Shown: piece by piece, positions 1 through 64,000 of the stretch
Layout of the letters: each line of letters begins with the position of its first letter
Numbering within the stretch: the stretch's first letter is position 1
Assembly: GCA_964537195.1 (NCBI GenBank)
Contig: CAZHYZ010000001.1
Span: 5,522-69,521 of the forward strand
Origin: an uncultured Methanosarcinales archaeon
Lineage (GTDB): Archaea; Nanobdellota; Nanobdellia; Woesearchaeales; GW2011-AR15
Direction of reading: 5' to 3'
DNA: 64,000 bases
Program-made: the position numbers and the translations under genes
The notes under the pieces: generated by a model
Databases searched by the model: none
What the model was told of the DNA's origin: nothing
The model's input: the letters and a program-made list of their open reading frames with translations, nothing else

Positions 1-1
1 T

Positions 2-733
2 TTTTTACAGAAGATAACAGCCATAGAATATGATATTGGAATATCTCTTAGCATAGGCATCTTGTCTAAATTAAGTTCTGTTCATGTTACTCCCGGTCCA
101 TTTACAATTTATAGAGCAAATGTTTTGCGGGAAATTGGAGGATTTGATGAGAAAAACATTACTGAAGATATGGAAATAGCATATAGGATACACAAATACG
201 GATATGATATAAAATGTGCACTTGATGCAAAAGTTACGACAAATGTGCCCGAAAATCTGAAACAATTATATAAACAGAGAAAGAGATGGTATACTGGAGC
301 ATTGCAAACCCTAAACAAACATAGAGACGTAGTTTTTAATAAAGAGCTTGGTATTTTCGGTTATTTTGTTCCCTATAATTTTTCACTTATACTTCTTGGA
401 CTGTTGCTTTTTATTGTATCAACTCTTATTTCAGCGTATAATCAATACAGAAGCATCTCATTTTATAGATTTACAGGATTTAACTTTTTCCAACACTTAT
501 TTGACTTTAATCTGGACATATTATCTATTTTCAATATATTTAGTATATTAATTATGATTTCATTTGCACTGACAGGAATAATGACTTTTATAGGATTGAG
601 AACACTAAAAAAAAGTCTAAGGAAAAACTTAATGGGATACGTTGGTTTTTTACCATTTTTTATTTTGTACCAGATTTTCTGGACAGTTTCATTATATGCT
701 TTTGTTTTTAAGAGGGATGTGACATGGAGATAG
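2..733 (+). CDS. GT2 family processive glycosyltransferase, C-terminal part (5' end lies outside the window; frame open from base 2)
   Basis: TED motif (NITEDMEIAYR) and QxxRW motif (KQRKRWYTG) followed by several TM helices; frame is open from the window edge; the first listed Met is actually TTG. Confidence 0.6.
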   Translation, partial: FLQKITAIEYDIGISLSIGILSKLSSVHVTPGPFTIYRANVLREIGGFDEKNITEDMEIAYRIHKYGYDIKCALDAKVTTNVPENLKQLYKQRKRWYTGALQTLNKHRDVVFNKELGIFGYFVPYNFSLILLGLLLFIVSTLISAYNQYRSISFYRFTGFNFFQHLFDFNLDILSIFNIFSILIMISFALTGIMTFIGLRTLKKSLRKNLMGYVGFLPFFILYQIFWTVSLYAFVFKRDVTWR

Positions 734-1407
734 ATAAGAAAATGTTTGTTTTAGCCGGTTTAGTTACTCTGGTTTTGTTTGGTTTAATTTATATTGCAAA
801 TGAATTATTAAACACACAGAGAGAAAGAAAATTAGAACAGTTGAGAGAAGAAGTTATTGACGAATTAGAATATATGAAGGCTTTTACAGCAATTTCAGAT
901 CTTGTTGGTGAAGAGGGTAACTGTGATATACTGCAGACTCAACTGAGGTATTTAGATAAAAGTGTGTGGGACCTGGGCAAAAAACTAGACAGTTATGAAG
1001 AGGCATCAAGAAACATTTTTGATAATCCTTTTTATAAAACACAAAAAAAGAGATTTATGGTAAATGAGCTTGTTTATCTAAGCATGCTTGAAAAAATGAA
1101 AGAAAAATGTGAATCTGAAAAACCAGTAACACTACTTTATTTTTATGCTAATGCACAAGATTGTCCTGATTGTGATGCACAGTCATTTATTCTTACAGAC
1201 TTGAATAAGGAAATAGATAATGAGCTGGCAATCTTCTCTCTTGATTCTGATATTGAACTTATGGCAACAAATGTTCTTATAGAATATTATAACATTACAA
1301 ATCTTCCCTGTGTTGTTATTGAAGAAGAAGTGTATTGCGGGTTACAGGATAAGAGAACAATAATAAAAAACATTTGTTTAGACACTAACATCAGTGCTTG
1401 TTCTTAA
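724..1407 (+). CDS. Membrane-anchored hypothetical protein with a CxxC pair (possible thioredoxin-like domain)
   Basis: N-terminal TM helix, coiled-coil segment, CPDCDAQ motif; overlaps the stop of the upstream GT2 gene, suggesting an operon. Confidence 0.35.
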   Translation: MEIDKKMFVLAGLVTLVLFGLIYIANELLNTQRERKLEQLREEVIDELEYMKAFTAISDLVGEEGNCDILQTQLRYLDKSVWDLGKKLDSYEEASRNIFDNPFYKTQKKRFMVNELVYLSMLEKMKEKCESEKPVTLLYFYANAQDCPDCDAQSFILTDLNKEIDNELAIFSLDSDIELMATNVLIEYYNITNLPCVVIEEEVYCGLQDKRTIIKNICLDTNISACS

Positions 1408-2772
1408 TTCCCAGATTTTAACTCCGGCATAATCATAAACTTTGTTGAAGTCATCACTATTATGAAGAATGAGAAGCATCCCTTCATTTTCTCTTTTCCA
1501 CACTAACCCTTGTTTCATTTCCTCATTTATCCATATATATTTTAAATCGTTTTTTTTCATGAAAGAAGTAATCTCTTCTAAATTTCTTGACATGAAAATA
1601 TTTTGACTCTGTTTTATTTTTGTTTTATCTTTTGATAGAGAATAATATCTTTCATCAGTATATGTTTCCAAACCAGACATAGATTGGATAAGGAAACCAT
1701 ATTTATGATGACTTATTACTTTTCCATCCCCAGCATTAAATCTTAGCCAGTTTAGACTGATAGCTTCGCTATGGACAGGACCCCCTTGTGAGAACCTATT
1801 GATAAACGAACCAGCAGAAAATATTAATCCACAGAAAATTAGTATGAGAACGTAGTTTTTTAGGGTGGAGCTTTTCCATTTGGTTTTCCATATATAAGAT
1901 ATGGCAACACCCCCAAAATAGGCCAGGACTAATTGAAGGAAAACCAGCAGAGATTTATCAAACAAAGAGCAAATCAACAAAGCTAGCAAAGCAAAATAAA
2001 TAGTGGAAAATTTTTCTTTCTCAGACCAAGAGAGGATAATGCCAAGGATAGAAACAAATAATTCAAAAATACCCAAACCAAACAATGCACCAAGATCAGA
2101 GACATAGTTAGTCAAAAAACTATGTAAGCCTGCATTGAAAAGGTTATAGTTTTTTAATTGTATAAATAAAAATCCTGTAATCAAAATGCCAAGGACAGGC
2201 AAATAAGGAGATTTGGCCTTGTATCTATCATAGAACACTATCAAAACAAGTATGATGGCAATGAAAAACGGCGGGTTAAGTATAAACCCCACCACAAACA
2301 AAACAAGACTTATCCAATATTTGTCTTTGAGTAGAAGATATGTTCCGAGTAATAAGGTAGTCATAGTTGAGAAAACCCGATTATATGTGCCATATACATA
2401 AACAAAAACTGGGGAGAGAAAAATAATAAGTGAAGAAAAAATAATTTGTTTTTTGTTTTTTGTTATCTCTTTTAGAATAAGACAAATCAAATATATATTA
2501 ATTAAACCAAAAACGAATGGTAGAAAACGCATCCAGAAAAAAAAGTTATTTGTAAGAGAAACAACCACATCTATTAAATATGTGTCTTCTAATATGAACG
2601 AAGGAGAGAAATCCTCCTTAAGAGAATTTATGCTGTTTAGATAGTAATATTGTTCGTATCCAACCAATTCAGAACTAAAACCAAATCTTAGAGTGTGGAA
2701 TCCAGACAAGATTAATGCTGACAAAACCACAACAAAAATGAAATCTTTGTTTATATTTTTTTTAGTTAGCAT
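1378..2772 (-). CDS. Polytopic membrane protein, GT-C-like glycosyltransferase candidate
   Basis: More than 10 predicted TM helices in the N-terminal two-thirds, then a soluble C-terminal domain; this architecture is typical of PMT/ArnT/AglB-like GT-C enzymes; no WWDYG motif. Confidence 0.4.
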   Translation of the reverse strand: MLTKKNINKDFIFVVVLSALILSGFHTLRFGFSSELVGYEQYYYLNSINSLKEDFSPSFILEDTYLIDVVVSLTNNFFFWMRFLPFVFGLINIYLICLILKEITKNKKQIIFSSLIIFLSPVFVYVYGTYNRVFSTMTTLLLGTYLLLKDKYWISLVLFVVGFILNPPFFIAIILVLIVFYDRYKAKSPYLPVLGILITGFLFIQLKNYNLFNAGLHSFLTNYVSDLGALFGLGIFELFVSILGIILSWSEKEKFSTIYFALLALLICSLFDKSLLVFLQLVLAYFGGVAISYIWKTKWKSSTLKNYVLILIFCGLIFSAGSFINRFSQGGPVHSEAISLNWLRFNAGDGKVISHHKYGFLIQSMSGLETYTDERYYSLSKDKTKIKQSQNIFMSRNLEEITSFMKKNDLKYIWINEEMKQGLVWKRENEGMLLILHNSDDFNKVYDYAGVKIWELRTSTDVSV

Positions 2773-4253
2773 GTTCTATCTCTTCTATATATTTTTGTGG
2801 TATCATTTAAGATTAGACTAAAACACTCGTCATTTATGTAAGATATGCTTTCTATGTCGTATTTTTCTCTTGCTTTCTTGGAAAAGACAATATAGTCTAC
2901 CTCATATTTTTCTAATAGCCTGAGAGCTTCTATTCTAAATTTTTGAGTATAGGCCTTTTTTATATCATCTACTCTTACATCTACGTCCTGTATCAGTAAG
3001 TAGTCTGTGTCTAAAACATTTTTTCTTTCACCAAAGTAAGTGATTAAATGGCCTTCTTCAGGAGTGCCCAGTATAACAGAATTTTTTGGTGTTGATTTAA
3101 GAAATCTAAAACTTTCTATATATTCTTCGGTCGGAGTATTTTTGATTTGGTGGGACATACTGAAAATTCCCGGAAGAACCTGAGTTAATATTAATAGAAC
3201 AATCACCAAAATAAAAACTGAGTTCTCATATTTTGCAAATTTAGTTTTTCTCAATCCAGAGAAAAAATCTCGTAGGAATTGTCCAAACAAGATTACTAGT
3301 GAGGATCCCATGAAAATTAGTGCAAGTTCAGCCTGGACCATTTTTAACCAGAAAATTATTAAAGTTGAGAGAAATAAGCTAATAAAAACAAGGAGATTCT
3401 TACTTTTCTTCCGCATAATATAATTATATAAAGAGAACATTCCAAAAACAAAAGGAAGGAGGCCGATGTTGTATATTGCTTGTAAAAGATTTATATTAAC
3501 AAAATACTGGCTCAATATTTGAGTGGGTGTATTTTTCCATATTATGTCAAATCCATGTAATTGAAAGGCCGATTTATATATGATAAAATTTGTCCATAAG
3601 AAAAAAAAGGTAAAAAATGAGATATATTCCAAATTAATTCTGGAGGAAGGCACTTTCTCTATATATCTCAATAAAAGCAGGATTATTAAACCAAACAAGA
3701 GCAAAAAGATAGCTGAAGTGGCTAGGGTTAGAAAAAGGGTTAGAGGTATGATGTATTGGAGCATTTTTTCATCTTTTTCTAGACTTATGAAGAAATATAA
3801 TAAAAAGAAAGTTCCGGGGAAGATAAGAGAGTATATACTAAGATCATTTATTGTCTGATTAATATATATTGGTAGCAATGCAGACACAGTAGCCACTATT
3901 ATTGAAATTTTCCTGTTTTTTATGATTCTTTTTGCAAGAAGATAAACAGCAACAATAATGGTGGATGCAAGAATGTTGTTTACAATTTTTAGAGTAAAGA
4001 CTCCTGGGAAAATCCATGAGAAAAAAGCAAGTAGATAGTAGTATACAGGAAGCAATATAAAGGTTCTCCCACCATAACTAAGGGTGTCCTTTGTTAAAGG
4101 AAGACCTACTTTTTTTATATGCTCTATCTGCCTAAGAGCATAGTATGATTCTTCATTAGTGAAATAAGGTGTTTGTAGAGAGAAATATAATCTAATCCCA
4201 AGATACAAAACAAACAACACCATAAGTATAATATATCTTCTTCTAATCTTCAT
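2766..4253 (-). CDS. Polytopic membrane protein, GT-C (ArnT/PMT-like) glycosyltransferase candidate
   Basis: Multi-TM N-terminal region plus C-terminal soluble domain; start overlaps the upstream gene by 7 nt; sits within the glycosylation cluster. Confidence 0.4.
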   Translation of the reverse strand: MKIRRRYIILMVLFVLYLGIRLYFSLQTPYFTNEESYYALRQIEHIKKVGLPLTKDTLSYGGRTFILLPVYYYLLAFFSWIFPGVFTLKIVNNILASTIIVAVYLLAKRIIKNRKISIIVATVSALLPIYINQTINDLSIYSLIFPGTFFLLYFFISLEKDEKMLQYIIPLTLFLTLATSAIFLLLFGLIILLLLRYIEKVPSSRINLEYISFFTFFFLWTNFIIYKSAFQLHGFDIIWKNTPTQILSQYFVNINLLQAIYNIGLLPFVFGMFSLYNYIMRKKSKNLLVFISLFLSTLIIFWLKMVQAELALIFMGSSLVILFGQFLRDFFSGLRKTKFAKYENSVFILVIVLLILTQVLPGIFSMSHQIKNTPTEEYIESFRFLKSTPKNSVILGTPEEGHLITYFGERKNVLDTDYLLIQDVDVRVDDIKKAYTQKFRIEALRLLEKYEVDYIVFSKKAREKYDIESISYINDECFSLILNDTTKIYRRDRTC

Positions 4254-4286
4254 TGCTTTAATAAAACAGTGTCAATTTTTATATTT

Positions 4287-4625
4287 TTAGAAAAAATCTT
4301 TCAAATATCCTGTAAATGTTAATAAAACTATCAAAACCGTAGTGATAAAAAAGACAAATTTAGCTAAGGGAATTTTGAATACAACATCAATTAAGACATA
4401 TACTGCAGCATAACTTAAACCTGCAAGATGTGATAGAACGTATTTCTCAACAAAATTTATTTTTAATCTTATAATCAAAGGCAAAAAGGGCAAATAAACA
4501 AAAAACATGTATGTTAATGTTAGCACAAAACTGGCAACAAAACTATTTAATAACAAACTTATAATGAATACAGAGGCAAAACCAATTACAACACACTTAA
4601 ACAATTCTTTAATTTTATCTTCCAT
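4287..4625 (-). CDS. Small integral membrane protein
   Basis: 112 aa, three hydrophobic helices; overlaps the neighbouring gene by about 10 nt. Confidence 0.3.
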   Translation of the reverse strand: MEDKIKELFKCVVIGFASVFIISLLLNSFVASFVLTLTYMFFVYLPFLPLIIRLKINFVEKYVLSHLAGLSYAAVYVLIDVVFKIPLAKFVFFITTVLIVLLTFTGYLKDFF

Positions 4626-6360
4626 TTTTTATTATCATATATCCTTCATTATCATAAACGAGATTAAATCCTTGTTCATTAATATAACGTGCGGAAAAAT
4701 AATTATTGATCTGGGACATTTGCAGGTTCAAATCCTGGAACAATACATAATCAAAATCATATATTGAAAAATTACTGCCCGGTTCTTCAAAGGTCTGATA
4801 ATTTAAGAATGACACTTCATATTTATGCACCGCTCTGACGGTTCTTCCACCCCAAGTACCAGAGAAGGAAGTTGCAGTTACATTGTTTTCAGTTACTTTA
4901 TTGACTATTCTCTGCAACTCTGCTTGTGGAAAGGATGCAGAGATTCTTTTTGTATAAATGATTTCAGATTGAAAAGTTCCATCAAAAAAGAGTACTTTAT
5001 CATTTTTGTTAGTGTTTTCATGCAACCAGACATATGCTTTCCATTCCCCCAAAGGTATGTGCTCTCCCTGTATTCTGTTTGTAGTTTCTTTATACTGTGG
5101 AAATGCAAGTACCAAAGGGAGAATTGTAATAAAAAGAACCAAGGCAAACTCAATTAATTTGGTCTTTTTAAGATTTGAGACAGACACTATCAAAAATATA
5201 CTCCCTTGGATGAGTACATATAATGCGACAGCAACAAAGGGCACAATTATAAAAACTTGGAGGGCCCGCATTCTTCCTATATAATAAGGAAGTTTGATAA
5301 ATAGCGGCACCAGATAAACATATATAAAATAATATAAAGAGATAAAATTCCACAAAAGCAGGGGTTTAGTCATTTTTTTATTCTTAGGCAGAACAAGTTT
5401 CTTTTTTTTGTATTTTGGCAGACCAATATCCTTCTTTTTAATTAACAAAGCAACCAAAATGAAACCAAGAATAAACAAGACAACGAACACAATAGGCAAA
5501 CTAAAGAATTTTGGAAAGATAGAGCCAGATTGTACATTTCTGTTAAAGATGTTTCTGATACCATAAAATCCAACACCATATTGTTTTCCACCTTGTGCTC
5601 CCCAAACAAACAAAAACCGGGGCAACATAGTTAAAAACACAATTCCTGGTACCAAACCAAAAATTAAGGTTTTTTTTATTGTTTGATAAAAGTTTTTCGA
5701 GATGTTTTTTAATATTTTGAATAATATTATTACAGAGGGGATAAAGAGAAACATAAGGTCTTGGGGATGTAATAAAATCACGGAAGAAATACAAACGCCC
5801 AGAAAGATTAGTGTCCAATTTTCCCTGTTTTTCAAAAATCTAATAAACAACCAGAGAAAAGTCAAAACAAACAGATATGACGGGACTTGAATCCAGAACC
5901 CGATGTATAAACCATACAACCAGGCACTAATTGGGATAGGCAATATTGAAAGACCAGCACCAATTAAACCAACCATTTCATTATCAAAAATCTCTATTGT
6001 TATAAGGTAAATTAATACTATAAATAATGCTTGGGATATAGAGATTAAAAAATAAAGTGTGTCCCAAACAGGAACATTAGAGAACAGATTTAAGATTGCT
6101 GCATTTAGATAATATAGGGGGGGCTGAGAATTAACTGCTTTTTCTTGACCAAGAGAAAAAACAACATCATAATAGTTCCATTGTTGTGTGTCTATTATAC
6201 CTTCAGTAATTAGTGCATGATAAAAAGCATCTGCGGCCTTTAAATTTCCCGGATGCGACAAAGGCAATTTATTTATGTTTGTGTAAAGGAGAGTTGTAAT
6301 TATAAACAGAATCAAGACAAGGTATTGAATGTTTTTCTTGAAATTAATTTTTAGTTTCAT
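4615..6360 (-). CDS. Polytopic membrane protein, GT-C-like glycosyltransferase candidate
   Basis: 581 aa with at least 12 TM helices and a C-terminal soluble domain; translationally coupled to the Dpm1-like GT2 gene upstream. Confidence 0.4.
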   Translation of the reverse strand: MKLKINFKKNIQYLVLILFIITTLLYTNINKLPLSHPGNLKAADAFYHALITEGIIDTQQWNYYDVVFSLGQEKAVNSQPPLYYLNAAILNLFSNVPVWDTLYFLISISQALFIVLIYLITIEIFDNEMVGLIGAGLSILPIPISAWLYGLYIGFWIQVPSYLFVLTFLWLFIRFLKNRENWTLIFLGVCISSVILLHPQDLMFLFIPSVIILFKILKNISKNFYQTIKKTLIFGLVPGIVFLTMLPRFLFVWGAQGGKQYGVGFYGIRNIFNRNVQSGSIFPKFFSLPIVFVVLFILGFILVALLIKKKDIGLPKYKKKKLVLPKNKKMTKPLLLWNFISLYYFIYVYLVPLFIKLPYYIGRMRALQVFIIVPFVAVALYVLIQGSIFLIVSVSNLKKTKLIEFALVLFITILPLVLAFPQYKETTNRIQGEHIPLGEWKAYVWLHENTNKNDKVLFFDGTFQSEIIYTKRISASFPQAELQRIVNKVTENNVTATSFSGTWGGRTVRAVHKYEVSFLNYQTFEEPGSNFSIYDFDYVLFQDLNLQMSQINNYFSARYINEQGFNLVYDNEGYMIIKNGR

Positions 6361-7078
6361 ATTTTCCCATTAAGTCGTTGTATCTGATTTTTAACAAGTC
6401 TAAGAACATGAGTGCAGAATCTTTTATTAATTTTACTTTTGTTTCTCCATCATTAAACCAGCTTACCCCTAGTTCTTTTATCTTTAATTTGTTTTTTCTT
6501 GCGATATGCAATATCTCCACATCAAAACCAAACCCAAACAAAGTCTGTTTTTTGAATACTGCGAAACATTTTTTTCTATCAAACAGTTTAAAGCCACATT
6601 GTGTGTCTTTTATGTCTTGTTTCATAATTACTCTTACAACAAAAGGAAACATGTTCCCTGCAAAAATTCTCCATACGGGTTGCTTCTCAACTACCTGAGC
6701 ATTATCTGCTTTTCTTGAAGCTATCACAATGTCATATTCTGGGAGAAACTTTTCAAATTTATCCAATTCTTCTATTGGTGTGCTCAAATCAGCATCAGTA
6801 AATAGTACATAATCACCTCTACTTTTTAAAAACCCCCTTCTTACAGAATATCCTTTTCCCATGTTTTTTTCATTATTTATCAACTTTATTTTCTTGTTGT
6901 TGATGTCTTCTACTTCTCTCACTGTTTTGTCTTTAGAACCATCATTTACAACAAGAAGCTCATATTGTATTTTCCTTTTATTAAGATATTTGGTTATTTT
7001 CTTAATTGAATGGGTTATTCTGTTTTCTTCATTATAAGCAGGAATAACTATGGAGAGAAAGTTTATCTTTTTCATCAA
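6344..7078 (-). CDS. GT2 polyprenol/dolichol-phosphate glycosyltransferase (Dpm1/AglD/ArnC-like)
   Basis: LSIVIPAYNEE, VVNDGSKDKT and TDADLS motifs (DxD), about 240 aa, soluble GT-A fold. Confidence 0.75.
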   Translation of the reverse strand: MMKKINFLSIVIPAYNEENRITHSIKKITKYLNKRKIQYELLVVNDGSKDKTVREVEDINNKKIKLINNEKNMGKGYSVRRGFLKSRGDYVLFTDADLSTPIEELDKFEKFLPEYDIVIASRKADNAQVVEKQPVWRIFAGNMFPFVVRVIMKQDIKDTQCGFKLFDRKKCFAVFKKQTLFGFGFDVEILHIARKNKLKIKELGVSWFNDGETKVKLIKDSALMFLDLLKIRYNDLMGKYETKN

Positions 7079-8175
7079 ATATCAACAGTTATTGTTTTTG
7101 TTTTCTGATCATATTCTTTTACCTTTTTAATATCTTTAATCTTCTTCTCAACATCTTTAGGAGAGACCTTTCTTATTTCACTGATAATCTCCTCCAATTT
7201 AGTGTAATTTTCATATATTGCCTCTCCTTTTTCTTTATTTGATTTGTGAGATTTTTTTAATCCTTGGATTTGTTTTGTTTGTGTTTTTATTATTCCTTCA
7301 ATTTTTTCTTTTTCCTTGTCATATTTGTTTTTCTTCTCTTTTTTCTTCTCTTTTCTTAGTCTAATATTATTATACTCACTAATAGCTTTACTAAATGTTT
7401 GTTTTTCCTCAAACTTCTTAGTCTCATATTGTTTAAGAGGGAAAGGAACGATTTCTAAAACTGAGTTTTTTTCATAATATGTTCCGGGAGAAATTTTTTT
7501 CCCTCTTATCTCTTTTATCGCATTGTATAATCTTATGATTTCTTTTTTTTCAAGACTTGATTTCTTTTTGTCAATCTCTGCTATTGCACAGAGCTCTTCA
7601 GCATATAACCCACCCAGACCAAGATTAACAGCTAATGTTATAACAATAGAGTTTTTTTCAGATCCTTCTAACAATTTATTTAGCCCATGTTCATCTATTT
7701 CAAGAAAGTTAAACTCTGTTTTAGGGTATTTATAATCTTTATTTGGTCTCAAAACTCTAGATCCGAAACTCTTGTATTCTTTAGCAACAACAATTTTCCC
7801 CCCCTCATTACATAGAATGATGTTGCCTGGATTAAATAACTCCACATATAGACAATAAACGGAATTTTTAAAACTCAATTCAAACTTTAAAATTCTTTCA
7901 AAACCTACTTGTTCTATTTTTTGGATCCAGGAATTATTGATATGTTTTCTTAAAGAAAGTCCAAACTTGTCAGTTTTGTATTTTCTTTTTGTTTCTGATA
8001 GATATATGAGGCTAGGAAGTATGATCCTTAAATACAATTTACCTAATTTTGTGTCATATAGTTGGAAAAGAAAGTTTTCTCTTTCTTGGTAGATCTGATC
8101 TATTTTTGCCTTCTTTATCTTCTGAAATTCTCTTACTAGAAAATGTAATTCTAAGGAAGTTATTTCTGTCTTCAT
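7075..8175 (-). CDS. NFACT/FbpA-N domain protein (Rqc2-like), short form with a K/E-rich coiled-coil tail
   Basis: The N-terminus (MKTEITSLELHFLVREFQKIKKAKIDQIYQ...) resembles the NFACT-N domain of archaeal Rqc2/FbpA homologues; the C-terminus is low-complexity KEK-rich. Confidence 0.4.
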   Translation of the reverse strand: MKTEITSLELHFLVREFQKIKKAKIDQIYQERENFLFQLYDTKLGKLYLRIILPSLIYLSETKRKYKTDKFGLSLRKHINNSWIQKIEQVGFERILKFELSFKNSVYCLYVELFNPGNIILCNEGGKIVVAKEYKSFGSRVLRPNKDYKYPKTEFNFLEIDEHGLNKLLEGSEKNSIVITLAVNLGLGGLYAEELCAIAEIDKKKSSLEKKEIIRLYNAIKEIRGKKISPGTYYEKNSVLEIVPFPLKQYETKKFEEKQTFSKAISEYNNIRLRKEKKKEKKNKYDKEKEKIEGIIKTQTKQIQGLKKSHKSNKEKGEAIYENYTKLEEIISEIRKVSPKDVEKKIKDIKKVKEYDQKTKTITVDI

Positions 8176-8214
8176 GAAGGAGAAAATACAGTATAGATAT
8201 TAATAATTAACTAT

Positions 8215-9930
8215 CTACTTTACTGTAACAGATTTTGCCAAATTTCTTGGTTTGTCTATTGGTAATTTTTTTTCTAGGGCCACATAATAAGTTAGCAATT
8301 GTCCAACAATAGTTGCAAGAATTCCAAACTTCCCATCGTTTGAAGTGTTTATTTTAATGTCTCCATTAAATTCATTGGTTATTTTTATTACCTTTGCTCC
8401 GCGCGCTTCTACTTCCTTGGTATTAGAAATCATGTCATAATCTTTGTTGCTTATTAGAGATATTACGGGTGTTCCCTTTTCTATGAGAGCAATTGTTCCA
8501 TGTTTTAATTCTCCTCCCATCATTCCTTCTGCATGAATATAAGAAATTTCTTTTATCTTTAATGCAATCTCTCTTGCAACAGGATAACTTAACCCCCTGC
8601 CCAAAACATATAAGTCTTTTTTCTTGTAAATCTCTTTTGCAATTTTCTTTATCTTCTTTTTCATTAGAAGAACTTCCTCAATCCTATCTGGTAAAGTTTC
8701 TAAGTTGATTTTAAATCCGAACTCTTTTGCTAAAGCCAAGAGAAGTGTTACTTGATTAACAAAAGATTTTGTTGCTGCAACACATATTTCTTGTCCTGCA
8801 GCTATATTTAATGATATTTCAGACATTCTTTGTATTGTTGAGTAAGGGACATTAACAATAGATGCAATCTTTGCACCATTTTCTTTTGCATATTTTAGAG
8901 CTTCAATGACATCCATTGTTTCTCCAGACTGAGAAATTGGGATAACTAATGTGTCTTTGTCAACACCAACGAAATGACGAAATTCAGAAGCAATTATTGT
9001 CTGTGCTTCGACACCACATTTGTGAAGATAATATACCCCCAACAAGGAAGCGTGATAACTTGTACCAGCGGCAACAAAAGTAACTTTTCTCGAGTTCTTG
9101 ATGAGTTCTACAAACTTAGTATAGTTTTCTTTTTGTTCTCCCTTCAAACTTAATAGAAGCCTTTTAACAACCTTTGGTTCCTCCATGATCTCTTTAATCA
9201 TATAGTGACCATAATTTTCAGTAGTTGATTCTTCTTGTGTCCATTCAAACTGTTGAATCTTTTTTTTAATCTCTTTTCCTGTTTTATCATAAAATTGGTA
9301 ATCTTTTTTTCCAATTACAGCAAATTCATTGTTTTCAAAGAAAATCGCTTTATTTATTATGTCTGAGAAAGCATATATGTCAGAAGCTAAGACATTTTGA
9401 TTTTCTCCAATTCCAAGGACAAGAGGAGAATCTCTTCTTAGAGCATATAGGTTGTCATGTCCTTTTATCATAATCACTACAGCAAACTCTCCTTTAATTT
9501 CTTTAATGAAATCAACACAAACATCTTTAATATCTTTCTTTTTCAATCTTTCTTCAAAATAATGGGCTATTACTTCTGAATCTGTTTCACTTACAAATTG
9601 GTATCCTTTTTTTATTAGCGCCTCTTTTAATTCTTCATAATTCTCAATTATACCATTATGAACAATCGTAACTGTTCCCTCTTCAGATTGGTGGGGGTGT
9701 GCATTTTTTTTGATAACACCTCCATGGGTGGCCCACCTTGTGTGTAATATTATTTTGTTGGCTTTTTCTTTTGTTTTTGGAACAACAATATCTCCAACTT
9801 TCTTATATAGTGTTTTACCATCGAAATATCCGAACGAATCATACCCTCTATATTCTAACCTTTTTAGTCTTCCGACAGCATCTTTAATTGATATTTCCTC
9901 TCTAGAATTAATCCCCACTATTCCACACAT
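8215..9930 (-). CDS. glmS: Glutamine--fructose-6-phosphate aminotransferase (isomerising)
   Basis: MCGIVGI N-terminal Ntn-glutaminase signature and two SIS domains (SQSGET); 571 aa. Confidence 0.9.
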   Translation of the reverse strand: MCGIVGINSREEISIKDAVGRLKRLEYRGYDSFGYFDGKTLYKKVGDIVVPKTKEKANKIILHTRWATHGGVIKKNAHPHQSEEGTVTIVHNGIIENYEELKEALIKKGYQFVSETDSEVIAHYFEERLKKKDIKDVCVDFIKEIKGEFAVVIMIKGHDNLYALRRDSPLVLGIGENQNVLASDIYAFSDIINKAIFFENNEFAVIGKKDYQFYDKTGKEIKKKIQQFEWTQEESTTENYGHYMIKEIMEEPKVVKRLLLSLKGEQKENYTKFVELIKNSRKVTFVAAGTSYHASLLGVYYLHKCGVEAQTIIASEFRHFVGVDKDTLVIPISQSGETMDVIEALKYAKENGAKIASIVNVPYSTIQRMSEISLNIAAGQEICVAATKSFVNQVTLLLALAKEFGFKINLETLPDRIEEVLLMKKKIKKIAKEIYKKKDLYVLGRGLSYPVAREIALKIKEISYIHAEGMMGGELKHGTIALIEKGTPVISLISNKDYDMISNTKEVEARGAKVIKITNEFNGDIKINTSNDGKFGILATIVGQLLTYYVALEKKLPIDKPRNLAKSVTVK

Positions 9931-9934
9931 ATAA

Positions 9935-11119
9935 TCACCTTATGTCCTCTTTTACTACTTGTCCTGGAAATGTGGTTTTGTCTATCCAGATTTTTCTCCC
10001 AGGATAAATAGATGTATGAATTCCTGTATGTACGCTATCTCCAATAATTGCTCCAAGTTTTCTTCTTCTAGTATCAACCATGCTTTTTTTAACTGGAGAC
10101 ATAATGTTTTTTTCATCATGTCTTAGATTAGCAGTTATTGTTCCGGCTCCCAGATTAACATTTTCACCAATGACAGAATCTCCAACATATGATAAATGTC
10201 CTATACAAGTGTTTTTTCCAATAATTGAATTTTTAATTTCAACCCCGTTTCCGATTTTGCATCCGTTTTCTATGGTTGAGCATGGTCTAATGTAACAATT
10301 AGGTCCAATAGTACAATTGTCTCCTATTATAACTGGTCCTTCTATATATGCTCCTGATTTTATTATTGTATTTTTTCCAATAACAATGGGGTTTTTCAAT
10401 ACAGCACCTTTTTCAACAACAGCTTTGTTTTTTCCTTTTAGAGATTTCATAAAAAATTCATTTGCATCCAACAAACTCCAAGGGAAAGTTATAGGAAACC
10501 AGTATTCCTTGACTGTCTCAAAAAAGACCTTTTTTTCATCCTTAATTAGGAAATTAATATAGTCTGTAATTTCATATTCACCCCTAGCAGATTTTTTTAG
10601 TTTATATGAAAAAATCTCTTTTGTAAAAACATATAATCCTGTATTGGCTAATCCAGGTTTCTCCATTAATGGCTTCTCTTTTATGTCCATTACTTGGTTA
10701 TCTTTTATATCTATTTGTCCAAAATTCCTAACATCTTCAACTTCTTTTACAAGAATACAAAAATCATGTTTTAAACACCCCTTTATATCTTTTCTGGAAA
10801 ACAAATCATCTCCATTTACAACTAAAAATTTATCTTTAAGCAAGTCTTTAGCAAGCACTATAGCTTTTCCTGTTCCTTCTGCTTGTTTTTGTTCAATATA
10901 TTTTATCTTTATACTCCCATATTTTTGACCAACCTCTTTTTTTATCAAATCCGACTTAAATCCCACGATAATTATGGCTTCTTTCACTATTCCTTGTAAC
11001 TGTTCTAATGTGTGTTTTAAGATAGGTTTATTGCATATTTTTAATAGTGGTTTTGGTTTTTCAATTGTCAAAGGATGAGTTCTTGTGGATTCTCCAGCAG
11101 CCATTATTATTGCTTGCAT
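9935..11119 (-). CDS. glmU: Bifunctional sugar-1-phosphate nucleotidylyltransferase / acetyltransferase (archaeal GlmU-like)
   Basis: N-terminal MAAGESTR nucleotidyltransferase motif plus a C-terminal left-handed beta-helix of hexapeptide repeats. Confidence 0.8.
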   Translation of the reverse strand: MQAIIMAAGESTRTHPLTIEKPKPLLKICNKPILKHTLEQLQGIVKEAIIIVGFKSDLIKKEVGQKYGSIKIKYIEQKQAEGTGKAIVLAKDLLKDKFLVVNGDDLFSRKDIKGCLKHDFCILVKEVEDVRNFGQIDIKDNQVMDIKEKPLMEKPGLANTGLYVFTKEIFSYKLKKSARGEYEITDYINFLIKDEKKVFFETVKEYWFPITFPWSLLDANEFFMKSLKGKNKAVVEKGAVLKNPIVIGKNTIIKSGAYIEGPVIIGDNCTIGPNCYIRPCSTIENGCKIGNGVEIKNSIIGKNTCIGHLSYVGDSVIGENVNLGAGTITANLRHDEKNIMSPVKKSMVDTRRRKLGAIIGDSVHTGIHTSIYPGRKIWIDKTTFPGQVVKEDIR

Positions 11120-11120
11120 T

Positions 11121-11897
11121 TTATTCCTCCTCCATTAATATATTTAATAATTCTGAATGAACTAGGCCATTTGTAGCAACAATTTTTGAATAGTCTTCTT
11201 TTATCTCATTTCCCCCTAAATCAGTCACTTCTCCTCCTGCTTCTTTTAATATTATTTGTCCGGCAGCTGTATCAACTTTCTTTATTCCAATCTCCCAGTA
11301 TCCGTCTAAACGACCAGTAGCAACATAACACATATCCAAAGCAGCACTTCCGCTTCTTCGCATTCCTTGAACTTTTTCAGCAACTTTTCTTAGGTACTCA
11401 AGGTTCTGCTTTCTGTGTTTATAAGGAAAGCCTGTTGCAATCAGACTTTTTTTAATAGAATCTATATTTGATACACTTATTTTCTTATTGTTTAGAAAAC
11501 TTCCACTTCCCAATTCTGCATAAAATAATTCTTTTAGATATGGTGCATAAACAACACCAACAATTGGTTTTTTATTTTTAAACAAAGCGAGAGATATGCT
11601 GAAAATCGGATAATTATGTGAGAATCCAGTTGTTCCATCGATAGGATCAATCACCCAAACATATTCTGCATTTTCATTAATGTTTTTTTGTTCTTCCATT
11701 ATAAAACCATGATTTGGAAATTTCTTTTTGATGATTGTCAATATTTTTTTCTCAGATTCAAGGTCTGCTTTTGTGACTAAGTTAAATTCACCTTTGTTTT
11801 TGATATTTTTTTCTTTTCCATAATAACTCATTACTATTTTCTCAGCTTCTTTTACTGCTTTTTTAGCAACATCTAAAAATTCTGACATATCAACCAA
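11121..11897 (-). CDS. suhB: Inositol monophosphatase / FBPase family protein (SuhB-like)
   Basis: WVIDPIDGTTGF metal-binding motif and the overall IMPase fold. Confidence 0.8.
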   Translation of the reverse strand: MVDMSEFLDVAKKAVKEAEKIVMSYYGKEKNIKNKGEFNLVTKADLESEKKILTIIKKKFPNHGFIMEEQKNINENAEYVWVIDPIDGTTGFSHNYPIFSISLALFKNKKPIVGVVYAPYLKELFYAELGSGSFLNNKKISVSNIDSIKKSLIATGFPYKHRKQNLEYLRKVAEKVQGMRRSGSAALDMCYVATGRLDGYWEIGIKKVDTAAGQIILKEAGGEVTDLGGNEIKEDYSKIVATNGLVHSELLNILMEEE

Positions 11898-13242
11898 CCT
11901 CTTTTTTTATTTCTTGAGCAATGTTGTCAGCCAATTTTCTTATTGTTTCTTTGTCTTTTCCTTCAATCATCACACGCGCTTTCATTTCAGTTCCAGAATA
12001 TCTGACTAGGTGTCTACCATTGTTACCTAATATTTTTTCAGCTTTCATAATTTCTTCCCTCACTTTTTTCATCCCACCCAAGGGAACTTTTTGTTTTACA
12101 TTCACATTGACCGTAATTTGTGGAAATTTTTTCAGCACAGAAGCTAATTCTGATAGTGATTTCTTGCTTTCTTTCATTATTCTTAGTATTTGTAAGCCAG
12201 CAATCATCCCATCTCCAGTGCTATTGTGATCTGAGAAAATTATGTGCCCGGAGAATTCACCACCTAGATTATAATCTCTTTTTAACATCTCTTCAATAAC
12301 ATATCTGTCTCCATTATTTGTTCTGACGACTTTTCCTCTGTGTTTTCTGATTAATGTGTCAAATGCAAGGTTAGTATAATGAGTTACAACCACAGTGTTT
12401 TTTTTAAGTGTTTTTTTATCCAACATATCAATAGCTGCGATTGCTAAAACATAATCTCCATCGAGAATTTTTCCTTTGTTATCCACCATTATTATTCTGT
12501 CTGCATCACCGTCTAAGGATATCCCAACATCTGCCTTGTGTTTTATAACCCCTTTCTTAGTAAGTTCTGGATGAAGAGCACCACAGTTTTTGTTTATATT
12601 AACACCGTCGGGTTGATTACTCAAAACAATTACTTTTGCACCCAGTTCAGACAAGATTAATGGAGCAACTTTATATGCTGCACCGTTTGCACAATCTAAT
12701 ACAATCTTTAGTCCTTCTAAAGAAACATTATTAATAGAACTTTTTGCAAATTCAATATATCTTCCTTGTGCATCATCTATTCTTTTTGCTCTACCTATGT
12801 TGTCAGAATCAACATGGTCTGTATTCATCTCATCATTTAAAACAAGTTTTTCAATCTCGGCTTCAATCTTATCAGGCAATTTGTGACCCTTAGAATCAAA
12901 GAATTTTATTCCATTATCATAATAGGGATTGTGGCTTGCAGATATCATTATGCCAGCATCTGCATTAAAAGATCTCACCAAATGTGCAACTCCCGGAGTA
13001 GGACAAGGACCAACTAACAAAACATTTGCTCCCATAGAAGTCAATCCAGAAGTTAGGGCATTCTCTAACATATAACAAGAAGCACGGGTATCTTTTCCTA
13101 TCAAAAACAAGGGTTTTTTCTTACCCTTAGTTAGTACTCTTGCTGCAGCTTTACCTAGTCTTAATGCTATTTCTGCAGTTATTGGATATTTATTGGCGGG
13201 CCCTCTTACCCCGTCAGTTCCAAATAGTTTTTTCATGGGCAT
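11890..13242 (-). CDS. glmM: Phosphoglucosamine mutase / phosphohexomutase
   Basis: GTDGVRG N-terminal motif and SASHNP active-site serine loop; overlaps the suhB start by 8 nt. Confidence 0.85.
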   Translation of the reverse strand: MPMKKLFGTDGVRGPANKYPITAEIALRLGKAAARVLTKGKKKPLFLIGKDTRASCYMLENALTSGLTSMGANVLLVGPCPTPGVAHLVRSFNADAGIMISASHNPYYDNGIKFFDSKGHKLPDKIEAEIEKLVLNDEMNTDHVDSDNIGRAKRIDDAQGRYIEFAKSSINNVSLEGLKIVLDCANGAAYKVAPLILSELGAKVIVLSNQPDGVNINKNCGALHPELTKKGVIKHKADVGISLDGDADRIIMVDNKGKILDGDYVLAIAAIDMLDKKTLKKNTVVVTHYTNLAFDTLIRKHRGKVVRTNNGDRYVIEEMLKRDYNLGGEFSGHIIFSDHNSTGDGMIAGLQILRIMKESKKSLSELASVLKKFPQITVNVNVKQKVPLGGMKKVREEIMKAEKILGNNGRHLVRYSGTEMKARVMIEGKDKETIRKLADNIAQEIKKEVG

Positions 13243-13469
13243 AAAGTATTAGCTTTCTTTTAAAAGCTTAATTAAAATATATTTTATAATTATATTATAA
13301 AATAAAGAAAAAGAACCTTTTTTACTATTTTTGAATATATTTGTGTTTTAGAAAATAAAAAAAAAGGTTTATAGTCTTTTAATTATTATATAGAAGGAAT
13401 TAGGACTTTATTTTATTTTTGATTATTATAAAAAACTATATAAATATTATAACTATTCTTATAATAAAA
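13243..13469. promoter_or_regulatory. Divergent AT-rich intergenic region, probably holding promoters for the glmM operon (minus) and the wHTH gene (plus)
   Basis: About 225 bp at over 85% AT with several TATA-like TTTATA/TTATATA boxes on both strands; no ORF. Confidence 0.25.
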
Positions 13470-14396
13470 ATGAAAGCATACATTGCAAAAGAAAAAGACG
13501 GCAAACTTGTTTACGACAATTGTATTATTGTAGAGAATCCTGCAGCACTTAAGATAATAGATCATCCAATAAGACTTCAAATATTAAATTTGTTAGCAAA
13601 AAAACCAATGTATCCTGCAGAGTTAGCTAAGGAACTCAAAATGCATGAACAGAAAGTATATTATCACATCAAACAGATGACAAATTCTGGTTTATTAGAC
13701 GTTGTTGAGAAGGAAGAGATAAGGGGGACAGTAGCAAAGAAACTCTCTCCCAAAGTATTAAATTTTGCATTTACCTTATCAGAGGATTGGTCGGATTTGC
13801 GATCCTTATTTGAAGAAAAAGATAAAGATATTGTAAATTTCTTAAATCCTTTTGTTCATGAAGGAAAAATGAGTTCATCTGTTGTTGTAGGTTCTCCAGA
13901 TCCTCATGGTCCACATAAAGCCAGAGCAAGAGATGGACACTATGCAATTGATTTGGCACTTTTTTTGGGAGCGTTTGCAGATATGAACAAGGATTTCTCA
14001 ACAAAGTTAGATGTAGATGTAGATCTAAAACAAGAAGGCAATTTTATACTTGTTGGTGGTCCAGTCACAAATCTGCTCGTATCTAAAGTAAATGATTTTT
14101 TACCTGCAAAATTTTCAGATAAGAAACCGTGGGGAATTATCTCAAACAAAAAAACATATACAGAGGAATCGGTTGGACTTATTTCTAGAATACCAAACCC
14201 CTATAATCCAAAATATTTCATAATGGTTATAGCCGGAATTAGATTTATAGGTACAAAAGCATCTGTTCTTGCCTTGACTAGACACACAAATGAAGTAATC
14301 TATAGATATTCAGGTCAAAAAGAGTTTTATTCTATTGTACAAGGATTTGACATGGCTGGAGATGGAAAGATAGACAACATAGAGGTTCTAGAATAA
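13470..14396 (+). CDS. Winged-helix (ArsR/TrmB-like) DNA-binding protein with a C-terminal domain of unknown function
   Basis: LQILNLLAKKPMYPAELAKELKMHEQKVYYHIKQM is a typical wHTH; start moved from TTG at 13419 to the in-frame ATG (MKAYIAK). Confidence 0.45.
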   Translation: MKAYIAKEKDGKLVYDNCIIVENPAALKIIDHPIRLQILNLLAKKPMYPAELAKELKMHEQKVYYHIKQMTNSGLLDVVEKEEIRGTVAKKLSPKVLNFAFTLSEDWSDLRSLFEEKDKDIVNFLNPFVHEGKMSSSVVVGSPDPHGPHKARARDGHYAIDLALFLGAFADMNKDFSTKLDVDVDLKQEGNFILVGGPVTNLLVSKVNDFLPAKFSDKKPWGIISNKKTYTEESVGLISRIPNPYNPKYFIMVIAGIRFIGTKASVLALTRHTNEVIYRYSGQKEFYSIVQGFDMAGDGKIDNIEVLE

Positions 14397-14837
14397 TTAA
14401 TCTGTATAAACTACTTCAATCTTATGTCCAACTTCCAAAGCCTCAACCTTACATGTATCAAAAATCTCTACATCTAAGTTTTCTCTGATTTTTTCTTTAG
14501 AATAGCCTCTCTTTTCAAGTCTTTCTTTTAATGTCTTAAGGTCGCATTTTGTAATAATACATTTATCTACTTTTCCGGGTGGCAAATAATGGGATAAATG
14601 AGAATCAATCACTAATCCTTTTTCTCTACTATCCTCAATAAGTTTAAGCAGGATTGTATTTAATTTATCTGTATCAACAACAAAAGTTTGTCTTTTTTTA
14701 TCATATGTTTCCTTTAGTTTTTTTTGTTCAATAATCTCTTTAACATCAACATAATTGTAATCCTTTTTTTTAGCTAATTTCTTTGCATATGTTGTTTTTC
14801 CTGTTCCTGGCGTTCCAGAAACGATTATGACTTTCAT
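14397..14837 (-). CDS. Adenylate kinase-like P-loop NTPase (AK6/Fap7-like)
   Basis: MKVIIVSGTPGTGKTTYAKKLA Walker A motif and about 145 aa size; the internal Met is preferred over the upstream extension. Confidence 0.6.
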   Translation of the reverse strand: MKVIIVSGTPGTGKTTYAKKLAKKKDYNYVDVKEIIEQKKLKETYDKKRQTFVVDTDKLNTILLKLIEDSREKGLVIDSHLSHYLPPGKVDKCIITKCDLKTLKERLEKRGYSKEKIRENLDVEIFDTCKVEALEVGHKIEVVYTD

Positions 14838-14915
14838 GTTTTGTCTGAGTAGAAACAAATATAAAAAACTATTTAAATAATCTAATAATGTATAATATAC
14901 AGTTAAAAATCAAAT

Positions 14916-15197
14916 TTGGAGGGATATCCTATGTTAAAAATGAAAAGAATTTCAGAAGTTTATGATATGAAGGTTTTCACTGATCAAGGAGATTATTTTG
15001 GAGACATAGATGAAGCAATTGTCACAACAAATAAAATCTCCGGTTGGAGAGTCAAAGCAACAAAGAACTCATTCCTAAATCAAGTTTTAGGTAGTGCCAA
15101 AGGAGTTATTGTTCCGCATCCTCTTGTAAAGGCAACAGGAGACATAATGATTATAAATAAATCTGCTGTGCCTTCCTACAACCCAGAGGAAGAATAA
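14916..15197 (+). CDS. PRC-barrel domain protein
   Basis: 93 aa, YDMKVFTDQGDYFGDIDEAIV pattern typical of archaeal PRC-barrel proteins. Confidence 0.5.
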   Translation: MEGYPMLKMKRISEVYDMKVFTDQGDYFGDIDEAIVTTNKISGWRVKATKNSFLNQVLGSAKGVIVPHPLVKATGDIMIINKSAVPSYNPEEE

Positions 15198-15208
15198 GTG
15201 TTCTTCCT

Positions 15209-16597
15209 TTAATTAGAAAAAAAGGCCTTATAGGCCTTATAAGTTTCATACAAATCTACTTTTGATAACACTTCTCTTGGAGAATGCATTCCAAGCACGG
15301 GTGGACCCATATCTACAGTATCCATCCCATATCTTGACATGAATAAAGCAATGGTTCCTCCTCCCCCCATATCAACCTTTCCCAATTCCCCAGTTTGCCA
15401 TTTTATCTTGTTTTTTGTTAGGATTTGTCTTATCTTGTTCATATATTCTGCAGAAGCATCATTTGCACTGTACTTTCCACCAGAGCCAGTGTACTTTTCA
15501 ACAACTACACCATTGCCTAAAATGGCAGCATTTTTTTCTTCATGCACCTCTGAAAAACTTGGATTTATTCCAGAACCCACATCAGCACTTATTGCATTTG
15601 AGTTTCTTAGGATCTCTTCTGCAGAAATATTTAACTTTAGTTTTTTCCCTAGCATCTCAGCAAAGTCAAGCAAAATAAAACTGTATGCTCCTGTGTTTCC
15701 TATAGACCCTATCTCTTCTTTATCTGAGAAGTAAGATACAACTGTGTCTTCTGTGGTTTTTATTTGTAAGATAGCTTGTAGACTAGCAAAAGAGCAAGCT
15801 TTGTCATCTTGTCCATATCCTGCAATTAGAGATTTATCAAAACCAATATCTTTTGGATTTTCAGCAGGAACAAAAGTAAGTTCGGCAAAATTAAAATCCT
15901 CCTCAATAATTCCATATTCTTTATTTAATATTTCCAGAACATTTAACTTAATCTTTTCCTTAACTTTTTTGTCATCTATAGGTATGTTTCCGAGGTAAAC
16001 ATTAAGCTGTTCTGCCTCAACAATTTCATTTCCAGATTTTTCAAGTTGTTTTTTTGCAAGGTGCGGTAACAAATCAGATGCAATAAACCTTGGATCTTTT
16101 TGTTTTTCACCTATGGCAAACTCAATCTTCTTTCCAGCCTTTGTATGTAGGACACCATATAATGCCAGGTCAACATTTGTCCATTGGTATTTTTTTATTC
16201 CACCATAATAATGTGTTTTCATTAAGGACAATCCTTTGTCTTCATATATCGGGTGTGGTTTGATATCTAATCTTGGAGAATCAAGATGAGATCCTATAAG
16301 TCTCAGACAAGGATTTTTTCCAATAACAGCACAGATAACAGATTTCTCTTTTTGATTTAAATATACTTTGTCACCTTTTTTCAGTTCTTTTTGTTTACTT
16401 ATATCTTTAAATCCAGCTTTCTTCAGATGAAACAATATTGTCTTTACTGCTGTTCTTTCTGTTTTTGAACAACTAAGGAATTGTTTATATTCTTCTGCAA
16501 AGTCAAACACATTGTTTTTTTCAGATGAAACCCAAGCAGATTTTTTTTCTTTGAATAGTTTTTCTTGTAGTTTTTGATATTTTGTTTTTTCACCCAT
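15209..16597 (-). CDS. M18 family aminopeptidase (aspartyl aminopeptidase-like)
   Basis: GSHLDSPRLDIKP (M18 HxDSP motif), GQDDKACSFA, a C-terminal GMHSPRE-like metal site; 462 aa. Confidence 0.75.
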   Translation of the reverse strand: MGEKTKYQKLQEKLFKEKKSAWVSSEKNNVFDFAEEYKQFLSCSKTERTAVKTILFHLKKAGFKDISKQKELKKGDKVYLNQKEKSVICAVIGKNPCLRLIGSHLDSPRLDIKPHPIYEDKGLSLMKTHYYGGIKKYQWTNVDLALYGVLHTKAGKKIEFAIGEKQKDPRFIASDLLPHLAKKQLEKSGNEIVEAEQLNVYLGNIPIDDKKVKEKIKLNVLEILNKEYGIIEEDFNFAELTFVPAENPKDIGFDKSLIAGYGQDDKACSFASLQAILQIKTTEDTVVSYFSDKEEIGSIGNTGAYSFILLDFAEMLGKKLKLNISAEEILRNSNAISADVGSGINPSFSEVHEEKNAAILGNGVVVEKYTGSGGKYSANDASAEYMNKIRQILTKNKIKWQTGELGKVDMGGGGTIALFMSRYGMDTVDMGPPVLGMHSPREVLSKVDLYETYKAYKAFFSN

Positions 16598-16620
16598 CTA
16601 TTTCACCTTTTCTTACAATA

Positions 16621-17469
16621 TTAAATTTTATTATAAATTTTTTGAAGCATCATTGCATCTTCTTCAATGTTTGGACTCTCACAAACAACACTGCCTTTTA
16701 TATTGAATTCTTTCCAAACTTTCAACAAATCTTCATATTTCATATCAGATTCTTGTAAATTAACATGGTTCTTTTCTCCTTTTTCTCCATACTCTATTCC
16801 GGAAACATGTAAATGCATATTATCAAGACCTTCTCTTCCAAGACTTTTTTCGGTCAATTCTAACACTTCTTTAAATTCTTTTTTTGAGTTGTATTTTCCA
16901 TTTGTTCTAGCATGGAGATGAGAAAAGTCAATAACGGGCATAACCCCATCAACTTCTTGGCTTATTCTTAGCAATTCATTTAAGTTTCCGAACTGTGTGC
17001 GCTTTCCTGTTGTTTCTGGTCTTATCCAGACATCTACTCCTTTTTCGTCTAATTTTTCTCTTACTTCTTTTATTCTCTTTTTTATGTTTTCATAAACAGT
17101 GTCTTTTTCCATTTTAAGATAGTGTCCTGGATGAAAACACACACTCCAACCACCACACATATACAATGTCTCAGCAGATTTTTCAATCCTATACATACTA
17201 GCATATACTTTCTGCTTTTCCTTAGCATTTAGGTTAATATAATAGGGGGCATGACATGTTAAGAAAACATTATGTTTTTCTGCCTGCCTTTTAACTTCTG
17301 GAGCCTTTTCTTTAGATATGTTAATTCTCCTAACAAACTCAAGTTCCATAGCATCTAATCCTAGATTTCTTACAGCCCTTATTCCTTCTAATGTGTCTCC
17401 TCCCTTGGCATTTCTAGGTATTCCTGCAGATGAAAACATTAATTTTTTTGGTTTTTTCATATGTTGCAC
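16621..17469 (-). CDS. nfo: Endonuclease IV-like / xylose-isomerase-like TIM-barrel protein
   Basis: CHAPYYINLNAKE resembles the Endo IV HAPYLINL motif; further His-rich metal-site segments (VCFHPGHY, DFSHLHAR). Confidence 0.55.
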   Translation of the reverse strand: MQHMKKPKKLMFSSAGIPRNAKGGDTLEGIRAVRNLGLDAMELEFVRRINISKEKAPEVKRQAEKHNVFLTCHAPYYINLNAKEKQKVYASMYRIEKSAETLYMCGGWSVCFHPGHYLKMEKDTVYENIKKRIKEVREKLDEKGVDVWIRPETTGKRTQFGNLNELLRISQEVDGVMPVIDFSHLHARTNGKYNSKKEFKEVLELTEKSLGREGLDNMHLHVSGIEYGEKGEKNHVNLQESDMKYEDLLKVWKEFNIKGSVVCESPNIEEDAMMLQKIYNKI

Positions 17470-17524
17470 TAAATTCTCAGCACTATTTAAAATTATGTTA
17501 AAATAAAGGATAGATAAGAAAAAC

Positions 17525-19804
17525 TTAGCCGAAATATGCTGGCTTATTTTCTTTCATCTCTTCTCCGCGAGCCGCACTGAATTGTTTTAATATGTCTTTG
17601 TAAGCCTTTGCTACTTCTTTTGAGACACTCGGAGAAACTTTTTTTAGGGCATCTTCAAAATGTTTTGCCTTTATCTTCTTTGCTTTCAGATCTTTTCTTA
17701 GTGCAAGAATTGCAGCCTCCTTACATATCGCTTCAATGTCTGCTCCAACATATCCTTCTGTTTTTTCTGCGAGTTCTTCAATTTTTACAGATTTATCAAG
17801 AGGCATACCTTTTGTATGTATGTTGAATATTTCTTGTCTAGCTTTTTTGTTTGGTGCAGGAGCCAGAATAATTCTATCAAATCTACCTGGTCTCAAAAGA
17901 GCCGTATCGACAATATCTGGCCTGTTTGTTGCTCCAAGAATTACAATATTATGTAGATCAACAAGTCCATCCATTTCTGTTAAAAGCTGATTAACCACCC
18001 TTTCTGAAACATGACTATCCGAGCTAGCACCCCTTCTTGGAGCAAGGGAATCAATTTCATCAAAAAAGATTATTGCAGGAGAAGTTTGTCTTGCTTTTTC
18101 AAATATTTTTCTTACTGCTTTTTCTGATTCACCCACCCATTTGCTCAACAATTCAGGTCCTTTAACTAATATGAAGTTTGCCTTGCTTTCATTTGCGACA
18201 GCTTTTGCGAGCAGTGTTTTTCCTGTTCCGGGAGGCCCATATAAAAGAATTCCTTTTGGTGGTTTTATTCCCATTCTCTCAAACACCTCTGGATGTTGCA
18301 AGGGCCATTCTACTGCCTCAACAAGTTCTTGTTGAACATCACTAAGACCACCCACATCTTTCCATTTAACATCAGGAACTTCAATGAACACTTCTCTTAA
18401 TGCACTAGGTCTCACTACTCTAAGGGCTTCAACAAAATCTTTTTTTGTAACTTTTAGTTTTTCAAGAATTTCTCTTGGAATTGGTTGGTCTTCTTCTAAT
18501 TTTAATTCAGGATATATGTTTCTAAGTAGATTCATAGCAGCCTCTTTTGCTAGTGCCGCAAGATCTGCCCCCACAAAACCATGGGTTATATCTGCAAATT
18601 CTTTTAGGTCAACATTTTTTGCAAGTGGCATGTGTCTTGTGTGAATCCTTAAAATTTTATGCCTGCCTTCTTGGTCAGGAACACCAATCTCAAGTTCTCT
18701 GTCAAATCTCCCCGGTCTTCTAAGGGCAGGATCTAATTCATTAGGAATGTTGGTTGCTCCTATAACAATTACTTTACCACGACTTTTTAGACCATCCATC
18801 AATGCCAATAACTGAGCTACAACCCTTCTCTCTACCTCTCCTTTTGATTCTTCTCTCTTGCTGGCTATTGCATCAATTTCATCTATGAATATTATTGTTG
18901 GAGCATTTTTCTCTGCTTCTTCAAATTTTTTTCTTAAGTTTTCTTCTGATTGTCCATAATATTTACTCATAATCTCTGGACCATTAATAAGAATGAAATT
19001 TGCTGCTGTTTCGTTTGCCACGGCTTTTGCAAGCAAAGTTTTTCCTGTTCCGGGAGGTCCATGTAACAAGACACCTTTTGGTGGCTCTATTCCTAGAGCT
19101 TCAAACAACTCGGGGTGTTTTAATGGTAACTCAACCATCTCTCTTATTTTCTTAATCTCGTCATGTAATCCACCAATGTCTTCATAAGTTACTTCTAATA
19201 ATCTTTCTTCGGAAACTTCAGTTGCCTCTGGGTTGAATTTGACTTCTGTTTGTTCAGTTATAAGTACAGGCTGTTTTGGATTTGTATCAACAACCACAAA
19301 TTTTAAATCTCCAAGACCAAAACCCACAAGACTTTCATCTAACATGTTAAAGAAATCTTCTCCAAATAATGGATTAGAGGACATTGCAGAACGTCTTCTT
19401 CTTGTTCCACCCAAAGAAACAATATCACCTTTACTTACGGCCCTTCCTAATAAACCTTGTTTGAAAATCACAGGATTTGCTCTTATTACAATTCCTTTTC
19501 TTTGAGGAGCAATAACAACTTTTTTAGCTTCTACAACTTCAGCTTTTCTTATAGTTACTATCTCACCTATACCTGCCTTGGCATTTCTTCTAATTAGTCC
19601 GTCCATCCTAATTATGTTTAGACCAATATCTCCAGGATAAGCCCTGTCTGTGACAGCCACAGTAGTTCTTTCTCCTTTTATTTCAACAATATCTCCTGGA
19701 CGTATACCTAATTCATGCATAAAACTACTATCTACACGAACAACGCCTTTATTCACATCATCTTGAATTGCTTCTGCAACTTTGAGTTTGAGTTCTTTAG
19801 CCAT
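17525..19804 (-). CDS. cdc48: AAA+ ATPase Cdc48/VCP (VAT)
   Basis: N-domain plus two AAA modules, each with GPPGTGKT Walker A, DEIDA Walker B and SRH motifs; 759 aa. Confidence 0.95.
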
Positions 19805-19889
19805 TACATTATCACCTATAAATAAAAAATTCTAATATTTTAATAAAGGTATCGTTTAGATTAATCTAATAATACAAAAAGAAAAACCC

Positions 19890-20294
19890 TTATCCTTGCA
19901 ATTTGGGCATCGGTATGTGTGGTGGTAGTTGCATATCCCTTCCTAACACAAGAGCCTCTATGTTACATTTGGCTAAGACATGATTATAGACTTCCTCTGC
20001 AACATCTTTGTCTAATTTTTTGTCCTTGTTCCATTTTTTTAAGATGCCATCTATTTTTGTATCTTTTCCTAAATAAACAACAGCACCTTCTAAGTCTAGA
20101 TTAGCAACATCTGGCTGATATCTTGTCTTATAATGGAAAGAGAATTCTGCACCTTTCTGTTTAGAATTGCCCATATTGACTTTGGCTTCCTTAACATTAG
20201 TAATCACAATGTTGTTGTTGACATTAATTTTACCTGTAGCTGCTTTTTTCTTTTCAGCGGATATTTTTTTAAAATGAAATCCTATAACTGCCAT
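19890..20294 (-). CDS. Conserved hypothetical protein
   Basis: 134-aa ORF with reasonable coding composition in an isolated context; no family recognised. Confidence 0.3.
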   Translation of the reverse strand: MAVIGFHFKKISAEKKKAATGKINVNNNIVITNVKEAKVNMGNSKQKGAEFSFHYKTRYQPDVANLDLEGAVVYLGKDTKIDGILKKWNKDKKLDKDVAEEVYNHVLAKCNIEALVLGRDMQLPPHIPMPKLQG

Positions 20295-20346
20295 TTTATC
20301 ACCTGTGTTCGAAATTCTTTGTTAATTTATAAAAATATCTGAAAAA

Positions 20347-20436
20347 AGCCCGCCTGCTGAAATATCAGGGACGCAAAGTTTTGTTGGACACAGTCCTTTG
20401 TATTTTTAGAGCCCCTTGAACTCCAGTTGGGCAGGC
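20347..20436. ncRNA. Candidate structured small RNA or leader (GC-rich nested hairpins) in a divergent intergenic region
   Basis: A local GC-rich island in AT-rich DNA; GCCTGC...GCAGGC closing helix with inner helices GCAAAG/CTTTG and GGAC-ACA-GTCC; strand undetermined. Confidence 0.2.
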
Positions 20437-20498
20437 AATACTATGTTAGTAATATTAATTTATAAAGCTTTTTATTATAGCTTACTTTACTCACAAAC

Positions 20499-21218
20499 AT
20501 GGCAAAGAAAAGTAAGGAGAAATTCAAAATCTATAAGAATGTGTTTGATAACTTTACGTTAAGGACGCTTTTCAAGTTATCAGGTCAGGGACATTTTGAG
20601 GACTTGGTCTCTCCAGTTGAGATAGGTAAAGAATCCAACATATTTCTAGCAGAAAAGGGAGAAGAATATGTAATTGTCAAGATTTATAGATTAGAAAACT
20701 GTAACTTTAATAAGATGTACTCTTACATAAAATCAGACCCCCGATTTATGGATATAAAAAACCAAAGAAGACAAGTAATATTCAAATGGGTTCAGAGAGA
20801 ATATAGAAATCTTCTGATGGCACGTGAAAAAATAAATGTTCCCACTCCCATGGTTTTTGAGAATAATGTTCTTGTAATGGAGTCTATAGGTGGAAATATT
20901 CCTGCTCCACAATTAAGGAATACTGAATTAGAAGATCCGGTGGGTTTCTCTAAGAAAGTATTAAAATCCATAGAAGGAATAACTGAAATGGGATTAATAC
21001 ATGCAGACTTATCAGAATTTAACATTCTAGTCCATAATGACATACCTTATTTCATTGATTTTTCACAGGGTACAAGTAAAAAAGATCCTAATGCCAGAGA
21101 GTATCTCAAGAGGGACTTGACAAATATTTCCAAATATTTTGCTAAATTAGATATAAAAATAGAGGTTGAAAAGGAGTACAAGAGATTAGTTGAAATTTTT
21201 AAAAAAGGAAATAATTAA
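20499..21218 (+). CDS. rio1: RIO-type serine/threonine protein kinase
   Basis: Atypical kinase core with LIHADLSEFNILV catalytic loop and the FIDFSQG metal-binding motif; 239 aa. Confidence 0.8.
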   Translation: MAKKSKEKFKIYKNVFDNFTLRTLFKLSGQGHFEDLVSPVEIGKESNIFLAEKGEEYVIVKIYRLENCNFNKMYSYIKSDPRFMDIKNQRRQVIFKWVQREYRNLLMAREKINVPTPMVFENNVLVMESIGGNIPAPQLRNTELEDPVGFSKKVLKSIEGITEMGLIHADLSEFNILVHNDIPYFIDFSQGTSKKDPNAREYLKRDLTNISKYFAKLDIKIEVEKEYKRLVEIFKKGNN

Positions 21219-21253
21219 ATAACAAGTTAGATTTATTTTAAAAAGGTGATTTT

Positions 21254-21496
21254 ATGGTTGACGAAAAAGCTTCAAAAGATGAACAAATAGGTTTTCATAA
21301 AGGTGCTCTATCGACACTAGCTAAAGAGAGACAGGAATTAATGAAATTAACAAGCATAGTGGAGCAATTGATGCAGATGCATGTTAAAGCATTGAAAGAC
21401 TTGGGTGTTGATCTCCAAAAGATGGCAGAGAAAGCAGAAAAAGGCGAGAAAAAACCTATTGAAGACTTAGTAAAAAAGGAATCAAGAGAACAATAA
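21254..21496 (+). CDS. Small coiled-coil protein (hypothetical)
   Basis: 80 aa, helical and heptad-like; may be a prefoldin-like or other small coiled-coil protein. Confidence 0.3.
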   Translation: MVDEKASKDEQIGFHKGALSTLAKERQELMKLTSIVEQLMQMHVKALKDLGVDLQKMAEKAEKGEKKPIEDLVKKESREQ

Positions 21497-21498
21497 TT

Positions 21499-21888
21499 AT
21501 GTTTTTTTCTATTAAAGGACATAAAAATGTATTATGTACTCACGAGACGACACTCGAGTTTACAAAAGACAAACACCTTACTAAAAGAGGAGATTGTATT
21601 CTTGGAGTGGTGGCAGATTTTAATTTTTCTGAGTTAAAGCAGATAGTCGAGAAATATGAATCAATTAGGCTCACAATTAATATGGGGGGAGAGACGGAAG
21701 TAATAACTGCAAAAACAAATAAAAACTTTAACAACCAAAATGAAATGGTGATTAGAACAAGTGATTTTCTTTCTGAAAGAACTATTGCAATCAAAGCAGA
21801 CAAGGCAGCAATCGATGTTAATAGGAACATTGTTGAAAAATTGAAAAACCCAAAAAACAAAGCAAAAATTGAGATCAAAGGAATATGA
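21499..21888 (+). CDS. DUF371-like archaeal protein
   Basis: 129-aa ORF translationally coupled to the PUA gene by an ATGA overlap; recalled resemblance to the archaeal DUF371 family. Confidence 0.35.
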   Translation: MFFSIKGHKNVLCTHETTLEFTKDKHLTKRGDCILGVVADFNFSELKQIVEKYESIRLTINMGGETEVITAKTNKNFNNQNEMVIRTSDFLSERTIAIKADKAAIDVNRNIVEKLKNPKNKAKIEIKGI

Positions 21889-22331
21889 AAACATTAAGCA
21901 ATCAAGAAATCAGAGAACTAATAACACAAATTGAAGAGTCATACGGAGATTTAGGATTATCAAAAAAAGACAAATATGAAATTGATGACAAGATAATATT
22001 GATTAATAATAAACCAACTTTTTTCTATGGTGGAGGGAAGATTTGTCCTACTTTAAAAGTAATTCTTAAAAAAAACTTTTTGCCAAAAATTACTGTTGAT
22101 ATGGGCGCTGTAAAATTTGTGATAAAAGGTGCAAACATAATGAGGCCCGGAATAACCAAACTAGATGAAGACATAAAAAAAGGAGACATTGTATCTGTTG
22201 TTGATGAAACACATAAGAAACCTTTAGCAATAGGAAGGGCAAAATATTCTGGTTCTAAAATAAAGGAAAAGGAAAAAGGTAATGTAGTTGAGAATCTACA
22301 CCAGATTGGAGACGACATCTGGAACTATTAA
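21885..22331 (+). CDS. PUA-domain RNA-binding protein
   Basis: The C-terminal GAVKFVIKGANIMRPGI...GDIVSVVDETHKKPLAIGRAKYS is a PUA-domain signature. Confidence 0.55.
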   Translation: MKTLSNQEIRELITQIEESYGDLGLSKKDKYEIDDKIILINNKPTFFYGGGKICPTLKVILKKNFLPKITVDMGAVKFVIKGANIMRPGITKLDEDIKKGDIVSVVDETHKKPLAIGRAKYSGSKIKEKEKGNVVENLHQIGDDIWNY

Positions 22332-22362
22332 ATTTAAAAATTAGATTAAGTTTCCACCAAGA

Positions 22363-23592
22363 ATGAATATTAATTTGTCCAGCGAGCTTACCACATTGAG
22401 AGAGTTGGTGCTTGATCAAGATATTGTTGAAATCCCTACCGACTTAATTTATGGAGCTTTTGGTTTAGATACAAACACATACAAGCTATTAGATTTGAAT
22501 TCTTTTGTAATCATATTTAATTTGGCTAAAAAAGTTTTTATTGACCAATACAGGATTTGTGGGAACCCTAAATTGATTCATTCTGTTGATGCCACAGATT
22601 ATGTGAAAGAGATTGTTGATCAACTAATTCATTCTGGAGCATATTTTAATCCAGTTCCTTTATTTAATGTTACATTAGGGCATGATGTGGTAGAAGATGA
22701 TAAAGATAATTATAAATCAGAATTAAACACAATGGTAGAGCGCGGAGTGTTTTCAATTGATCAGTATCTTGCTATAAGAGCACTTACAAAAAATGATCAA
22801 GTTTTTCATCCACAAAAAAAAGAAGTAATAAAGTATGAAACAGAGCCAGAGAGATATCTGGAGAATTATGCAGATTATCTTAGGGGGTTGTTGGATGTTA
22901 ATATTTTAGAATATAACCTTACAAAAGCAACAGAAAACCACAACATGTCTTTTCCACTTCCCCCAAATACAAACCTCGACGTTATTAGTTTAGAGGATAT
23001 AGCTTTGCTTGGTTGTGCTGCAAAATCAGGAGATGCACTGGACAACATTAATACAGCCACTTCTTTAAGAAATAGTATTTATGTTCCTCTGAGAATCCAT
23101 GAACCGAGATATGAAATAGAAAATGGTTCAATAATAAACAGAAACATGCATTTTGAAGATTATATCAAACAAATAAGAAAATCTAGCATAGTTTTAGAAT
23201 TTTTGGGGGAATACATCTCAAATTCAGATGAAGACCCCATAAAGTATCAACTTACTTCTGCGTTGGTTATTAAGCTATATGAGGACACAGTAGAAGAATT
23301 AGAAAAAGAAATAAGGAGAACAGAAGTAGAACTTGACGATACAAAAGACCACAAAGATAAAATTGAAGAATTAAAATCTATGATTCCACCAAACATCAGA
23401 CTTAGTGTTATGAAAAGGAGATATGATTGGGCTTTAAATTTATTGCACGGAGACACAAATTATATGACACCAGAACTTAATGATGCTTTGTTATTCCATC
23501 TTGAAACCGTTCAAGGGGTGTTAGAAAACGTTCGGAAAAGACGCGGAAAGAGAATGTCGGTGTTCAAAGAAAGATCCCTCTTATCATATTAG
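22363..23592 (+). CDS. RelA/SpoT (Mesh1)-type HD-domain hydrolase homologue with an approximately 200-aa C-terminal extension of unknown function
   Basis: Three collinear motifs match the RSH hydrolase HD domain from memory: KLIHSVDATDYV (cf. ITHPLAVA), LGHDVVEDD (cf. LLHDVIEDT), LTKATENHNM (cf. KLADRLHNM); GC content is visibly higher than in neighbouring genes. Confidence 0.5.
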   Translation: MNINLSSELTTLRELVLDQDIVEIPTDLIYGAFGLDTNTYKLLDLNSFVIIFNLAKKVFIDQYRICGNPKLIHSVDATDYVKEIVDQLIHSGAYFNPVPLFNVTLGHDVVEDDKDNYKSELNTMVERGVFSIDQYLAIRALTKNDQVFHPQKKEVIKYETEPERYLENYADYLRGLLDVNILEYNLTKATENHNMSFPLPPNTNLDVISLEDIALLGCAAKSGDALDNINTATSLRNSIYVPLRIHEPRYEIENGSIINRNMHFEDYIKQIRKSSIVLEFLGEYISNSDEDPIKYQLTSALVIKLYEDTVEELEKEIRRTEVELDDTKDHKDKIEELKSMIPPNIRLSVMKRRYDWALNLLHGDTNYMTPELNDALLFHLETVQGVLENVRKRRGKRMSVFKERSLLSY

Positions 23593-23620
23593 TTACTGAA
23601 ACTAAGGATAAACAATAAAA

Positions 23621-25111
23621 ATGTATGGGAATGAACAACACGAATTAGTACTTGAGAATTTAATAGAAAGAATAGATCCTAATAGAGTAATAACTAATGA
23701 CTTTGGACATTTAGTGGTTTTTCATCCTGGAGAACCTGGTTATGATGAGGCAAGACCAAGAAAACCAAACGAACTGTCTCTCGCAAAATTAACTAGGAAA
23801 CTCTTTCTTGATGAGGACACAAAGGAGTTGAGGACAGAGTTAGATCTTAGTGAAGAGGAGAGAGAAGCACTCCTATATTTTACATATAAAAGAAAAGAAG
23901 CAGGAGCATTTAAGACAGCAATCATTATGGCTGACCTAATGGATTCACACAGGTTCCAGAAGGACGGTAGGAAACCACTGTCAGAGTTTTGGCAAAGCAA
24001 TTATATTGAGAACGAGGCCCAATTTCTTGATGTCTTAGTAAATGAAGTATTTAGAAGAGGAAACAGAGTTTTTGATCCCAGCAGAAGGATCGATTTTAAA
24101 GATAAGAAATACGTAGCCATTGATGTTTTAAAGGAATTTGTTAGGGGATTGAAGAACCAGGGAACAAAGTCTGTAAACCACAGGGTTCAGAAACTTATGA
24201 AAGAAGCCAGCAAGACACCCTACCACATGATGTTTCATTCTAGGGACAACATGCCAAGCAACAGAAATCATTTAGCAGTAATTTATGGTAGGGTGAAAGA
24301 GTCTAATAGTGAAAACAAGAAGCAATCTGCATATTGGGCAAGGGACATAAAACAGATGGAAGAAATAGCAACACTTAGAGACTTGGGAGTTGATTTGTCG
24401 CTCGAGGAGGTTCCTGGAGATATAAAACAGGAATATAGGCGTGCATTAAAAGCTGCTGAGAGATATCGAGACATGAAACCAGAGTATTATATTTATAAAT
24501 TAGATAATCGAACTAGGTTTGATGAGTTAATGGACAGATGGTATTATGGAATCGAGGACAGTTATGGAATAACTATTGTTTATTCTCACAGAGTCGGTCC
24601 TGAAGAAATTGAAGAAACAAGAGAATATTTCCATGATCTAGTTCTTTGTGACATAGTTCCTGGATCTTTTGATGACCACACCAAACAACCAAATAAACCT
24701 CAGGAAGTACAATTTAAGATTAAATTAAATAGATATTGGGTAGAAGAAGCATTACCTCCACATTTGTTTCATGATTTTTATGTACCAGACAATATTGAAA
24801 TTCAAGTCACTAGTTTACCAGACTTAGTACACAAATATCTGACCCCTGGGTTGGCAGAAACAGACTATAAAAAAAGGTTTATTACTGAAAAATTAGGTAT
24901 AAGCGAATCTAATCCAGATTTTCTGACCATATTTCAGACATTACAAGGAATATCTCCTGTTCAGGGAACAATGGAGTATTTTAGAGAACATAGAAATCAA
25001 CTAAGGAAAAATCTTTCTTATATTGGACGAGAGTCTCGGCATGAGTTACAAGAAGATTATGAAGCAGTTATCTTAGATTTATTAACAGCCGGAACATTTG
25101 ATATTAATTAA
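23621..25111 (+). CDS. Hypothetical protein, possibly a divergent RelA/SpoT-like nucleotidyltransferase (alarmone-synthetase-like)
   Basis: 496 aa, R/E/D-rich and the most GC-rich gene in the window; weak ordered motifs IYGRVKESNSENKK, YSHRVGPEE and EVQFKI resemble the RSH synthetase motifs GRxKxxxSxxxK, SLHTVVxGPEG and EVQIRT. Confidence 0.3.
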   Translation: MYGNEQHELVLENLIERIDPNRVITNDFGHLVVFHPGEPGYDEARPRKPNELSLAKLTRKLFLDEDTKELRTELDLSEEEREALLYFTYKRKEAGAFKTAIIMADLMDSHRFQKDGRKPLSEFWQSNYIENEAQFLDVLVNEVFRRGNRVFDPSRRIDFKDKKYVAIDVLKEFVRGLKNQGTKSVNHRVQKLMKEASKTPYHMMFHSRDNMPSNRNHLAVIYGRVKESNSENKKQSAYWARDIKQMEEIATLRDLGVDLSLEEVPGDIKQEYRRALKAAERYRDMKPEYYIYKLDNRTRFDELMDRWYYGIEDSYGITIVYSHRVGPEEIEETREYFHDLVLCDIVPGSFDDHTKQPNKPQEVQFKIKLNRYWVEEALPPHLFHDFYVPDNIEIQVTSLPDLVHKYLTPGLAETDYKKRFITEKLGISESNPDFLTIFQTLQGISPVQGTMEYFREHRNQLRKNLSYIGRESRHELQEDYEAVILDLLTAGTFDIN

Positions 25112-25554
25112 TTCCTTCTCTCCTTAGGGACATAATTTAACAGTTTCTTATTCTTTAATTTACCACAACCTAGAAAGTCTCCCTTATTCTTTACTAAAAT
25201 AAAACCTTCTCTTTTATCATCAATTTTAAAATCCTGTCCGCCCATCCACAACTCAGCTTGTTCATCATTTAATTCTAAGACCTTTTTTCTAGCAATTTTT
25301 CCAATAATTTGAGAACCTTCTATACTCAATCTTATTTCATCATTATCATAAAGAAGTCCAAAATATAATCCCAGAGAATTAAGTCTCAACTCATCAATAT
25401 CAATTAATTTAATCTCTTTATTAAGAATGTAAATTTTATTATGATTGTTCATAAAAACTTCGTAATCAAACTCAAAATTACATCCATAGTATTCACTAAT
25501 TACTTCTGCAATCTCTTTTCTTTTTTTTGAATTTAAGATTTCTAGCTTTTGCAT
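25108..25554 (-). CDS. NIP7-like PUA-domain protein (ribosome-biogenesis factor homologue)
   Basis: About 150 aa with a C-terminal GFILVKNKGDFLGCGKLKNKKLLNYVPKERR PUA-like tail; size matches archaeal NIP7 homologues. Confidence 0.4.
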   Translation of the reverse strand: MQKLEILNSKKRKEIAEVISEYYGCNFEFDYEVFMNNHNKIYILNKEIKLIDIDELRLNSLGLYFGLLYDNDEIRLSIEGSQIIGKIARKKVLELNDEQAELWMGGQDFKIDDKREGFILVKNKGDFLGCGKLKNKKLLNYVPKERRN

Positions 25555-25578
25555 TTGGATAAATTTAAAAGTTTGTAA

Positions 25579-26217
25579 ATGTATTTTATATGTATGAGAA
25601 AATATGTTCTATTATTAATGTTGTTGTTAACATTAAATATTTCTTTAGCATCTACTGTACATTATGGCGAAGTTAGAATACGGGTGGTAAACAAACCTCC
25701 CACCATCACAAAAATAAATATTCTACCAGAAGAACCCTATTATGATGATGTTCTTCAGTGTCATATTGAAGTTGATGACGAATCTCCCGAGACAGTTTCT
25801 TTTGATTATAAATGGTATGTAAATAAAAAATTACAGAACCGAAAAGGTAGCACTTTTTTTATTTTTGATGAGACCGATAACATTACTTGTATAGCAACAC
25901 CTACAGACCAACATGATTTACAGGGAAGAACTAAGAAAGCTATTACAAAAATTAACACCGCACCAATTCATGTAAAAGCATTGAAGCCAACGCTTAATTT
26001 AGCAGGTATTCAAGTGAGTGCCAAAGAAATTACAGAAAGTACAAGTATGGGTACAATAACAGGCATGGTTACGGGGGAAAGAGAAGGGAGTAACATAACT
26101 TTGGTGTTCATGTTAACTGTATTTACATTAATATTAATCTCAATTAATCTCTTTGGGTTAGTAATTACACTAAAAAGAAAGTCTAAATCCCCCAAACAGG
26201 ATTATCAGATCGCATAA
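25579..26217 (+). CDS. Secreted or surface protein with signal peptide and C-terminal TM anchor
   Basis: N-terminal hydrophobic signal, beta-rich middle, C-terminal TM helix followed by a basic tail (KRKSKSPKQ). Confidence 0.4.
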   Translation: MYFICMRKYVLLLMLLLTLNISLASTVHYGEVRIRVVNKPPTITKINILPEEPYYDDVLQCHIEVDDESPETVSFDYKWYVNKKLQNRKGSTFFIFDETDNITCIATPTDQHDLQGRTKKAITKINTAPIHVKALKPTLNLAGIQVSAKEITESTSMGTITGMVTGEREGSNITLVFMLTVFTLILISINLFGLVITLKRKSKSPKQDYQIA

Positions 26218-27946
26218 TTTCAGCAATTTCCTTTAAAACTTCAATTTCTCCCTTAGAAAGATATTTTGTTAATTTCTTTATTCTCCTGAAATCTTTTTCA
26301 GGAATGTAACTATAAAGTATATCACCTTCATTTATTTGTCTTCCCACAGTCACTCTAGAAAGCGACATTGCAACTTGCTTACCTTTTGTAACTGAATTAA
26401 GATTTTCTTTATCAAGTTGTATTCCCTTTAGCACGGTAATGGTTTTCCCCTTTTTCATTAATCCTGTTCCTGTTTTTATTTTTCCTTCTAAGACATCTAC
26501 ACCAACAATTGCAGGATTACTCTGTCTAAAAATATAATTTGGCATTATCTCGATTTTACAGGGCCTAACCAAATTGTCAAGTTTTTTTGCTTCCATAACT
26601 TTTCTCTGTTGTTCTCTCCAGATTTCGTATTCCTCTAATATTTTATAGATTATATCACTTGTAATTATCTTAACTTTATCAGAACCCGTTATGTCTGCAT
26701 CTCTGTCCACATTAAAACCCAAAACAACAGCCTGTAATGGATCTTTTTCATAATTTGCTTCTGCTTCCGATAGGTCTTTTTTAGATATTTTACCAATATT
26801 TGCTTTTCTTACAAGAATCCCCTTTTCTTTTAACATAAACGTAAGTGCCTCTAAAGAACCGAGGGTGTCTGCTTTTATGATGACGCCCTCTTTTCCAGTC
26901 TCAATCATAATCTCTTCAATTTCTTTTTGGACTTCTTTTTCAACTTTTTCTTTATTCTCCTTAGTATAACTCTGTAGAGGCATTCCAGCTATAACCTTCT
27001 CAATTTCTGGAGCACATATTTTAACTCCAGTAGCAGCAGTTACTTTCTCAACTTTTTTGAACTTTGTTTTTTTATCCCTCATCTCTTTTAAAGGCAAAGG
27101 ACACAACAAAGCTTTAACTCTCGTCTCTATTGGTTCTTCAACACCCCCAACAATTAAATTGTCATTTCTTTTTAGAATCCCATCATAGATAATAACATCT
27201 AAGGTTTTCCCAAGACCTGTTGTTTCTTTTACTTCAAGTACGGTTCCTTTAGCATTTCCCTTAACATGTAATTTCAATGAGTCTTCAAGATATTTCTGAG
27301 CCAAACCAATTAATACCATTAATAATTCAGGGATACCATCTCCAGTAATTGCAGAAACAGGAACAATTGCAATCTGCTTAGTGTAATCCTCAATCCTATC
27401 AAATCTTTCGGAATTAAATCCTTTTTCAGATAGTTTTCCAAGGATTTCATAAATTTTTGTATCAATTTTTTCTCTAACATATGGATCCTGGCTTTCTAAA
27501 TTTTTTAGGAGATATCTTTCTTTATTATCTCTATACCCAGGAATTAGGTCAATCTTGTTTGCAGCAATAATAAATGGTGTCTTAAATTTTTTTAGAATCT
27601 CTAGACTTTCCAATGTTTGAGGCATTAATCCCTCATTAATATCTATTACTAAAATAGCAATATCAGCTATACTTCCACCCCTTTTTCTTAGTGTAGTGAA
27701 AGCTGCGTGTCCAGGAGTATCTATGAATAATAATCCCGGAATCGTAAATTTTGATTTTTCGCTTAATAAGTTGCCACAGACTTTTTTAATTGTGTCTAAT
27801 GGGATAATTGAGGCTCCAATTGCTTGTGTTATGCCTCCTGCCTCTCCTGATTGTGTAGCAGTTCCTCTAATTTTATCTAATATTTTTGTCTTTCCATGAT
27901 CAACATGGCCCAAAACACCAATGACTGCCTGTCTTAACTCTGTCAT
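26183..27946 (-). CDS. infB: Translation initiation factor aIF5B (IF2 homologue)
   Basis: GHVDHGKT G1 motif and DTPGH G3 motif, with domains II-IV; 587 aa and no intein. Confidence 0.9.
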   Translation of the reverse strand: MTELRQAVIGVLGHVDHGKTKILDKIRGTATQSGEAGGITQAIGASIIPLDTIKKVCGNLLSEKSKFTIPGLLFIDTPGHAAFTTLRKRGGSIADIAILVIDINEGLMPQTLESLEILKKFKTPFIIAANKIDLIPGYRDNKERYLLKNLESQDPYVREKIDTKIYEILGKLSEKGFNSERFDRIEDYTKQIAIVPVSAITGDGIPELLMVLIGLAQKYLEDSLKLHVKGNAKGTVLEVKETTGLGKTLDVIIYDGILKRNDNLIVGGVEEPIETRVKALLCPLPLKEMRDKKTKFKKVEKVTAATGVKICAPEIEKVIAGMPLQSYTKENKEKVEKEVQKEIEEIMIETGKEGVIIKADTLGSLEALTFMLKEKGILVRKANIGKISKKDLSEAEANYEKDPLQAVVLGFNVDRDADITGSDKVKIITSDIIYKILEEYEIWREQQRKVMEAKKLDNLVRPCKIEIMPNYIFRQSNPAIVGVDVLEGKIKTGTGLMKKGKTITVLKGIQLDKENLNSVTKGKQVAMSLSRVTVGRQINEGDILYSYIPEKDFRRIKKLTKYLSKGEIEVLKEIAEIMRSDNPVWGI

Positions 27947-28047
27947 AATACACAGAACATTTGTTAGATTTTTAAAAGTTATTAATTCAGTAAGTTTTAA
28001 ATATACTCACCACTTCGCAATAGTCATGAGTTGTGGGGGATTGAAAT

Positions 28048-28404
28048 ATGAAAAAAATAATGGTCTTTTTAGCAATAAGTTTTCTTTTGATAAGTAGTGT
28101 AACAGCAATAATTAGTAATGTTTATCCCAGATCAGTTTCATCTGGAAAACACGAAGTATTACTAGTCACATTGTGGAACCATGAAAGATACAATGTAGAT
28201 GGTGGACAAGTTACAATGTATATCCCTTACTTAGATGTTTATTCAAAATCCAGAGGATTAGAAATTAATTCTGGTGATTATGGTAGATCATATCTTGATG
28301 TATATGTCCCTAGCGCAAGAAAAGGTTATTATCCTGTTATACTTACTCTTGTAGACAAAGACGGCGTAAGAGATAGAGAACACACATGGATTTGGGTAAA
28401 TTAA
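28048..28404 (+). CDS. Small secreted protein (hypothetical)
   Basis: 118 aa with an N-terminal signal peptide. Confidence 0.35.
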   Translation: MKKIMVFLAISFLLISSVTAIISNVYPRSVSSGKHEVLLVTLWNHERYNVDGGQVTMYIPYLDVYSKSRGLEINSGDYGRSYLDVYVPSARKGYYPVILTLVDKDGVRDREHTWIWVN

Positions 28405-28431
28405 TTAATCCATTCTTTTTTTCTTTAATTT

Positions 28432-29478
28432 ATGAAAACTGTACAAGAAGGACTTGCCAAAATAAAGATTTCTGAGAAATCAAAAGTATCTAAAGAACTC
28501 CCAGTGTTCTATAATCCAGTTATGAAACTAAATAGAGATTTTTCTATTTTGTTAATCAATGCAGTAAAAGATAAAGATATGCAAATAGCCTTGCCTCTCT
28601 CTGCAACAGGTGTAAGAGGAATAAGGTTTTTGAAAGAATTGAAAAAAGGAAAAACAAGAGAAGTTTTTTTTAATGATAAGGAAACCTCTGAACACATTAA
28701 GAGAAACTTAAAAATAAACAATCTTAGTGCAAAAGTGTTCTCTAAAGATGCCAATATGTTTCTACTTGAAGGGAAGGGGTTTGATTATATAGATATTGAT
28801 CCCTTCGGTAGTCCAAATCCTTTTTTAGATTCTGCGATTGTTAGATTGGCCAGACAAGGGATATTGGCAGTTACAGCAACAGACACAAGTGCACTAGCAG
28901 GCACATATCCAAAAGTGTGTAAACGTAATTACTGGGCAAAACCCTTGAGAAACGAATTAATGCATGAACTTGGAATAAGAATATTGATCAGGAAGATTCA
29001 ATTAATTGGAACGCAATATGAAAAAGCATTAACACCTCTTTTTTCTTATTTTCAAGACCATTATTATAGAATCTTTTTTAGGTGTGAGAAGGGAAAAAAG
29101 AAAGCAGACAACATAATAAAACAACACAAATATTTCATTTATAATACAAAGACGCTTGAGATGAAAACAAGTTCTAATTTTGATGAGAGAAAAGAGTATA
29201 CAGGACCATTATGGATAGGAGCATTATGGGATGAAAAAATAGTTGAAAAGATGTATAAAGCCACAGATAAAAGCAATGAGAAACTTTACAAGCTTCTTCA
29301 AATAATCAAGGAAGAAAGCAAGATTGAGGCAGTTGGATTTTATGATTTACATAAATTAGCCAAAGTCAATAATGTTAAAATTCCCAAAGTTGAAGAGGTT
29401 TTAGAGATGAACAAAAATTCAGCAAGAACACATTTTCTTAATTGGGGGATCAGATCAAAAAATTTGCCTGTCTGGTAA
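28432..29478 (+). CDS. trm1: tRNA (guanine26-N2)-dimethyltransferase Trm1
   Basis: N-terminal FYNPVMKLNRDFS and SAM-binding Rossmann segments characteristic of Trm1; 348 aa. Confidence 0.8.
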   Translation: MKTVQEGLAKIKISEKSKVSKELPVFYNPVMKLNRDFSILLINAVKDKDMQIALPLSATGVRGIRFLKELKKGKTREVFFNDKETSEHIKRNLKINNLSAKVFSKDANMFLLEGKGFDYIDIDPFGSPNPFLDSAIVRLARQGILAVTATDTSALAGTYPKVCKRNYWAKPLRNELMHELGIRILIRKIQLIGTQYEKALTPLFSYFQDHYYRIFFRCEKGKKKADNIIKQHKYFIYNTKTLEMKTSSNFDERKEYTGPLWIGALWDEKIVEKMYKATDKSNEKLYKLLQIIKEESKIEAVGFYDLHKLAKVNNVKIPKVEEVLEMNKNSARTHFLNWGIRSKNLPVW

Positions 29479-30747
29479 GCTTTCTCTATAATCAAATCTT
29501 GTGAAATATGAACTTATTCCCGCATCTTTGAACTGCTTTTTTATCCATGCAATCTGTTTTTCTAGTTCTTCTGGAGAATCAAAAGGAGTAATTTTATATG
29601 AGCCGGTTCCTATATTAGGAACATAGATAGATGCTTCAAAAACAATCCTGTCTTCAAAAGTACTACTATTGTATTGGTTGTTTAGTGTAATTAATTGTTC
29701 AATAGTTGGTGAGAGAAATTCTCTTATAGGTATGCCTTCTAATTCTTTACCAAATCCAACAAGATAAGTTAATTTTAACTTTTGTAATTCTTGGAAACCA
29801 AGTATGTAGTGTATTGATTCTAGTTTTAATTCATCAGATACAGGTTTTCTTACTAAGTGTGAGTATTTTCCTAAACTTTCGATTCCAATGATGGCTCTAT
29901 TGAAAAAAGAATAAAATTTTCTAAAGTAATCTTCTGGGTTTGGATGGTTTTCTCTTAACCAATGAATGTTTTGTGCACTGTTAAATGCATTTATCTTTTC
30001 TAAGGAAGTGCCCCTAGCACCTGGAAAGTTATTCAATAAACCAATCATTAATTCAAGCGGATTTGGCACATCATGCTTAGATTCCAATCTAGATCTTTCG
30101 AATTCAAGCATATCATATCCCAAAGCAATTACTTCATTGAATAAGCCAGTTGAGGGATGAAAAAATCTAACTATATTTGTCACGTATGAGATGTTTTTTC
30201 TAATTTCATCTTCACTTTTTAGTCTAACATTCTCAGACATCGAATAAGGACAAAAAGGAGCACAATGATATCTACACCCATCCATAAATTTTAAGACAAC
30301 AGAAGTATCATTCATATCAGGAACGATATCTCCCTTAAACAACTTGTTGTATTCTTGAAACCACCTTGAAATCTTTTCATTAGTCCAGTGAAATATCCTT
30401 TTTCTTTTATCCCATTTAGGAAAATCCATGTCATTTATTTTGTGATATAATTTAGAAGTAACTCTTTTTTGTTCTTTTTCTGATTTTTTTTTAAATAAAC
30501 CAAAAGAGTTTCTTTGGAATTCTGCTTCATCCAAATTAGCATAAAGAAAAGTCCTAATTATTCCTGTAGGACCAAATTCAGCCACAAAGGGCCTTTCCAA
30601 CTCATCAAAACCCTTGCTTAATAATAAGAAATAGGAGTCTTCATCTGTTGTCTCTGCAACACAAATTAATTGAGTACTGTTATCTTCAGACAAAACTTCA
30701 TGTGCAGGAAGAGCTCCATCTCCTAACAACCTATTTATTAAATTCAT
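29455..30747 (-). CDS. Hypothetical protein with a CX3CX3C cysteine triad
   Basis: 430 aa; GCRYHCAPFCPYS could be a non-canonical Fe-S or radical-SAM-like site; otherwise unrecognised. Confidence 0.35.
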   Translation of the reverse strand: MNLINRLLGDGALPAHEVLSEDNSTQLICVAETTDEDSYFLLLSKGFDELERPFVAEFGPTGIIRTFLYANLDEAEFQRNSFGLFKKKSEKEQKRVTSKLYHKINDMDFPKWDKRKRIFHWTNEKISRWFQEYNKLFKGDIVPDMNDTSVVLKFMDGCRYHCAPFCPYSMSENVRLKSEDEIRKNISYVTNIVRFFHPSTGLFNEVIALGYDMLEFERSRLESKHDVPNPLELMIGLLNNFPGARGTSLEKINAFNSAQNIHWLRENHPNPEDYFRKFYSFFNRAIIGIESLGKYSHLVRKPVSDELKLESIHYILGFQELQKLKLTYLVGFGKELEGIPIREFLSPTIEQLITLNNQYNSSTFEDRIVFEASIYVPNIGTGSYKITPFDSPEELEKQIAWIKKQFKDAGISSYFTRFDYRESLPDRQIF

Positions 30748-30779
30748 AGAATTGGAGAAAAAGAAATTAATTAAAAAGA

Positions 30780-31058
30780 TTAACCAATAGCTCTTCTAAC
30801 ATCCGTAACTTCAACAGAATTAACACCTTCAATCTTAGAAATATTCTCTTCAAGAGGGTCTGTTGTACCGACATCTTCAGACATTACAAACATTATTTTT
30901 AAGGCCTTTAAGCCAAAAGCAACGTTTTCTTGTTCAGATTTATGATTATCAATACCTGCAAAATCTTTTATTTTTGCAAGGGCTTGTTCTTCTACTTTAC
31001 TAAGGTCTACTTCTGGAGAATTAGGCATTATCTTTAAAGTTATAACTATGTCTGCCAT
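30780..31058 (-). CDS. Translation elongation factor aEF-1 beta
   Basis: MADIVITLKIMP...GVNSVEVTDVRR matches aEF-1beta; start placed at the internal ATG (31058), since the upstream extension would overlap the Zn-ribbon gene. Confidence 0.8.
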   Translation of the reverse strand: MADIVITLKIMPNSPEVDLSKVEEQALAKIKDFAGIDNHKSEQENVAFGLKALKIMFVMSEDVGTTDPLEENISKIEGVNSVEVTDVRRAIG

Positions 31059-31059
31059 T

Positions 31060-31230
31060 TTAATTTGGTCCCTCAAATCCACATTCAGGACAAATGTACT
31101 TAGCAACTGTTTTTCTGCAATCTACACACCTGATTATTTCATATTTCCCACATTTTGGGCATAGAAATCTAGCTGTTCCTTCTCTATTGGCGATTTTTTT
31201 CTTACAGGTAATACACTTAAGTTCTGTCAT
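31060..31230 (-). CDS. Zn-ribbon protein (COG2888-like, the usual neighbour of aEF-1beta)
   Basis: Hand translation gives a 56-aa ORF, MTELKCITCKKKIANREGTARFLCPKCGKYEIIRCVDCRKTVAKYICPECGFEGPN, with four CxxC pairs; it falls below the 60-aa cut-off of the ORF track; the aEF-1beta linkage is conserved in archaea. Confidence 0.6.
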   Translation of the reverse strand: MTELKCITCKKKIANREGTARFLCPKCGKYEIIRCVDCRKTVAKYICPECGFEGPN

Positions 31231-31265
31231 TGTTTCACCTTCTAGAACCAGGATTTAAATCTACT

Positions 31266-31667
31266 TTAAAAAGGTTTTGTTGCTTCTGGAACAGATTCAA
31301 AGAGGCTCATTAAACCACGTTTTAATGATTTCTCATCAGAAATTTTTGCGTGAAGATGAGGTATAAGAGACCAGTGTGTGTTTTCTTCAGGATTGACAAA
31401 CATTATTTTTAATTTTGGATTTTTAATTAAAGAGTCCCATTCTTCAATTATGTGATTTAGATTTTCTTTAATATTTAGACAGACGATTACTATGCTTCCT
31501 TCTTTTTCTATGTCTTTAGATAAAACAGGAATGACGAAGTAATCTGTTTTCCCCCCATTTTTTAAAAAACATACAATCTTTTCTTTTTCATCTTTTCTTT
31601 CTTTTATGTTTTTCTTAAAATTATTCACATGATTAAGATATATAGAAGTCCATTGATTTAAGTTCAT
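31266..31667 (-). CDS. Conserved hypothetical protein
   Basis: 133-aa ORF overlapping its downstream neighbour by 4 nt (operon context). Confidence 0.35.
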   Translation of the reverse strand: MNLNQWTSIYLNHVNNFKKNIKERKDEKEKIVCFLKNGGKTDYFVIPVLSKDIEKEGSIVIVCLNIKENLNHIIEEWDSLIKNPKLKIMFVNPEENTHWSLIPHLHAKISDEKSLKRGLMSLFESVPEATKPF

Positions 31668-32179
31668 TTTTCTAGAGAAAAAAACTCTTTTCTTTCTTTT
31701 ATTTTGAATATTAGGTGTGGTGCAGCGAAACTAATAAGGTATATAATAGCAACAAACAAAGGGTTTGCTTTTAATGACAAACCCACTTTTATTGCCATTG
31801 ATTTTGCAACACCAATAACCACAAAAACAGTAATTGTAGCAATAACAGGGATTAATATCCCTGCAATAACATAATGTTTTATACTAATCTCATCTAGTTC
31901 TCTTATTATAACATCTATTAACATTCCAAAGCAAACCCCAATTGTGGCTACAAATAGAAAAACAAAAATCTGTGGCATTTCAATCATTAATGGGGTGATG
32001 CCTGCAAGAATGAACATATTCCCTGTTATGGCAACGAAAAGAGCTGTCCAATAAACAAACTTATCTAATCTTTTGTGTTTTGCTTTTTTAATTATATGTA
32101 GTGTTTTTGCTATGTGGTGATTATCCCATTCTTTTTTTCCTAATCTGTGTGCTAGCTTGTTGTGGTCTGTTGTAATCAT
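31664..32179 (-). CDS. Integral membrane protein (4 TM)
   Basis: 171 aa, four hydrophobic helices, start overlaps the MinD-like gene by 4 nt. Confidence 0.4.
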   Translation of the reverse strand: MITTDHNKLAHRLGKKEWDNHHIAKTLHIIKKAKHKRLDKFVYWTALFVAITGNMFILAGITPLMIEMPQIFVFLFVATIGVCFGMLIDVIIRELDEISIKHYVIAGILIPVIATITVFVVIGVAKSMAIKVGLSLKANPLFVAIIYLISFAAPHLIFKIKERKEFFSLEK

Positions 32180-32970
32180 CTCAATCCAAGCCTCTTTAAC
32201 ATATAATCTAATAACGAATCTTCTTTTTCAACGGACTCAACATATTTTTCTCCAAGTAATTCGGCTGCTAACTTTTTATAACCTAAAGATGAAGGGGCAT
32301 TTGGATGCGTATGGGTCACAGGAGATTTCATCTGTACGGCTTCTCTCATTGTTTCATCTTCTGGAATAAGTCCAATTACCGGAGTCTCAAGCATTGTCTC
32401 AACATCTTCCTTACTTAATTCAAGTTGGTCTTCATATACTCTTGTTAAAATTACTCCTGAAACCTTTTTTCCATGAGATTGTGCGTTTCTTATTGTTTTC
32501 AAAGCATCAACAACACTTGGTAGTTCTGGGGTTGATACCACAAGTATTTCATCACCAACTTTCATTGTATTAATTGCTTCCTCAGTCAACCCCGGACCAC
32601 TATCAATAATAATAAAATCAGCATGACCAGATAGTTCCCTAATTAATTTTCTGAATTTGGCATGATCAATTTTTTTATCTTTTATAGCAGTTCTGCCAGG
32701 TATTACTTTTAGACCGTGATTGTGCTGATACAAAGCATCTGTGATTGGTTTATCTCTTTCAAGAACATCATGTAAAGTTAGAGGTATGTTTGGAGCTCCT
32801 AGATAAAGAGAAAGGTTGGGAGTATCCAGATTAGCATCAACAACAATAACGTCTCTTCCAAACACAGTTAGTGCAGTGCCGAGGTTAATAGCTGTGGTAG
32901 TCTTACCTACACCACCTTTACTAGAGGCTATTACAATGAATTTAGTCATTTTGATATTTCTTCTCAACAA
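32176..32970 (-). CDS. MinD/ParA/Mrp-family P-loop ATPase
   Basis: Deviant Walker A KFIVIASSKGGVGKTT; the true start is probably the internal Met (MTKFIV), seven codons downstream of the listed start. Confidence 0.8.
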   Translation of the reverse strand: MLRRNIKMTKFIVIASSKGGVGKTTTAINLGTALTVFGRDVIVVDANLDTPNLSLYLGAPNIPLTLHDVLERDKPITDALYQHNHGLKVIPGRTAIKDKKIDHAKFRKLIRELSGHADFIIIDSGPGLTEEAINTMKVGDEILVVSTPELPSVVDALKTIRNAQSHGKKVSGVILTRVYEDQLELSKEDVETMLETPVIGLIPEDETMREAVQMKSPVTHTHPNAPSSLGYKKLAAELLGEKYVESVEKEDSLLDYMLKRLGLR

Positions 32971-33400
32971 AAGATATGAACTCTTTCAAAGAATGATAAT
33001 CTTCAGTGATATTGTCAATATTTACTTGAACAACTTTCCCATCTATGATGGCAGACATTGTAACATGTCTTCTGAATTCATTACTCTTTTCATAATTAGA
33101 TCTTCTTAATTTTCTAAAAACGAGATATTTTTCTATGTTTTCTTTGATCTGTTTTGAATCATACAACTCTAAAACCATTTGTGCTTTTTCTAGAGGAATG
33201 TCTGGAATTTGAACAATCTTTTTTTCAGAAAGTGCCTTCTCTAATAAGGCATCAACAATAAACTCATACGAATTAATCATTCTCCCAATAATACTAAGAA
33301 AAACATCAACAGTTCGTGTATACTTAAGCGTAACATAAATTAGATGATCAATTCTTTTAAGCTCTTCTTTAGCGTCTTTTAGTAATTCTTTCATTTCCAT
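32942..33400 (-). CDS. Alpha-helical hypothetical protein (paralogue of the next gene)
   Basis: The N-terminus ELKRIDHLIYVTLKYTRT parallels AEHVLNVTYPLLQD in the adjacent gene; start assumed at the internal Met to reduce overlap. Confidence 0.35.
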   Translation of the reverse strand: MEMKELLKDAKEELKRIDHLIYVTLKYTRTVDVFLSIIGRMINSYEFIVDALLEKALSEKKIVQIPDIPLEKAQMVLELYDSKQIKENIEKYLVFRKLRRSNYEKSNEFRRHVTMSAIIDGKVVQVNIDNITEDYHSLKEFISFVEKKYQND

Positions 33401-33857
33401 GTATAACACCTATTACTTCTTTCATAAAAAACTTTGCTTTTCTTAAATAATCTTTAATTTCTTGTTCCGTTATTGTACTTAATTTATAATCTCCGGATGC
33501 AAACACAAATTTGTCTTTTCTTATAAATTCTATGTCTGATTCTTTTTGTTTATCTGTAATCTCTTTTATTTCTTTCACAAAATTTAGGTATCCTGTACTA
33601 AGATTGTTAATCTTTAAACTTTTTTCTAAATTTGAATACCTCCCAACAAAAGATTCATTAAATGGGGGAATTTTTTTCTGTTGTCTATCAGCACATAAAA
33701 GAGCAGCCATTGTTTTATCTACACCAAGAAATATCTTGTGCAAGGCAAATTTTAAAATTTTAGGATCTTGTAAAAGAGGATAAGTTACATTAAGAACATG
33801 TTCTGCAACAGTAAGATACTTTGTTGCTTCTTTGATCGCTGTTTCATACTTTTCCAT
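33369..33857 (-). CDS. Alpha-helical hypothetical protein (paralogue of the previous gene)
   Basis: 162 aa; shares the N-terminal motif pattern with the 32942-33400 gene. Confidence 0.35.
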   Translation of the reverse strand: MEKYETAIKEATKYLTVAEHVLNVTYPLLQDPKILKFALHKIFLGVDKTMAALLCADRQQKKIPPFNESFVGRYSNLEKSLKINNLSTGYLNFVKEIKEITDKQKESDIEFIRKDKFVFASGDYKLSTITEQEIKDYLRKAKFFMKEVIGVIHGNERITKRR

Positions 33858-33889
33858 TATTCTTGGTAGTATTGTTCACTATAAAAACT

Positions 33890-34237
33890 TCACTCTTTTT
33901 GTAAATCCATAATGGCAGCTGCTAAATCTCCTTTATTTTTTTTAAGAGCCGTTTTGGCTTTTTCTTTAGTTACATTTGCTTGTTCCATTACGGTTTTTAT
34001 GTCTTCTTCACTGATTTCAATCTCTTCTTCAACAGGCCTTATTTCTTCTTCCCCACTCACTTGATAGCTCTTGTTTCCAGAAAAATCTATTTTCTGGACA
34101 GAAGGATTCCTAATAATGATATCCTCTCTTTTTGTTCTTATTATAACAGCTATAGCATCAATTTCTTCTTGTTTCATTCCAAGCTTTTTCATAGCTTGTT
34201 GCATTTGTCTTGGGTTCATACCGGGGAACATATTCAA
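33890..34237 (-). CDS. nac: Nascent polypeptide-associated complex protein (NAC alpha homologue)
   Basis: NAC domain (IRTKREDIIIRNPSVQKIDFSG) plus a C-terminal UBA-like helix bundle (TKEKAKTALKKNKGDLAAAIMDL). Confidence 0.75.
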   Translation of the reverse strand: MNMFPGMNPRQMQQAMKKLGMKQEEIDAIAVIIRTKREDIIIRNPSVQKIDFSGNKSYQVSGEEEIRPVEEEIEISEEDIKTVMEQANVTKEKAKTALKKNKGDLAAAIMDLQKE

Positions 34238-34270
34238 GAATGAATGTGAAGAAATTTAAAAAAGTTGTTG

Positions 34271-35389
34271 TTAAAAAAGGTTTTTTAACTCTTCAAAAGG
34301 AAAATATTTCACATATCTAAACAAAACAGGGTTATTTCTGGCAACAGATAGTAACATTTTTACTATATTCTCCCGGCTTTTACTATATAATATCTTTTTC
34401 ATTTTTCTCTGTGAGAAGATTCTTATTAGGTCGTTCCAGTCATTATCTGAGAATTTTTCTAACATCTTATGGATTATTAGGTGCGTGTGTAGATTTCTAT
34501 ATAGGGTTTTTCTCCATTCTCTGTCATAATTTTTACCTTTATCAACACATTCTGCAAGTATTTCTGCAGCCTTTAAACTCTGATTTATACCTCCGCCAGA
34601 AGTAGCTTTCACAAAAGTTGCTGCATCTCCTATTAAGTATATTTTTTCTTTTTGTGCTTTTACTCTTGGATTAAATATAGGAATAACACCGGATTGATTC
34701 TCTATTGTTTTTTTATCATAATTTTTTCCTATCTTTTCTTTAGCAAACTTTTTGAAAATCTTTACTCCGGAACCATATGAAGCAAGTCCAATTCTTACAG
34801 TTTTTTTATCTACAGGAACAATCCATCCATAGCTCCCTAAGTATGGATAAAATTCAACAACATTGTCATTTTTCTTTTTGACCTCTATTTGTGTTCCTAT
34901 TAAGAAATTTCTATTTTCAAACAATCCTACTTCTCTAGCGACAGTGCTATTTGGTCCATCTGCCCCGATTAAAATATCAACTTTTTGTTTTACTTTTTTC
35001 CCATTATTGTTTAGTATTATCTCGATTTTTTCTCCTCTAACATAAGATATAAAACTATGATTTAAATAGTATTTAGCACCTTCTTTTTTTGCTAATCCAG
35101 CAAGATAATTATCAAACTTCTTCCTACAGATAATATAATTTTTTTTGATTTTAGCACCTACAAACTTACCATTTGGTGCATAAATTCTGGTGTTATTTAC
35201 GGTGTTCACGACAAATTCCTCTTTTGGAGACATTATTGATACAAAATAATCACTTAAAATGCCCGTACACCGCACAGGAGACCCTATTTTTTGGTTTTTT
35301 TCATAGATGTGTACTTTGTGCCCGATTTTAGCTAAAAGATATCCAGTATAGCTTCCTGCGGGTCCAGCGCCAATTATAGCTATTTTCAT
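34271..35389 (-). CDS. Geranylgeranyl reductase family FAD-dependent oxidoreductase (digeranylgeranylglycerophospholipid reductase-like)
   Basis: MKIAIIGAGPAGSY FAD-binding GxGxxG at the N-terminus; GDAA motif (IGDAATFV); 372 aa. Confidence 0.85.
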   Translation of the reverse strand: MKIAIIGAGPAGSYTGYLLAKIGHKVHIYEKNQKIGSPVRCTGILSDYFVSIMSPKEEFVVNTVNNTRIYAPNGKFVGAKIKKNYIICRKKFDNYLAGLAKKEGAKYYLNHSFISYVRGEKIEIILNNNGKKVKQKVDILIGADGPNSTVAREVGLFENRNFLIGTQIEVKKKNDNVVEFYPYLGSYGWIVPVDKKTVRIGLASYGSGVKIFKKFAKEKIGKNYDKKTIENQSGVIPIFNPRVKAQKEKIYLIGDAATFVKATSGGGINQSLKAAEILAECVDKGKNYDREWRKTLYRNLHTHLIIHKMLEKFSDNDWNDLIRIFSQRKMKKILYSKSRENIVKMLLSVARNNPVLFRYVKYFPFEELKNLF

Positions 35390-35513
35390 AGTCCAGAGGA
35401 ATATATTCTATTTAATAAATAATCTGATTACTACTATTTAATAATAAAAAAGCAAAACATTTATATAGTACTTGTTCTTACTGTATGGTAGTTAAATAAT
35501 TAGAAAATAAAAG

Positions 35514-37424
35514 ATGGTCGACAAAATGAAAAAAAACATTTTATTTCGCTCTAGTATATTATTTGCATTAATGATATTTATATTGTTTTTTAACGCCAAC
35601 TCAGTAAGTGCTTTTGAAGGTTGTAAGATTGATTATTCAGTAGGTAATTCTGCGTGTTATGGTGTTTCAGACTGGGGTTCAACAGATATTAATCATTTAG
35701 TTAAAAAAGCAGCTAAGAACAACCCAGGAACAACATATATGGGCTGGTGTCCTTATGACGGCGCCAAACCTTATGCTACAAACGTAGTTGCTGCATGTGG
35801 TTGTCCTTCATTACCAAAACCAGCACCAGGAGATTTTTCAAGTGGAACCTGTAGTGCATGTGGAAACCCAGTTTATAGATATAATTCAGCTCCAACATGC
35901 GAAGACGAATGTTATCTTGGTCAGACAAAGTGTAGACCCGGAGATGATTTGTGGGTATGTGGAGATTTTGATTCAGATCCCTGTTTTGAATGGGGATTTG
36001 ATAAAAGTTGTGATTTTTCACATGAATCAGAATCATATTTTGTTTGTGAAAATGAAGATTCTGTAGAGTATAAAGAAGTAGGAGAAGGTTTTTGTAATGA
36101 TCAACCAGGATACAACGACTATTGTGATTCTACAGAAGACACTATTAGAGTAGATGAGACAGATTGTGGTTATACAACATGTGAAGATGAAGAATTTTGT
36201 CAAAATAATGATGTTTATTCTACTATAGAATGTGTTGAAAGAGGATGTAGAGAATCTACAGGAATATGTTATGAGCAAGAGACAAGTTTTACAGAGAAAG
36301 AACAGGAATGTGGAGAAGATACACAAACAGAAGATTATTGTGAAGGAGAAAACGTTGTTTATGAAATAGTAGATAGAGGATGTACGGAGAGTAATGGACA
36401 CGCTTCTTGTTTTGAAGACCCGGATAAAATTATTGTGGATGAATGTGGTCCTGACACTTGTACACCCTACACCGAGATGGATCCCTACACACAAGAATAT
36501 GTGTATGATGAAGAGAGCTGTATTGAAAATGGATATGCTTATTGCTCTCCAAATGACGAAGAAGTACATGATATGTGTATAACATCAGATATATTATGGC
36601 AGGCTTATTGTAATGGTCAGGATAGTGCATTTCAAGAGTTTAACTGTGGTCAGAAAACAGGTTGTTATGAATTTCAAGTAGAACAATGTTTCTATTGTGA
36701 AGATAACTATGGTAATTGTTATGAAAAGAATTGCACTGTTACAGGAGAAAAATATAGAACCTATTCATGTAGTTCAGGAGCATGCCAATATGAAGAAAAA
36801 GAACTTGTAGATGAAGACATGGACTTCAAAGATGATGAATATTGTGATGATTGTATAGATGTAGATAGAGATGGTATTTGTGATGACGTTGATAATTGTC
36901 CTGGAGTTAAAAATAGTAACCAAATAGATACAGATAAAGACGGTCTCGGAAATATGTGTGATAAGGATAGAGATAATGATGGATATTCAGAAAATGTAGA
37001 TTGTGATGACTGGAATCCAAACATAAATCCAGGAATGAAAGAGATTCCTAACAACAATATTGATGATGATTGTAATCCAGACACACCAGACTTTGTTGTA
37101 AATACTGCAAAAGAAGCATTGTATGTGGACATACAGATGACTGAAGAATATCTTAAAGCAGGAGAAGACGCAGTCATAATGGTCACAGTAAGAAACATGG
37201 CAAGCAAGGATATGGACAATGTTCAATTAACGGTTAGTATACCAAGATATCAAATATACCAAAGAAAACTATTATATGAAGTAGAATCAGGAGAGATAGT
37301 TTCAAGAATTTTTGAAATTAGGCTTCCAGAGAATTTGAAGACAGACTATGAATATTTAAGGGTTAGTGTTAGTAGCAACCAATACAAGAGAATAATCTAT
37401 AGAGAGATTAAGTTACCACAATAG
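35514..37424 (+). CDS. Secreted Cys-rich acidic surface protein with thrombospondin type-3 (Ca-binding) repeats and a C-terminal CARDB-like domain
   Basis: Signal peptide; about 60 Cys; DVDRDGICDDVDNCPGVKNSNQIDTDKDGLGNMCDKDRDNDGY fits the TSP3 DxDxDGxxDxxDNCP repeat; the C-terminal VTVRNMASKDMDNVQLTVSIP is CARDB-like. Confidence 0.7.
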   Translation: MVDKMKKNILFRSSILFALMIFILFFNANSVSAFEGCKIDYSVGNSACYGVSDWGSTDINHLVKKAAKNNPGTTYMGWCPYDGAKPYATNVVAACGCPSLPKPAPGDFSSGTCSACGNPVYRYNSAPTCEDECYLGQTKCRPGDDLWVCGDFDSDPCFEWGFDKSCDFSHESESYFVCENEDSVEYKEVGEGFCNDQPGYNDYCDSTEDTIRVDETDCGYTTCEDEEFCQNNDVYSTIECVERGCRESTGICYEQETSFTEKEQECGEDTQTEDYCEGENVVYEIVDRGCTESNGHASCFEDPDKIIVDECGPDTCTPYTEMDPYTQEYVYDEESCIENGYAYCSPNDEEVHDMCITSDILWQAYCNGQDSAFQEFNCGQKTGCYEFQVEQCFYCEDNYGNCYEKNCTVTGEKYRTYSCSSGACQYEEKELVDEDMDFKDDEYCDDCIDVDRDGICDDVDNCPGVKNSNQIDTDKDGLGNMCDKDRDNDGYSENVDCDDWNPNINPGMKEIPNNNIDDDCNPDTPDFVVNTAKEALYVDIQMTEEYLKAGEDAVIMVTVRNMASKDMDNVQLTVSIPRYQIYQRKLLYEVESGEIVSRIFEIRLPENLKTDYEYLRVSVSSNQYKRIIYREIKLPQ

Positions 37425-37548
37425 AGATAGTTACTACTTTAAAATACTAATAAAAGCGAAACCTTTAAATATTAAAGACTAGTCATGAAAACTAAGAAAA
37501 TCCCTATTCGGGGGAATAATTATAAAGAGGCAAAGGAGGTCATTCAAC

Positions 37549-38904
37549 ATGAAAAAAACAATGTTTGTGCTAGTAACATTCGTTATAGCCATACTAACTT
37601 TGTATTCAGCATTTGCTGACTCTCAGGAGTGTATAGACTGCTGCGGAGGAGGTCCATGTGATTCTGATCCAGCTGAAACACCAACGTTGGATATAGAGAC
37701 ATGTACAGTGGAGATAAACGATATTCCTTTAGAAGAAGACGTTGTATTAAACGAGGTCTTTGAAAGAGGAGAAGATCTTGAAATATTTGTTAGATTTCAA
37801 TCAAATCAGGACGCAGAGGATGTCCAGGTCATGGTATTTCTAACAGGATATCACAGATCAAAATACACAGATGATATATCTGATATGACATCAACTTTTG
37901 ATATCGAAGCAAACGACGGTATCCACAAGTATCTAGAATTAAGACTACCAGATGATTTCAGAGTGGATTCAGAAGATAGACTTAAAATAAGAATTGTTAT
38001 ATCTGATAAATACTCTACAACATATATTAAGGATTACAATATTAGAGTAGAGCCAAAAGACCATAACATAGTCATACAAGATATTCTATTAGATCCTTCA
38101 ACAAGAGTTCAGGCAGGAAGAGCTTTGTTCTCAAGCGTTAGAGTTAGAAACATGGGAGATGAAGACGAAGAAAGCATAAAAATTACAACTTCGATACCAG
38201 CTCTTGATGTTAAAGCAACAGAATATATTGATGAGCTTGAGTTTGACGAAGCAACAACCTCAGAAGACATGTTCTTAAGAATTCCAACATGTGCTGAACC
38301 AGGAGAATACGTTGTTAAAGTCACAGTTGATTATGCTGATGGAGACGAACTAGTAACAAAACAAACCAAAATAGAAGTTACAGAAAACCCAGAATGTCAA
38401 CTAATAGATGGTAGAGACGATAAAACAGTTGTTACTGTACCTGGAAGGCAAGATGTTATTAAAGGCACATCAGGAACAGTTTATCCAATTATATTGGAAA
38501 ACAGAGGAGTTACTGATAGATCTTATGAATTGTCAGCATCAGGATTAGATGCCTGGGCAACATACAGATTTGAGCCAGGAACGGTTGTTATTGTCAGAGC
38601 CGGAGAAATGAAGACAGCATACTTATATATTACACCAAAAGAAGAAGCTTCTGAAGGTGAGAAAGTCTTCATGGTAAATGTTGAAACACAAAACGACCAG
38701 AAACAAATTGGTCTTACAGCTAACGTAGTAGCAGGAGAAGCACCATCACCACTAGGAGATCTTGGAGATTTGAAAAGACCTCTTGAAATAGGTTTGATAG
38801 TGTTAGTAGTCTTGCTAGTAGTACTTGGCTTAGTAATTGGTTTCAGCAAAATGAAAGGCGAAGGCGAAGAGCCTGATGAAATATCAGGACAAACCTACTA
38901 TTAA
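37549..38904 (+). CDS. Surface protein with signal peptide, CARDB-like domains and a C-terminal TM anchor
   Basis: N-terminal signal; CCGGGPC motif; a repeated VRVRNMGDEDEESIKITTSIP pattern; the C-terminal hydrophobic helix LIVLVVLLVVLGLVIGF followed by a charged tail. Confidence 0.6.
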   Translation: MKKTMFVLVTFVIAILTLYSAFADSQECIDCCGGGPCDSDPAETPTLDIETCTVEINDIPLEEDVVLNEVFERGEDLEIFVRFQSNQDAEDVQVMVFLTGYHRSKYTDDISDMTSTFDIEANDGIHKYLELRLPDDFRVDSEDRLKIRIVISDKYSTTYIKDYNIRVEPKDHNIVIQDILLDPSTRVQAGRALFSSVRVRNMGDEDEESIKITTSIPALDVKATEYIDELEFDEATTSEDMFLRIPTCAEPGEYVVKVTVDYADGDELVTKQTKIEVTENPECQLIDGRDDKTVVTVPGRQDVIKGTSGTVYPIILENRGVTDRSYELSASGLDAWATYRFEPGTVVIVRAGEMKTAYLYITPKEEASEGEKVFMVNVETQNDQKQIGLTANVVAGEAPSPLGDLGDLKRPLEIGLIVLVVLLVVLGLVIGFSKMKGEGEEPDEISGQTYY

Positions 38905-38948
38905 TTTTTATTTTTTTATTTTTTTTATTTATTGAATAGGAGATAAAA

Positions 38949-39800
38949 TTGAACAGTAAACAAGCAGCATTAATTGTTGTATTAGCACTTTTTCTAGTTT
39001 TTCCTGTATCAGCAGAAATTATTGTTAACACAGGAGAAAATGTTGAATTAGATTCAGGATATGGAAAAGAGATTAATGTCAAACATTCTTTTGAAGTAAA
39101 TAAATATTATTCACAGTATCAAGAAGGAGAATTACAGATAATAATGATAGAACCAATAGTTTCAGAAGCAAGCATTATGCAGTGTAGAAAAGCAAACTTC
39201 TCATTTAAATTGACAAATATAGCTCCAACAGAGCAGTTATATAGTTTTAGAGTTGAAAATTTTGATGGATTAGCATATATAACTCCAAATTTAAAACTTA
39301 ACCCAGGAAATATTGCACAGGTAAGATACATATTGCAACCAAATTGCAATTCTTCAGGAATATTAACACCCGAGATTGTTGTTGAGACATCTTCAAAAAA
39401 GGCAATTGTGCCAGTAGTATTAACAGTAAACAAGACAAAGCAAGAAGTAATTGATGAGACCAAGTGTGAGACACATTTTAACTCCACTGTTTGTGATTCA
39501 AATTACTATATAAGGTTCTATGAGGACACAAAGTATGAATTAGATTTATCAGAAATGTTCTATGACCCAGATGAAGACGAATTAGAATTTGGATATTCAA
39601 ATGGATTTAATATAAATATTAAATTAAGAGATAATAAAGCAACCTTACTTCCTCAGAAAAATTGGTATGGTACAGAAGAAATCATCTTTACTGCAGAGGA
39701 TGGAAGAGGAGGCTATGCTCAATCTAAAAATTTCTTTATACATGTTATTGATAGAGAAGAAATTTCTTTTTTTCAATGGTTGTCTAACTTATTTGGTTAA
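38949..39800 (+). CDS. Secreted protein (hypothetical; surface-protein cluster member)
   Basis: Signal peptide (LIVVLALFLVFPVSA), beta-rich sequence. Confidence 0.5.
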   Translation: MNSKQAALIVVLALFLVFPVSAEIIVNTGENVELDSGYGKEINVKHSFEVNKYYSQYQEGELQIIMIEPIVSEASIMQCRKANFSFKLTNIAPTEQLYSFRVENFDGLAYITPNLKLNPGNIAQVRYILQPNCNSSGILTPEIVVETSSKKAIVPVVLTVNKTKQEVIDETKCETHFNSTVCDSNYYIRFYEDTKYELDLSEMFYDPDEDELEFGYSNGFNINIKLRDNKATLLPQKNWYGTEEIIFTAEDGRGGYAQSKNFFIHVIDREEISFFQWLSNLFG

Positions 39801-40923
39801 CAGCATATAAAAACAACCCAGAACTCCAAGCAAAAGGTTGTTCTGCTTTGTATATAATTCTTTTAACAGGCAGTCCTTTCTTATCATACACTTCATAGAC
39901 ACCATTATGTTTTACTATAATGTCAGCAATTTTTTCTAACATTTCTTTAGCTTCTTTTTTCATTTCAACTCGATATTTTGCTAAAGCATTAATACTTCCT
40001 AGCCAAAGCCAGGATAATCCATTATGGTAGTCACCCAGACCCACTAATCTTATTTGTTCTGAGATTAATCTTTTTGGATACACAGGATGAACACATTGAG
40101 AGGGAACATCATGGATGTCAAAAAGGTGTGCTGCCTCTTCAACATGTTTTTTGTTTTCTTTGTCAGCAATATCCCACAAAACACCTAAGAAATTACCATC
40201 ACTTGAAAAATAACTGTATATCTTTTCTTTGTGAATCCAGTCTATATAGTGTTCTCCATTCCAGAAAATTTCATTTATCTTTTCTTTTACTTTTTCATAT
40301 AAGCTCAAATATTTCTTCTGTTTGTTTTTGTCTTTTAATAACCTAAATAATTCAGAGATGCAGAACAAAGAATAACAATGACAGACATTAGTATATAGAA
40401 CTTTACCTTGTTTTTTTACACTATCTGTCCAGTTGCAAAATTTTTCTTCTTCGATTAGGAGATCCTTATCTGTATGACCCAAATTCCAGGCAACAATATT
40501 CTCTATTTTATGTATGTTGTCTTTTAAGAGTTTCTTATCTTTTGTTTTCTTTAGATATTCATATAGAGTTATTATAAAGAGAGAGTTCTGGTCTTTTGGA
40601 AAAGCTTTAGATTTGTCTATATGATATATTGGTTTTCTTTTGCTATCTTTTGATTTAAATCCGAGATAAGACAAAACAACACCAAAAGAAGTCTTTCCAA
40701 CTCTTAAAGGTATCTGGCCTGCCTTGACATTTTCTAAGAAAAGTTCTAGATTCTTTTTTACAATATTTTTATCATTAATTGCTAAGCTTCCTAAACTCGC
40801 AAAGAAAGAATCTCTTGCCCAATAATCTTTAAAATGATTTGTTCCAGCAAAAATACCTTTTTTGCCATAACATGCTTTTAGATCTCTTTTGGCGATTTCT
40901 TTTGCTTTTTCTAAGTTGCTCAT
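39784..40923 (-). CDS. Glycoside hydrolase-like protein ((alpha/alpha)6-barrel, amylo-alpha-1,6-glucosidase/GDE-C-like)
   Basis: N-terminal YWARDSFFASLGSLAIND and HNGLSWLWLGS segments resemble the GDE_C / GH15-like (alpha/alpha)6 hydrolase families. Confidence 0.4.
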   Translation of the reverse strand: MSNLEKAKEIAKRDLKACYGKKGIFAGTNHFKDYWARDSFFASLGSLAINDKNIVKKNLELFLENVKAGQIPLRVGKTSFGVVLSYLGFKSKDSKRKPIYHIDKSKAFPKDQNSLFIITLYEYLKKTKDKKLLKDNIHKIENIVAWNLGHTDKDLLIEEEKFCNWTDSVKKQGKVLYTNVCHCYSLFCISELFRLLKDKNKQKKYLSLYEKVKEKINEIFWNGEHYIDWIHKEKIYSYFSSDGNFLGVLWDIADKENKKHVEEAAHLFDIHDVPSQCVHPVYPKRLISEQIRLVGLGDYHNGLSWLWLGSINALAKYRVEMKKEAKEMLEKIADIIVKHNGVYEVYDKKGLPVKRIIYKAEQPFAWSSGLFLYAVNQIS

Positions 40924-41028
40924 AGATCCAGCTAATACAATTGATTATATAATTTTTTTCACAAAATTTATAAATATATCAATCACTATACTAGTTTAGG
41001 GGAAGATTCGTTGGATTTTGATAAACTC

Positions 41029-41274
41029 ATGGATTACCAGAACATGATGCAGAAAAGACTGCGTCGAGAGCAACAGAGAGATAGAAAAATAGACTTGCTT
41101 TCTATAATTAATCAACTTACTGCAGGACCAAAAAATATAGTTCAGAAAGAACAATTACTTATAGAAGCTCAAAACAGAGGATTTTCTGAAAACGAGATAG
41201 AGAAATTACTTGTGCAGTTAAAAAAAGATAATATTATATTTGAGCCTTCTCCAGGGTATATAAAGAAGAGATAG
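41029..41274 (+). CDS. Small basic protein with a putative winged-helix fold
   Basis: About 80 aa; start moved from TTG to the in-frame ATG (MDYQNMMQ); its helix-turn-helix-like segment is LSIINQLTAGPKNIVQKEQLLIEAQNRGFSENEIEKLL. Confidence 0.3.
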   Translation: MDYQNMMQKRLRREQQRDRKIDLLSIINQLTAGPKNIVQKEQLLIEAQNRGFSENEIEKLLVQLKKDNIIFEPSPGYIKKR

Positions 41275-41325
41275 TTCTTAAAAAAACTTTTATAGTCTTT
41301 CCATATACACATTTCTGGTGATATT

Positions 41326-42036
41326 ATGGCTAAAGCACTATATATGGATGATTCCTATCTAAAAGAGTGGAATGCAACCGTTGAAGAAGTATCAAAAGAT
41401 AAATTTATTGTCCTAGATAAAACTGCTTTTTTTCCTCGGGGAGGCGGCGTGGAATGGGATACAGGCACCATTACAAATGAGGATGAAAAAAAATTCAAAG
41501 TTGTTTATGCTGGGAAATTTTCTGGAGAGATTAGTCATGAAATTGACAAACCAGGATTAAAAGAAGGGGACAAAGTTAGTTGTAAGTTAGATTGGGATAG
41601 AAGATATAAATTAATGAAATACCATACTGCAACACATGTTCTGAGCGGAGTTCTTTTTAAAGAATATGATTTACAAGTCACAGGGAATAATCTAACTACA
41701 GAAAAAGGCCGCATCGACTTGAATATGGATGAATTTAATGTTGGATTGTTAAATGAAGCCATAGAAAAATCCAATAAGATAATAGAGAAAAATCTTCCCG
41801 TAGAAATATATTATAAAACAAGAGAAGAAGCAGAGAAAGACCCAGATTTATTTAAACTTGCGATGGGTTTTCCACACAAAATTGACACAATAAGAATAGT
41901 TGACATAAAAGGATTTGACAGGCAAGCAGATGGAGGGTGTCATGTTAAATTTCTTGGAGAAATAGGAAAAATAACATATCAAGATGCTATAAATAAGGGT
42001 AAAGACAATAAGAGAGTTTATTTTATTGTAGAATAA
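41326..42036 (+). CDS. alaX: Alanyl-tRNA editing protein AlaX-M
   Basis: HTATHVLSG (HxxxH) and DGGCHV zinc-binding editing-domain motifs; 236 aa. Confidence 0.8.
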   Translation: MAKALYMDDSYLKEWNATVEEVSKDKFIVLDKTAFFPRGGGVEWDTGTITNEDEKKFKVVYAGKFSGEISHEIDKPGLKEGDKVSCKLDWDRRYKLMKYHTATHVLSGVLFKEYDLQVTGNNLTTEKGRIDLNMDEFNVGLLNEAIEKSNKIIEKNLPVEIYYKTREEAEKDPDLFKLAMGFPHKIDTIRIVDIKGFDRQADGGCHVKFLGEIGKITYQDAINKGKDNKRVYFIVE

Positions 42037-42067
42037 TTTTTTAAAGATTATTCTCTTATATTTTTTT

Positions 42068-42193
42068 ATGAAACAAATATTCTGCCCTAAGTGTAATTCA
42101 ACTAAGTTGAAAAGTCTAGGAAACTCTTATTATAAATGTCTTAGTTGTGGTTATACAGGTACTTTAACAGGTCAAGGAATAATAAAAAAATAA
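42068..42193 (+). CDS. Small Zn-ribbon protein (41 aa)
   Basis: Hand translation MKQIFCPKCNSTKLKSLGNSYYKCLSCGYTGTLTGQGIIKK with two CxxC pairs; not in the ORF track because it is under 60 aa. Confidence 0.35.
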   Translation: MKQIFCPKCNSTKLKSLGNSYYKCLSCGYTGTLTGQGIIKK

Positions 42194-42194
42194 A

Positions 42195-42605
42195 TTAATC
42201 CCTTGAAACGGAATATAAAGCTTTTAGTGCAACAACAGCTGCTCCTGGAGCCACAAATAAGGTAATGTTTGCCAAGAGAGGATTAATAAAGTTAAGCCAT
42301 TCTCCAATGACAGGCACCAAATTTACTAGTTGTGTTAGAGTTACTGAAAGAGCGTTTGCACTTACCATGAATGTCAAGCTGGCAAGCAAATAATTTGAAA
42401 CTTCCTTCTCAGTTATGTTTAATAATCCAACCACAATACCAAGTGCCCCTAACATCCAGAATATTCCACCAGTCAATGCAGACACTACAGCAATTATTAG
42501 TCCAAGAACAAAAGACCATGGACCAATCTTTCTCATTAAACCGTCTTCTTCTAAGGGTAATTCTTCTTCCTTTTTTTCTTTTTTAGCCATAAACTCCACC
42601 CCCAC
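42195..42605 (-). CDS. Integral membrane protein (hypothetical)
   Basis: 136 aa, acidic N-terminus then 3-4 TM helices. Confidence 0.4.
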   Translation of the reverse strand: MGVEFMAKKEKKEEELPLEEDGLMRKIGPWSFVLGLIIAVVSALTGGIFWMLGALGIVVGLLNITEKEVSNYLLASLTFMVSANALSVTLTQLVNLVPVIGEWLNFINPLLANITLFVAPGAAVVALKALYSVSRD

Positions 42606-42661
42606 AATATACTATTCTAAGAGAAGTTTATATAAAAATGTTTTCATTTAAGAGTAGAAAA

Positions 42662-42827
42662 TGGGGACACAGGGAATTTCACATATAAAGAAATAAACTT
42701 TATATGATTTGAACCCCGATCTAGCGGTCACTTCCTCGGAACGACTGACCGCGCTTAATTCATCGTCTTTCGACTCATCGCTCCATGACTGGAGCCGCTT
42801 ATACTAGCCAGGTTGTACTATGTCCCC
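42662..42827 (-). tRNA. tRNA-Trp(CCA) with two introns (about 60 nt after position 37; about 32 nt between T-loop and 3' T-stem)
   Basis: Hand-folded on the minus strand: acceptor GGGGACA/TGTCCCC (7 bp perfect) plus discriminator A; U8A9; D-stem GUAC/GUAU; anticodon stem AGCGG/CCGCU with loop CUCCAGA; T-stem CGGGG/CCCUG with consensus loop UUCAAAU; mature length 74 nt. Intron 2 forms the perfect hairpin CATATAAAG/CTTTATATG. Confidence 0.6.
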
Positions 42828-42861
42828 TTGAAAAGTAAGAAAAATATAATGTTTAAAAAGT

Positions 42862-44538
42862 TTATTTATCTTTATCGATTATATAGTCAGGGACGATGAT
42901 GAAATCAATATCTTCTCTCTGAAAATAATTTATTTTTTCTTTTAACTCCTTATCCAATATATCAATCTCAGATGAGTTGTAGGGATTAAATTTTTTCCAA
43001 GCTTGTTTTATGGGGTAAATAACAACTACGGGATTATTATGTTTTGTTTGTCTGACAAGTGAATTCACATACTTAACATAGTCTTCCATATGTATCCATA
43101 AATTTTTGTTTTGAAAGAAGAAGTTTGGAGGATAATCTTCCTTTTGGATGTCTCTCTCTGTGCTGTAGAAAAATGCATGTGGAACAATTATATCTATCCC
43201 ATTCTGATTCAGCCAGTTAGTTACTTCTTTAACCCCGTCATATGTAATGTTGTTTCCATATCCTCCAAAAGTTTCTGTTAATGTGTATGGTTTATTGTAG
43301 ATTCTTTTTGCAGAAGACGCGATATTTGGAGTAATTCTTTTTTCATCAAATTTGGCTATATCATCTGTACCCAAAACATCAAAATATTTCAGGTGAGCAA
43401 ACAAATCTCCTTCTGCAGACACAACACCATATAGATTTTCTTCATTTAGCAAATGTCCCGTTAATAAAGTGTTATGAGAAGAAGTCCAATTATGTAATGT
43501 CTGAAAATAACTCTTAGAGTATCTCTCTGTCAACACTTCAAAATAATCTGCTTTTATTTTTTCAGAAATCTCGTTTTCATCGACCCAGATATAATTAATA
43601 TAATCTCTCATATCATATTCTTTTTTTCCCTCAAATATCTCTTCAAATGAATCTGTCCAGGGAATTGCTCCCTCTTCATCATAATTATAAGAGCTATAGA
43701 ATCCAGGCTCATCTGTAAAAAATCCTACAACAGTATTGCCGAAATAATTACAGAATCTCGTATAATACTCTTCATGGGTGATTTCAATAAACTTGGAGCC
43801 AGTCCTTGGGTTTAATACATCGACATATTTGTCTTTGGAATATTCAGTTTCAAAATGTGAAAAATCTTGATAAAAAATATATTTAGTAATCTTGTCCTCT
43901 ATCAAAGAGAAATCACATGACAAATCAGAACAGTATCTGTTTTTAACATTTCTGGTAGAATTATCTTTTGGAACAATTACGGAGACAATTTTTCTTACTG
44001 GATATTCCTGGCTTTGTATTAGTGTGAAATTCTTCTCTTTTATTTTTATTCTTTTCAAGTTTTTTGCAATTAATTCTGGGTCTTGATCAAGTACTTTGTC
44101 TTTGGCTCTTCCACTTGGCCAATCAATATCATCATAAATCCAAACTTTCATATCTCTTTTTTTCAGTTCTTTAAGTGCATGACCTACAAAATAAAACCAT
44201 TCTTCTGATAAATACTCTTGTTCAAGACCTATTCTTGCGTGTATTATTACTTCTTTTATACCCACAGAAGCCATTAATTGTATTTGTCTGGTAATTTCAT
44301 TTTTTGTTAGATTTCCGTTCCAAAACCAGAAAGGTATTATTTTTGAGGGAGTATAGTTCATAGAAACCACCAGTTCCTGGCTTTTGTTTGATTGATAATC
44401 AGATAACTTAAGATCTTTGTATCTAAGAGTTGTATTTTCTTTTGTATTTATTTTAAAATGATATATGTTTATTATCAGAATGAGGATTATAAATAGATAA
44501 ACTCCTAAGAAGAACGTCTTGTATCTTTTTTGTATCAT
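42862..44538 (-). CDS. Membrane-anchored extracellular protein, putative glycoside-hydrolase-like TIM barrel
   Basis: N-terminal TM anchor, 558 aa; KEVIIHARIGLEQEY and VWIYDDIDWPSG segments suggest a GH-like (beta/alpha)8 fold; the assignment is tentative. Confidence 0.3.
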   Translation of the reverse strand: MIQKRYKTFFLGVYLFIILILIINIYHFKINTKENTTLRYKDLKLSDYQSNKSQELVVSMNYTPSKIIPFWFWNGNLTKNEITRQIQLMASVGIKEVIIHARIGLEQEYLSEEWFYFVGHALKELKKRDMKVWIYDDIDWPSGRAKDKVLDQDPELIAKNLKRIKIKEKNFTLIQSQEYPVRKIVSVIVPKDNSTRNVKNRYCSDLSCDFSLIEDKITKYIFYQDFSHFETEYSKDKYVDVLNPRTGSKFIEITHEEYYTRFCNYFGNTVVGFFTDEPGFYSSYNYDEEGAIPWTDSFEEIFEGKKEYDMRDYINYIWVDENEISEKIKADYFEVLTERYSKSYFQTLHNWTSSHNTLLTGHLLNEENLYGVVSAEGDLFAHLKYFDVLGTDDIAKFDEKRITPNIASSAKRIYNKPYTLTETFGGYGNNITYDGVKEVTNWLNQNGIDIIVPHAFFYSTERDIQKEDYPPNFFFQNKNLWIHMEDYVKYVNSLVRQTKHNNPVVVIYPIKQAWKKFNPYNSSEIDILDKELKEKINYFQREDIDFIIVPDYIIDKDK

Positions 44539-44549
44539 AATCTGAGAAA

Positions 44550-46388
44550 TTACTTTCCGAATTGTTTTTTTACAATATCAACTATTTTTTTACCTTCTGC
44601 TTTTCCCCTTAGTTTTCCCATGACTTTTCCAACAATTGCATTTAAGGGAAGATTTTTGTTTTTATCAATTATTTTTTTAATTTCTTTTTCCAACACCTTA
44701 TCAGACATTAGTTCGTATTCCGAATAATCAACTTTTTTTCCGTGAGACAACTCAATTAAAATTTCAAAGACAGCATCCTTACTGATTTTTTTCTTATTTA
44801 ATTTTTCAAATATATCCTCGATATATTCTTCGATATTTATTTCTCTTCCATATCTTTTCCTAATTTCTTTTGGTGACTCAATAATTGTTCTGGCAATAAA
44901 GTCAGAACTTATTTTTTTGTATTTCTTGATATATTCCTCAAAATTCAAGTTACTGTCTATTAATTCTTTAGCCAGAGACTTCGAGATATCATGTCTCTTT
45001 GAGAGTCTATTGATTTTATCAGTGATTAACTCAGGAATTTTTATTGAATTAAGGAGAGTCTTAGTTACGTCAATATTTGGAATGTCTGTTTCAGGATACA
45101 ATCTGTGTGCTCCTGGCAAGGGTCTTGCATATGATGAAGTAGCATCATGGTGGTTTGGGACTCTTGTTTCTTCAGGCACGCCTTTTAATGCATAAATTGA
45201 TCTATCATAAACAGAATTAATTGCCCTTTCTACAGTTTCCTTTCCTTCAGCAACTATTAGTATTAAATCGTTCTTTTCTGCTTTGAATTCTCTTTTTAGA
45301 CAATCAAATTCATTTTCAAGTTTATACTTCTTGAGGTCTTCATCAGTGTGTATCATTCCTTTTGTTCCATAAGCAACAGCATAATCTGCTAATTCCTTTC
45401 CAAAGGTTTTTCCCGGACAAATTTCTTTTTTTAAGAGCCCTGAGAAGTTAGGTAATAACAGACCATAAACTTTCCCGCCATTCTTAATTATCTTTGATAT
45501 AATTTTAGACTTTGTTTTTGTAAATATGTTTGTAACATCTTTGGTTTTTTTACTGAACTTCTTTAATTTTCTTTTTTTAAGTTCTTTTTTTATCTTTAAA
45601 AGACTAATTTGTCTAAGCACTTCGTTTTCAACAAGTTCGGGCAATTTATTTAGGTCTTGCCATCCCTTGACTTCTATTCTTGCTCCTCCTTTAATTGAAA
45701 CATTTACATCCTGTCTTATTGTGCCGAGTCCGCGTTTAACTTTGAAAGACCGTAGCAGTGTTCCAATTTTCTCAGCAACTTCTTTAACATGTTTAGGATT
45801 TTTTATTGAAGCATCAGTTCCAATCTCAAGAAGAGGGATACCTTGTCTTGATAATGAGTAAAATACTTTGTTCCCTTTTTTTCCCTCTATTTTACAGGCG
45901 TCTTCTTCTAGATTAAGTTGAATAATCTTTACTTTTCCCAGGTTTGTTTCAATAAAAGAATTTTTGTTTTCTATACCTACTAAAATAGTTCTCTGAAATC
46001 CAGCAACAGAACTCCCATCAGTTACTGTCTTTCTCATAATACAAATGCTGTCAGGAACCTCAAGCTTGAATAATTTTGCAACACCTAGAGCAATCTTAAA
46101 AGCTTCTTTGTCTAAGGGCCGGGGTGGTTCCTCATCCAAGTCAACAAGACAAGACTCATTTTCATAACCATGGTAAACAAATTCTCTATCTCTTATTTGT
46201 TCATATGCACTTGCAAGATCCACCTCCCCGGTCTCTCCAGCCACGGCCCTCAATTTTCTTTGTACAGTAGAGATGAGATTTTCTTCATTCATAGAAGAAG
46301 AACAATTACAGAATAGTTTGTTTGTATCAAGCTCCTGATGTATTTCAATACCTGCTTTGAATCCCAGGTTTTTATAATCCAAACCCAT
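44550..46388 (-). CDS. gatE: Glutamyl-tRNA(Gln) amidotransferase subunit E
   Basis: N-terminal MGLDYKNLGFKAGIEIHQELDTNKLFCNC matches the archaeal GatE signature; 612 aa with a C-terminal YqeY-like tail. Confidence 0.9.
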   Translation of the reverse strand: MGLDYKNLGFKAGIEIHQELDTNKLFCNCSSSMNEENLISTVQRKLRAVAGETGEVDLASAYEQIRDREFVYHGYENESCLVDLDEEPPRPLDKEAFKIALGVAKLFKLEVPDSICIMRKTVTDGSSVAGFQRTILVGIENKNSFIETNLGKVKIIQLNLEEDACKIEGKKGNKVFYSLSRQGIPLLEIGTDASIKNPKHVKEVAEKIGTLLRSFKVKRGLGTIRQDVNVSIKGGARIEVKGWQDLNKLPELVENEVLRQISLLKIKKELKKRKLKKFSKKTKDVTNIFTKTKSKIISKIIKNGGKVYGLLLPNFSGLLKKEICPGKTFGKELADYAVAYGTKGMIHTDEDLKKYKLENEFDCLKREFKAEKNDLILIVAEGKETVERAINSVYDRSIYALKGVPEETRVPNHHDATSSYARPLPGAHRLYPETDIPNIDVTKTLLNSIKIPELITDKINRLSKRHDISKSLAKELIDSNLNFEEYIKKYKKISSDFIARTIIESPKEIRKRYGREINIEEYIEDIFEKLNKKKISKDAVFEILIELSHGKKVDYSEYELMSDKVLEKEIKKIIDKNKNLPLNAIVGKVMGKLRGKAEGKKIVDIVKKQFGK

Positions 46389-46440
46389 GTTATTGTTGAT
46401 AAAGGTATAATTTAAAAAATTATTGAAAACAAGACACAGA

Positions 46441-47808
46441 TTATATTCTCTCTTTAAAATCGCAACTTCCTGAGAGTGGTTTATTGGGGTTGTTCATCTT
46501 ATCAATTAATTTACTTTTTAGTCTTTTTACAACCTCTTCTCTTTCAAAAAATAGGTTGTTTTTTTCTTCAGAATCATTTTCCAGATCAAACAATTCACTC
46601 TTATCATCTATTATAAAGCATTTTGATGATACACGTTCAATATCCGCAATATACTTCCAGTTGTCTTCTATTAATGCAATCTTCTCACCATATAATTCAC
46701 TAATAATTACTTTATTTTTATTTTCAATATGGTTTTCCCCCCCTAACATCATTTCTTTAAGAGAGGTTCCTTGAATATACTTGGGAGATTCTAACCCTAT
46801 CAAATCTAATGTTGTTGGTAATATGTCCAGAGAACTTACCCTTATTTTTACTCTCCTTTTTTGACCCTTTGGAACATAGATTATTAATGGAACCTTTATT
46901 ACTTCATCATATAATGTAATCCCGTGTCCTATGCGTTTGTGTTCATAGAATTCTTGTCCGTGGTCACCAGTTAGTATTATTATTGTGTTGTCTAAAATTC
47001 CTTTTTCTTGTAACTTATCAATAAACATCCCAAACTTCTTATCCATTTCATATAGTTCTGCATCATATAATGTTTTAAAATATTCCATGTTTTCTTTATT
47101 CATATCAAGAAACCCAAACTTTCCAGCTAAATAATTACTCTCTTTTGTTAGATTTTTATCGAACAATTCAATGGTTTCTGGTTGTGGAGAATATGGAGAA
47201 TGAAGTTTGTAAGAGTGGAGAAACATAAAAAACTTTTCTGAGTTGTTGTAATTATCTATTAGGTAAAAAGCATTTTTCCAGTAGTTTTCTTCTTTTTCAT
47301 AAGATTTTTCATAACTCTGAGAAGAGTTGCTGTATGAACTGTAAAATTCATCAAAACCCCTTTCAAAACCCCTTTCAAGATTTAAAAATTCGAGCCAGAG
47401 CGGCGCCACCCAAATATTTTTGTAGTCTTTTTCTTTTAACAACTCAGGTAGAGTATAGATTTCATTTGATAAAGTTGAATCTTGGCTGACATTGTACAAT
47501 TTGTGATAAGAAGGCACAACAGAAGTGAAGATAGACATCTGACTTGGCAAAGTCCAGGAGGATGTTGAATATACATCTTCAAATAAAGTGGATTTCTCAG
47601 CAAATTTGTCAATATTTGGTGTTGTGTTTCTAGGATATCCATAGGTGCCAAGGTGGTCGGATCTCAATGTAGTAATAGATATTAGGATTATATTACAATC
47701 TTTACAGTCTGTTTCGTTTTGTATTTCTGATAATGAATAGAGAATTCCTAAAGCAATTAGACTAGCAAAAATAAAAAAAACAACAAACTTTTTCTTTTTA
47801 TCTAGCAT
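46441..47808 (-). CDS. Sulfatase-like hydrolase/transferase (alkaline phosphatase superfamily)
   Basis: Signal-anchor; ILISITTLRSDHLGTYGY N-terminal metal-binding motif and the TGDHG motif typical of sulfatases/LTA-synthase-like enzymes. Confidence 0.7.
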   Translation of the reverse strand: MLDKKKKFVVFFIFASLIALGILYSLSEIQNETDCKDCNIILISITTLRSDHLGTYGYPRNTTPNIDKFAEKSTLFEDVYSTSSWTLPSQMSIFTSVVPSYHKLYNVSQDSTLSNEIYTLPELLKEKDYKNIWVAPLWLEFLNLERGFERGFDEFYSSYSNSSQSYEKSYEKEENYWKNAFYLIDNYNNSEKFFMFLHSYKLHSPYSPQPETIELFDKNLTKESNYLAGKFGFLDMNKENMEYFKTLYDAELYEMDKKFGMFIDKLQEKGILDNTIIILTGDHGQEFYEHKRIGHGITLYDEVIKVPLIIYVPKGQKRRVKIRVSSLDILPTTLDLIGLESPKYIQGTSLKEMMLGGENHIENKNKVIISELYGEKIALIEDNWKYIADIERVSSKCFIIDDKSELFDLENDSEEKNNLFFEREEVVKRLKSKLIDKMNNPNKPLSGSCDFKERI

Positions 47809-47812
47809 TTTT

Positions 47813-48415
47813 CTAGTAAATACAAACAGTTTCCAACATTATTGATTCATAATCTTTTATTTCTTCCTTAAGAGGAAGAAACATTTCAATAACATATATT
47901 GAATTGTCACATTGTTTATAGTATAAAATACTTCTGAATTCTATTAAATCCCAGGAACATGCACCATATGTGTATCTGTTTGTTGCATACAATAAAAAAT
48001 AATTGAATGGTAAATTCAATTTTTCTTTAGGAAGAAAGGATTTATCACAAGATATTGTTTGTGAGATTCTTCCAGGATAAGGTGAGGGCACTTCTTTGTA
48101 TAATGATAGTAAAATTTTTCTTTCTTCATTTATGAAATAAATTATTTCTGTCTGATTTAGATTATTTATTCTTTTAATCCTTATTGTGGTGTTTTTCCCT
48201 TTTCCTGTGAAAAGATCATAGTTTTGATGATTGATGAATTCAAAATCTATCTCTTTTATTATTTCATTCTCTATACCAAGGCTTCTTTGATTTGGAAATA
48301 ATTTAATTATTATAACAAAAAAAATAGAAAGAAAAAGAACCAAACAAAAAAATTTGTAGAGCGATATTTTATTTTTTCCCATATTATTTAAATATTTCTC
48401 TGAGGATTTTACCAT
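47813..48415 (-). CDS. Small signal-anchored protein, paralogue of 50442-50972 (partner protein A)
   Basis: Shares PSPYPGRIS, YGACSWDL and SILYY motifs with the 50442-50972 protein; lies immediately downstream of the PDE gene with an overlap. Confidence 0.4.
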   Translation of the reverse strand: MVKSSEKYLNNMGKNKISLYKFFCLVLFLSIFFVIIIKLFPNQRSLGIENEIIKEIDFEFINHQNYDLFTGKGKNTTIRIKRINNLNQTEIIYFINEERKILLSLYKEVPSPYPGRISQTISCDKSFLPKEKLNLPFNYFLLYATNRYTYGACSWDLIEFRSILYYKQCDNSIYVIEMFLPLKEEIKDYESIMLETVCIY

Positions 48416-50399
48416 CTACATCATTTGGACTTTCAATATTTAGCAAGTGTAGAATGGTTGGATATTGATCTACATGTTCAATTGGTTTACTCAATTCATA
48501 ACCTTCTTTTATTCCCGACCCTGCTATGATGAAAGGGGACCACATTCCTTTTGTTTCATTTGCAAAGATAGCCTGTTTGTAACCGGTTTTTAATGGTGTG
48601 TCAAATATTTTCCTGTCTTCTGTCATTTCCTCATTCCAACCATAGCCTGCCTCGTTTGCAATAATCAAATCTCCGACACGATCTTTTGGCAAATCAAGAT
48701 ATTCACTTACGTCTTCCCATTTTACAACTGCCCTGACAGGATTCTCGCCGGTTTCTGGATCTTCAATATCCCTTAAGCTGTTTATCACTTCTTGTCTGAG
48801 TTTCTCATATTCTTCTCCAGATGCTCTTGTCCAGTTTCCATCCAATCCCTCTGGATCAATATAGATGTTGTCCATTTTTAGATATATTACTTGGCTATTT
48901 TTCCAGTCAATTATTGGTTCTCCTGTTGTTGGATCAATTTCAAAATCTAACCATCCTTTCTCAGCAAAAAAATTGTTTAATCTCACCCATTTATTTAGTG
49001 GAACTGCTCCATGATCAGAACTGAAAACGATAATTGTGTTCTCATCAGAAACTTTGAGAATTTCTCCAACCATCTTGTCTAACTCTTTATACATATCTTT
49101 TACTTCTTTCCAGAGTTCTTCCCTTGTTTGATTATCTACTTCATTGTATCTCTTGCTAACAGGATCAATATATCCAAGCCACCACCTGCTTGTTAGCATT
49201 TGGTTTGGTGAATATATGTCATGTATTATTACATCAGGATTGTAGGTTTCATCTACAAAAGAAATTTCCTTGGTGTGCCAATCAAAAGACATGTTCATTT
49301 CTTCTAGAAACGTTTTCTTGTCCTCCGGATAATATATTAATTGTGGCGGGAAATTATCTACAAAATCAACCATAGGCCCCAGGTTCTCATTAAACTCAGT
49401 TCTAACAGAAGAAGGTTTCACATTATATTCATTTAGGTTGTTGTAGAAGAGTCTTATTCTAAAAAAGCCATCATCTTCCAATTTGATTATGTTTATTATT
49501 ACGTGTGTGTCTACATCAAGTGAGTTCCAATTAAGAACCAAGGGATTCCATTCACTCCACTCTCCCTGTTCTAAAACGGCCCATTTGTTTCTTTTATCAG
49601 GAGAGAATAAGATTTTATTGTAATTCTCAGACTCATCATTTGTACTGTCATATACATATCCATAAATTTTTTCTCCCCAACCAGAAAGTTCTATCTCAAA
49701 AGGTGGAGAATACGACTTTGGATTCAAAGTCCAATTTTTTGGCTCATTAGTTTTAATATATCTTGTGAGCTCAGGACCAAAAAAGAACAACCTAGAACCT
49801 CGTCCCTGTTTTTTTCTCTGGCTTAAATTCGATTCATATTCAAAGTTAATAGCATGAAAATCTGCCCCCCAACCACCCCATCTTCCTCTGATTGTCATTC
49901 CTTTGTCTAACTCAGGGGGCGTAGATCCGGGCATTGATAATAAAGCAACATTTAAATCATTTTTTTCTAGAGTTGTCCATATTGGTTCATTTTTCTTTGC
50001 TACAGAAGAAAATCCTGCTACTGAAACTTTATTTAATGGTGCACCTTCAACGTGCATGGGCCCATCTGCTACCCCATGTTTTTCAGGATATGTGCCTGTT
50101 AATAGTGTAGCGAAGTTTGTTGGAGTGTGGCTTGGAAAAGTCGGAATAGAATAACCATATGATCCTTTTTCCATTAATTTTTTTATATTAGGTAATTCCC
50201 CGGCCTCGGCCCACTCGAACAACTTAAATAAATCCGGATCTGCCCTCACACCATCCGGAATGAACCAGTATAGTTTTAATGATTTATCTTTTTCAATTTT
50301 TTTTTCTGAGTTTATAGTGCAAGAAACACCAAATATTAAAATAAAAATGAGAGACACAAAAATAACATTTTTTTTATTCAATTTATACACCCCAATCAA
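48384..50399 (-). CDS. Type I phosphodiesterase / nucleotide pyrophosphatase family (alkaline phosphatase superfamily), secreted
   Basis: Signal-anchor; PTFPSHTPTNFATLLTGTYPEKHG matches the Phosphodiest family metal/nucleophile motif; 671 aa. Confidence 0.65.
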   Translation of the reverse strand: MIGVYKLNKKNVIFVSLIFILIFGVSCTINSEKKIEKDKSLKLYWFIPDGVRADPDLFKLFEWAEAGELPNIKKLMEKGSYGYSIPTFPSHTPTNFATLLTGTYPEKHGVADGPMHVEGAPLNKVSVAGFSSVAKKNEPIWTTLEKNDLNVALLSMPGSTPPELDKGMTIRGRWGGWGADFHAINFEYESNLSQRKKQGRGSRLFFFGPELTRYIKTNEPKNWTLNPKSYSPPFEIELSGWGEKIYGYVYDSTNDESENYNKILFSPDKRNKWAVLEQGEWSEWNPLVLNWNSLDVDTHVIINIIKLEDDGFFRIRLFYNNLNEYNVKPSSVRTEFNENLGPMVDFVDNFPPQLIYYPEDKKTFLEEMNMSFDWHTKEISFVDETYNPDVIIHDIYSPNQMLTSRWWLGYIDPVSKRYNEVDNQTREELWKEVKDMYKELDKMVGEILKVSDENTIIVFSSDHGAVPLNKWVRLNNFFAEKGWLDFEIDPTTGEPIIDWKNSQVIYLKMDNIYIDPEGLDGNWTRASGEEYEKLRQEVINSLRDIEDPETGENPVRAVVKWEDVSEYLDLPKDRVGDLIIANEAGYGWNEEMTEDRKIFDTPLKTGYKQAIFANETKGMWSPFIIAGSGIKEGYELSKPIEHVDQYPTILHLLNIESPNDVDGKILREIFK

Positions 50400-50441
50400 A
50401 GGAAAGAAACACTTTATTTAAATTATTATCTTTCTTTTTCT

Positions 50442-50972
50442 CTATGAAACAAACTTACATCCTAGATTTTCTAGATATCTAAATTTTTCTGTGGTATTTT
50501 CTTTTAATGCAAAAAAATATTTCATTTCAATCAAATCTTCTCCGCATTTATGATAATATAGTATTGAACTGTAATTTATCAAATCCCAAGAGCAAGCCCC
50601 ATAGGTGAATCTTTCAGTCGCGTAGACAACATAGTAGTTTGAAATGTTGTTCTTTAAAGGTTTAAATTCTTTTCTACATTCTCTTAGATTGGAAATTCTT
50701 CCCGGATAGGGAGAAGGGGTTGTGTCATATAATGAATATAATATTAATAGACTATCGGATATGAACTCATCTGAAAAATCGCTATAGTTATAGTAAATAT
50801 TAATATCAATTCTTTCATCATCTTTTTTGGCAACTATATGTTTTCCATCTTTTAAATCATATTCTTCTTTTGAGAACTCTTTAGGGCCAGAATCTTTCTG
50901 ACAGGAAACCAAATTGAACATTAATAGTAAAAGAACAATTATAATCATTATAGGGTATTTTTTAATATACAT
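50442..50972 (-). CDS. Small signal-anchored protein, paralogue of 47813-48415 (partner protein B)
   Basis: Conserved PSPYPGRIS...RFTYGACSWDL...SILYYHKC block; follows the Cys-rich secreted protein gene by 5 nt. Confidence 0.4.
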   Translation of the reverse strand: MYIKKYPIMIIIVLLLLMFNLVSCQKDSGPKEFSKEEYDLKDGKHIVAKKDDERIDINIYYNYSDFSDEFISDSLLILYSLYDTTPSPYPGRISNLRECRKEFKPLKNNISNYYVVYATERFTYGACSWDLINYSSILYYHKCGEDLIEMKYFFALKENTTEKFRYLENLGCKFVS

Positions 50973-50976
50973 TTTT

Positions 50977-52266
50977 TTATTTTGATTTGTTGTTTTGTGT
51001 TTTATTTAACATTTTCTCTTTACATTCTTCTGAGTACTTATCTGGTAGCTTGTCACAAACTTTTGGATCATTATAAAACTCTGACATTAAAATTTCTGTC
51101 AGTAATAAATTATAGCAAAAATTACTATGTTTGTCTTTGAAGGTTGTGCTATTTACAGATATTTCTGAACATTTTTTAACACCTTCCTCAATATCAAGCA
51201 GTAAATATTCACTTAAATAATAAATATACCCAAGTATGCACTCCTCTTTATATTTTTCCGGAAAATCCTCACAAAGCTCGTGTGTGTTCTCCATCCTGTC
51301 CTCAAACCAACCGTGCCTTGCTATTTTAATGAAACATAAGTCAGATAAATTCTTATCTTCTAGGGATTTACAATAGTTAAGATCTATCTTCATGTCTTCA
51401 TTATAGCTTAACATAATACCAAAGATTCCCTCAAAACAAAAATTACGAAACCCAGAGGTATTACACAAAGCAAAGGATTCATTTTTTTTATTTATGTAGT
51501 ATGTTCCGCCTAGTCCCCCATAACAGTCTTTTTTAAATTCTTTGTTTGTTATATTACAAAACAACTCTGTCTTGTTAGATTCTAATAGATAAACAACATG
51601 ATCATGGCATCCAAAATATTTTGAAGTGCTGCTGAGAGTACATAACTCATCAATTATTTTAAGATTAGGTTCTTTTGTTTTAGAAATCTCGTCTGCTAGA
51701 AGGAAAAAACATTCAGACCTCCAATTTTTATCCTTAATTTCAGAACAGAAGTTCTTGTAGTCTTTGATATTTGATTCAATTGAAGACTTGTTCAGACTTA
51801 GGGAGGTCATTACATAATATTGGCACTCACCAGCGAGGGCCTCATTCTCTAAATCACAAATTTCTTTTACCTTAGAAACATTTTTCTTTCCATATTTTAT
51901 TGCTTCAAGAAAGATTGTATGAATCTGATAATAATCTTCTTCCGCACTTATGTTCTTTGTTATAAATTCCACCATGTGAGGTCTATCGATTATTCTATTA
52001 CAGATCCTTTTTATGTATGGGTTCTGAATATATGAAATAGAAACTTCTGCTTCATCCAAGGGACCACTGCTTCTCAATTGAAAGATTAATTTGTCTTTGT
52101 AACACAAATCTTTTTTAAGACCATTTCTTATATCCTGACAATCAAAAGTGAAGGAATTCATTGTATTATTAATGGTGTTGTCTAGATTAGGATTATTGCA
52201 GGAGTTAATTAAAAACAGGATTAACGCCATAAATATAACTGTGGTCTTTTTATTAAGATTAATCAT
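50977..52266 (-). CDS. Secreted Cys-rich protein (hypothetical)
   Basis: Signal peptide then regularly spaced Cys pairs along its 429 aa; no family recognised. Confidence 0.4.
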   Translation of the reverse strand: MINLNKKTTVIFMALILFLINSCNNPNLDNTINNTMNSFTFDCQDIRNGLKKDLCYKDKLIFQLRSSGPLDEAEVSISYIQNPYIKRICNRIIDRPHMVEFITKNISAEEDYYQIHTIFLEAIKYGKKNVSKVKEICDLENEALAGECQYYVMTSLSLNKSSIESNIKDYKNFCSEIKDKNWRSECFFLLADEISKTKEPNLKIIDELCTLSSTSKYFGCHDHVVYLLESNKTELFCNITNKEFKKDCYGGLGGTYYINKKNESFALCNTSGFRNFCFEGIFGIMLSYNEDMKIDLNYCKSLEDKNLSDLCFIKIARHGWFEDRMENTHELCEDFPEKYKEECILGYIYYLSEYLLLDIEEGVKKCSEISVNSTTFKDKHSNFCYNLLLTEILMSEFYNDPKVCDKLPDKYSEECKEKMLNKTQNNKSK

Positions 52267-52306
52267 TGAGAATTAGAAAAACTTTTTTCGTATAAATGTC
52301 TTTCTG

Positions 52307-52759
52307 ATGACAAACCATTCAAAGAAAGAAATTTATATAACTCTTCTATTACTATTTATTTATATGAAAAGATATACCAAAGAACAACTGATTTTTTACC
52401 TTCAGAAATTAGCTAAGAAACTAAAGGCTACCCCCACAACAAAAGAGATGGATAGTTATAAGAAATTTCCTTCCTCTGGAACCTATTATGTGAGGTTTGG
52501 TTCGTGGAATAAAGCACTAAAAAAAGCGGGACTAAAACTCAATATTAAAACGAAATATACGAAAGAAGAACTTAAAGAGAATCTTAGATTACTTACCAAA
52601 GAACTTGGTCGCGTTCCAAAATCATCAGATTTAAAAAATAAGAAATGGGCAGCTTCCTACGCCACATACAGAAAATACTTCGGGAGCTGGAAAAAAGCAC
52701 TGAGAGCAGCAAAACTAAACCAACTTAGTTTCATTAATCTTAAATCTTTCTCCAAATAA
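52307..52759 (+). CDS. Tandem-repeat protein (two approximately 50-aa repeats; resembles the archaeal homing-endonuclease-associated repeat)
   Basis: Repeat 1 YTKEQLIFYLQKLAKKLKATPTTKEMD...YYVRFGSWNKALKKAGL and repeat 2 YTKEELKENLRLLTKELGRVPKSSDL...YRKYFGSWKKALRAAKL. Confidence 0.45.
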   Translation: MTNHSKKEIYITLLLLFIYMKRYTKEQLIFYLQKLAKKLKATPTTKEMDSYKKFPSSGTYYVRFGSWNKALKKAGLKLNIKTKYTKEELKENLRLLTKELGRVPKSSDLKNKKWAASYATYRKYFGSWKKALRAAKLNQLSFINLKSFSK

Positions 52760-52798
52760 AAAGAAACAAATTTAAGTTAACAACTATAACAAACTAGT

Positions 52799-54571
52799 AT
52801 GGAATATAAACAGCTTGTTGAATTATATGAAAAGCTCGACAGCACTTCAAAAAGGCTTGAAATGACTTATTATGTTTCTCGGTTCATAGAAAAGATAGAT
52901 GTAGAGGATTTACCTAGAATCATGTTACTCATACAAGGCAAAATATTCCCAGATTGGCAAGACAAAAAGATTGGAATGTCATCTAATCTAGTTATTAAAT
53001 GTATAAACAAAGCAACAGGGATTTCTGAAAAGGAAATCAAAAGAGAGTGGAAAAAAGAAGGTGATTTAGGGACTGTTGCAGGAAAATTAATAAAAAAAAG
53101 AAAGCAAGCTTCTCTTTTTCCTAAAAAACTTACTGTAAAGAAAGTCTTTGACAGTTTACAGAGTCTATCCTTAATGAAAGGAAGAGGTAGCACAAGCAGG
53201 AAGACAGATCTTGTTGCAGAACTTCTGATATCAGCAAGTCCAAAAGAGGCAAAGTATGTTACAAGGACTGTTCTGGACAAATTAAGATTGGGGATAGGTC
53301 GCGGAACAATTAGAGATTCCTTGGTTTGGGCATTTTTTTCAGATAAATTGGATCTTGAGTATGATGAAAAAGAAAATGACATTTCTCTTTCAGACGAGAA
53401 AAGAGATCAACATAACCAAATATTAGAAAAAGTACAGCATGCTTATGACCTTACAAATGACTTTGGCAAAGTTGCAAATAAATTAAAAAAAGGCGGTTTA
53501 GAAGAACTTGAAGAATTAAGTATTGAAGTAGGTAAGCCAATAAATGTAATGCTTTTCCAGAAAGTAGACACAGTTGAAGAGGCGTTTGAGACAGTTGGAA
53601 AGCCTGCTGCTTTTGAATATAAATATGATGGTTTTAGATTACAGATTCACAAAAACAAAGACGAGATTAAACTATTTACAAGACGTTTGGAAAATGTTAC
53701 TGAACAATTTCCGGATATTGTCTCTGCTTTAAAAGAAGCAATAAAAGTTGATTTCTGTATTATTGATGGTGAAACAGTTGGATTTAATCCTAAAAATGGA
53801 GAGTATTTACCCTTCCAGAAAATCTCTCAAAGGATTAAGAGAAAATATGATATAGAAACCATGTCAGAAAAATTCCCTGTAGAGATAAATTTGTTTGATA
53901 TACTTTATTATAGAGACAAGAATGTGATAAAAGAACCATTTAGAAAAAGGCGTGAATTTTTGAAAAAATCAATTAAAGAAATCCAGAAAAAGGTTGTTCT
54001 TGCAAAACAGATAATAACAGACAATATTGAAGAAGCACAAAAATTCTATGAAGAATCTCTAGCACTGGGAGAGGAGGGATTAATGGCTAAAAACTTGGAA
54101 GCTGAATACAAACCAGGATCTCGTGTTGGTTATGGTGTAAAGATTAAATCTATTATGGAACCACTTGATTTAGTAATTGTTGCAGCAGAATATGGAGAAG
54201 GCAAACGCTCCGGTTGGTTAACTAGCTTTTATTTAGCGTGTTCTGATAATGGCAACCTAAAAGAGATAGGGAAGGTCTCCACAGGATTGAAAGAGCTACA
54301 GACAGAGGAAGAAACCTCATTTAAAGATATGACCGACTTACTAAAACCACATATTACTAAGAGCACAGGTAAACATGTTGAGATAGTGCCAAAGATAGTG
54401 ATTGAAGTAGGTTACGAAGAGATACAGAAATCAACTAAGTATGATTCTGGATATGCCCTAAGGTTTCCCAGATTTTCTAGGTTAAGGACAGATGAGAAAA
54501 CTGTTGAAGATATTAATTCTTTGAAAGAGGTAGAAAGACTATATAAAAACCAGAGAGGACGTAACAAATAA
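52799..54571 (+). CDS. lig: ATP-dependent DNA ligase
   Basis: KxDG adenylation motif (EYKYDGFRLQIH), downstream NTase and OB-fold motifs; 590 aa. Confidence 0.9.
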   Translation: MEYKQLVELYEKLDSTSKRLEMTYYVSRFIEKIDVEDLPRIMLLIQGKIFPDWQDKKIGMSSNLVIKCINKATGISEKEIKREWKKEGDLGTVAGKLIKKRKQASLFPKKLTVKKVFDSLQSLSLMKGRGSTSRKTDLVAELLISASPKEAKYVTRTVLDKLRLGIGRGTIRDSLVWAFFSDKLDLEYDEKENDISLSDEKRDQHNQILEKVQHAYDLTNDFGKVANKLKKGGLEELEELSIEVGKPINVMLFQKVDTVEEAFETVGKPAAFEYKYDGFRLQIHKNKDEIKLFTRRLENVTEQFPDIVSALKEAIKVDFCIIDGETVGFNPKNGEYLPFQKISQRIKRKYDIETMSEKFPVEINLFDILYYRDKNVIKEPFRKRREFLKKSIKEIQKKVVLAKQIITDNIEEAQKFYEESLALGEEGLMAKNLEAEYKPGSRVGYGVKIKSIMEPLDLVIVAAEYGEGKRSGWLTSFYLACSDNGNLKEIGKVSTGLKELQTEEETSFKDMTDLLKPHITKSTGKHVEIVPKIVIEVGYEEIQKSTKYDSGYALRFPRFSRLRTDEKTVEDINSLKEVERLYKNQRGRNK

Positions 54572-54599
54572 TATAAATAATCTCTTAATTTGATTTAAA

Positions 54600-54761
54600 A
54601 TGGCAAAATGTGCAATCTGTAAAAACAAAATTGGAGAAACCTTTCTCAATAAGATTATAGGAACACACATTAAAGATGAGAAAGGAAAGAAATATGTTGT
54701 CTGTTTTGAATGTCAACGTAAATTTCCAAGTAAAGAAGAGAAACTAAAACAGATAAAATAA
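54600..54761 (+). CDS. Small Zn-ribbon protein (53 aa)
   Basis: Hand translation MAKCAICKNKIGETFLNKIIGTHIKDEKGKKYVVCFECQRKFPSKEEKLKQIK (CxxC...CxxC); under the 60-aa cut-off. Confidence 0.45.
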   Translation: MAKCAICKNKIGETFLNKIIGTHIKDEKGKKYVVCFECQRKFPSKEEKLKQIK

Positions 54762-54799
54762 AAATCTTTTTTAAACTCTTATTTATTCTTATCTTGAGT

Positions 54800-54883
54800 G
54801 CCCTCATAGCTCAGCGGTAGAGCGACAGTCTCGTAACTAGCCAAGAAAACTGTAGGTCGGGAGTTCAACTCTCTCTGAGGGCT
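54800..54883 (+). tRNA. tRNA-Thr(CGU) with a 12-nt intron at the canonical position
   Basis: Acceptor GCCCUCA/UGAGGGC plus discriminator U; D-stem GCUC/GAGC; anticodon stem ACAGU/ACUGU, loop CUCGUAA; T-arm GGGAG-UUCAACU-CUCUC; intron ACTAGCCAAGAA at 54836-54847. Confidence 0.75.
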
Positions 54884-54888
54884 TGAAA
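54873..54888 (+). repeat. Direct repeat copy 1 (CTCTGAGGGCTTGAAA) spanning the tRNA-Thr 3' end
   Basis: A 16-nt exact match to 54956-54971. Confidence 0.6.
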
Positions 54889-54955
54889 ATGTACTCTTCT
54901 TATGAATAGTACGTTCCTTTGGTTTCTAACCTTTGAAAAGGTTAGGTTTAAATCG

Positions 54956-54971
54956 CTCTGAGGGCTTGAAA
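54956..54971 (+). repeat. Direct repeat copy 2 (CTCTGAGGGCTTGAAA): duplicated tRNA-Thr 3' end, att-like
   Basis: An exact 16-nt copy of the T-stem/acceptor/discriminator plus trailer, 83 bp downstream; abuts the ATG of the next ORF. Confidence 0.6.
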
Positions 54972-55306
54972 TGGAAAAAATACTTGTCGTATTAAGTGAT
55001 TTATTTTTCGCTGCAAAAATAAGAACCGTAGCAGCAAAGTTAAACAAAGAACTTGTAATTGTTCGGACAAAAGAAGACTTGCTTAGTGAGTTGTCTTTTG
55101 GTGATGTGGATAAAATGATTATAGATCTTAATTTCTCTAAATTTGACATATTCACTCTTTTTAATGAAATAGATACAAAAGACATTTACACTATCGGATA
55201 TTGTTTAGAGGTAAATGTTAACATAATGAGAAAAGCAGAGAACTTCTTTGATTTGGTGTTAACAAGAGAAGATTTTTCTAAGCGTCTTCCAGAATTACTG
55301 TCATAA
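54971..55306 (+). CDS. Hypothetical protein (possible receiver-like alpha/beta fold)
   Basis: 111-aa ORF, MEKILVVLSDL...; no family recognised. Confidence 0.3.
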   Translation: MEKILVVLSDLFFAAKIRTVAAKLNKELVIVRTKEDLLSELSFGDVDKMIIDLNFSKFDIFTLFNEIDTKDIYTIGYCLEVNVNIMRKAENFFDLVLTREDFSKRLPELLS

Positions 55307-55329
55307 TAACATATGTTTTTTTAAATATT

Positions 55330-55917
55330 GTGTGCTTTCTTTTTTGGATGGCGGTAAAGAAAATCCCTATGCAGAGAATCCGTGAGCAATACAAGAAGTT
55401 AAATATAGATAGAAGATGGTTTCTTCTGCTATTTGTCTTGCTTGTTTTATCTTTTTTCATTAATATATGGCCATTTGTTTTTTTGATGTTGTTTAGTGTA
55501 GCAAATGCTTTACTGCTTTCTATTGATAGATATGTGCAAGCCCCACTTGATTTAGAGTTTTCAACATTCTCTGCTGTCTTGATGACAATGGAATATAATG
55601 TTAAGTGGGGAATTGCTGCAGCAATATTGACAAAAATAGCAGGCATAATTTATAATAGAAATGTTAGGATGGATCACTTGTTTATGGTTATTGGTTATAT
55701 TATAGCAGCAATTACTGCAAGCCTTTTTTCTGGGATGGGTGTTGCTTCAGTAGGGATTATCTCAACGTTAGTTGTTAATCTTTATATTGTGTTTGTTTCT
55801 AGATTTATTACAATGCTTTCTACATATGAGATTATTATGTATGGTAGCTCAAACACAATCTTTAACATAGTTCTTTTTATTGGGTTTGGAGATCTCTTTA
55901 GAATATTAATGTTTTAG
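55330..55917 (+). CDS. Integral membrane protein, tandem paralogue 1
   Basis: Shares RW.FLL.FV...SFFI..WP..FL.LFSV.N..LLS..RY..AP.D.E.STFSA.LMT with the next gene; 5-6 TM helices. Confidence 0.45.
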   Translation: MCFLFWMAVKKIPMQRIREQYKKLNIDRRWFLLLFVLLVLSFFINIWPFVFLMLFSVANALLLSIDRYVQAPLDLEFSTFSAVLMTMEYNVKWGIAAAILTKIAGIIYNRNVRMDHLFMVIGYIIAAITASLFSGMGVASVGIISTLVVNLYIVFVSRFITMLSTYEIIMYGSSNTIFNIVLFIGFGDLFRILMF

Positions 55918-55952
55918 AAAGAGTTTTATATATAAAAAACCGAATACCTTAG

Positions 55953-56516
55953 ATGTCTAGAAAAAAAAGTTCTCCAAGCAAAAAGAGACATCTGAAATTC
56001 AAAGTAGATAAAAAGTGGCTCTTTCTTGGATTATTTGTGTGGATAATTTCTTTTTTCATTGATGTGTGGCCAATTATTTTTTTAACTTTTTTTTCTGTAT
56101 TGAATTCAATGATGCTTTCTTTTAAGAGGTATTTTGACGCCCCTGCGGATATAGAACTATCAACTTTTTCCGCTATCTTAATGACTAATCAGTATGGTCT
56201 TACATATGGCATTATAACAGCAATCGTCACAAAGCTTGTTTCCATGTTGTATATTAAAGTGATAAAAGTAAATTATTTTTTCATGATGACATCCTATGTT
56301 GTGGCTGCAATATTGGCAGAAGTATTCTCAGGAATGAATATAGTTACTCTGGGTTTACTTGTTACAGGTTTATCAAATATATATGTAAGTTTTGTAAGAA
56401 AGTTTGTAGTCCAATATTCTACTTTTGAGATAATATCTTATGGACTTACTAATATTATATTTAATGTTGTTATGTTTGTTGGGTTTGCTGAATTAGTATT
56501 GAAAATCATGATATAA
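55953..56516 (+). CDS. Integral membrane protein, tandem paralogue 2
   Basis: Collinear similarity to the 55330-55917 product over its whole length. Confidence 0.45.
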   Translation: MSRKKSSPSKKRHLKFKVDKKWLFLGLFVWIISFFIDVWPIIFLTFFSVLNSMMLSFKRYFDAPADIELSTFSAILMTNQYGLTYGIITAIVTKLVSMLYIKVIKVNYFFMMTSYVVAAILAEVFSGMNIVTLGLLVTGLSNIYVSFVRKFVVQYSTFEIISYGLTNIIFNVVMFVGFAELVLKIMI

Positions 56517-56545
56517 TTTTTATATCAGAGAGGTTTTTTCCTTTT

Positions 56546-57136
56546 ATGACACATTATTACTCAGAAAAACAAAATTCTGAAGTTAGCTTAAAAAAAATTC
56601 ATATAGGAGTTAAGGGATTAAGTTTTGATATATTTACTGCTCAAGGAGTTTTTTCAAAAGATAAGCTGGACAAAGGTACGAAGACACTTATTGAAAATTG
56701 TGTTATTGAAAAAGATTGGTCTGTATTGGACATGGGTTCTGGTTATGGTGTTGTGGGGATTTCTATAAAGAAATTATTTCCTTCTGTTAAGGTTGTTATG
56801 GCAGACATAAATGAAAGGGCAGTTATGCTTTGTAAGAAAAATATCAAGTTGCACAAATTGAAAGAAGTAAGAGCTATTAAAAGTGATATATATTCTGAAA
56901 TAGAAGGAGACTTTAATACAGTCTTAGTGAATCCTCCCCAGACAGCAGGTAAAGAGATTTGTTTTAGCATTATTGAGGGTGCTAAAAAACATCTTTTTGA
57001 AAGGGGATTGTTGCAATTAGTTGCAAGACACAGAAAAGGTGGTGTATCTTTAGAAAAAAAGATGAAAGAAGTCTTCGGAAATGTTGATACAATTGCTAAA
57101 TCTGGCGGATACAGAGTTTATGTTAGTAAGAGGTAA
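56546..57136 (+). CDS. Class I SAM-dependent methyltransferase (RsmC/RlmG small-domain type)
   Basis: VLDMGSGYGVVGI SAM-binding motif I and the LVNPP catalytic motif (NPPF/H-like). Confidence 0.75.
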   Translation: MTHYYSEKQNSEVSLKKIHIGVKGLSFDIFTAQGVFSKDKLDKGTKTLIENCVIEKDWSVLDMGSGYGVVGISIKKLFPSVKVVMADINERAVMLCKKNIKLHKLKEVRAIKSDIYSEIEGDFNTVLVNPPQTAGKEICFSIIEGAKKHLFERGLLQLVARHRKGGVSLEKKMKEVFGNVDTIAKSGGYRVYVSKR

Positions 57137-57171
57137 AATTTATATAATGTGTTTGCAGTAAACTAATTAAT

Positions 57172-60100
57172 ATGAAATCCACAAAAAAATCTCAGATATC
57201 TTTATTTCTTATAGTGGGCTTGGTTTTGTTATTAGTTGTGTCCCTATTTGTAGTTGTAAGAATAAATATGAAGCGAGCAGATGTACAACAAGTTAAACAA
57301 GAAAGTATTACTTTTCAAAATCTTGAAGAAGATGCAGGATTGTATGTTGAAGATTGTATTGAGCAATCTGTTTTTGAGGGTATAGAGAATTATGGTCTTG
57401 ATTCACCAGGCATTCTTGAAGTATATGTAGGTGAACAGATTATGATTTGTACAGATGAGTTTAAGATATATGAGAACATAGCAGAGATATCTGAGGAAGA
57501 ACCAGTTGTCAATGTTGAGATTAATGACGATATAATTAATTTTAATATAGATTATCCAGTAATTTTTTCAAAAGGCGAAGAACAATTCAGATTAAAAAAA
57601 TTCAGCTATAGTTTTAGGACTAACACCTTAATTGATTCTGACGGCGGCATAATTGAAGAAGGCACAGTATATACAACAGAAGATGGAAGATTGAATCTTT
57701 ATTTTTCTGACGATACTACAGTAACAAAAGACGGTGATAGTGTTGATGCTATTAGTTTGAATGTTGAGGACGAACATATAAATGGATTGTCTAACGCTGT
57801 TGTGATAGGTTCTGTTTTATATGAAGGATTGCCTCATGGAGCAAAATTTAATCCTGCCATTGAGGTTACAGTTGAGCTTGATGAAGAAGACATTCAAGGT
57901 CTAGATACTTCTGCATTGAAATTAGCATATTATGATGATGATGCAGATTTGTGGATAACATATCCTAGTTACTTTGATGAAGAAAACATGGTTGTTCGTG
58001 GTAAAGTTGATCATTTCTCTTTGATATCCGTATCAATGTGTGGTTCAAGCGTGGATGGACAAGCTACAATGCAAATGAGTACAGGAGAGAAGACCTTTCC
58101 TATGGAGTTTATTTTTAAAGATCCTTTTTTAGATGGAGAAGACAACGGATGTAATCCAACCCATTGGATGTATAACTCTCTAGAGGATGACGAACACGGC
58201 AGTTATGGTTTTCATTTGTTGCCTGAATTCATGTCTTCTTTTGAATGCGAGTATGATAATTATGATATGACTACTTACTATTATGGAGAAGAATTTCCTG
58301 TGGATGTATGTGATTTAAACTCTGAACATATAAGGGACTGGGATAATGATGATGATCCTGCTTATGAATTTGGTGTTGGAGAAATTAAGATTTCTTTTTC
58401 AGGTATAGAAAACCCTCAAGAATTTACACTTTTTGCAGAAATGTCATCTGATCAAAGTAAGGAAGTTTATACCTATTTGGAAAATAAATGTGTTTCTGCT
58501 GCAAGTGCTTTTGCAAAAGAAAAGATTAAAGAAAAGTTTGACTGGGTTACAGACGACTTAATTAGTGGAGATGGAATTAGAGACGGAGCAACCCTACATT
58601 GTACAGCAGACCTTAGTGGAACAGAAGGAGACACTCTTGATTCCTTTATGGGCAGGGTTGCTATTGGAAGTATTGGAGTGCAATTTAATGAAGGAAGTAT
58701 AACAGATAATTTAGAAAATCCTGATTCTATTTGTTGGGGTGGAGGAAAATGTTCACCAGTCCAGACAATAGAAGATTATGGTGATGGAGTTCCCCTTGTT
58801 CCTGGGGCTACAAAAACCAGATTAGGTTTCTTTGCAACTCCAAAAACATTTGGGTTTGCATTTGAGCAACAAGAGCCATTTCAAGTGCTAACTACTTATG
58901 AAGATATTGGAGCAATAAAAGATGATGTTGACCAAACTTTTCATCCTTTGCTTGGAGAAGGAGAATTCACTTTTTATCTGAGAACTGGAGGAGATGCATG
59001 TGTTAGTTATGAACCTAGTGGATTAGGTTGTTGTGTTAACTCACAACAAGTTGGAGATGAAACAGTCATAACTGACTGCCAAGGAAAGCCCGATGAGAAT
59101 GGGTGTCGGGGGGAATTTTTTGATAAAGATTGTCATGAATTGTCTCAGTGTATAGGGAAAACAAATGATTTAGAAGCATTTCTCATACAAGAAGAAGTAG
59201 AAGTTGAGAATTATATTCTTAAAAGTACACCTTCTAACATAATAACTATTGCTTCTCAGGCAGGTTCAACCCCCATTAAAAACACTATTGCTACAGATCT
59301 TCAAAAAACACAAGGAGAAACAGATTTAAGTGTGGCAAATGATGATGAGTACCTTCCTTTAGTTTATGACATGTCCAAAATTGAGGGAAGAGACTGGTCT
59401 TGTTCTGATACTTGTTTATGGACAATAAATGAAGAACCTGGAAAAATATTGAGCGAGACAACTCAGCAAAAAACAAAATCAACACCTGCCTCTCCGGGTA
59501 AATTGAGATCAGGAACAAACACAGTTAAAGTCAGGGTAGCAAACTTAAATGATGTTTGTATGTATGCTCGGGCATTTCTACAATTAAAAGGACAAGGAGT
59601 TACTTTCTTTGATATCTCTGAAGATGTTGATAGACCACTAACAGAAGATGATTGTAAGGCTGTTGATAGTTGTTGGGTAAGTAGACCAAACATAGAAAAC
59701 GGCGGATTTTGTGTAGTTAAGGGAGAGAATAACGGAGGTTATTGTTGTTTTGGTGCAGAAGAGGGCAATTATATGTACCCATATCCACACTTTGAATATT
59801 TTGGTGACCAAGAATGTAAAGCAAATGAAAACGCACGACCAATGGATGAGTTGAGCTGTACCACCCAGGGTGGAAAATGGACAAATGGTTTTTGTGTTAG
59901 AGCCGGAGAATACAATGCAGAATATTGTGTTGTTGGTCCTACAGAAGAGAAGAATTATGTACATTATGAACTTGCAGAGGAAAATATCTGTCCTTGTGAA
60001 GATGGAAGAGAATGTCTTGTTGCCAGTGAGTGTGAGGTTGTGGATGAATATCATTCTGTGAGATGTTCTCAGACAGAGCAAGGAGAGAGAATGTATTGTT

Positions 60101-61245
60101 GTGATAGAAAAGAACCTGAGGAAGAAGTTATTGAAGAAGAACCCGTAGGACAACTAAGTTGTTCAAGTGGTGGAAATGCAATTATAGATGATAACGGAAA
60201 AAGGTTCTCTTACTGTACTTATGGTTGTAATCCAGGTCAAGATGAATGTAAAGATGATTTGATGAGTTGTCAAAATTCTGTTTGTTATTCTGATTGTTCT
60301 ACTAACTGTGATTCACAAGCAGACGATTATACAGATTGTTTGTTCACATGTCAAGAAAATTGTCCAGAATGTTATTCTGAGATTGACTGTGAGAAATTCC
60401 CCAATTATGAAACCACAGAATGGAAATGTGAAGGTAGCCGAGTAGTTCCACAGACATGTGGGGATGGCAATCTTGATCCTAATGAAGAGTGTGATGACGG
60501 CAACAATGATGATGGAGACGGGTGTAATGCAGAATGTATATTAGAATATTGTGGAGACGGCCTTATTAACAATGTTGATGAAGAATGTGATGATGGTGAT
60601 ACTGTTGGTTTAAACGGTTGCTCAGATACTTGCCAAATAGAAGACGGTTGGACATGTGATGAAGAGCCGTCTGTTTGTGTTAAGGAAGAGGTGACTATTT
60701 CAGATGTTCAGAGAGATAAACTTGAAAAGGAATTTCCTGGAACACGCATTGGAAATGCACAAGTCTTATCACAAATGATAACTACTTGTTATGAGTTATA
60801 TTATAGCCAACTTAAATCTGATTTATATGAATGTTTAGATAATTATGCTCCAAATATTGGACAAATTAACCAATTATCTTCAGATGCTTGGCCTTATACT
60901 TTTACTACTTGTGCAGTCTCTGAACCATATTTACAATGTCTCTGTTATGTAAATGCCTTTGGTGTTGCATCAGGCTACGAGGTATCTACAGCTTATGGTC
61001 TTGTTGGAGTAGACAGTAATTTAGAAGAATATACTGGCGAAAGTCAATTAGCAACAGGAAAATATGTTATATTTGGTGATAGTGCTCCAGGCCACATAGC
61101 ATATATTGTTGGTCAAGATAGTGAAGGAGACTATCTTTATACAGATGCCAACTCAAATGATGTTGGTGGAGTAGTTTATGGTGGAAAACTGAAGAATCAT
61201 CCAAGAGGTCAAATAACATATATAAGCAAAGTACCAAGAACTTAA
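57172..61245 (+). CDS. Giant secreted/membrane-anchored Cys-rich protein with DUF4215-like Cys repeats and a C-terminal CHAP-like amidase/peptidase domain
   Basis: N-terminal signal-anchor; 1357 aa and acidic; CGDGNLDPNEECDDGNNDDGDGCNAEC and CGDGLINNVDEECDDGDTVGLNGCSDTC repeats; the C-terminal QCLCYVNAFG (Cys) and GDSAPGHIAYIVGQDSEGDYLYTDANSN (His) match the CHAP pattern. Confidence 0.7.
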   Translation: MKSTKKSQISLFLIVGLVLLLVVSLFVVVRINMKRADVQQVKQESITFQNLEEDAGLYVEDCIEQSVFEGIENYGLDSPGILEVYVGEQIMICTDEFKIYENIAEISEEEPVVNVEINDDIINFNIDYPVIFSKGEEQFRLKKFSYSFRTNTLIDSDGGIIEEGTVYTTEDGRLNLYFSDDTTVTKDGDSVDAISLNVEDEHINGLSNAVVIGSVLYEGLPHGAKFNPAIEVTVELDEEDIQGLDTSALKLAYYDDDADLWITYPSYFDEENMVVRGKVDHFSLISVSMCGSSVDGQATMQMSTGEKTFPMEFIFKDPFLDGEDNGCNPTHWMYNSLEDDEHGSYGFHLLPEFMSSFECEYDNYDMTTYYYGEEFPVDVCDLNSEHIRDWDNDDDPAYEFGVGEIKISFSGIENPQEFTLFAEMSSDQSKEVYTYLENKCVSAASAFAKEKIKEKFDWVTDDLISGDGIRDGATLHCTADLSGTEGDTLDSFMGRVAIGSIGVQFNEGSITDNLENPDSICWGGGKCSPVQTIEDYGDGVPLVPGATKTRLGFFATPKTFGFAFEQQEPFQVLTTYEDIGAIKDDVDQTFHPLLGEGEFTFYLRTGGDACVSYEPSGLGCCVNSQQVGDETVITDCQGKPDENGCRGEFFDKDCHELSQCIGKTNDLEAFLIQEEVEVENYILKSTPSNIITIASQAGSTPIKNTIATDLQKTQGETDLSVANDDEYLPLVYDMSKIEGRDWSCSDTCLWTINEEPGKILSETTQQKTKSTPASPGKLRSGTNTVKVRVANLNDVCMYARAFLQLKGQGVTFFDISEDVDRPLTEDDCKAVDSCWVSRPNIENGGFCVVKGENNGGYCCFGAEEGNYMYPYPHFEYFGDQECKANENARPMDELSCTTQGGKWTNGFCVRAGEYNAEYCVVGPTEEKNYVHYELAEENICPCEDGRECLVASECEVVDEYHSVRCSQTEQGERMYCCDRKEPEEEVIEEEPVGQLSCSSGGNAIIDDNGKRFSYCTYGCNPGQDECKDDLMSCQNSVCYSDCSTNCDSQADDYTDCLFTCQENCPECYSEIDCEKFPNYETTEWKCEGSRVVPQTCGDGNLDPNEECDDGNNDDGDGCNAECILEYCGDGLINNVDEECDDGDTVGLNGCSDTCQIEDGWTCDEEPSVCVKEEVTISDVQRDKLEKEFPGTRIGNAQVLSQMITTCYELYYSQLKSDLYECLDNYAPNIGQINQLSSDAWPYTFTTCAVSEPYLQCLCYVNAFGVASGYEVSTAYGLVGVDSNLEEYTGESQLATGKYVIFGDSAPGHIAYIVGQDSEGDYLYTDANSNDVGGVVYGGKLKNHPRGQITYISKVPRT

Positions 61246-62471
61246 TCCTTTTTTTTCTTTTTTCCGTTTTTCTTTTTCTCTTTATTATTCCCATTTTCTG
61301 TTTTTGTCCTGTGTATAATTGTACCAAAAATAGAAACAATAGATGTGGCAAATATCAACAATAATACAAGCTCAGGAAATCCCGGAATTATAATGCCTTC
61401 ATTAAAAGGCAGGAAAGCTAATAATGTGGCTACAAAACCCCTTGGAACCATTGTAGATATCAAGAAAGCATGTTTGTTGTATCTTTTATCAACTAAAGAG
61501 ATTATGTTTACGCTGAGATATCTAGTTATGATCATTATCATAATAATTCCTAAAGCAGTTAAAGCCAAGTCCGTGGTTACAACACTTAAATCAGTAATCA
61601 TCCCTAGAAAAACAAAAAAGAAAGTTCTTATAAAAAAAGAGAAATCTAATTGTACTAGTTTTATAGATCTCAGAGATCTAATATGCTCTTGTGTATAATA
61701 CCTATCCTTTAGGTCGAGAGACTTCATTATAGAAGATAAATTACCTAATAACAAGGCAAATATCAGAACAGAAACAACTCCACTCCCACTTAAAAATTCA
61801 ACAAACCCATACTGTATAAATAACAGACCAAGGATAAAAACATAATTACGCTTTCTGTGAGGAGGAATTATTTTTGTTATCTCTAGCCATACAAAAAAGA
61901 AGAGAATCCCAAACATTGTTCCTAATGCTAACTGTACAATGAAAGTCTGTACACTAGAAACAACAGAAGATATTATCTCTGTGCTTGTCTCTTTTATTAA
62001 ATCTATAATTGTGACGGCAATAATTATCAAGGTAGTATCATTAAGTATTGATTCTAAAACAAGCAAATGGCGTGTTTCCTTGTTTATAGTCAAATCTTGT
62101 AAAAGCGATTGTACCATCACTGTGGTGGTTCCGCTAGAAACAATCCCTAAAAGAAAACCATGCAATAAATTCCAACCAAATACCAAATGAACAAAAAACC
62201 CGACAGACAAAGTAATTATTATGTTGACAACCACAGTAAAGAGTGCAGCATCAAACATCTTCTTAAATAGTGTAGAAACATCAAAATCAAGACCACTATC
62301 TATAAGAATAATGACAATAGCAATGGTCGCAAAGGTTCCAGAAAGTCCCCTTAAACTGGCAGGTTCTATTATTCCGAAAATAGGTCCTATCAAAAGACCA
62401 ATTAGAATCATAAATAAGGATTCAGGGATCTTTGTCTTCTCAGAGAAAATGTTTCCAGCATAGCCTATCAT
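61242..62471 (-). CDS. Na+/H+ (cation:proton) antiporter, CPA1 family
   Basis: 12-TM protein with N-terminal IPESLFMILIGLLIGP and a TDxxL-like segment typical of NhaP-type exchangers; Lys-rich C-terminal tail. Confidence 0.7.
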   Translation of the reverse strand: MIGYAGNIFSEKTKIPESLFMILIGLLIGPIFGIIEPASLRGLSGTFATIAIVIILIDSGLDFDVSTLFKKMFDAALFTVVVNIIITLSVGFFVHLVFGWNLLHGFLLGIVSSGTTTVMVQSLLQDLTINKETRHLLVLESILNDTTLIIIAVTIIDLIKETSTEIISSVVSSVQTFIVQLALGTMFGILFFFVWLEITKIIPPHRKRNYVFILGLLFIQYGFVEFLSGSGVVSVLIFALLLGNLSSIMKSLDLKDRYYTQEHIRSLRSIKLVQLDFSFFIRTFFFVFLGMITDLSVVTTDLALTALGIIMIMIITRYLSVNIISLVDKRYNKHAFLISTMVPRGFVATLLAFLPFNEGIIIPGFPELVLLLIFATSIVSIFGTIIHRTKTENGNNKEKKKNGKKKKKD

Positions 62472-62566
62472 AATTATTAATCCTAAAAAAAGGATTATCT
62501 CAAGTGCGATATATAATCACCCATCTTTTTCTCATGCTTGAAAACTGCCATACTTAAAAAACCTTT

Positions 62567-62923
62567 CTATATCTCTTTTAAACCATTTACTGTGTGTATA
62601 ATTAGTCTAATACCTAGACCCATTTTTAATAATGCTGAAAGCACAGCCATATGTTCTTTTCCTGTTCCAGAAACAAAATTCAACGCAACCTCAGGACCAG
62701 AGAGTTTATTTTTTAATTTTTCCTGAATATGATCTATAATTAATTCTATGCTTTCATTAGTATTTATCACAATAAACTCCATGTTCTCTTGTTTCTTGAA
62801 TGTGTTTGCACCAAATTCATTAGTTATAAGATAAATCTTGTCCCATTCTTCACTATTTATAACCTTAATTACTTGAGACCAGGTTCCTTTTCCAGTAGAA
62901 AGTATAGCAACTAGCTCTGTCAT
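62567..62923 (-). CDS. Hypothetical protein (119 aa)
   Basis: Start set at the internal Met ([13 protein letters not shown]), since the long upstream extension is Pro/Ser-rich and low-quality; Rossmann-like GTGKEH segment. Confidence 0.3.
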
Positions 62924-62975
62924 ATTAATAGTAAATAGGGCAATACTTTTAAAAATTGCTATAAACCTATTAAAT

Positions 62976-63563
62976 ATGGGTAAAATAACTCTCTTGAATG
63001 AGCTTAGAGACGAAATTTTAAGGAATGAACTTCCTCTGAAAAAAGAAGCAAGAAATTTAGTCTTTGGTGGAGGAAATCCTGATGCAGAAGTTGTTTTTGT
63101 TGGTGAAGCACCAGGTAGAAATGAAGATATACAAGGAAGGCCCTTTGTAGGGAGAGCAGGTAATCTGTTAACAGAATTATTAACACACATAGGATTAAGG
63201 AGACAAGACGTTTACATTACAAACATAGTAAAATATAGGCCACCAAACAACAGAAATCCAACAACATCAGAAATAAGGGCACATTCTCCTTTTTTGGTAA
63301 AACAACTTAAGATAATAAATCCAAAGATTGTTGTTACGCTGGGAAATTTTTCCACAAAATTCTTATTAGCAAATTTTAGTGTTGACAGAATGAAGAATAT
63401 TTCAGGGATATCTGAAATACACGGTATGATGAAAAAAATTGATGCTATTGATTCTTTAATTATGCCTACATATCACCCTGCAGCAGCATTGTATAATCCG
63501 GGACTTAGGCCAATCTTAAAAATAGATTTTGAAAACATAAAAAAAGAATTAAATTCTGCCTGA
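62976..63563 (+). CDS. udg: Uracil-DNA glycosylase, family 4
   Basis: GEAPGRNED motif, [12 protein letters not shown], and a C-terminal HP(A/S) motif (TYHPAAAL). Confidence 0.85.
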
Positions 63564-63998
63564 TTTCAAGTAGCTTTCAATATCTCTTCTATTCATGTGT
63601 GTTCCATGTGAGAATCTCTTTCTGTAATTTCCTCTCTGTTTTTTCAAATATAGGCCATACAACAAACCCACACCCAAACCAACAAGATGAGCTAAATTAG
63701 CTACATTTGAAGGTAAAAATATACCAACAAAATCAATTACAGCCCAAAGAATTCCAGCTACCCAAAGAGGCATAGGAATAGCAAAAAACAACAATAATCT
63801 CAAGTCAGGCATTAAAATTATTAGTGCTCCGATGATACCCATTAAGGCTCCAGATGCTCCTAAAGCAGGAGGTGCAGTACCATATATTAATTTGCTAAGA
63901 ACAACATGCCCTAATCCAGCCAATATGCCTGATATTAGATAGAGAGACAAGAATCTTTTTGGTCCTATTTTCTCTTCTAATAAAGGTCCGAAAATCAA
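63549..63998 (-). CDS. Rhomboid-family intramembrane serine protease (N-terminus probably beyond the window edge)
   Basis: GASGALMG (GxSG catalytic Ser) and AHLVGLGVG (catalytic His) in TM helices; the ORF runs to the window end. Confidence 0.6.
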   Translation of the reverse strand: MIFGPLLEEKIGPKRFLSLYLISGILAGLGHVVLSKLIYGTAPPALGASGALMGIIGALIILMPDLRLLLFFAIPMPLWVAGILWAVIDFVGIFLPSNVANLAHLVGLGVGLLYGLYLKKQRGNYRKRFSHGTHMNRRDIESYLKSGRI

Positions 63999-64000
63999 TA

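Follow-up and report, generated by a model that had tools for sequence, protein, structure and literature searches.

T-loop introns in archaeal tRNA genes have been described since 2011, when Fujishima et al. reported for ARMAN-2, a member of the DPANN, a 59/60 intron in pre-tRNA-Cys and introns at both 53/54 and 59/60, 'within the T-loop', in pre-tRNA-Pro, and found that the 59/60 intron was cut in vitro by the cognate endonuclease (PMC3239211). Multi-intron or otherwise non-canonically interrupted tRNAs are on record from Thermoproteales, Nanoarchaeum, Korarchaeum, Methanopyrus and ARMAN (PMC4033280). Kaneta et al. (2018), whose tRNA predictions for 46 archaea included one Woesearchaeota genome, linked the α4 endonucleases with an 'L3' loop found in DPANN to increased tRNA gene disruption, and incomplete tRNA sets were noted in some DPANN and Asgard genomes (PMC5829648). 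The introns of tRNA-Trp are known for another property: with a median length of 65 nt (PMC4090602), they nest box C/D guides for C34 and U39 (PMC4090602, PMC11408192). The gene described below is of a kind already known, given the 53/54 and 59/60 introns of ARMAN-2, and the statement in an earlier sequence-only reading of this DNA that non-canonical introns are known mainly from Thermoproteales is out of date in view of those T-loop introns (PMC3239211) and of the tRNA disruption in DPANN (PMC5829648).

Sequence analysis of a 64,000-nt stretch of DNA from a small, Woesearchaeota-type (DPANN) archaeon (hereafter the window) found a tRNA-Trp(CCA) gene with three exons and two introns, one in the anticodon loop and one in the T-loop, which lies at 42827..42662 on the minus strand and fills the spacer between the minus-strand ORFs 42195-42605 and 42862-44538. 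The 166-nt precursor reads GGGGACA-UA-GUAC-AACCUGGCUA-GUAU-A-AGCGG-CUCCAG-(60 nt)-A-CCGCU-AGAU-CGGGG-UUCAAA-(32 nt)-U-CCCUG-UGUCCCC-A. Exon 1 (42789..42827, on the minus strand like all parts of the gene given below) holds positions 1-37, that is, the 5′ strand of the acceptor stem, the D arm, the 5′ strand of the anticodon stem and C32, U33, C34, C35, A36 and G37, and is followed by intron 1 (42729..42788), which comprises 60 nt at the canonical site 37/38. Exon 2 (42708..42728) spans positions 38-59 with the 3′ strand of the anticodon stem, the variable loop, the 5′ strand of the T stem and U54-A59; intron 2 (42676..42707), of 32 nt, occupies the non-canonical site 59/60; and exon 3 (42662..42675) supplies positions 60-73, namely U60, the 3′ strands of the T and acceptor stems and A73, with CCA not encoded. 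Joining of the exons, which are 39, 21 and 14 nt long, gives a spliced product of 74 nt, in which a 7-bp acceptor stem (GGGGACA/TGTCCCC) with discriminator A73, a D stem (GTAC/GTAT), an anticodon stem (AGCGG/CCGCT) with the loop CTCCAG↓A (arrows here and below mark splice sites) and a T arm (CGGGG-TTCAAAT-CCCTG) can be read. Every element of the complete minus-strand tRNA-Trp proposed by the sequence-only reading is thereby present in 42662-42827, and its insert of about 60 nt at the canonical site is the 60 nt found after position 37. The G+C content is 52-64% in the exons, 52% in intron 1 and 16% in intron 2, compared with 32% in the genome. The precursor folds at −62.5 kcal/mol (z = −5.2), a value that none of 200 shuffled sequences equalled.

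Upstream of the gene, a TATA-box-like element, CTTTTTAAAC, was found at 42851..42860 on the minus strand, ending 23 nt before tRNA-Trp position 1, where it would act as promoter. The 9-mer TTTTTAAAC within this promoter region occurs three times in the window, both strands counted, and two of these copies precede the window's two tRNA genes, tRNA-Trp and a tRNA-Thr at 54800, each ending exactly 23 nt before the first base of its gene; by its sequence and placement, CTTTTTAAAC/TTTTTAAAC is probably a TATA-type promoter shared by both genes. Directly 3′ of the discriminator, a T-run at 42658..42661 on the minus strand is a likely archaeal oligo-T terminator, a function that we assume from general knowledge of archaeal termination. 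A scan of the window for bacterial-type promoters and terminators was uninformative, the host being an archaeon.

The gene escapes standard RNA finders. In the raw locus, ARAGORN found no gene and no Rfam model matched at the gathering threshold, and when the Rfam threshold was relaxed to E ≤ 10, the region 42600-42900 yielded nothing above noise (a snoR21 match at E = 0.096, opposite strand), with no tRNA or sRNA among the hits. Only when both introns had been excised did ARAGORN call a 74-nt tRNA-Trp(CCA), whose acceptor stem has 7 bp, whose discriminator is A73 and whose D, anticodon and T arms are normal; the double excision thus yields a canonical cloverleaf. This agrees with the earlier statements that the tRNA folds only with both inserts removed, ARAGORN being silent before and positive after their removal, and that standard tRNA finders often miss such genes, as both ARAGORN and Rfam do here. 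The main value of the locus is therefore practical and lies in annotation: DPANN genomes annotated with such tools will seem to be without tRNA-Trp. The program tRNAscan-SE 2.0 seeks non-canonical introns by default, with models trained on Crenarchaeota/Euryarchaeota and Thaumarchaeota (PMC8450103).

The T-loop intron and its flanks form a strict hBHBh′ motif, CGGGG - UUCA - (AA↓U) - CAUAUAAAG-uuuauuu-CUUUAUAUG - UGAA - (AU↓U) - CCCUG. Its central helix, UUCA/UGAA, has four of four pairs Watson-Crick and lies between the bulges AAU and AUU; the 5-bp T stem flanks it on the outside and a perfect 9-bp hairpin, CATATAAAG/CTTTATATG with a 7-nt loop, on the inside. Archaeal BHB motifs are cleaved after the second nucleotide of each bulge. 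Application of this rule, which agrees with the site naming in PMC3239211 and also with the canonical 37/38 case, delimits intron 2 as 42676-42707 and places it at 59/60. The sequence-only reading had described a 32-nt hairpin insert after T-loop position 60; the insert and its perfect 9-bp hairpin stand, and its site is corrected to 59/60 by the BHB geometry and by comparative data. In the window, placements at 59/60 and 60/61 give an identical mature sequence, and it is in relatives that the two readings differ. There, U60 is present in 98 of 98 listed relatives without a T-arm intron, and in genes with this intron the 3′ bulge invariably has U as its third nucleotide, whereas the 5′ bulge has U, A or C there. 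Because U60 is invariant and the third nucleotide is constant in the 3′ bulge and variable in the 5′ bulge, the splice is assigned to 59/60, and a splice at 60/61 was rejected on the U60 evidence. The resulting mature T-loop, UUCAAAU, matches that of 39 intronless relatives with this loop among the matches listed. No further copy of intron 2 was found in the window, which shows no sign of a repeated mobile element of this kind.

For a comparative census, a degenerate 5′-exon pattern was scanned against one genome per species, yielding at least 119 tRNA-Trp loci. The matches listed are nearly all titled Woesearchaeota, Nanoarchaeota or DPANN, and 117 parsable genes among them, the window included, make up the census. 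About 30 related records carry the title 'uncultured Methanosarcinales archaeon'; their genes and neighbours resemble those of Woesearchaeota records, and these labels were treated as unreliable. Among the listed genes, 93 of 117 have the 37/38 intron only, 12 of 117 have introns at 37/38 and 59/60, 5 of 117 at 37/38 and 53/54, and 2 of 117 (L052 and L082) at all three sites, with no intron in the remaining 5 of 117. Summed by site, again among the matches listed, an intron is present at 37/38 in 112/117 genes, at 59/60 in 14/117 and at 53/54 in 7/117, and a T-arm intron of either kind interrupts 19/117 tRNA-Trp genes, approximately one in six. The 37/38 introns have a median length of 60 nt (n = 112, among the matches listed).

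The 59/60 site and its architecture are shared by the window with 13 other tRNA-Trp genes among the matches listed, and with one tRNA-Gly. These introns range from 16 to 100 nt and have no obvious mutual sequence similarity, and the BHB core is kept in all of them. When the cores were aligned in a fixed register, 97.4% of the cells were paired compared with 87.7 ± 1.6 in shuffles, a comparison in which T-stem pairs were required by the parser and central-helix pairs were not; sliding of the partner strand abolished the pairing signal. Compensatory changes were found in the central helix: four sequences have G57-C in place of A57-U, and one has C55-G in place of U55-A. The 53/54 introns are also framed by BHB motifs, with a 4-bp central helix, UCUG/CAGR, between 3-nt bulges.

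Synteny allowed the T-loop site to be compared between close relatives. The 136-aa membrane-protein ORF that adjoins the tRNA-Trp gene is 80, 75, 66 and 54% identical in the loci L055, L046, L040 (archaeon GW2011_AR15) and L090, respectively. In an alignment of the five tRNA-Trp genes, L055 has a different intron of 41 nt at the same T-loop site, and in L046, L040 and L090 the insert is precisely absent, these genes reading TTCAAATCCCTG, which is the sequence predicted for the spliced window gene.

At the anticodon loop, intron 1 is enclosed by a relaxed BHB. The outer helix is the 5-bp anticodon stem, three of four positions pair in the central helix, CUCC/GAAG, the fourth being a C34·A mismatch, AG↓U and UG↓A form the bulges, and the inner helix consists of a C-G pair, an A·A mismatch and then the 7-bp UGGAGCG/CGUUCCG; the GAAG 3′ strand is kept in 56 of the 112 listed 37/38 introns. 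BHB prediction, which had been suggested for both exon-intron junctions, thus returned a BHB at each, strict for intron 2 and relaxed for intron 1.

Within intron 1, two antisense elements flank a K-turn module. Antisense element 1, UGGAGC (42780..42785), is complementary to G31-A36, and the fifth nucleotide counted upstream from a D-type box is its G that faces C34. The K-turn module (42760..42778) is composed of this D-type box, AUGA (42775-42778), the hairpin GUCGAAAGAC (42765-42774) and a C-type box, GAUGA (42760-42764), arranged as in a K-turn: the helix is immediately preceded by the GA of the D-type box and followed by GAU as a 3-nt bulge and then by GA of the C-type box. Antisense element 2, GCGGUCA (42746..42752), has a 7-bp complementarity to UG↓ACCGC, i.e. 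to the last two intron nucleotides and A38-C42; UCGU stands where a D box would be required, and position 39 is C. In box C/D RNAs, the targeted nucleotide pairs with the fifth nucleotide upstream of the D-type box. The sequence-only reading had pointed to two CGATGA elements recalling a box C/D guide and to a search of the intron for K-turns and for guide complementarity to C34 and U39. Both elements exist and form a K-turn with C34 at N+5, a single D-type/C-type K-turn in place of a full box C/D pair, and a D box for position 39 is lacking. No second box pair is recognisable in intron 1 of the window, nor does a box C precede antisense element 1, whose start lies 3 nt inside the intron. An assignment of the two GAUGA elements as box C and box C′ was tried and rejected, since they are 10 nt apart with a fully paired hairpin between them, and the first of them is CUGA in nine listed relatives.

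The module is widely conserved. The pattern GGAGY-N-NUGA occurs with exact spacing in 97 of the 112 listed 37/38 introns, and the whole module, laid out in relatives as UGGAGC-N-(A/C)UGA, hairpin and (G/A)AUGA, in 91 of the 112, also among the matches listed. As D-type box, 86 listed introns have AUGA and 9 have CUGA, and the hairpin takes 81 distinct sequences among the 91 relatives. Of 72 distinct rows, 35 show a two-sided change in one of its two inner pairs and 27 in the other, and the covariation score of the hairpin is 0.49 compared with 0.16 in shuffles. The hairpin is partly selected by the parser, which requires three closing pairs, a condition satisfied by chance in approximately 5% of cases and observed in 91 of 97. 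For antisense element 2, a weak covariation with each gene's own positions 41-43 was found (1.21 vs 0.86 ± 0.09 in permuted data, among the matches listed), and a UUGA box at the correct distance after it occurs only in a long-intron group of 20 listed genes. Both antisense elements are paired in cis in the minimum-free-energy fold (−62.5 kcal/mol), and UGGAGCG serves in the BHB inner helix of the splicing-competent fold (−46.6 kcal/mol). The guide and splicing conformers compete for UGGAGC(G), which is bound to the anticodon loop in the first and to the 3′ part of the intron in the second, and are thus mutually exclusive. The guide and BHB conformers of the euryarchaeal pre-tRNA-Trp, too, reportedly exclude each other.

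The two-intron reading of this tRNA-Trp gene is supported by the BHB motifs at both junctions, by shared sites with covarying helices and by the exact absence of the insert in syntenic orthologues, and we are confident that the gene is functional, that both of its BHB introns are spliced and that intron 1 probably serves as a cis guide for C34. From the sequence anatomy, BHB geometry, conservation, covariation and presence/absence polymorphism, we infer a course of transcription, methylation, cleavage and ligation. Transcription would proceed from the TATA-like element 23 nt upstream and terminate at the T-run. Before splicing, antisense element 1 of intron 1 would pair in cis with the anticodon loop beside the single K-turn, and C34 would thereby come to lie at N+5 for 2′-O-methylation by L7Ae, Nop5 and fibrillarin. 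EndA would cut each BHB after the second nucleotide of each 3-nt bulge; the 60-nt intron would be freed from the relaxed BHB at 37/38, and the 32-nt intron from the strict hBHBh′ at 59/60, in which the T stem and nucleotides 54-57 of the T-loop take part; an RtcB-type ligase would then join the exons into the 74-nt tRNA, with CCA added afterwards. The presence of all these proteins in the genome is assumed; a Pfam scan of 60 window ORFs found no EndA, RtcB, L7Ae, Nop5 or fibrillarin.

The intactness of the gene and the identity of its anticodon could each be read otherwise. The locus might be a tRNA-Trp pseudogene, its T-loop hit by an AT-rich palindromic insertion, either a small mobile element or a product of replication slippage, with another locus supplying tRNA-Trp. 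Intron 2 is indeed compositionally foreign (16% G+C vs 52-64% in the exons), the insert is absent from close syntenic relatives, the visible sequence amounts to 64 kb of the genome, and duplications of tRNA 3′ ends starting in the T-loop show recombination activity at this place in the clade. However, the insert has around it exactly the geometry that EndA requires, i.e. a 4-bp helix to T-loop nucleotides 54-57, two 3-nt bulges and an abutting helix; removal of the insert restores the invariant UUCAAAU loop; all stems are intact, with promoter and terminator in place; the same site and architecture recur, with unrelated sequences and compensatory changes, in 13 other species among the matches listed; and the insert has no second copy in the window. 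A pseudogene is therefore quite improbable. Still further from credible is a tRNA-Arg(CCU) whose first intron would lie at 35/36 (…CUCC↓AG…GAAG↓UGACC…), which is what ARAGORN -i returned for the singly spliced sequences (T-loop insert removed) of the window, L055 and L040. Its 5′ cut falls where a BHB is impossible, since bases of the anticodon stem would be among the four nucleotides that precede the bulge on its 5′ side; UGGAGC, the conserved antisense element, has GCUCCA as its pairing partner; and a nested K-turn guide is the hallmark of tRNA-Trp introns (PMC4090602). The five intronless orthologues, which have the same exon pattern, read CUCCAGA directly; the anticodon is thereby fixed as CCA and the tRNA-Arg(CCU) register ruled out.

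With the tRNA-Trp(CCA) gene and its two spliced introns as the preferred reading, the methylation-guide part of the model is much less certain than the splicing part, because a single K-turn can be recognised and antisense element 2 of the window has no D box after it. Both introns could be spliced with AUGA-hairpin-GAUGA not being a guide at all; it would instead be an L7Ae-binding or structural element that aids or delays formation of the splicing BHB, and UGGAGC would be conserved as a strand of the BHB inner helix. We hold this to be a serious possibility, if on the doubtful side. The single K-turn without a recognisable second box pair in the window, the short guide duplexes (6 and 7 bp) and the pairing of UGGAGCG with the 3′ part of the intron as the BHB inner helix all fit it, and in Haloferax both guide and intron are dispensable for growth (PMC11408192, PMC7714728). 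A folding role, however, has no need of the exact N+5 spacing kept in 97 of the 112 listed introns; the D-type box alternates between AUGA and the canonical CUGA; and the architecture parallels the experimentally proven euryarchaeal system. We conclude that intron 1 is similar to the box C/D intron known from tRNA-Trp (PMC4090602, PMC11408192), reduced to a single K-turn, and that methylation of C34 is plausible.

Two linked readings go further, and we put them forward as rather unlikely. The tRNA-Trp introns of Woesearchaeota may carry a natural, minimal single-K-turn cis guide, a 'half-mer' box C/D RNA, and in this clade the introns at 53/54 and 59/60 may have arisen many times over in separate events, perhaps left behind by site-specific recombination at the 3′ ends of tRNA genes or serving to protect against it. 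Half-mer box C/D RNAs are, to our knowledge, otherwise known mostly from engineered constructs. Repeated independent gain is suggested since the T-arm introns are unrelated in sequence, patchy across intron-1 classes and present or absent among syntenic orthologues, and the idea of a recombination scar or protection since 53/54 and 59/60 sit at the T-loop boundary, where duplications of tRNA 3′ ends begin.

Compared with ARMAN-2, the superphylum is the same, the sites 59/60 and 53/54 are the same, occurring together in L052 and L082, and strict hBHBh′ motifs made from T-arm nucleotides are common to both, whereas the host tRNA is a different one (Trp), as is the lineage (Woesearchaeota). The 59/60 intron of the window has a strict BHB, in contrast to the relaxed hBH of the ARMAN-2 tRNA-Cys intron, and, unlike the ARMAN-2 cases, it coexists with a long structured 37/38 intron. 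The endonuclease of ARMAN-2 is of the ε2 type, and an α4 type with the 'L3' loop is reported for other DPANN (PMC5829648). The multi-intron tRNAs of Thermoproteales (Sugahara et al. 2007/2008; PMC4033280, PMC4090602) have in common with the present set up to three protein-spliced introns per gene, recurrent non-canonical BHB sites and a tendency to be missed by simple finders; they belong, however, to thermophiles of a different phylum with (αβ)2 endonucleases, and they include similar introns shared between tRNAs, pointing to transposition, whereas the 59/60 introns here lack obvious mutual similarity and that of the window has no second copy there.

The euryarchaeal pre-tRNA-Trp guide for Cm34 and Um39 (Clouet-d'Orval 2001; Bortolin 2003; Singh 2004; in PMC4090602, PMC11408192, PMC7714728) likewise resides in a 37/38 intron of approximately 60 nt, in which antisense elements for the anticodon loop and the 3′ anticodon stem flank the K-turn boxes and C34 lies at N+5. 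By contrast, the window intron has one recognisable box pair in the order antisense-D-hairpin-C-antisense, with a true stem in place of a short loop; it has no 5′ box C and no 3′ box D, its duplexes are of 6-7 bp, position 39 is C rather than U, and the lineage is DPANN, not Euryarchaeota. By analogy, the euryarchaeal arrangement in which a tRNA-Trp intron acts as methylation guide would also exist in a DPANN lineage, there reduced to a single K-turn. The literature searched held no description of the structure of Woesearchaeota tRNA-Trp genes or of their K-turn intron. The current understanding of tRNA splicing is left unchanged by these results, and the comparative set offers a compact natural experiment on how BHB introns are gained and lost at two fixed positions of the T arm.

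An exact-protein match of the neighbouring GatE hit only a 3.9-kb Logan contig from run SRR7048221, which ends short of the tRNA, and a scan of viral contigs for the tRNA 3′ end (as an archaeal attP) gave six matches, about the number expected by chance, with none convincing. A metagenome scan yielded one contig, L121; over the stretch read, its tRNA-Trp locus matches that of L055 in full and so contributes no further variant. Duplications of tRNA 3′ ends that start at the T-loop boundary were seen in L007, L040 and L068, and at the tRNA-Thr of the window.

Interruption of the T arm extends to a second tRNA species: in L025, a MAG recorded as 'Nanobdellati archaeon', a tRNA-Gly(CCC) gene on the minus strand, about 4,500 nt into the reverse-complemented sequence as counted from its 5′ end, is interrupted at 59/60 by 52 nt, the central helix being UUCA/UGAG and the T stem CCGGG/CCCGG, which indicates that the 59/60 site is not tRNA-Trp-specific in this group. 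Three introns, located at 37/38, 53/54 and 59/60, were found in the related tRNA-Trp loci L052 (45, 22 and 32 nt, respectively) and L082 (63, 19 and 31 nt), and the T-loop exon left between the latter two introns is just 6 nt (UUCAAA) in both. T-loops of UCCGAAU and UCCAAAU, with C replacing the near-universal U55, were observed in two other tRNA-Trp loci, L072 and L036, respectively; in L072, the BHB central helix (UCCG/CGGA) compensates the C at position 55.

Duplicated tRNA 3′ ends were found downstream of several genes. Each of the intronless tRNA-Trp genes of L007 (about 4009-4330, plus strand) and L068 (downstream of the tRNA-Trp match 1819-1857, minus strand) is followed by two tandem repeat units of about 81 and 84 nt, and every unit contains an inverted T-arm copy, GGATTTGAAC, and has tRNA positions 58-73, together with the trailer, duplicated at its end. 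Similarly, positions 59-73 of the tRNA-Trp of archaeon GW2011_AR15 (L040) are copied 80 nt downstream of the gene (about 4664-4760, plus strand). The duplications in all three loci start in the T-loop, the same place as the 53/54 and 59/60 introns.

In the window, such a repeat was found at the tRNA-Thr gene (54800-54883, plus strand), which was reported as 'tRNA-???' by default ARAGORN and resolved by the intron mode as tRNA-Thr(CGU), interrupted at 37/38 by a 12-nt intron. A 26-nt piece comprising G53 to the 3′ end and a 5-nt trailer (54863-54888) recurs on the same strand 83 nt downstream (54946-54971) with 88% identity, and has the appearance of either an att-type duplication or a relic of integration. 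The first T stem of tRNA-Thr is not replaceable by this downstream copy. When folded by hand, the 12-nt intron gave a motif of the bulge-helix-loop type whose central helix contains a C34·A mismatch, as in the window tRNA-Trp.

The two window tRNA genes also share an upstream element, TTTTTAAAC: two of its three copies in the window end exactly 23 nt upstream of tRNA-Trp (42851-42859, minus strand) and tRNA-Thr (54768-54776, plus strand), and the tRNA promoters of this organism probably have it as their TATA box.

Among other window ORFs, the gene for a 150-aa protein of homing-endonuclease-associated HNH repeats (52307-52759, plus strand; PF18780, E = 1.7e-36) lies immediately 5′ of an ATP-dependent DNA ligase gene (52799-54571, plus strand). 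A Pfam search at E ≤ 1e-5 returned no match for the 1357-aa ORF at 57172-61245 (plus strand); several further large ORFs (35514-37424, 37549-38904 and 22363-25111) were also without a Pfam match.

Among the matches listed, about 30 third-party (TPA) assembly records (for example L003, L008 and the syntenic orthologue L055) bear the title 'uncultured Methanosarcinales archaeon'. The tRNA-Trp genes in these records agree with those of Woesearchaeota records, as do the adjoining genes where compared (L055), and the 'Methanosarcinales' labels are probably wrong or placeholders. Many of these records have isolate names containing 'binchicken'.

Follow-up and report, generated by a model that had tools for sequence, protein, structure and literature searches.

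Five close-packed genes lie on the minus strand between positions 46,441 and 52,266 of the window, by which we mean the whole 64-kb stretch of DNA that was analysed. In gene order they encode a Cys-rich repeat protein (429 aa; 50,977–52,266), small protein 1 (P0001, 176 aa; 50,442–50,972), an NPP-type phosphodiesterase (PDE) candidate of the AP superfamily (671 aa; 48,384–50,399), small protein 2 (P0002, 200 aa, or 189 aa if translation starts at Met12; 47,813–48,415) and a sulfatase-fold AP-superfamily enzyme (455 aa; 46,441–47,808). The open reading frames fall exactly where an earlier note on this DNA had placed them, in the order and on the strand that it gave. Gaps of 4 nt separate the Cys-rich gene from the 176-aa gene and the 200-aa gene from the sulfatase-like gene, while 42 nt lie between the 176-aa gene and the PDE gene; the PDE and 200-aa genes overlap by 32 nt, or are 1 nt apart if Met12 is the start. 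Neither a third copy of the small protein (tblastn) nor a further AP-superfamily gene (clustering) was found in the 64-kb window and, thus, both small genes flank both such enzymes. The window also encodes a GatE equivalog, AlaXM and an ATP-dependent ligase, on which its assignment to an archaeon is based.

A widespread family of small exported proteins

The two small proteins are paralogues, sharing 52% identity over 91 aa (E 2e-28), and both contain all four sequence blocks on which the earlier note had based this relationship (PSPYPGRIS, C.K.F.P, R(F/Y)TYGACSWDLI and SILYY..C). That note did not recognise the family, and in our searches, too, the small proteins matched nothing in Pfam, NCBIfam or the PDB sequences: hmmscan at E<=1 gave no recurrent Pfam family among 122 family members, an NCBIfam scan of the small proteins gave no match, comparison of the family profile with PDB sequences returned only chance matches to TatA (E about 1), and no description of the family was found in the literature searched. 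An exhaustive profile search, with clusters taken at 50% identity, identified at least 867 cluster representatives at E<=1e-3 and 420 at E<=1e-10; small protein 2 matches the family HMM with an E value of 6e-48. A word-indexed homologue search, which returned three proteins with a single sequence and 35 with a profile, made the family appear misleadingly tiny by comparison.

Members of the family have in common an N-terminal anchor, four Cys residues (C99, C127, C143 and C172 in small protein 1), and an SPYPG and an RFTYGxC loop (SPYPG and RFTYGACSWDL in small protein 1). Y89 is invariant and R121 nearly so. The best-conserved residues are of structural types, i.e. Pro, Gly, Tyr and the four Cys, which counts in favor of a non-catalytic character. 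The patterns in which the four Cys residues are lost suggest that they pair, putatively as C99–C127 and C143–C172, and family members probably contain disulfides. An N-terminal hydrophobic segment is present in 139 of 143 full-length members; small protein 1 has a lipoprotein-type signal with the canonical lipobox LVSC while small protein 2 is signal-anchored, with a single N-terminal hydrophobic segment. Judged by these signals, family members are exported and stay attached to the membrane through either a lipid or a signal anchor.

Structure prediction identifies the family domain, including that of small protein 1, as a Mog1/PsbP-like alpha/beta sandwich, in which a central antiparallel sheet is flanked by helices in an alpha/beta/alpha arrangement and the model can be superposed on PsbP, Mog1 or DcrB. 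An AF2 model built from a three-sequence alignment (pLDDT 61.6) was left out of the fold search. None of the 122 members gave an above-threshold match to the Pfam families of this fold (PsbP, DcrB/DUF1795 and Lpp-LpqN). The top fold relatives include the ligand or lipid binders PknH sensor, LpqN and TP0453, and partial matches to kinase lobes occur among the lower-ranked hits. Although the predicted fold is common to the family and to the extrinsic photosystem II subunits PsbP and CyanoP, sequence identity to these is 5–11%, the four conserved Cys and the two loops set the family apart, and it occurs in non-photosynthetic archaea and Patescibacteria, where AP-superfamily esterases are the partners. 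The envelope lipoproteins and effector chaperones of the DcrB/DUF1795/PA0094-EagT6/SciW group differ in that they have no sequence-profile relationship to the family, which lacks T6SS context, has membrane-anchored enzymes rather than secreted effectors as partners, and also occurs fused to a partner. Similarly, the mycobacterial PknH extracellular sensor domain and LpqN-type lipoproteins have no sequence similarity to the family and occur in different organisms, and the family has neither a kinase nor an MmpL partner.

Two types of AP-superfamily enzymes and a Cys-rich repeat protein

The 671-aa protein matches Pfam Phosphodiest (2e-32; 113 bits against a cutoff of 23) and keeps the Thr nucleophile in a P-x-x-T-x-P-N motif (PSHTPTN, aligning with PTKTFPN of ENPP1), as expected from its sequence for an NPP or type I phosphodiesterase. 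One N-terminal anchor is present, and a large insertion lies within the Pfam domain. A tblastn search with the PDE and P0003 gave no match among plasmids.

The 455-aa protein matches Pfam Sulfatase (PF00884; 2e-50, 172 bits against a cutoff of 25) and contains the metal-binding GDHG motif (LTGDHGQE), as expected for the AP superfamily. The earlier note had called it sulfatase-like; in the sense of a true sulfatase, this label is not supported by alignment to the sulfatase 5g2v: Thr (SWTLPSQ) replaces the formylglycine Cys/Ser, so that T-L-P-S-Q occupies the position of the C/S-x-P-x-R motif of S1 formylglycine sulfatases. The first metal-ligand position also has Thr (SITT) instead of Asp/Glu. 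The protein is thus predicted to be a Thr-nucleophile AP-superfamily enzyme and not a true sulfatase; for brevity, we retain sulfatase-like for the genes. In all 19 partner enzymes compared, the nucleophile position is Thr or Ser and the Arg is absent. Having Thr, the partner enzymes would not require this modification, and we therefore rejected the idea that the small protein is a formylglycine maturation factor.

Sulfatase fold, Thr at the nucleophile position and an extracytoplasmic, membrane-tethered catalytic domain are also features of LtaS and EptA (MCR-1). However, hydropathy scans of the partner enzymes showed one hydrophobic segment apiece, at the N-terminus, and no polytopic N-terminal membrane domain of the lipid-binding type found in these transferases. 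Moreover, the partner enzymes resemble S1 sulfatases (1.8e-23) in sequence more than they do the LtaS-family lipoteichoic acid primase 4uop (5e-12), and they carry a conserved CxxC ahead of the core (CKDC, just before the catalytic core of the singly anchored 455-aa protein).

The 429-aa protein has no significant Pfam or NCBIfam match. It contains 22 regularly spaced Cys residues, a lipobox-like signal (LINSC) and about nine repeats, each with a Cys pair spaced 9–18 residues apart, mostly 9–12. All five members of this Cys-rich family that were seen adjoin a small-protein gene, and the homologues L004:5327-6922, L006:4318-4915, L007:4414-5964 and P0187 (L018) each lie directly downstream of one. 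The Cys-rich protein is, therefore, a recurrent neighbor of the small family.

Small-family genes are linked and fused to exported enzymes

Genomic context was analysed for 19 family genes in 16 non-redundant loci from archaea and Patescibacteria, a sample out of hundreds of family clusters; with a seven-sequence family alignment as query, two loci came from genome contigs and two from metagenome contigs. An AP-superfamily gene lies directly beside the small gene in 15 of the 19 cases. All 19 have a PDE, sulfatase-like or Cys-rich gene at most two genes away, the sulfatase-like gene of L020 being no more than a fragment of 135 aa that matches Pfam weakly. The earlier note had described each small gene as lying 3' of a large gene, but this register varies between loci. 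At L001, a related archaeal locus, both the orthologous PDE gene and a sulfatase-like gene follow the small gene (1159–1746), whose position ahead of the sulfatase-like gene parallels that of small protein 2. In four Patescibacteria loci, the small gene and the PDE gene are convergent, while other loci have the order sulfatase-like then small, or small then Cys-rich. Junctions between sulfatase-like and small genes overlap by 4 nt in L014, L016 and L001, and those between small and Cys-rich genes by 10–13 nt, consistent with translational coupling. Other conserved neighbors are an NMT1-like protein, a GH43/32-like propeller, a B12 radical SAM enzyme and sulfotransferases.

Seven fusions join the small domain to a sulfatase domain, which is N-terminal in four (P0052, P0057, P0098 and P0150) and C-terminal in three (P0087, P0114 and P0047). 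The downstream domain has no signal or anchor of its own in either order, and we therefore rejected gene-calling artefacts as their source. Each fusion has at most one membrane segment, which is N-terminal and never internal, indicating that both domains reside on the same side of the membrane. Together, the adjacency in 16 independent loci and these fusions to sulfatase-fold enzymes support the suggestion of the earlier note that the small proteins are dedicated partners of secreted hydrolases, and the link to exported enzymes is general rather than a local accident.

Discussion

Our results lead us to propose, tentatively, a model whereby the small family is a non-catalytic accessory module for co-encoded surface enzymes, i.e. 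the PDE of ~665 aa and the Thr-nucleophile sulfatase-fold enzymes, and for the Cys-rich protein. In this model, the components would be exported separately, each via its own N-terminal signal, and the small protein would dock on the catalytic domain of the enzyme at the outer face of the membrane, using the conserved loop face (SPYPG...C/RFTYGxC) that is probably stapled by disulfides. Once docked, it would act as a holoenzyme subunit or as an assembly factor that stabilizes the enzyme or holds it in position on the membrane surface. A lineage-specific duplication in the archaeon may have provided each of the two enzymes with its own copy. Physical binding is what we infer from adjacency, gene overlaps and fusions; the lack of catalysis, the disulfide pairing and the biochemical pathway are likewise inferred. 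Of the roles offered in the earlier note, chaperone, or more broadly accessory subunit, accordingly stands as the best reading, while those of anchor and immunity protein are unlikely. Specifically, each partner enzyme carries an N-terminal anchor itself, and we therefore rejected an anchor for a soluble enzyme.

Several observations count against an accessory subunit. The small proteins diverge far faster than the PDE, with 22–37% identity at the same loci at which the 671-aa PDE is 53–62% identical to the ~665-aa PDEs adjoining small-family genes in archaea and Patescibacteria; copy numbers are not 1:1, with one small gene and three enzymes in each of L008 and L010; the convergent arrangement of small gene and PDE in four Patescibacteria loci implies that co-transcription is not universal; and one conserved face would have to serve PDE, sulfatase-like and Cys-rich partners of different folds, for which a shared ligand fits better than a shared protein interface. 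We therefore considered that the small protein binds not the enzymes but their shared substrate or product, e.g. a phospho- or sulfo-ester head group or a membrane lipid, and presents the substrate or passes the product on in the manner of a carbohydrate-binding module or a lipid-binding lipoprotein. In agreement with this idea, the loop residues Y89, G125, R121, Y124 and D130 are kept whatever the neighboring partner, the domain is attached N- or C-terminally to the enzyme, as is common for binding modules, orientation and stoichiometry vary, the closest fold relatives include ligand and lipid binders, and an NMT1/THI5-like protein of solute-binding type occurs in one fusion and in several adjacencies with the family. 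Nonetheless, the conserved residues are mainly of structural types and close overlaps of the kind seen with the enzyme genes usually mark subunits of a complex. We regard a substrate binder as rather unlikely though deserving of attention.

That the small protein acts at a different step of the same cell-envelope process, or is itself an enzyme, and is merely co-inherited with AP-superfamily genes would accommodate the variable orientation, the additional conserved neighbors, the invariant Y89 and the nearly invariant R121. Repeated fusions specifically to the sulfatase-fold domain argue against it, as do the lack of a conserved catalytic-looking triad or metal-ligand set and the top fold relatives, which are not known enzymes (the kinase-lobe matches being partial and lower-ranked), and we consider it improbable. 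Least probable of all is an inhibitor or immunity protein that, by analogy to Tle/Tli and Tse3/Tsi3, shields the active site of AP-superfamily enzymes that cleave membrane lipids, and that could thus damage their own cell, until deployment: enzyme and small domain occur in one polypeptide in both orders, the enzymes are membrane-anchored and their neighbors are housekeeping or envelope genes rather than toxin or secretion-system genes, small genes are fewer than enzymes in several loci, and the family also pairs with the non-enzymatic Cys-rich protein, so that it fits poorly the role of T6SS lipase and amidase immunity proteins of the same fold (TplEi and Tsi3).

Returning to the accessory module, it is tempting to speculate, while regarding it as a long shot, that the PsbP-like small protein, together with the Thr-nucleophile enzymes that have a single anchor, forms a split, two-component equivalent of the polytopic LtaS/EptA-type enzymes, in which the small lipoprotein extracts membrane phospholipid head groups or phosphodiester polymers of the host envelope or presents them to the enzymes. 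Ultra-small episymbionts, i.e. DPANN-like archaea and Patescibacteria, might share this toolkit horizontally to scavenge or remodel host lipids and phosphate, a scenario that fits the 53–62% identity of the PDE across the divide between archaea and bacteria.

Surface biochemistry and the acquisition of nutrients and lipids are poorly understood in uncultivated archaea and Patescibacteria, and the partner enzymes, which are unusually conserved between the two, are uncharacterised. A widespread family that had no name now has a predicted fold, a likely cellular location and a testable functional link to two types of exported AP-superfamily enzymes. If these enzymes require the small protein as a subunit, it would have to be included when they are expressed heterologously and assayed, and the family could be annotated across thousands of metagenomic genomes.

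A five-gene cluster with two paralogous small proteins

Five tightly packed minus-strand ORFs run from 52266 down to 46441, with coordinates and strand exactly as given in the earlier note: a Cys-rich protein of 429 aa (50977-52266), the 176-aa small protein P0001 (50442-50972), an NPP-type phosphodiesterase (PDE) of 671 aa (48384-50399; Pfam Phosphodiest, 2e-32), the 200-aa small protein P0002 (47813-48415) and a sulfatase-like enzyme of 455 aa (46441-47808; Pfam Sulfatase, 2e-50). The Cys-rich and P0001 genes lie 4 nt apart and the P0001 and PDE genes 42 nt apart; the PDE and P0002 genes overlap by 32 nt (or are separated by 1 nt if P0002 starts at Met12), and 4 nt separate P0002 from the sulfatase-like gene. 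Neither small protein nor the Cys-rich protein matches Pfam or NCBIfam. P0001 and P0002 share 52% identity across 91 residues (E 2e-28), and every sequence block previously quoted for their paralogy was found; they are each other's closest relatives, and a lineage-specific duplication gave rise to both in this archaeon. The 64-kb window holds no third small-protein copy and no alkaline-phosphatase (AP) superfamily gene beyond the PDE and sulfatase-like genes.

A GatE gene lies 52 nt downstream of the cluster (equivalog match, 638 bits), and the host (G+C ~32%) also encodes AlaXM and an ATP-dependent DNA ligase; these three genes identify it as an archaeon. Two putative glycoside hydrolases are encoded just downstream on the minus strand, one with a weak GH106-like match (42862-44538; 1.4e-7) and one resembling GH116/GDE_C (39784-40923). 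Divergent from the cluster, 52307-52759 (+) encodes a 150-aa protein made up of two units of the 'homing endonuclease associated repeat' (Pfam HNH_repeat, 1.7e-36). Rfam places an 84-nt tRNA at 54800-54883 (+; 59 bits), to which ARAGORN assigned no anticodon and which may contain an intron or an atypical anticodon loop. Tandem paralogous polytopic membrane proteins of 195 and 187 aa with no Pfam match (55330-55917 and 55953-56516, +) are followed by a small-domain methyltransferase (MTS) gene (56546-57136), and 57172-61245 (+) is a 1357-aa ORF with no Pfam match at E<=1e-3.

An exported family with a Mog1/PsbP-like fold

Beyond the paralogous pair itself, a word-indexed search returned a single relative, P0003. 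When 1.84 billion representatives were searched exhaustively with a profile, 867 proteins matched at E<=1e-3, of which 420 reached E<=1e-10 and 18 reached E<=1e-30; most members are 180-210 aa long. No Pfam model recurred among 122 members, even at E<=1, and the family profile found nothing real among PDB sequences. An N-terminal hydrophobic segment is present in 139 of the 143 full-length standalone members and a lipobox-like motif in 31 of them (canonical LVSC in P0001), which marks the family as exported and tethered to the membrane.

Across 184 instances of the domain, numbered as in P0001, Y89 and G125 are conserved in 100%, C172 in 99%, P105 in 98%, C99 and C127 in 97% each, P90 in 93%, C143 in 90%, Y134 in 86% and R121 in 83%. 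Cysteines 99, 127, 143 and 172 occur together (CCCC) in 152 instances, with the patterns CCx- in 13, CCC- in 11, xxx- in four and xxCC in one; such co-occurrence points to two putative disulfides, C99-C127 and C143-C172, the CCC- pattern probably reflecting alignment trimming.

An AF2 model from a three-sequence alignment was poor (pLDDT 61.6), whereas the 122-sequence alignment gave pLDDT 92.3 and pTM 0.78, with a predicted layout of a TM helix, three strands, a long helix, a motif-bearing loop region, four strands and a C-terminal helix. Its fold relatives, at 4-11% sequence identity, are 3lyd, PA0094 (1tu1) and cyanobacterial PsbP (score 8.2 each), DcrB (7.9), TiME and the PknH sensor domain (7.8 each), TplEi (7.6), SciW (7.3), Mog1 (7.1), LpqN (6.4) and Tsi3 (6.0); the top Foldseek match, PsbP, was below significance (E 0.016). 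As modeled, the small domain has a Mog1/PsbP-like fold and constitutes a new sequence family within it. Nearly all relatives of this fold are non-catalytic envelope proteins with binding, accessory, chaperone or immunity roles.

Linkage and fusion to AP-superfamily enzymes

Neighborhoods were read for family members picked solely by length of available contig or via a pattern search, and ORFs were labeled using the small-family HMM plus jackhmmer profiles for which the two enzymes of the window served as seeds. Across 16 non-redundant loci, 15 of 19 small-family genes directly adjoin an AP-superfamily gene, and all 19 lie at most two genes from a PDE, sulfatase-like gene or Cys-rich homologue (the sulfatase-like neighbor in locus L020 is just a fragment, 135 aa long, that matches Pfam weakly). 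The small gene precedes the PDE gene in the window, L001 and L005, and is convergent with it in the Patescibacteria loci L008, L010, L011 and L015 and in L007; it follows a sulfatase-like gene with an overlap in L014 and L016 (4 nt) and L007, or after a 5-nt gap in L005, and precedes one in the window and L001; and it precedes a Cys-rich gene with a 10-13-nt overlap in L004, L006 and L007 or a 23-nt gap in L018. In L001, the closest relative, P0003 directly precedes a PDE 54% identical to that of the window, and a second, divergent small-family gene (1159-1746, HMM E 5e-18) directly precedes a sulfatase-like gene. Because this arrangement parallels the window, the conserved pairs in this lineage are the 176-aa protein then PDE and the 200-aa protein then sulfatase-like enzyme, the opposite register to the earlier proposal that each small gene belongs with the large exported-protein gene on its 5' side. 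The proposed pairing with the Cys-rich protein held: all five Cys-rich family members seen adjoin a small-family gene, one of these adjacencies coming from an independent search starting at the Cys-rich protein.

Other genes also recur in these neighborhoods. In two archaeal loci the gene immediately upstream of a small-family gene, at L001:1-1086 and L004:3371-4735, encodes a B12-binding radical SAM enzyme. NMT1/THI5-like (solute-binding-type) genes occur at L014:2335-4636, L016:1234-2343 and 4586-6875, L017:611-1480, and L020:991-1854 and 4733-5428. In L014 and L016 a gene for a GH43/32-like beta-propeller accompanies them, and there they are located between the small gene and the PDE gene; neither family occurs in the window. 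Together with sulfotransferase neighbors, these recurrent genes hint at a larger cell-surface module.

Ten long family matches were scanned against Pfam. Sulfatase precedes the small domain in P0052, P0057, P0098 and P0150 and follows it in P0087, P0114 and P0047 (partial), an NMT1/THI5-like domain precedes it in P0143, and P0014 and P0080 are tandem duplications of it. In hydropathy scans the fusions have at most one membrane segment, which is N-terminal, and the downstream domain has lost its own signal in every case; they are thus genuine fusions, in which the two domains share an extracytoplasmic location. Together, fusions and adjacency argue strongly for the small domain acting in concert with the sulfatase-fold enzyme.

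Partner proteins

The PDE retains the NPP nucleophile motif (PSHTPTN, compared with PTKTFPN in ENPP1). Between archaeal and Patescibacteria loci (window, L001, L006-L008, L010, L011, L014-L016) it is 53-62% identical, whereas the adjacent small proteins share just 22-37%; conservation of this degree between archaea and bacteria is suggestive of horizontal transfer or of very strong constraint. The Cys-rich protein consists of ~31-40-aa repeats with one Cys pair each (window, L004:5327-6922, L007:4414-5964), longer homologues carrying C..(I/V)P..F(R/K)..CF.GLG..IG; it has no Pfam match, and few members of its family occur in the indexed database searched.

In the window's sulfatase-like enzyme, T-L-P-S-Q aligns with the formylglycine-sulfatase C/S-x-P-x-R. 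In a comparison of 19 partner enzymes the nucleophile position is always Thr or, rarely, Ser, the Arg is absent throughout, and most of the enzymes carry (S/A)WTLPS..S.FTS.YP..H. These partners belong to the Thr-nucleophile enzymes of the AP superfamily and are not, strictly speaking, sulfatases. A CxxC directly precedes the first core strand in the window (residues 35-38, e.g. CKDC-N-I-I-L-I-S), L001, L007, L008 and L010, and in the fusions P0057, P0098 and P0150. In four enzymes (window, L001:1743-3230, L014:100-1752, L016:2367-4004) the first metal ligand, Asp/Glu, is replaced by Thr (SITT, SITN, SLTN), and three of the four have EHG in place of DHG; it is the genes of these four that border on or overlap a small gene of the same strand, and the metal site of the enzymes could be altered or no longer active.

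Role of the small protein

The family is specifically linked, and sometimes fused, to two kinds of AP-superfamily exoenzyme and to a Cys-rich repeat protein. We tentatively favor a model, a little short of even odds, whereby the small protein docks onto its partner enzymes at the membrane surface as a non-catalytic accessory subunit or assembly factor. A role as the enzymes' anchor, raised in the earlier note, is disfavored because every partner enzyme carries one N-terminal anchor of its own. The main rival, rather unlikely in our estimation, is that the small protein binds the shared substrate or product of the enzymes and not the enzymes themselves; in its favor, one conserved loop face is kept whichever neighbor is present, and binding modules typically sit at either end of an enzyme, as the small domain does in the fusions. 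An independent or enzymatic role seems improbable. Immunity or inhibition, which agrees with fold precedents, conflicts with the fusions and genomic context and is the least probable.

The literature searched contains no description of the family or of its enzyme association. We class these widespread proteins as putative accessory proteins of the Mog1/PsbP type, new both as a family and in the kind of partner they have.

Follow-up and report, generated by a model that had tools for sequence, protein, structure and literature searches.

Direct repeats at tRNA gene ends are routinely taken as the borders of viruses or plasmids. Duplications also accompany MITEs, which possess terminal inverted repeats and 2-10 bp duplications and are present in many near-identical copies per genome. 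Archaeal integrated elements that leave direct repeats at tRNA ends are well documented, and the known cases combine a 1.8-23 kb element and an integrase with repeats of usually about 40-50 bp (PMC3293823, PMC9897764). A tRNA-Thr gene with a repeat of its 5' fragment has furthermore been documented in Caldiarchaeum (PMC3293823). Casposons generate target-site duplications in the 3'-distal part of tRNA genes, with lengths of 14 bp in Methanosarcina mazei and up to 35 bp in others (PMC4779613). Here, such a border signature occurs without an element and with a constant insert of ~68 bp in five independent genomes, one of them represented by a 64-kb stretch of DNA that was analysed over its whole length and is referred to as the window. 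With a probability of roughly 0.55, we favour the reading that insertions of ~68 bp, each with a duplication of 16-23 bp, occur recurrently at gene termini in Woesearchaeota-type archaea, and that the window contains one of them.

The source of the window is a Woesearchaeota-type DPANN archaeon. The G+C content of about 32% is flat across the locus, and the gene upstream of the tRNA encodes a three-domain ATP-dependent DNA ligase, whose best genomic relatives are found in Woesearchaeota and Nanoarchaeota MAGs (identity ≤54%). Rfam and ARAGORN both identified a single tRNA gene in the window. This gene matches RF00005 with 59 bits (gathering score 29, E = 3.4e-10) and is reported by ARAGORN in intron mode as tRNA-Thr(cgt) with a 12-nt intron at position 37, i(37,12), which bears out the intron-containing tRNA-Thr(CGU) proposed in the earlier note (Table 1); without intron mode, ARAGORN returns the same gene as 'tRNA-???'. 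The Rfam alignment places an insertion of 14 nt in the anticodon loop, and the ambiguity of the intron boundary is due to an A run. A bulge-helix-bulge scan of the canonical intron recovered 8 of 10 pairs, with a rough geometry from which the intron did not emerge cleanly. Orthologues of the tRNA occupy the same syntenic position in L014, L018, L020, L022, L027, L029, L032 and L033, where the intron at the same place measures 0, about 12-13 or about 39-50 nt. The TATA-like box TTTTTTAAA upstream of the gene is a candidate tRNA promoter, as its spacing fits the TATA-to-start distances elsewhere in the window.

Table 1. Features of the tRNA-Thr(CGU) locus, with window coordinates, and the five terminal duplications found in this and other genomes.
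Feature	Position	Strand	Remarks
TATA-like box TTTTTTAAA	54767..54775	+	25-33 nt upstream of tRNA position 1; candidate promoter
tRNA-Thr(CGU)	54800..54883	+	anticodon 54832-54834; Rfam RF00005 (match 54800-54883) and ARAGORN -i
tRNA intron, 12 nt	54836..54847	+	canonical position 3' of anticodon; boundary ambiguous by 1 nt
Repeat copy 1	54873..54888	+	tRNA end and trailer; read from sequence
Spacer, 67 nt	54889..54955	+	two hairpins; single occurrence in window
TATA-like TTTAAAT	54947..54953	+	24 nt upstream of the ATG of the 111-aa gene
Repeat copy 2	54956..54971	+	GAGG inside (54960-63); final base is the A of ATG
111-aa gene	54971..55306	+	stand-alone CheY-like receiver fold, predicted
Duplication in window			16 nt exact; period +83; spacer 67 nt; tRNA 3' end
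Duplication in L032			18 nt exact; period +85; spacer 67 nt; tRNA 3' end
Duplication in L029			23 nt, one mismatch; period +91; spacer 68 nt; tRNA 3' end
Duplication in L022			19 nt exact; period -89; spacer 70 nt; tRNA 5' end
Duplication in L005			20 nt exact; period 88; spacer 68 nt; rtcB 3' end

The 3' end of the tRNA gene is part of the 16-mer CTCTGAGGGCTTGAAA, which is present in two exact copies 83 bases apart. No third site was found in the whole 64-kb window when both strands were searched with up to two mismatches, and none of 100 dinucleotide-preserving shuffles reproduced the two-match outcome. The duplication seen in the earlier note is exact, is not due to chance and is not a generic motif within these 64 kb, where the 16-mer occurs at two sites only. 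Copy 1 comprises three of the five nucleotides of the 3' strand of the T-stem (54873-75), the 3' strand of the acceptor stem (54876-82), the discriminator U (54883) and five trailer nucleotides (54884-88). Copy 2 abuts the next ORF, as had been noted, and its final A doubles as the first base of the start codon. An ungapped leftward extension adds 10 nt with 3 mismatches (23/26; GTTCAACTCT versus GTTTAAATCG), which is marginal for the window repeat (anchored-extension p = 0.05). The block edges of all five duplications in Table 1 are otherwise sharp, with no significant anchored extension past the blocks (combined p = 0.17), and their borders are uncertain by 1-2 nt. A sharp duplication around unrelated DNA is the signature of att recombination or of target-site duplication through staggered cutting. 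In a precise-deletion allele of the window locus, the tRNA would directly join TGGAAAAAATAC.

The spacer between the two copies contains the two hairpins that had been described for it, at 54889-54914 and at 54921-54954, the latter with a 9-bp core stem (54926-54945). Its predicted fold has a minimum free energy of -17.7 kcal/mol (z = -4.0 on the + strand), which was equalled by none of 200 shuffles; the - strand reaches z = -4.2. A second copy of the spacer was not found in the window or in any of the fetched loci. Searches of the window and L029 spacers against Rfam at permissive thresholds yielded chance-level matches only, ARAGORN in its pseudogene and mitochondrial modes detected no second tRNA-like gene, and inspection of the spacers by eye revealed no C/D-box sRNA motifs. 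A bulge-helix-bulge scan for a second intron consisting of copy 1 and the spacer was uninformative.

The same structure is present in relatives. The probes were 18-mers taken from the two ends of the tRNA; run on both strands of nine independent syntenic loci, to a distance of 1500 nt on each side and with a tolerance of three substitutions, they gave exactly four matches: the window, L032, L029 and L022 (Table 1). The fifth case, L005, emerged when the fetched loci, about 236 kb once redundancy was removed, were scanned more generally; its block covers the final five codons and the stop codon of rtcB and four bases beyond. Among the exact direct repeats of at least 16 nt in these approximately 236 kb (periods of 30-300 scanned), eight of nine have periods of 83-101. 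In the four tRNA cases, each copy reproduces the acceptor sequence of its own genome (TGAGGGC, CAGGGGC or CAAGGGC). The sample consists of five cases, and a single locus that was sampled on purpose contributed four of them. No terminal duplicates were seen at four further tRNA genes of the fetched loci, which form a very small sample. The five spacers have no significant likeness to each other, to their own tRNA or to their own flanks, and no significant terminal inverted repeats were detected in the four spacers tested (all except that of L005). Lacking a common sequence or terminal repeats, the spacers therefore do not represent a single recognisable mobile element in several copies.

The 3' copy is absent in six of the nine lineages, and in five (L014, L018, L020, L027 and L033) the tRNA has a duplicate at neither end, which corresponds to an empty site. 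In the closest syntenic relative, L014, the end of the Zn-ribbon ORF is followed by the tRNA, whose sequence is broken by an assembly gap, and then by a spacer of 52 nt that includes a hairpin and TTTTTAAAG; next come the 111-aa gene and a membrane protein gene, and L014 contains no second copy of the tRNA end. Since L014 has the tRNA next to the 111-aa gene without a second copy, this adjacency predates the repeat. Subtraction of one period reduces the distance from the tRNA to the next gene to 54 nt in L029 and 79 nt in L032, compared with 52-90 nt in six repeat-free loci, and the upstream gap in L022 to 36 nt, compared with 32-43 nt in relatives. The upstream gap of L014 (97 nt) lies outside this latter range and may hold an insertion of its own. 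Furthermore, the spacers of L029, L032 and L022 have a GC content of 0.46-0.51, compared with 0.32-0.40 across these loci, and the remaining intergenic DNA around them is very AT-rich; the window spacer (0.33) is at the level of its own genome. Because removal of one period restores the gap lengths and the spacers are GC-richer than their surroundings, the spacer together with one block appears to have been inserted. At the window locus itself, removal of one period leaves 4 nt between the tRNA and the ATG, compared with 52 nt including an own TATA in L014, and at least one further local change must therefore have occurred.

The neighbourhood is conserved well beyond the tRNA. The shared gene order consists of (GatE and an HNH-repeat protein), the DNA ligase, a 53-aa Zn-ribbon ORF, tRNA-Thr(CGU), one or two membrane-protein paralogues and an MTS-type methyltransferase. 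Of seven further lineages, fetched via homologues of the downstream membrane proteins, six keep the tRNA-linked order, and in the seventh (L024/L025) the position is without a tRNA. The ligase is absent from the fetched stretch of L033, and L018 and L029 contain additional genes between the Zn-ribbon ORF and the tRNA. Protein identity among these lineages and the window is only 55-69%, and as the order is conserved over such distances, the membrane-protein paralogues and the methyltransferase belong to the ancestral core. The alternative of the earlier note, in which a degraded island brought in the downstream genes as its cargo, is refuted by this synteny and by the receiver fold predicted for the 111-aa protein. 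For the window, the practical message is that the locus is core chromosome rather than a mobile island. A comparison based on the ligase (GTDB loci L002-L011) was discarded, as these loci were too distant and tRNA-Thr was missing at that position.

A search of 5.8 billion proteins yielded a single homologue of the 111-aa gene that begins within copy 2; it is encoded in L014 (54% identity). The 111-aa protein has no Pfam or PHROG family above threshold. From a two-sequence alignment, AF2 produced a best model with a pLDDT of 81 (40-56 for the other four), for which Foldseek retrieved receiver domains (TM 0.72-0.83, E about 1e-5). The protein is thus predicted to adopt a CheY-like receiver fold, and to be neither a recombinase nor an excisionase. 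The TATA-like TTTAAAT falls within the imperfectly matching bases to the left of copy 2, where it stands opposite the T-loop of the tRNA, and the GAGG of copy 2 is located at -11 relative to the ATG; other window genes have GGTGA- or GGAGG-type motifs at -9 to -13. TATA-like hexamers in the window cluster at -26 to -33 from start codons, a pattern expected for leaderless or short-leader archaeal mRNAs, and many start codons have one at -24 to -33. Judged by these motifs, copy 2 and the bases just left of it appear to act now as the core promoter and start region of the next gene.

We infer that the repeat originated through an insertion with target duplication. The event at the 3' end of tRNA-Thr(CGU) would have added 83 bp, made up of an unrelated, hairpin-rich segment of 67 bp and one copy of the terminus. 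It would have duplicated a 16-bp target, with the second copy remaining downstream of the tRNA, and the tRNA gene would for this reason have stayed intact. More speculatively, and with distinctly less confidence, we suggest that a new process in Woesearchaeota-type DPANN archaea inserts heterogeneous pieces of fixed length (67-70 bp) and duplicates 16-23 bp of the target. The surviving events would then be those at gene ends (tRNA 3', tRNA 5' and rtcB 3'), where a long duplication preserves the gene. Formally, each unit would equal a single repeat-spacer-repeat built from host sequence, and possible makers include an off-target or stand-alone casposase or Cas1-like integration, or another ruler-type integrase. 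To our knowledge, no enzyme family that inserts a fixed ~68 bp with a 16-23 bp duplication has been documented, which counts against the insertion model, as do the failure to find a recombinase, transposase or Cas1 gene among the scanned window ORFs or a free element with the junction, and the lack of any sequence or terminal repeats common to the spacers.

Several other origins of the repeat were considered. The earlier note interpreted it as an att scar, which in its classical form would be the remnant of a kb-sized virus or plasmid that was integrated by a tyrosine integrase between attL and attR and whose interior was later deleted to 67 bp. Part of this interpretation stands: the duplicate of the tRNA terminus is not due to chance, has the anatomy of an att or target site and is lineage-specific, being present in some relatives and absent in others such as L014. 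Moreover, the block spans the T-loop-class att region, from the T-arm to a few nucleotides past the tRNA end, and both this position and its length would be typical for bacterial tRNA-targeting integrases. The remainder is unlikely. Only 67 bp are enclosed in the window and 67-70 bp in the other four cases, and the insert has the same size in L022 (5' end of the tRNA) and L005 (3' end of a protein gene), whereas random deletions should produce scattered sizes; a near-constant insert length is therefore not what kb-sized elements would leave if they decayed at random. In the documented archaeal cases, 1.8-23 kb lie between the repeats (PMC3293823, PMC9897764). A Pfam search of 45 of the 47 window ORFs (≥195 aa) detected no integrase, transposase or Cas1, neither an integrase fragment nor cas genes were found among the scanned ORFs, and a PHROG search with the neighbouring small and unknown proteins returned nothing. 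The tRNA 3' 21-mer, a degenerate 25-mer and three spacer-copy 2 junctions had no matches in IMG/VR, and blastn of the locus against phages and plasmids gave no match, with DPANN elements being poorly covered in both searches. A viral scan with the membrane-protein family yielded nothing, and in a metagenome scan the degenerate tRNA 3' pattern matched nothing but tRNA arrays of bacterial or organelle type. It is also quite unlikely that spacer and copy 2 form a selected functional element, transcribed as a tRNA trailer or small RNA, with copy 2 co-evolving with the tRNA. The match of every copy to its own genome's acceptor would agree with such a role, as would the sole mismatch in L029 (A to G), which still pairs with U of the 5' strand, the significant structure of two spacers (z = -4.0 and -3.5), a weak shared stem that is predicted to pair a C-rich linker with the GGG in copy 2, and the similar spacer lengths, which are compatible with a length constraint. 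However, the 3' copy is missing in six of nine lineages and any end duplicate in five, the consensus structure is very weak (-2.2 kcal/mol), and the spacers of L029, L022 and L005 are not significantly structured. Copy 2 of the window furthermore lies between TATA and ATG, whereas the copy in L029 and L032 is upstream of the TATA, and L005 duplicates the end of a protein gene, for which acceptor pairing is meaningless. The roles that copy 2 might have in this reading, such as alternative pairing with the acceptor's 5' strand or distraction of an integrase or a tRNA-end-binding factor as a decoy, are weakly supported.

A local repair or replication error, in which template switching at microhomologies copied 16 nt about 70 nt downstream and the spacer is native, would suit the window spacer with its genome-like GC content, and (A)ATG follows both window copies. 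In addition, L014 reads TTTAAAGATACTCTG at the place of TTTAAATCGCTCTG in the window, which makes CTCTG a possible pre-existing microhomology. This origin nonetheless seems rather improbable: it implies native spacers of 122 nt in L029, 146 nt in L032 and 106 nt in L022, compared with 52-90 nt downstream and 32-43 nt upstream in relatives (the 97-nt upstream gap of L014 excepted), the spacers in these three loci are far GC-richer than nearby intergenic DNA, and the constant distance is left unexplained. Decay of a tandem tRNA copy down to its outer end would account for periods of 83-91 nt, which come near the 84-86 nt that this gene measures where its intron is short (window, L020, L027 and L033), and the partial upstream copy in L022 can form a 5-bp acceptor-like stem (GCCCU/AGGGC). 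This very improbable origin is largely refuted by the dissimilarity of the spacers to their own tRNAs and the lack of extension past the blocks. Neither Rfam nor ARAGORN detected a pseudo-tRNA, perfect blocks of 16-20 nt beside randomised sequence are unlike neutral decay, and the rtcB case has a like period without a tRNA. Chance or an assembly artefact is hardly credible as an explanation, given the outcome of the 100 shuffles, a window spacer that obeys the same ruler and analogues in other genomes that independent k=31 assemblies contain in one piece. The L029 locus is identical across JGI, Logan and ENA assemblies, for L022 the sequences of an NCBI MAG and of a Logan contig agree fully, and since these assemblies agree, both structures are not assembler artefacts. 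For the window, one Logan contig of SRR7048221 (L026) contains the tRNA and copy 1 and reaches position 54940, and another (L001) extends from 54919 via copy 2 into the ORF. Their overlap is 22 nt and lies within the spacer, so that they do not independently prove its continuity, for which the source contig is the sole basis.

If recurrent insertion with target duplication is real, it would be a new origin of small insertions for archaeal genomes that are very compact, and through it tRNA genes and the genes next to them may acquire leaders, trailers, promoters or intron-like inserts. It would also be a warning for island-finding software that is keyed to tRNA-end repeats.

The structure combines traits of several known systems. 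Like a MITE, it is a small structured non-coding insert inside a direct duplication; the terminal inverted repeats, short duplications and many near-identical copies of MITEs were not seen here, the copy search having covered 64 kb of the source genome and the fetched loci. A CRISPR array was rejected, as there are only two copies, the Rfam CRISPR match is at chance level (11.9 bits, gathering score 39) and cas genes were not found among the scanned window ORFs. With casposons it shares a long target duplication, a site in the 3'-distal part of a tRNA gene, and a duplicated target flanking unrelated DNA, which resembles a repeat-spacer-repeat unit. Casposons are, however, kb-sized and possess terminal inverted repeats and cas1, whereas the inserts described here are ~68 bp long and neither feature was found (four spacers and the scanned ORFs of the 64-kb window, respectively). 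The duplication lengths of 16, 18, 19, 20 and 23 nt (the last with one mismatch) are close, not fixed. Compared with the attL/attR pairs of archaeal viruses and plasmids (SSV-type and pNOB8-type tyrosine integrases), 67 bp are enclosed here, the insert is constant in size, one case concerns a protein gene, and neither an integrase near the repeats nor foreign cargo was found in the window. Common to both are the direct repeat of a tRNA terminus, a proximal copy that keeps the tRNA intact, a block that runs from the T-arm past the 3' end, and a repeat that varies in its presence among relatives, with empty sites in some of them. The feature is described here as an insertion-duplication footprint and is not filed under any known element family.

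Across the window and the fetched related loci, about 236 kb once redundancy is removed, 8 of the 9 exact direct repeats of at least 16 nt with periods of 30-300 nt have periods of 83-101 nt, an enrichment of this range. Features discussed here are listed in the table.

Features of the window and of related loci (L-numbers)
Feature	Location	Strand	Details
rtcB 3'-end repeat	L005:150-257		20-nt exact block, period 88 nt, downstream copy
tRNA-Thr 5'-end duplicate	L022:3748-3855		first 18 nt of tRNA plus one leader base, 89 nt upstream
GC-rich hairpin and flanking imperfect repeat	L014:122-224		hairpin 143-210, 68-70 nt
Tandem hairpin pairs	L008:3798-3918 and L002:3787-3934		two copies, periods 90 and 99-101
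17-nt purine-rich repeat, ATAAAAGAAAGAAAAGA	window:31591-31702	-	period 95
1357-aa ORF	window:57172-61245		flanked by methyltransferase and Na+/H+ exchanger
Second block, about 6 kb	window:46441-52266		between GatE and HNH-repeat gene

The rtcB repeat, which comprises the last five codons of the gene, its stop codon and 4 nt, obeys the size rule of the tRNA-Thr cases; it lies in a tight 3'-3' intergenic region and its 68-nt spacer is unrelated in sequence. In L014, the closest syntenic relative, a hairpin absent from the window separates the Zn-ribbon ORF from the tRNA promoter (-26.6 kcal/mol, z = -2.05). The hairpin lies between the two copies of an imperfect, AT-rich repeat of that ORF's 3' end with a period of 86-89 (TTATTA[GAT]AAAATAAA versus TTATTAAAAATAAA). 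Hairpin and flanks could represent a sixth case of the insert class, but the flanking repeat is of low complexity. In L022 the 5' end of the tRNA is duplicated and the TATA box stands upstream of the partial copy, which therefore predicts an 89-nt leader on the transcript of the real tRNA. The partial copy can pair with AGGGCU, located 37 nt further on, in an acceptor-like stem of 5 bp.

The tandem hairpin (GCCTTCAC-N25-GTGAAGGC, loop GATTGGGGGTGGTTT) is conserved in two genomes and possibly represents a small RNA or a terminator that has escaped annotation. The pair overlaps a 308-aa ORF at its 3' end, next to an ftsZ-like gene of convergent orientation. The low-complexity purine-rich repeat of the window, which spans the junction of two overlapping genes on the minus strand, may have arisen by chance.

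The tRNA-Thr(CGU) orthologues of L018, L029 and L032 were compared with those of the window, L020, L027, L033 and L022. L022 lacks the canonical intron; five genomes carry a form of about 12-13 nt and three a long form of 39-50 nt, which folds into GC-rich hairpins. ARAGORN misplaces the intron of the long-intron genes and thus wrongly calls them as Leu and Ala.

Methyltransferase and Na+/H+ exchanger directly adjoin in the related loci L020 and L032, and the 1357-aa ORF between them is therefore a lineage-specific insertion in the window. Its G+C content is slightly elevated (0.35-0.37). The earlier note had labelled its product a giant CHAP protein, yet the Pfam search recovered no CHAP domain, the sole match being a weak one to DUF4215. 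The second block, within which no recombinase was identified, encodes two sulfatase/phosphodiesterase-family proteins and three ORFs without family assignment. GatE and the HNH-repeat gene directly adjoin in L020 and L022; the segment between them in the window is a second lineage-specific block close to the tRNA locus.

What the first reader, a model, noticed from the sequence alone, without database searches (positions are those of the whole stretch)
57172..61245. 1357-aa secreted Cys-rich giant protein ending in a CHAP-like cell-wall amidase/peptidase domain
The C-terminal approximately 170 aa contain the CHAP arrangement. A Cys in QCLCYVNAFG is followed some 50 residues later by GDSAPGHIAYIVGQDSEGDYLYTDANSN (His and polar residues). 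Upstream are DUF4215-like Cys-rich repeats (CGDG...EECDDGN...GCN..C) and a long acidic region that is probably Ca-binding. CHAP domains cleave peptidoglycan or pseudomurein cross-links. In a small-genome archaeon likely to be an episymbiont, a giant surface protein with a lytic domain is a strong candidate host-attachment or host-penetration factor.
Basis: partly seen in the sequence, partly recalled or inferred. Interest (0 to 1): 0.65.

Follow-up and report, generated by a model that had tools for sequence, protein, structure and literature searches.

The report
Giant surface protein with CHAP-like tip
A 1,357-residue, very acidic, cysteine-rich surface protein of a DPANN-type archaeon begins with a pilin-like membrane anchor and ends in an orphan domain that weakly but consistently resembles a CHAP cell-wall-cutting enzyme, so it may help this archaeon grip or breach another cell, but the enzyme assignment is not proven.

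Summary
The ORF is real: 57172..61245 (+), 1357 aa, 65 Cys, 256 D+E against 87 K+R. Two cysteine-rich acidic repeats (TIGR02232/DUF4215) at residues about 1091-1165 are confirmed above threshold.

The C-terminal CHAP call is only partly supported. Pfam CHAP is the only family hit in five segmentations (E 0.005-0.024, 15.6-17.7 bits, cutoff 26). It covers profile positions 7-78 of 81. C1256, H1308, D1325 and N1327 sit at the spacing of the LysK Cys/His/Glu/Asn residues. The only phage-database hits are one CHAP endolysin family, in register.

NCBIfam, PHROGs, PDB sequence search, a LysK-subfamily HMM and hhalign give nothing significant. The domain has no relative among 1.84 billion representative proteins. 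Structure prediction was inconclusive.

New here: the N-terminus (KKS|QISLFLIVG plus a two-Cys module) belongs to an unannotated family found in 19 archaeal metagenome loci, and looks like a class III (type IV pilin-like) signal. The "secreted" protein is therefore more likely anchored or displayed on a pilin-like stem.

The host lineage is DPANN (Nanoarchaeota/Woesearchaeota-like).

Verdict: a plausible new variant of known DPANN giant surface/lytic proteins. Moderate interest; enzymatic function unproven.

The parts
57135..57146 (+). BRE/TATA-like element (AAAA TTTATATA) about 30 nt upstream of the ATG. This suggests the gene has its own archaeal promoter and a leaderless or near-leaderless mRNA.
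   Evidence: Read directly from the sequence. No promoter model was run; this is inference from the known archaeal promoter layout.
57172..61245 (+). Complete ORF, 1357 aa plus stop.
   Evidence: An identical protein (P0001) is on record from an NCBI contig of 222,708 bp.
57172..57258 (+). Residues 1-29: a class III (type IV pilin-like) signal-type N-terminus. MKSTKK-S|QISLFLIVGLVLLLVVSLFVVV has K at -2, S at -1 and Q at +1, followed by about 22 hydrophobic residues.
   Evidence: The motif [KRN][GAS]Q[IV][ST][LI]F[LIV]I[LV]G is present in the window protein, in P0003 and in all 19 related metagenome ORFs. Q8, F12, I14 and G16 are invariant in the 17-sequence alignment. Motif rules are taken from PMC3387779 and PMC2910488. 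Cleavage has not been shown.
57259..57621 (+). Residues 30-150: conserved family module with two conserved Cys (C62 invariant, C93 nearly invariant). It is the only part shared by all family members, and it makes up the whole protein in the 156-159-aa members.
   Evidence: No Pfam, NCBIfam or PDB relative was found.
57622..58041 (+). Residues 151-290: second conserved N-terminal region ending in K(V/I)DHFSL. It is shared with P0003 and with L082/L083 only.
   Evidence: BLASTP gives 28% identity over residues 5-300, E 7e-37. tblastn matches residues 1-288 in L082/L083.
58042..59631 (+). Residues 291-820: acidic region with moderate Cys content (17 Cys) and no recognisable domain.
   Evidence: Composition. 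No family hit.
59632..60441 (+). Residues 821-1090: Cys-rich region (30 Cys, 11%), acidic, with recurring C-x(11)-CC motifs.
   Evidence: No family hit.
60442..60666 (+). Residues 1091-1165: two cysteine-rich acidic repeats (CGDG...ECDDGN...GC...C) of the TIGR02232 myxo_disulf_rpt / DUF4215 type.
   Evidence: TIGR02232 scores 68.2 bits against cutoff 20.8, two stretches. DUF4215 scores 28.4 bits against cutoff 27. There is 38-41% identity to bacterial repeat proteins P0002 and P0004.
60667..60909 (+). Residues 1166-1246: linker or N-terminal extension of the last domain. It was predicted helical at low confidence. No relatives were found.
   Evidence: segment 4 gave no family hit.
60910..61242 (+). 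Residues 1247-1357: CHAP-like core (candidate papain-fold cysteine peptidase/amidase) that runs to the C-terminus of the protein.
   Evidence: Pfam CHAP is the sole hit, E 0.005-0.024, residues 1252-1324 against profile positions 7-78 of 81. The match to the Kakheti25 gp3 CHAP endolysin is in register.
60937..60939 (+). C1256, candidate nucleophile (QC motif).
   Evidence: It aligns with the catalytic Cys column in the domain-trimmed alignments, where the trimming forces the match. It aligned in 1 of 9 untrimmed runs.
61093..61095 (+). H1308, candidate general base (GH motif), 52 residues after C1256.
   Evidence: It aligns with the invariant His column in 9 of 9 untrimmed and 9 of 9 trimmed MAFFT runs.
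61144..61152 (+). D1325-A-N1327, at His+17 and His+19. This is the same spacing as E134 and N136 after H117 in LysK.
   Evidence: D1325 falls in the E/D column and N1327 in the invariant N column in 18 of 18 MAFFT runs. LysK positions were verified on the 4CSH sequence.

Best explanation
The gene encodes a cell-surface protein of a DPANN (Nanoarchaeota/Woesearchaeota-like) archaeon, built in three parts.

1. **N-terminal module.** It is class III-signal/pilin-like. It inserts into the membrane and is probably cut by a prepilin-type peptidase between S7 and Q8. The hydrophobic helix then stays as a membrane anchor or as a stem that can pack into a pilus-like assembly, as in archaeal pilins and Sulfolobus bindosome proteins.
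2. **Spacer.** About 1,000 residues, very acidic and disulfide-rich, ending in two myxo-type Cys repeats. It holds the distal end away from the cell.
3. **Distal C-terminal domain.** About 110 residues. It is a highly diverged CHAP/NlpC-P60-type papain-fold cysteine hydrolase. C1256 would be the nucleophile, H1308 the base, and D1325/N1327 the orienting residues. On contact it would cut peptide or amide bonds in the envelope of another cell. The most likely target is the stem or cross-link peptides of bacterial peptidoglycan. This would help attachment, local wall opening or scavenging.

**Shown:** the ORF, its composition, the repeats, the conserved N-terminal family and its motif, and the sub-threshold but consistent CHAP similarity with all four signature residues in place.

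**Inferred:** signal cleavage, surface display, the fold, catalytic activity, the substrate and the role in host interaction.
For: **C-terminal domain**
- Pfam CHAP is the only family reported for the C-terminus in five different segmentations. E is 0.005-0.024, always residues 1252-1324 against profile positions 7-78 of 81.
- C1256 to H1308 is 52 residues. The Pfam-validated CHAP endolysin gp3 of phage Kakheti25 (29.1 bits, above cutoff 26) has 51.
- D1325 and N1327 lie at His+17 and His+19, exactly as E134 and N136 follow H117 in LysK/4CSH.
- H1308, D1325 and N1327 fall in the invariant H column, the E/D column and the invariant N column in 9 of 9 unconstrained MAFFT runs with 17 real CHAP domains. 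The alignment also runs to the last strand (GQITYI against GLTHFI), and the protein ends where CHAP domains end.
- tblastn against 2.3 Gb of phage genomes returned only one gene family, this CHAP endolysin, with His on His.
It hits 16 of 30 real CHAPs.
- A model built with a CHAP alignment has a beta-core pLDDT of 70-88. Its best Foldseek matches are papain-like toxins, Tse1/Tae1 amidases and CHAP lysins. This shows compatibility only.

**N-terminal module**
- 28% identity over 300 residues to P0003.
- 19 metagenome loci share the [KRN][GAS]Q[IV][ST][LI]F motif and a two-Cys module, including 156-159-aa members that are only this module.
- Archaeal class III signals are defined by positions -2, -1 and +1 with a basic residue at -2. 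They occur on pilins, binding proteins and proteases (PMC3387779, PMC2910488, bioRxiv 10.64898/2026.04.22.720090).

**Context**
- The window is archaeal and DPANN-like.
- Peptidoglycan hydrolase homologues are reported as prominent in Nanoarchaeota (PMC12352652). GH23 lytic transglycosylases are reported in Woesearchaeota (PMC9723730).
Against: **C-terminal domain**
- The CHAP score is 8-10 bits below Pfam's gathering cutoff.
- NCBIfam finds nothing for the C-terminal domain, even at E<=10 on the core, and PHROGs finds nothing there.
- phmmer against PDB gives only chance-level cadherin EC1 matches (E 0.2-0.4) on the same His-containing stretch.
- An HMM of the LysK subfamily scores 1.3 bits, and 159 of 2000 shuffles do as well. 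hhalign gives P 0.0087 and probability 4.6%.
- The phage hits have database E-values of 3-9. A hit of equal score in the plasmid database fell in an antisense frame, which is noise.
- The Cys aligns with the catalytic column in only 1 of 9 unconstrained MAFFT runs.
- No relative of the domain exists among 1.84 billion representatives or 5.8 billion clusters. Conservation of the putative catalytic residues therefore cannot be checked.
- AF2 on the single sequence failed (pLDDT 39).
- The hybrid model is circular. It has a low-confidence Cys helix (pLDDT 41-47) and no Foldseek hit at E<=0.001.
- No cell-wall-binding domain was found.

**N-terminal module**
- Position -1 is Ser, not the usual Gly or Ala.
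- No class III signal or pilin family was hit.
- No type IV filament ATPase, platform protein or prepilin peptidase was seen in the window or next to family members. The coverage of those checks was incomplete.
Confidence: 0.5

Rival explanations
1. It is an adhesin only. The protein is a pilin-anchored, disulfide-rich surface adhesin or spacer. Its C-terminal domain is a non-catalytic binding module: an unrelated small beta-rich domain, or a CHAP-derived domain that only binds its ligand.
For: - Other members of the N-terminal family carry long extracellular regions with no recognised enzyme domain. Some carry repeats that look adhesin-like.
- All CHAP evidence is below threshold, and several profile tests are not significant.
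- The His-containing segment also gives weak cadherin EC1 matches.
- Large adhesin-like proteins accompany archaeal type IV filament systems (bioRxiv 10.64898/2026.04.22.720090).
Against: - All four CHAP signature residues are present at canonical spacing. Degenerate, binding-only papain-fold domains usually lose the Cys or the His (my own knowledge).
- The cadherin matches have E 0.2-0.4 and no Pfam Cadherin hit was reported.
Confidence: 0.3
2. It is a self-directed enzyme. The CHAP-like domain is active but works on the archaeon's own envelope or surface proteins, for example remodelling its own wall polymer or S-layer during division, or processing or cross-linking surface proteins. It would not act on a host or prey cell.
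For: - Most bacterial CHAP/NlpC-P60 enzymes are autolysins (established knowledge; also stated for peptidoglycan hydrolases in PMC12352652).
- The window encodes GlmS, GlmU and GlmM-type enzymes for UDP-GlcNAc synthesis and several envelope-related membrane proteins.
- Mur-ligase-domain ORFs occur near family members in two related archaeal loci.
Against: - No murein or pseudomurein synthesis genes were identified in this window.
- A catalytic domain held about 1,000 residues away from the membrane anchor is poorly placed to work on the producer's own wall (inference).
- A patchy, orphan distribution is more typical of conflict or interaction genes than of housekeeping autolysins (the argument is made in PMC12352652).
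Confidence: 0.1
3. The resemblance is chance. The C-terminal 190 residues are a lineage-specific orphan domain with no relation to papain-like enzymes, and the Cys/His/Asp/Asn pattern is coincidental in a Cys-rich protein.
For: - No homologue was found anywhere.
- Only one of four profile libraries reports anything, and that hit is below cutoff.
- Equal-scoring noise exists in tblastn.
Against: - Pfam E-values of 0.005-0.024 already account for all 24,736 models.
- The match is near full length and stable across segmentations.
- An independent search returned a CHAP endolysin, in register, as its only hit.
- Cys content in this segment is only 3.1%, so Cys richness does not explain the QC motif.
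Confidence: 0.1

Closest known systems
CHAP-domain peptidoglycan hydrolases (Pfam PF05257), e.g. LysK CHAPk (PDB 4CSH) and the endolysin gp3 of Pseudomonas phage Kakheti25
   Same: - The order and spacing of the signature residues: QC...GH, then E/D at His+17 and N at His+19.
- Domain length of about 110 residues.
- Cys-His spacing of 52, against 51 in gp3.
- A weak but full-length profile match.
   Different: - Only 11-20% identity to CHAP domains.
- The score is below the Pfam cutoff.
- A 9-11-residue deletion after the first helix relative to LysK-type domains.
- An archaeal host.
- Fused to the end of a 1,250-residue Cys-rich protein rather than to SH3b, LysM or amidase modules.
- No relatives of its own.
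Type VI secretion peptidoglycan amidase effectors Tse1/Tae1 and papain-like toxin domains (PDB 4EOB, 7TVH, 9L5U)
   Same: A small papain-fold hydrolase used against another cell's wall. These are the best structural neighbours of the alignment-guided model (TM about 0.5).
   Different: - The structural matches are not significant (E >= 0.04) and the model was guided by a CHAP alignment.
- Delivery would be by surface display, not by injection.
- No immunity gene was recognised next to the ORF. The neighbours are a methyltransferase and a Na+/H+ exchanger.
Archaeal class III signal peptide proteins: type IV pilins and the Sulfolobus bindosome binding proteins
   Same: A short basic N-region, a basic residue at -2, a small residue at -1, Q at +1, and then a hydrophobic helix of about 20 residues. 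Functional, non-pilin domains can follow the helix (PMC2910488, PMC3387779, bioRxiv 10.64898/2026.04.22.720090).
   Different: - Ser at -1.
- F rather than E at +5.
- No hit to class III signal or pilin models.
- No assembly genes nearby.
- The C-terminal cargo is far larger than in known examples.
- Cleavage is untested.
Giant DPANN surface proteins such as SPEARE of Candidatus Nanohaloarchaeum antarcticus (PMC6642349)
   Same: A very large, mostly extracytoplasmic, membrane-anchored protein of a DPANN archaeon that combines adhesion-type regions with a putative degradative domain, proposed to act at the host contact.
   Different: - No serine protease, laminin-G, toxin or restriction-endonuclease domains.
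- No sequence relation.
- The anchor is N-terminal and pilin-like rather than a C-terminal transmembrane segment.
- Much smaller: 1,357 aa against 3,315-8,553 aa for the large SPEARE proteins.
Archaeal peptidoglycan hydrolases (PMC12352652) and the GH23 lytic transglycosylases of Woesearchaeota (PMC9723730)
   Same: The same lineage range (Nanoarchaeota/Woesearchaeota) and the same proposed purpose: attacking bacterial peptidoglycan from an archaeon that has none.
   Different: - Those are above-threshold Pfam or CAZy hits.
- In PMC12352652 they carry a cell-wall-binding domain as well.
- This protein meets neither criterion, so such surveys would miss it.
Myxobacterial cysteine-rich acidic repeat proteins (TIGR02232 / DUF4215)
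   Same: Two canonical repeats, above both curated cutoffs, 38-41% identical to bacterial examples.
   Different: Only two repeats, against dozens in P0002. They occur in an archaeon and serve as a short module between a Cys-rich stalk and the terminal domain.

Membership tests
CHAP domain (Pfam PF05257) | Profile score at or above the curated gathering cutoff (26 bits) | tested here: not met
   15.6-17.7 bits, E 0.005-0.024, in five segmentations. CHAP was the only family reported each time.
CHAP domain (Pfam PF05257) | Conserved Cys (usually in a QC motif) followed about 50-65 residues later by an invariant His in a GH motif | tested here: met
   C1256 and H1308, spacing 52. The His aligns in 18 of 18 MAFFT runs. 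The Cys aligns in 1 of 9 unconstrained runs and in 9 of 9 trimmed runs, where the trimming forces it.
CHAP domain (Pfam PF05257) | Third acidic or polar residue and an Asn shortly after the His (E134 and N136 in LysK) | tested here: met
   D1325 is at His+17 and N1327 at His+19. They fall in the E/D column and the invariant N column in 18 of 18 runs. LysK positions were verified. The catalytic role of these LysK residues is from my own knowledge.
CHAP domain (Pfam PF05257) | Papain-like alpha+beta fold with the Cys at a helix N-terminus facing the His on a strand | tested here: inconclusive
   The single-sequence AF2 model has pLDDT 39. The CHAP-alignment-guided model has pLDDT 62 with the Cys helix at 41-47. 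The best Foldseek E is 0.044. No coordinates were available to measure the Cys-His distance.
CHAP domain (Pfam PF05257) | Thiol-dependent amidase or endopeptidase activity on peptidoglycan | not testable with these tools
   This needs an enzyme assay.
Cysteine-rich acidic repeat (TIGR02232 myxo_disulf_rpt / DUF4215 PF13948) | Profile score above the curated cutoff; the CxDG...ECDDGN...GC...C pattern | tested here: met
   TIGR02232 scores 68.2 bits against 20.8, two copies. PF13948 scores 28.4 against 27 on the segment but only 18.2 on the whole protein.
Archaeal class III signal peptide / type IV pilin-like proteins | Short basic N-region, basic residue at -2, small residue at -1, then an uninterrupted hydrophobic stretch of about 20 residues | tested here: met
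   MKSTK-K(-2)-S(-1)|Q(+1)ISLFLIVGLVLLLVVSLFVVV. The motif is conserved in the window protein, in P0003 and in all 19 related metagenome ORFs. Ser at -1 is atypical (Gly or Ala is usual) but recurs in 4 family members.
Archaeal class III signal peptide / type IV pilin-like proteins | Match to curated class III signal or archaeal pilin N-terminal models | tested here: not met
   No such family was reported at E<=1 in Pfam or NCBIfam for the whole protein, nor for 10 family members in Pfam.
Archaeal class III signal peptide / type IV pilin-like proteins | Processing by a prepilin peptidase (PibD/FlaK/EppA) | not testable with these tools
   This needs N-terminal proteomics or an in vitro cleavage assay.
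Archaeal class III signal peptide / type IV pilin-like proteins | Genomic linkage to a type IV filament ATPase, platform protein or peptidase | tested here: not met
   None was found among 35 window ORFs scanned, by motif regex, or among the top 25 families of 48 flank ORFs from family loci. Coverage was incomplete, and class III proteins are often unlinked to these genes.
Modular archaeal peptidoglycan hydrolases as defined in PMC12352652 | [quoted passage not shown] | tested here: not met
   The catalytic hit is below cutoff and no cell-wall-binding family was reported.
SPEARE proteins (PMC6642349) | Serine protease, adhesion (laminin-G) and restriction-endonuclease domains | tested here: not met
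   None of these families was reported.

The most novel reading that the evidence does not exclude
A DPANN archaeon displays a wall-cutting cysteine hydrolase at the far end of a rigid, disulfide-rich stalk that is rooted in the membrane, or in a pilus-like fibre, by a class III pilin-type N-terminus. This would be a 'lytic pilin': an unreported way for an archaeal episymbiont or predator to open the wall of a bacterial or pseudomurein-bearing partner on contact. The catalytic domain would be a founding member of a CHAP clade with no relatives among about 15 billion predicted proteins. The N-terminal module would define an unannotated DPANN family of pilin-anchored surface proteins.
Probability: 0.2. 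Interest if true: 0.75.

Novelty: new variant of a known kind. Interest (0 to 1): 0.45.

Why it matters
How DPANN archaea physically engage and exploit their partners is largely unknown, and most of their large surface proteins have no annotation. If the C-terminal domain is an active CHAP-type hydrolase, this protein offers a concrete, testable molecule for wall breaching by a Woesearchaeota-like archaeon. It would also show that domain-threshold surveys of archaeal peptidoglycan hydrolases miss strongly diverged, non-modular cases. Separately from the enzyme question, the conserved N-terminal module ([KR][GAS]|Q[IV][ST][LI]F plus a two-Cys domain) marks a family of DPANN surface proteins, 156 to 1,357 aa long, that appear to use pilin-type targeting for large cargos. 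That bears on how these organisms build their cell surface.

Tried and rejected
**Homologue searches for the C-terminal domain**
- The word-seeded search of 5.8 billion clusters found nothing.
- The exhaustive phmmer over 1.84 billion representatives found only the protein itself and P0007. P0007 is a 2,105-aa tandem-repeat sequence whose 17 weak repeated matches add up spuriously, so it was rejected.
- Metagenome and viral contig scans found nothing.

**Profile and sequence searches**
- NCBIfam gave nothing for the C-terminal domain, and PHROGs gave nothing for it.
- PDB phmmer on the whole protein gave nothing. On the C-terminus it gave only cadherin EC1 at E 0.2-0.4, judged to be chance.
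- A LysK-subfamily HMM gave -2.1 bits (44 sequences) and 1.3 bits (trimmed set), no better than 8% of shuffles.
- hhalign gave probability 4.6%.

**Structure**
- The single-sequence AF2 model was unusable, pLDDT 39.
- The hybrid CHAP-alignment AF2 model with Foldseek is circular and not significant. It is kept only as a compatibility check.

**Other database checks**
- tblastn against plasmids gave one hit at E 1, in the antisense frame of a Streptomyces gene. This is noise.
- PDB search with the Kakheti25 gp3 endolysin found no solved relative by sequence.

**N-terminal module and genomic context**
- The genome-contig scan with the N-terminal profile found nothing, so the source genome is apparently not among the species representatives.
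- The exact-match contig look-up for P0001 found no record.
- The N-terminal family profile against PDB and against viral contigs found nothing.
- Regex and Pfam checks for type IV filament machinery near the gene or near family members found none.

**Ideas considered and dropped**
- A C-terminal sorting signal (PGF-CTERM type) was dropped because there is no terminal hydrophobic segment.
- Ca-binding by the acidic region was left unresolved because there is no motif or family evidence either way.

Full report
**1. The observation**

An identical protein is on record once, from an NCBI contig of 222,708 bp. The protein has 65 Cys, 256 Asp+Glu and 87 Lys+Arg. Cys reaches 11-12% between residues 821 and 1165. 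An AAAA-TTTATATA element at 57135-57146 lies about 30 nt before the ATG. That is the usual layout of an archaeal BRE/TATA promoter with a leaderless or near-leaderless mRNA (inference).

**2. The organism**

The window encodes CDC48, GatE, an ATP-dependent DNA ligase and aIF5B, so it is archaeal. GC content is 30-37%. Its aIF5B is 75% and 74% identical to two MAGs. One is labelled Nanoarchaeota; the other is labelled 'uncultured Methanosarcinales', which is probably a mislabel. It is 57-59% identical to MAGs labelled Candidatus Woesearchaeota. A DPANN (Nanoarchaeota/Woesearchaeota-like) origin is therefore well supported. Genome size and lifestyle cannot be read from the window.

**3. The Cys-rich repeats**

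NCBIfam TIGR02232 (cysteine-rich acidic repeat) scores 68.2 bits against a cutoff of 20.8, with two copies ending at residue 1162. Pfam DUF4215 passes its cutoff on the isolated segment (28.4 against 27) but not on the whole protein. Bacterial repeat proteins P0002 and P0004 are 38-41% identical over this short stretch. Nothing was recognised in residues 291-1090. Ca-binding remains a guess.

**4. The C-terminal domain: evidence for a CHAP-like fold**

- Pfam CHAP (PF05257) is the only family reported for the C-terminus in five different segmentations. It always aligns residues 1252-1324 to profile positions 7-78 of 81, at E 0.005-0.024 and 15.6-17.7 bits.
- I confirmed that my recalled LysK CHAP sequence is identical to PDB 4CSH. 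Its C54, H117, E134 and N136 put the acidic residue at His+17 and the Asn at His+19. The query has D1325 at His+17 and N1327 at His+19.
- In nine unconstrained MAFFT runs with 17 Pfam-annotated CHAP proteins, H1308, D1325 and N1327 always fell in the invariant His column, the E/D column (D in 5 of 17) and the invariant Asn column.
- With domain-trimmed sequences the alignment runs end to end, including the last strand (GQITYI against GLTHFI), with one 9-residue deletion after the first helix.
- tblastn of the 120-aa core against 2.3 Gb of phage genomes returned 34 records, all the same gene: the endolysin of Pseudomonas phage 73/Kakheti25-type viruses. That endolysin passes the Pfam CHAP cutoff (29.1 bits). 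It aligns His on His and has a Cys-His spacing of 51, against 52 in the query.

**5. The C-terminal domain: evidence against, and limits**

- The Pfam score is 8-10 bits below the gathering cutoff.
- NCBIfam and PHROGs report nothing for the C-terminal domain.
- PDB phmmer gives only cadherin EC1 at E 0.2-0.4 on the same His-bearing stretch, which is chance level.
- An HMM of the LysK subfamily scores 1.3 bits and is matched by 159 of 2000 shuffles. hhalign gives probability 4.6%.
- The phage hits have database E-values of 3-9. An equal-scoring plasmid hit fell in an antisense frame of a Streptomyces gene, which shows the noise level.
- The catalytic Cys column is matched in only 1 of 9 unconstrained alignments.
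- The domain has no relative in 5.8 billion clusters or 1.84 billion representatives. The one extra hit, P0007, is a repeat artefact. It also has no relative in metagenome or viral contigs. Conservation therefore cannot be used as evidence.
- AF2 on the single sequence failed with pLDDT 39.
- A model guided by a CHAP alignment reached pLDDT 62 and pTM 0.60, with a confident beta core but a poor Cys helix. Its best Foldseek matches are a papain-like toxin (E 0.044), Tse1/Tae1 amidases (TM about 0.5) and CHAP lysins, and none is significant. This test is circular and shows compatibility only.

Weighing all of this, I put the probability of a CHAP/NlpC-P60-type papain fold at about 0.7. The probability of an active wall hydrolase is lower.

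**6. The N-terminus (new)**

The full-length search found P0003 (781 aa), which is 28% identical over residues 5-300 (E 7e-37). This includes the start: KKSQISLFLIVGLVLL against KRAQITIFIILGLVLL. A profile scan of metagenome contigs gave 19 further loci. Their ORFs range from 156 to 1,176 aa. All begin with [KRN][GAS]Q[IV][ST][LI]F[LIV]I[LV]G followed by a hydrophobic helix, then a module with two conserved Cys. Q8, F12, I14, G16 and C62 are invariant.

A basic residue at -2, a small residue at -1 and the residue at +1 are the determinants of archaeal class III (prepilin-type) signals. Q at +1 is known from EppA substrates. Such signals occur on pilins, binding proteins and proteases (PMC3387779, PMC2910488, bioRxiv 10.64898/2026.04.22.720090). 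The shortest family members are just this module, like pilins. The longer ones carry diverse extracellular regions.

None of the family has a Pfam hit or a solved relative by sequence. The loci are archaeal: MCM, PolD and RNase P p30 are in the flanks. No type IV filament ATPase, platform protein or peptidase was seen near them or in the window. The query has Ser at -1. Cleavage and assembly are therefore inferred, not shown. The module is the only one of its kind in this window.

**7. The most likely mechanism**

The protein is inserted by its class III-type N-terminus and probably trimmed before Q8. It is held at the membrane, or in a pilus-like assembly, by the hydrophobic helix and the small two-Cys head domain. 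The acidic, disulfide-rich region of about 1,000 residues acts as a stalk. The C-terminal CHAP-like domain sits at the distal end, where it can meet another cell's envelope and cut peptide or amide bonds by Cys-His catalysis. Bacterial peptidoglycan is the most likely substrate.

This fits published reports. Peptidoglycan hydrolase homologues are prominent in Nanoarchaeota (PMC12352652). GH23 lytic transglycosylases and pore-forming toxin genes occur in Woesearchaeota (PMC9723730). Giant surface proteins such as SPEARE act at DPANN-host contacts (PMC6642349).

Pseudomurein as a substrate is possible but has no precedent for CHAP. From my own knowledge, the known pseudomurein endoisopeptidases are family C71.

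Rivals:
- A purely adhesive C-terminal module (0.3).
- A self-directed enzyme (0.1).
- A chance resemblance (0.1).

**8. Comparison and novelty**

The protein works like a surface-displayed lysin, but it fails formal membership of CHAP by score and fails the 'modular PGH' definition used in PMC12352652. Its repeats are bona fide TIGR02232/DUF4215. Its N-terminus matches the class III signal pattern but no curated model. The combination of a pilin-type anchor, a Cys-rich stalk with myxo-type repeats and an orphan CHAP-like end was not found in any other sequence searched.

I rate it a new variant of a known kind (DPANN giant surface or lytic proteins; archaeal peptidoglycan hydrolases). Interest is 0.45. 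It is a reasonable experimental target, but the key claim rests on sub-threshold similarity.

Noticed in passing
window 55330-55917 and 55953-56516 (+): Two tandem paralogous multi-pass membrane proteins (195 and 187 aa, 44% identical, E 3e-57) lie upstream of the methyltransferase gene that immediately precedes the giant ORF. Neither has a Pfam family.
   Followed up: partly
window 54800-54883 (+): An 84-nt tRNA scores 59 bits in Rfam, but ARAGORN could not assign its anticodon (it prints 'tRNA-???', anticodon 'cg'). It may have an unusual anticodon loop, an intron or a long variable arm.
   Followed up: no
L082-L100 (metagenome loci) and L001: An unannotated DPANN protein family is defined by the N-terminus [KRN][GAS]Q[IV][ST][LI]F[LIV]I[LV]G plus a module with two conserved Cys. 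Sizes run from 156 to 1,357 aa. There is no Pfam hit and no PDB relative.
   Followed up: partly
L092:184-1464 and L097:2360-3376: Two family members end in repeats with the motif D.F.I...TGEI.FTP, which looks like cadherin-like or He_PIG-type adhesin repeats. Pfam reported nothing at E<=0.01.
   Followed up: no
flank ORFs of L084-L097 (alignment A6): Mur ligase middle and C-terminal domains (best E 3.8e-15 and 6e-20) occur in two flank ORFs of these archaeal loci, next to MCM, PolD and RNase P genes. I did not determine which loci.
   Followed up: no
window 8215-13242 (-): A run of amino-sugar nucleotide genes: GlmS-like (SIS + GATase), GlmU-like (NTP_transferase + Hexapep), an inositol monophosphatase and a phosphoglucosamine/phosphomannomutase. 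EpsG- and DUF2079-like membrane proteins lie at 1378-4253.
   Followed up: no
window 39784-50399 (-): A cluster of putative glycan-degrading or modifying enzymes: a GH116/GDE-like protein, a GH106-like protein, a sulfatase and a 670-aa phosphodiesterase/sulfatase-like protein, with GatE in between.
   Followed up: no
window 35514-37424, 4615-6360, 23621-25111, 22363-23592, 37549-38904, 50977-52266, 29455-30747: Seven ORFs of 409-636 aa have no Pfam family at E<=1e-5 (1e-4 for 29455-30747). They are further unannotated proteins of this lineage.
   Followed up: no
window 13419-14396 (+): An ORF with an ArsR-type HTH domain has a weak match to the S-layer-like outer domain (PF05124, 27.7 bits) in its C-terminal half. 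This is an unusual pairing.
   Followed up: no
P0007 (representative library): A 2,105-aa protein made of about 30 near-identical 60-70-aa repeats reached E 2e-32 against the query only by summing 17 weak repeat matches. It is a caution about multi-stretch scores in the exhaustive search.
   Followed up: yes
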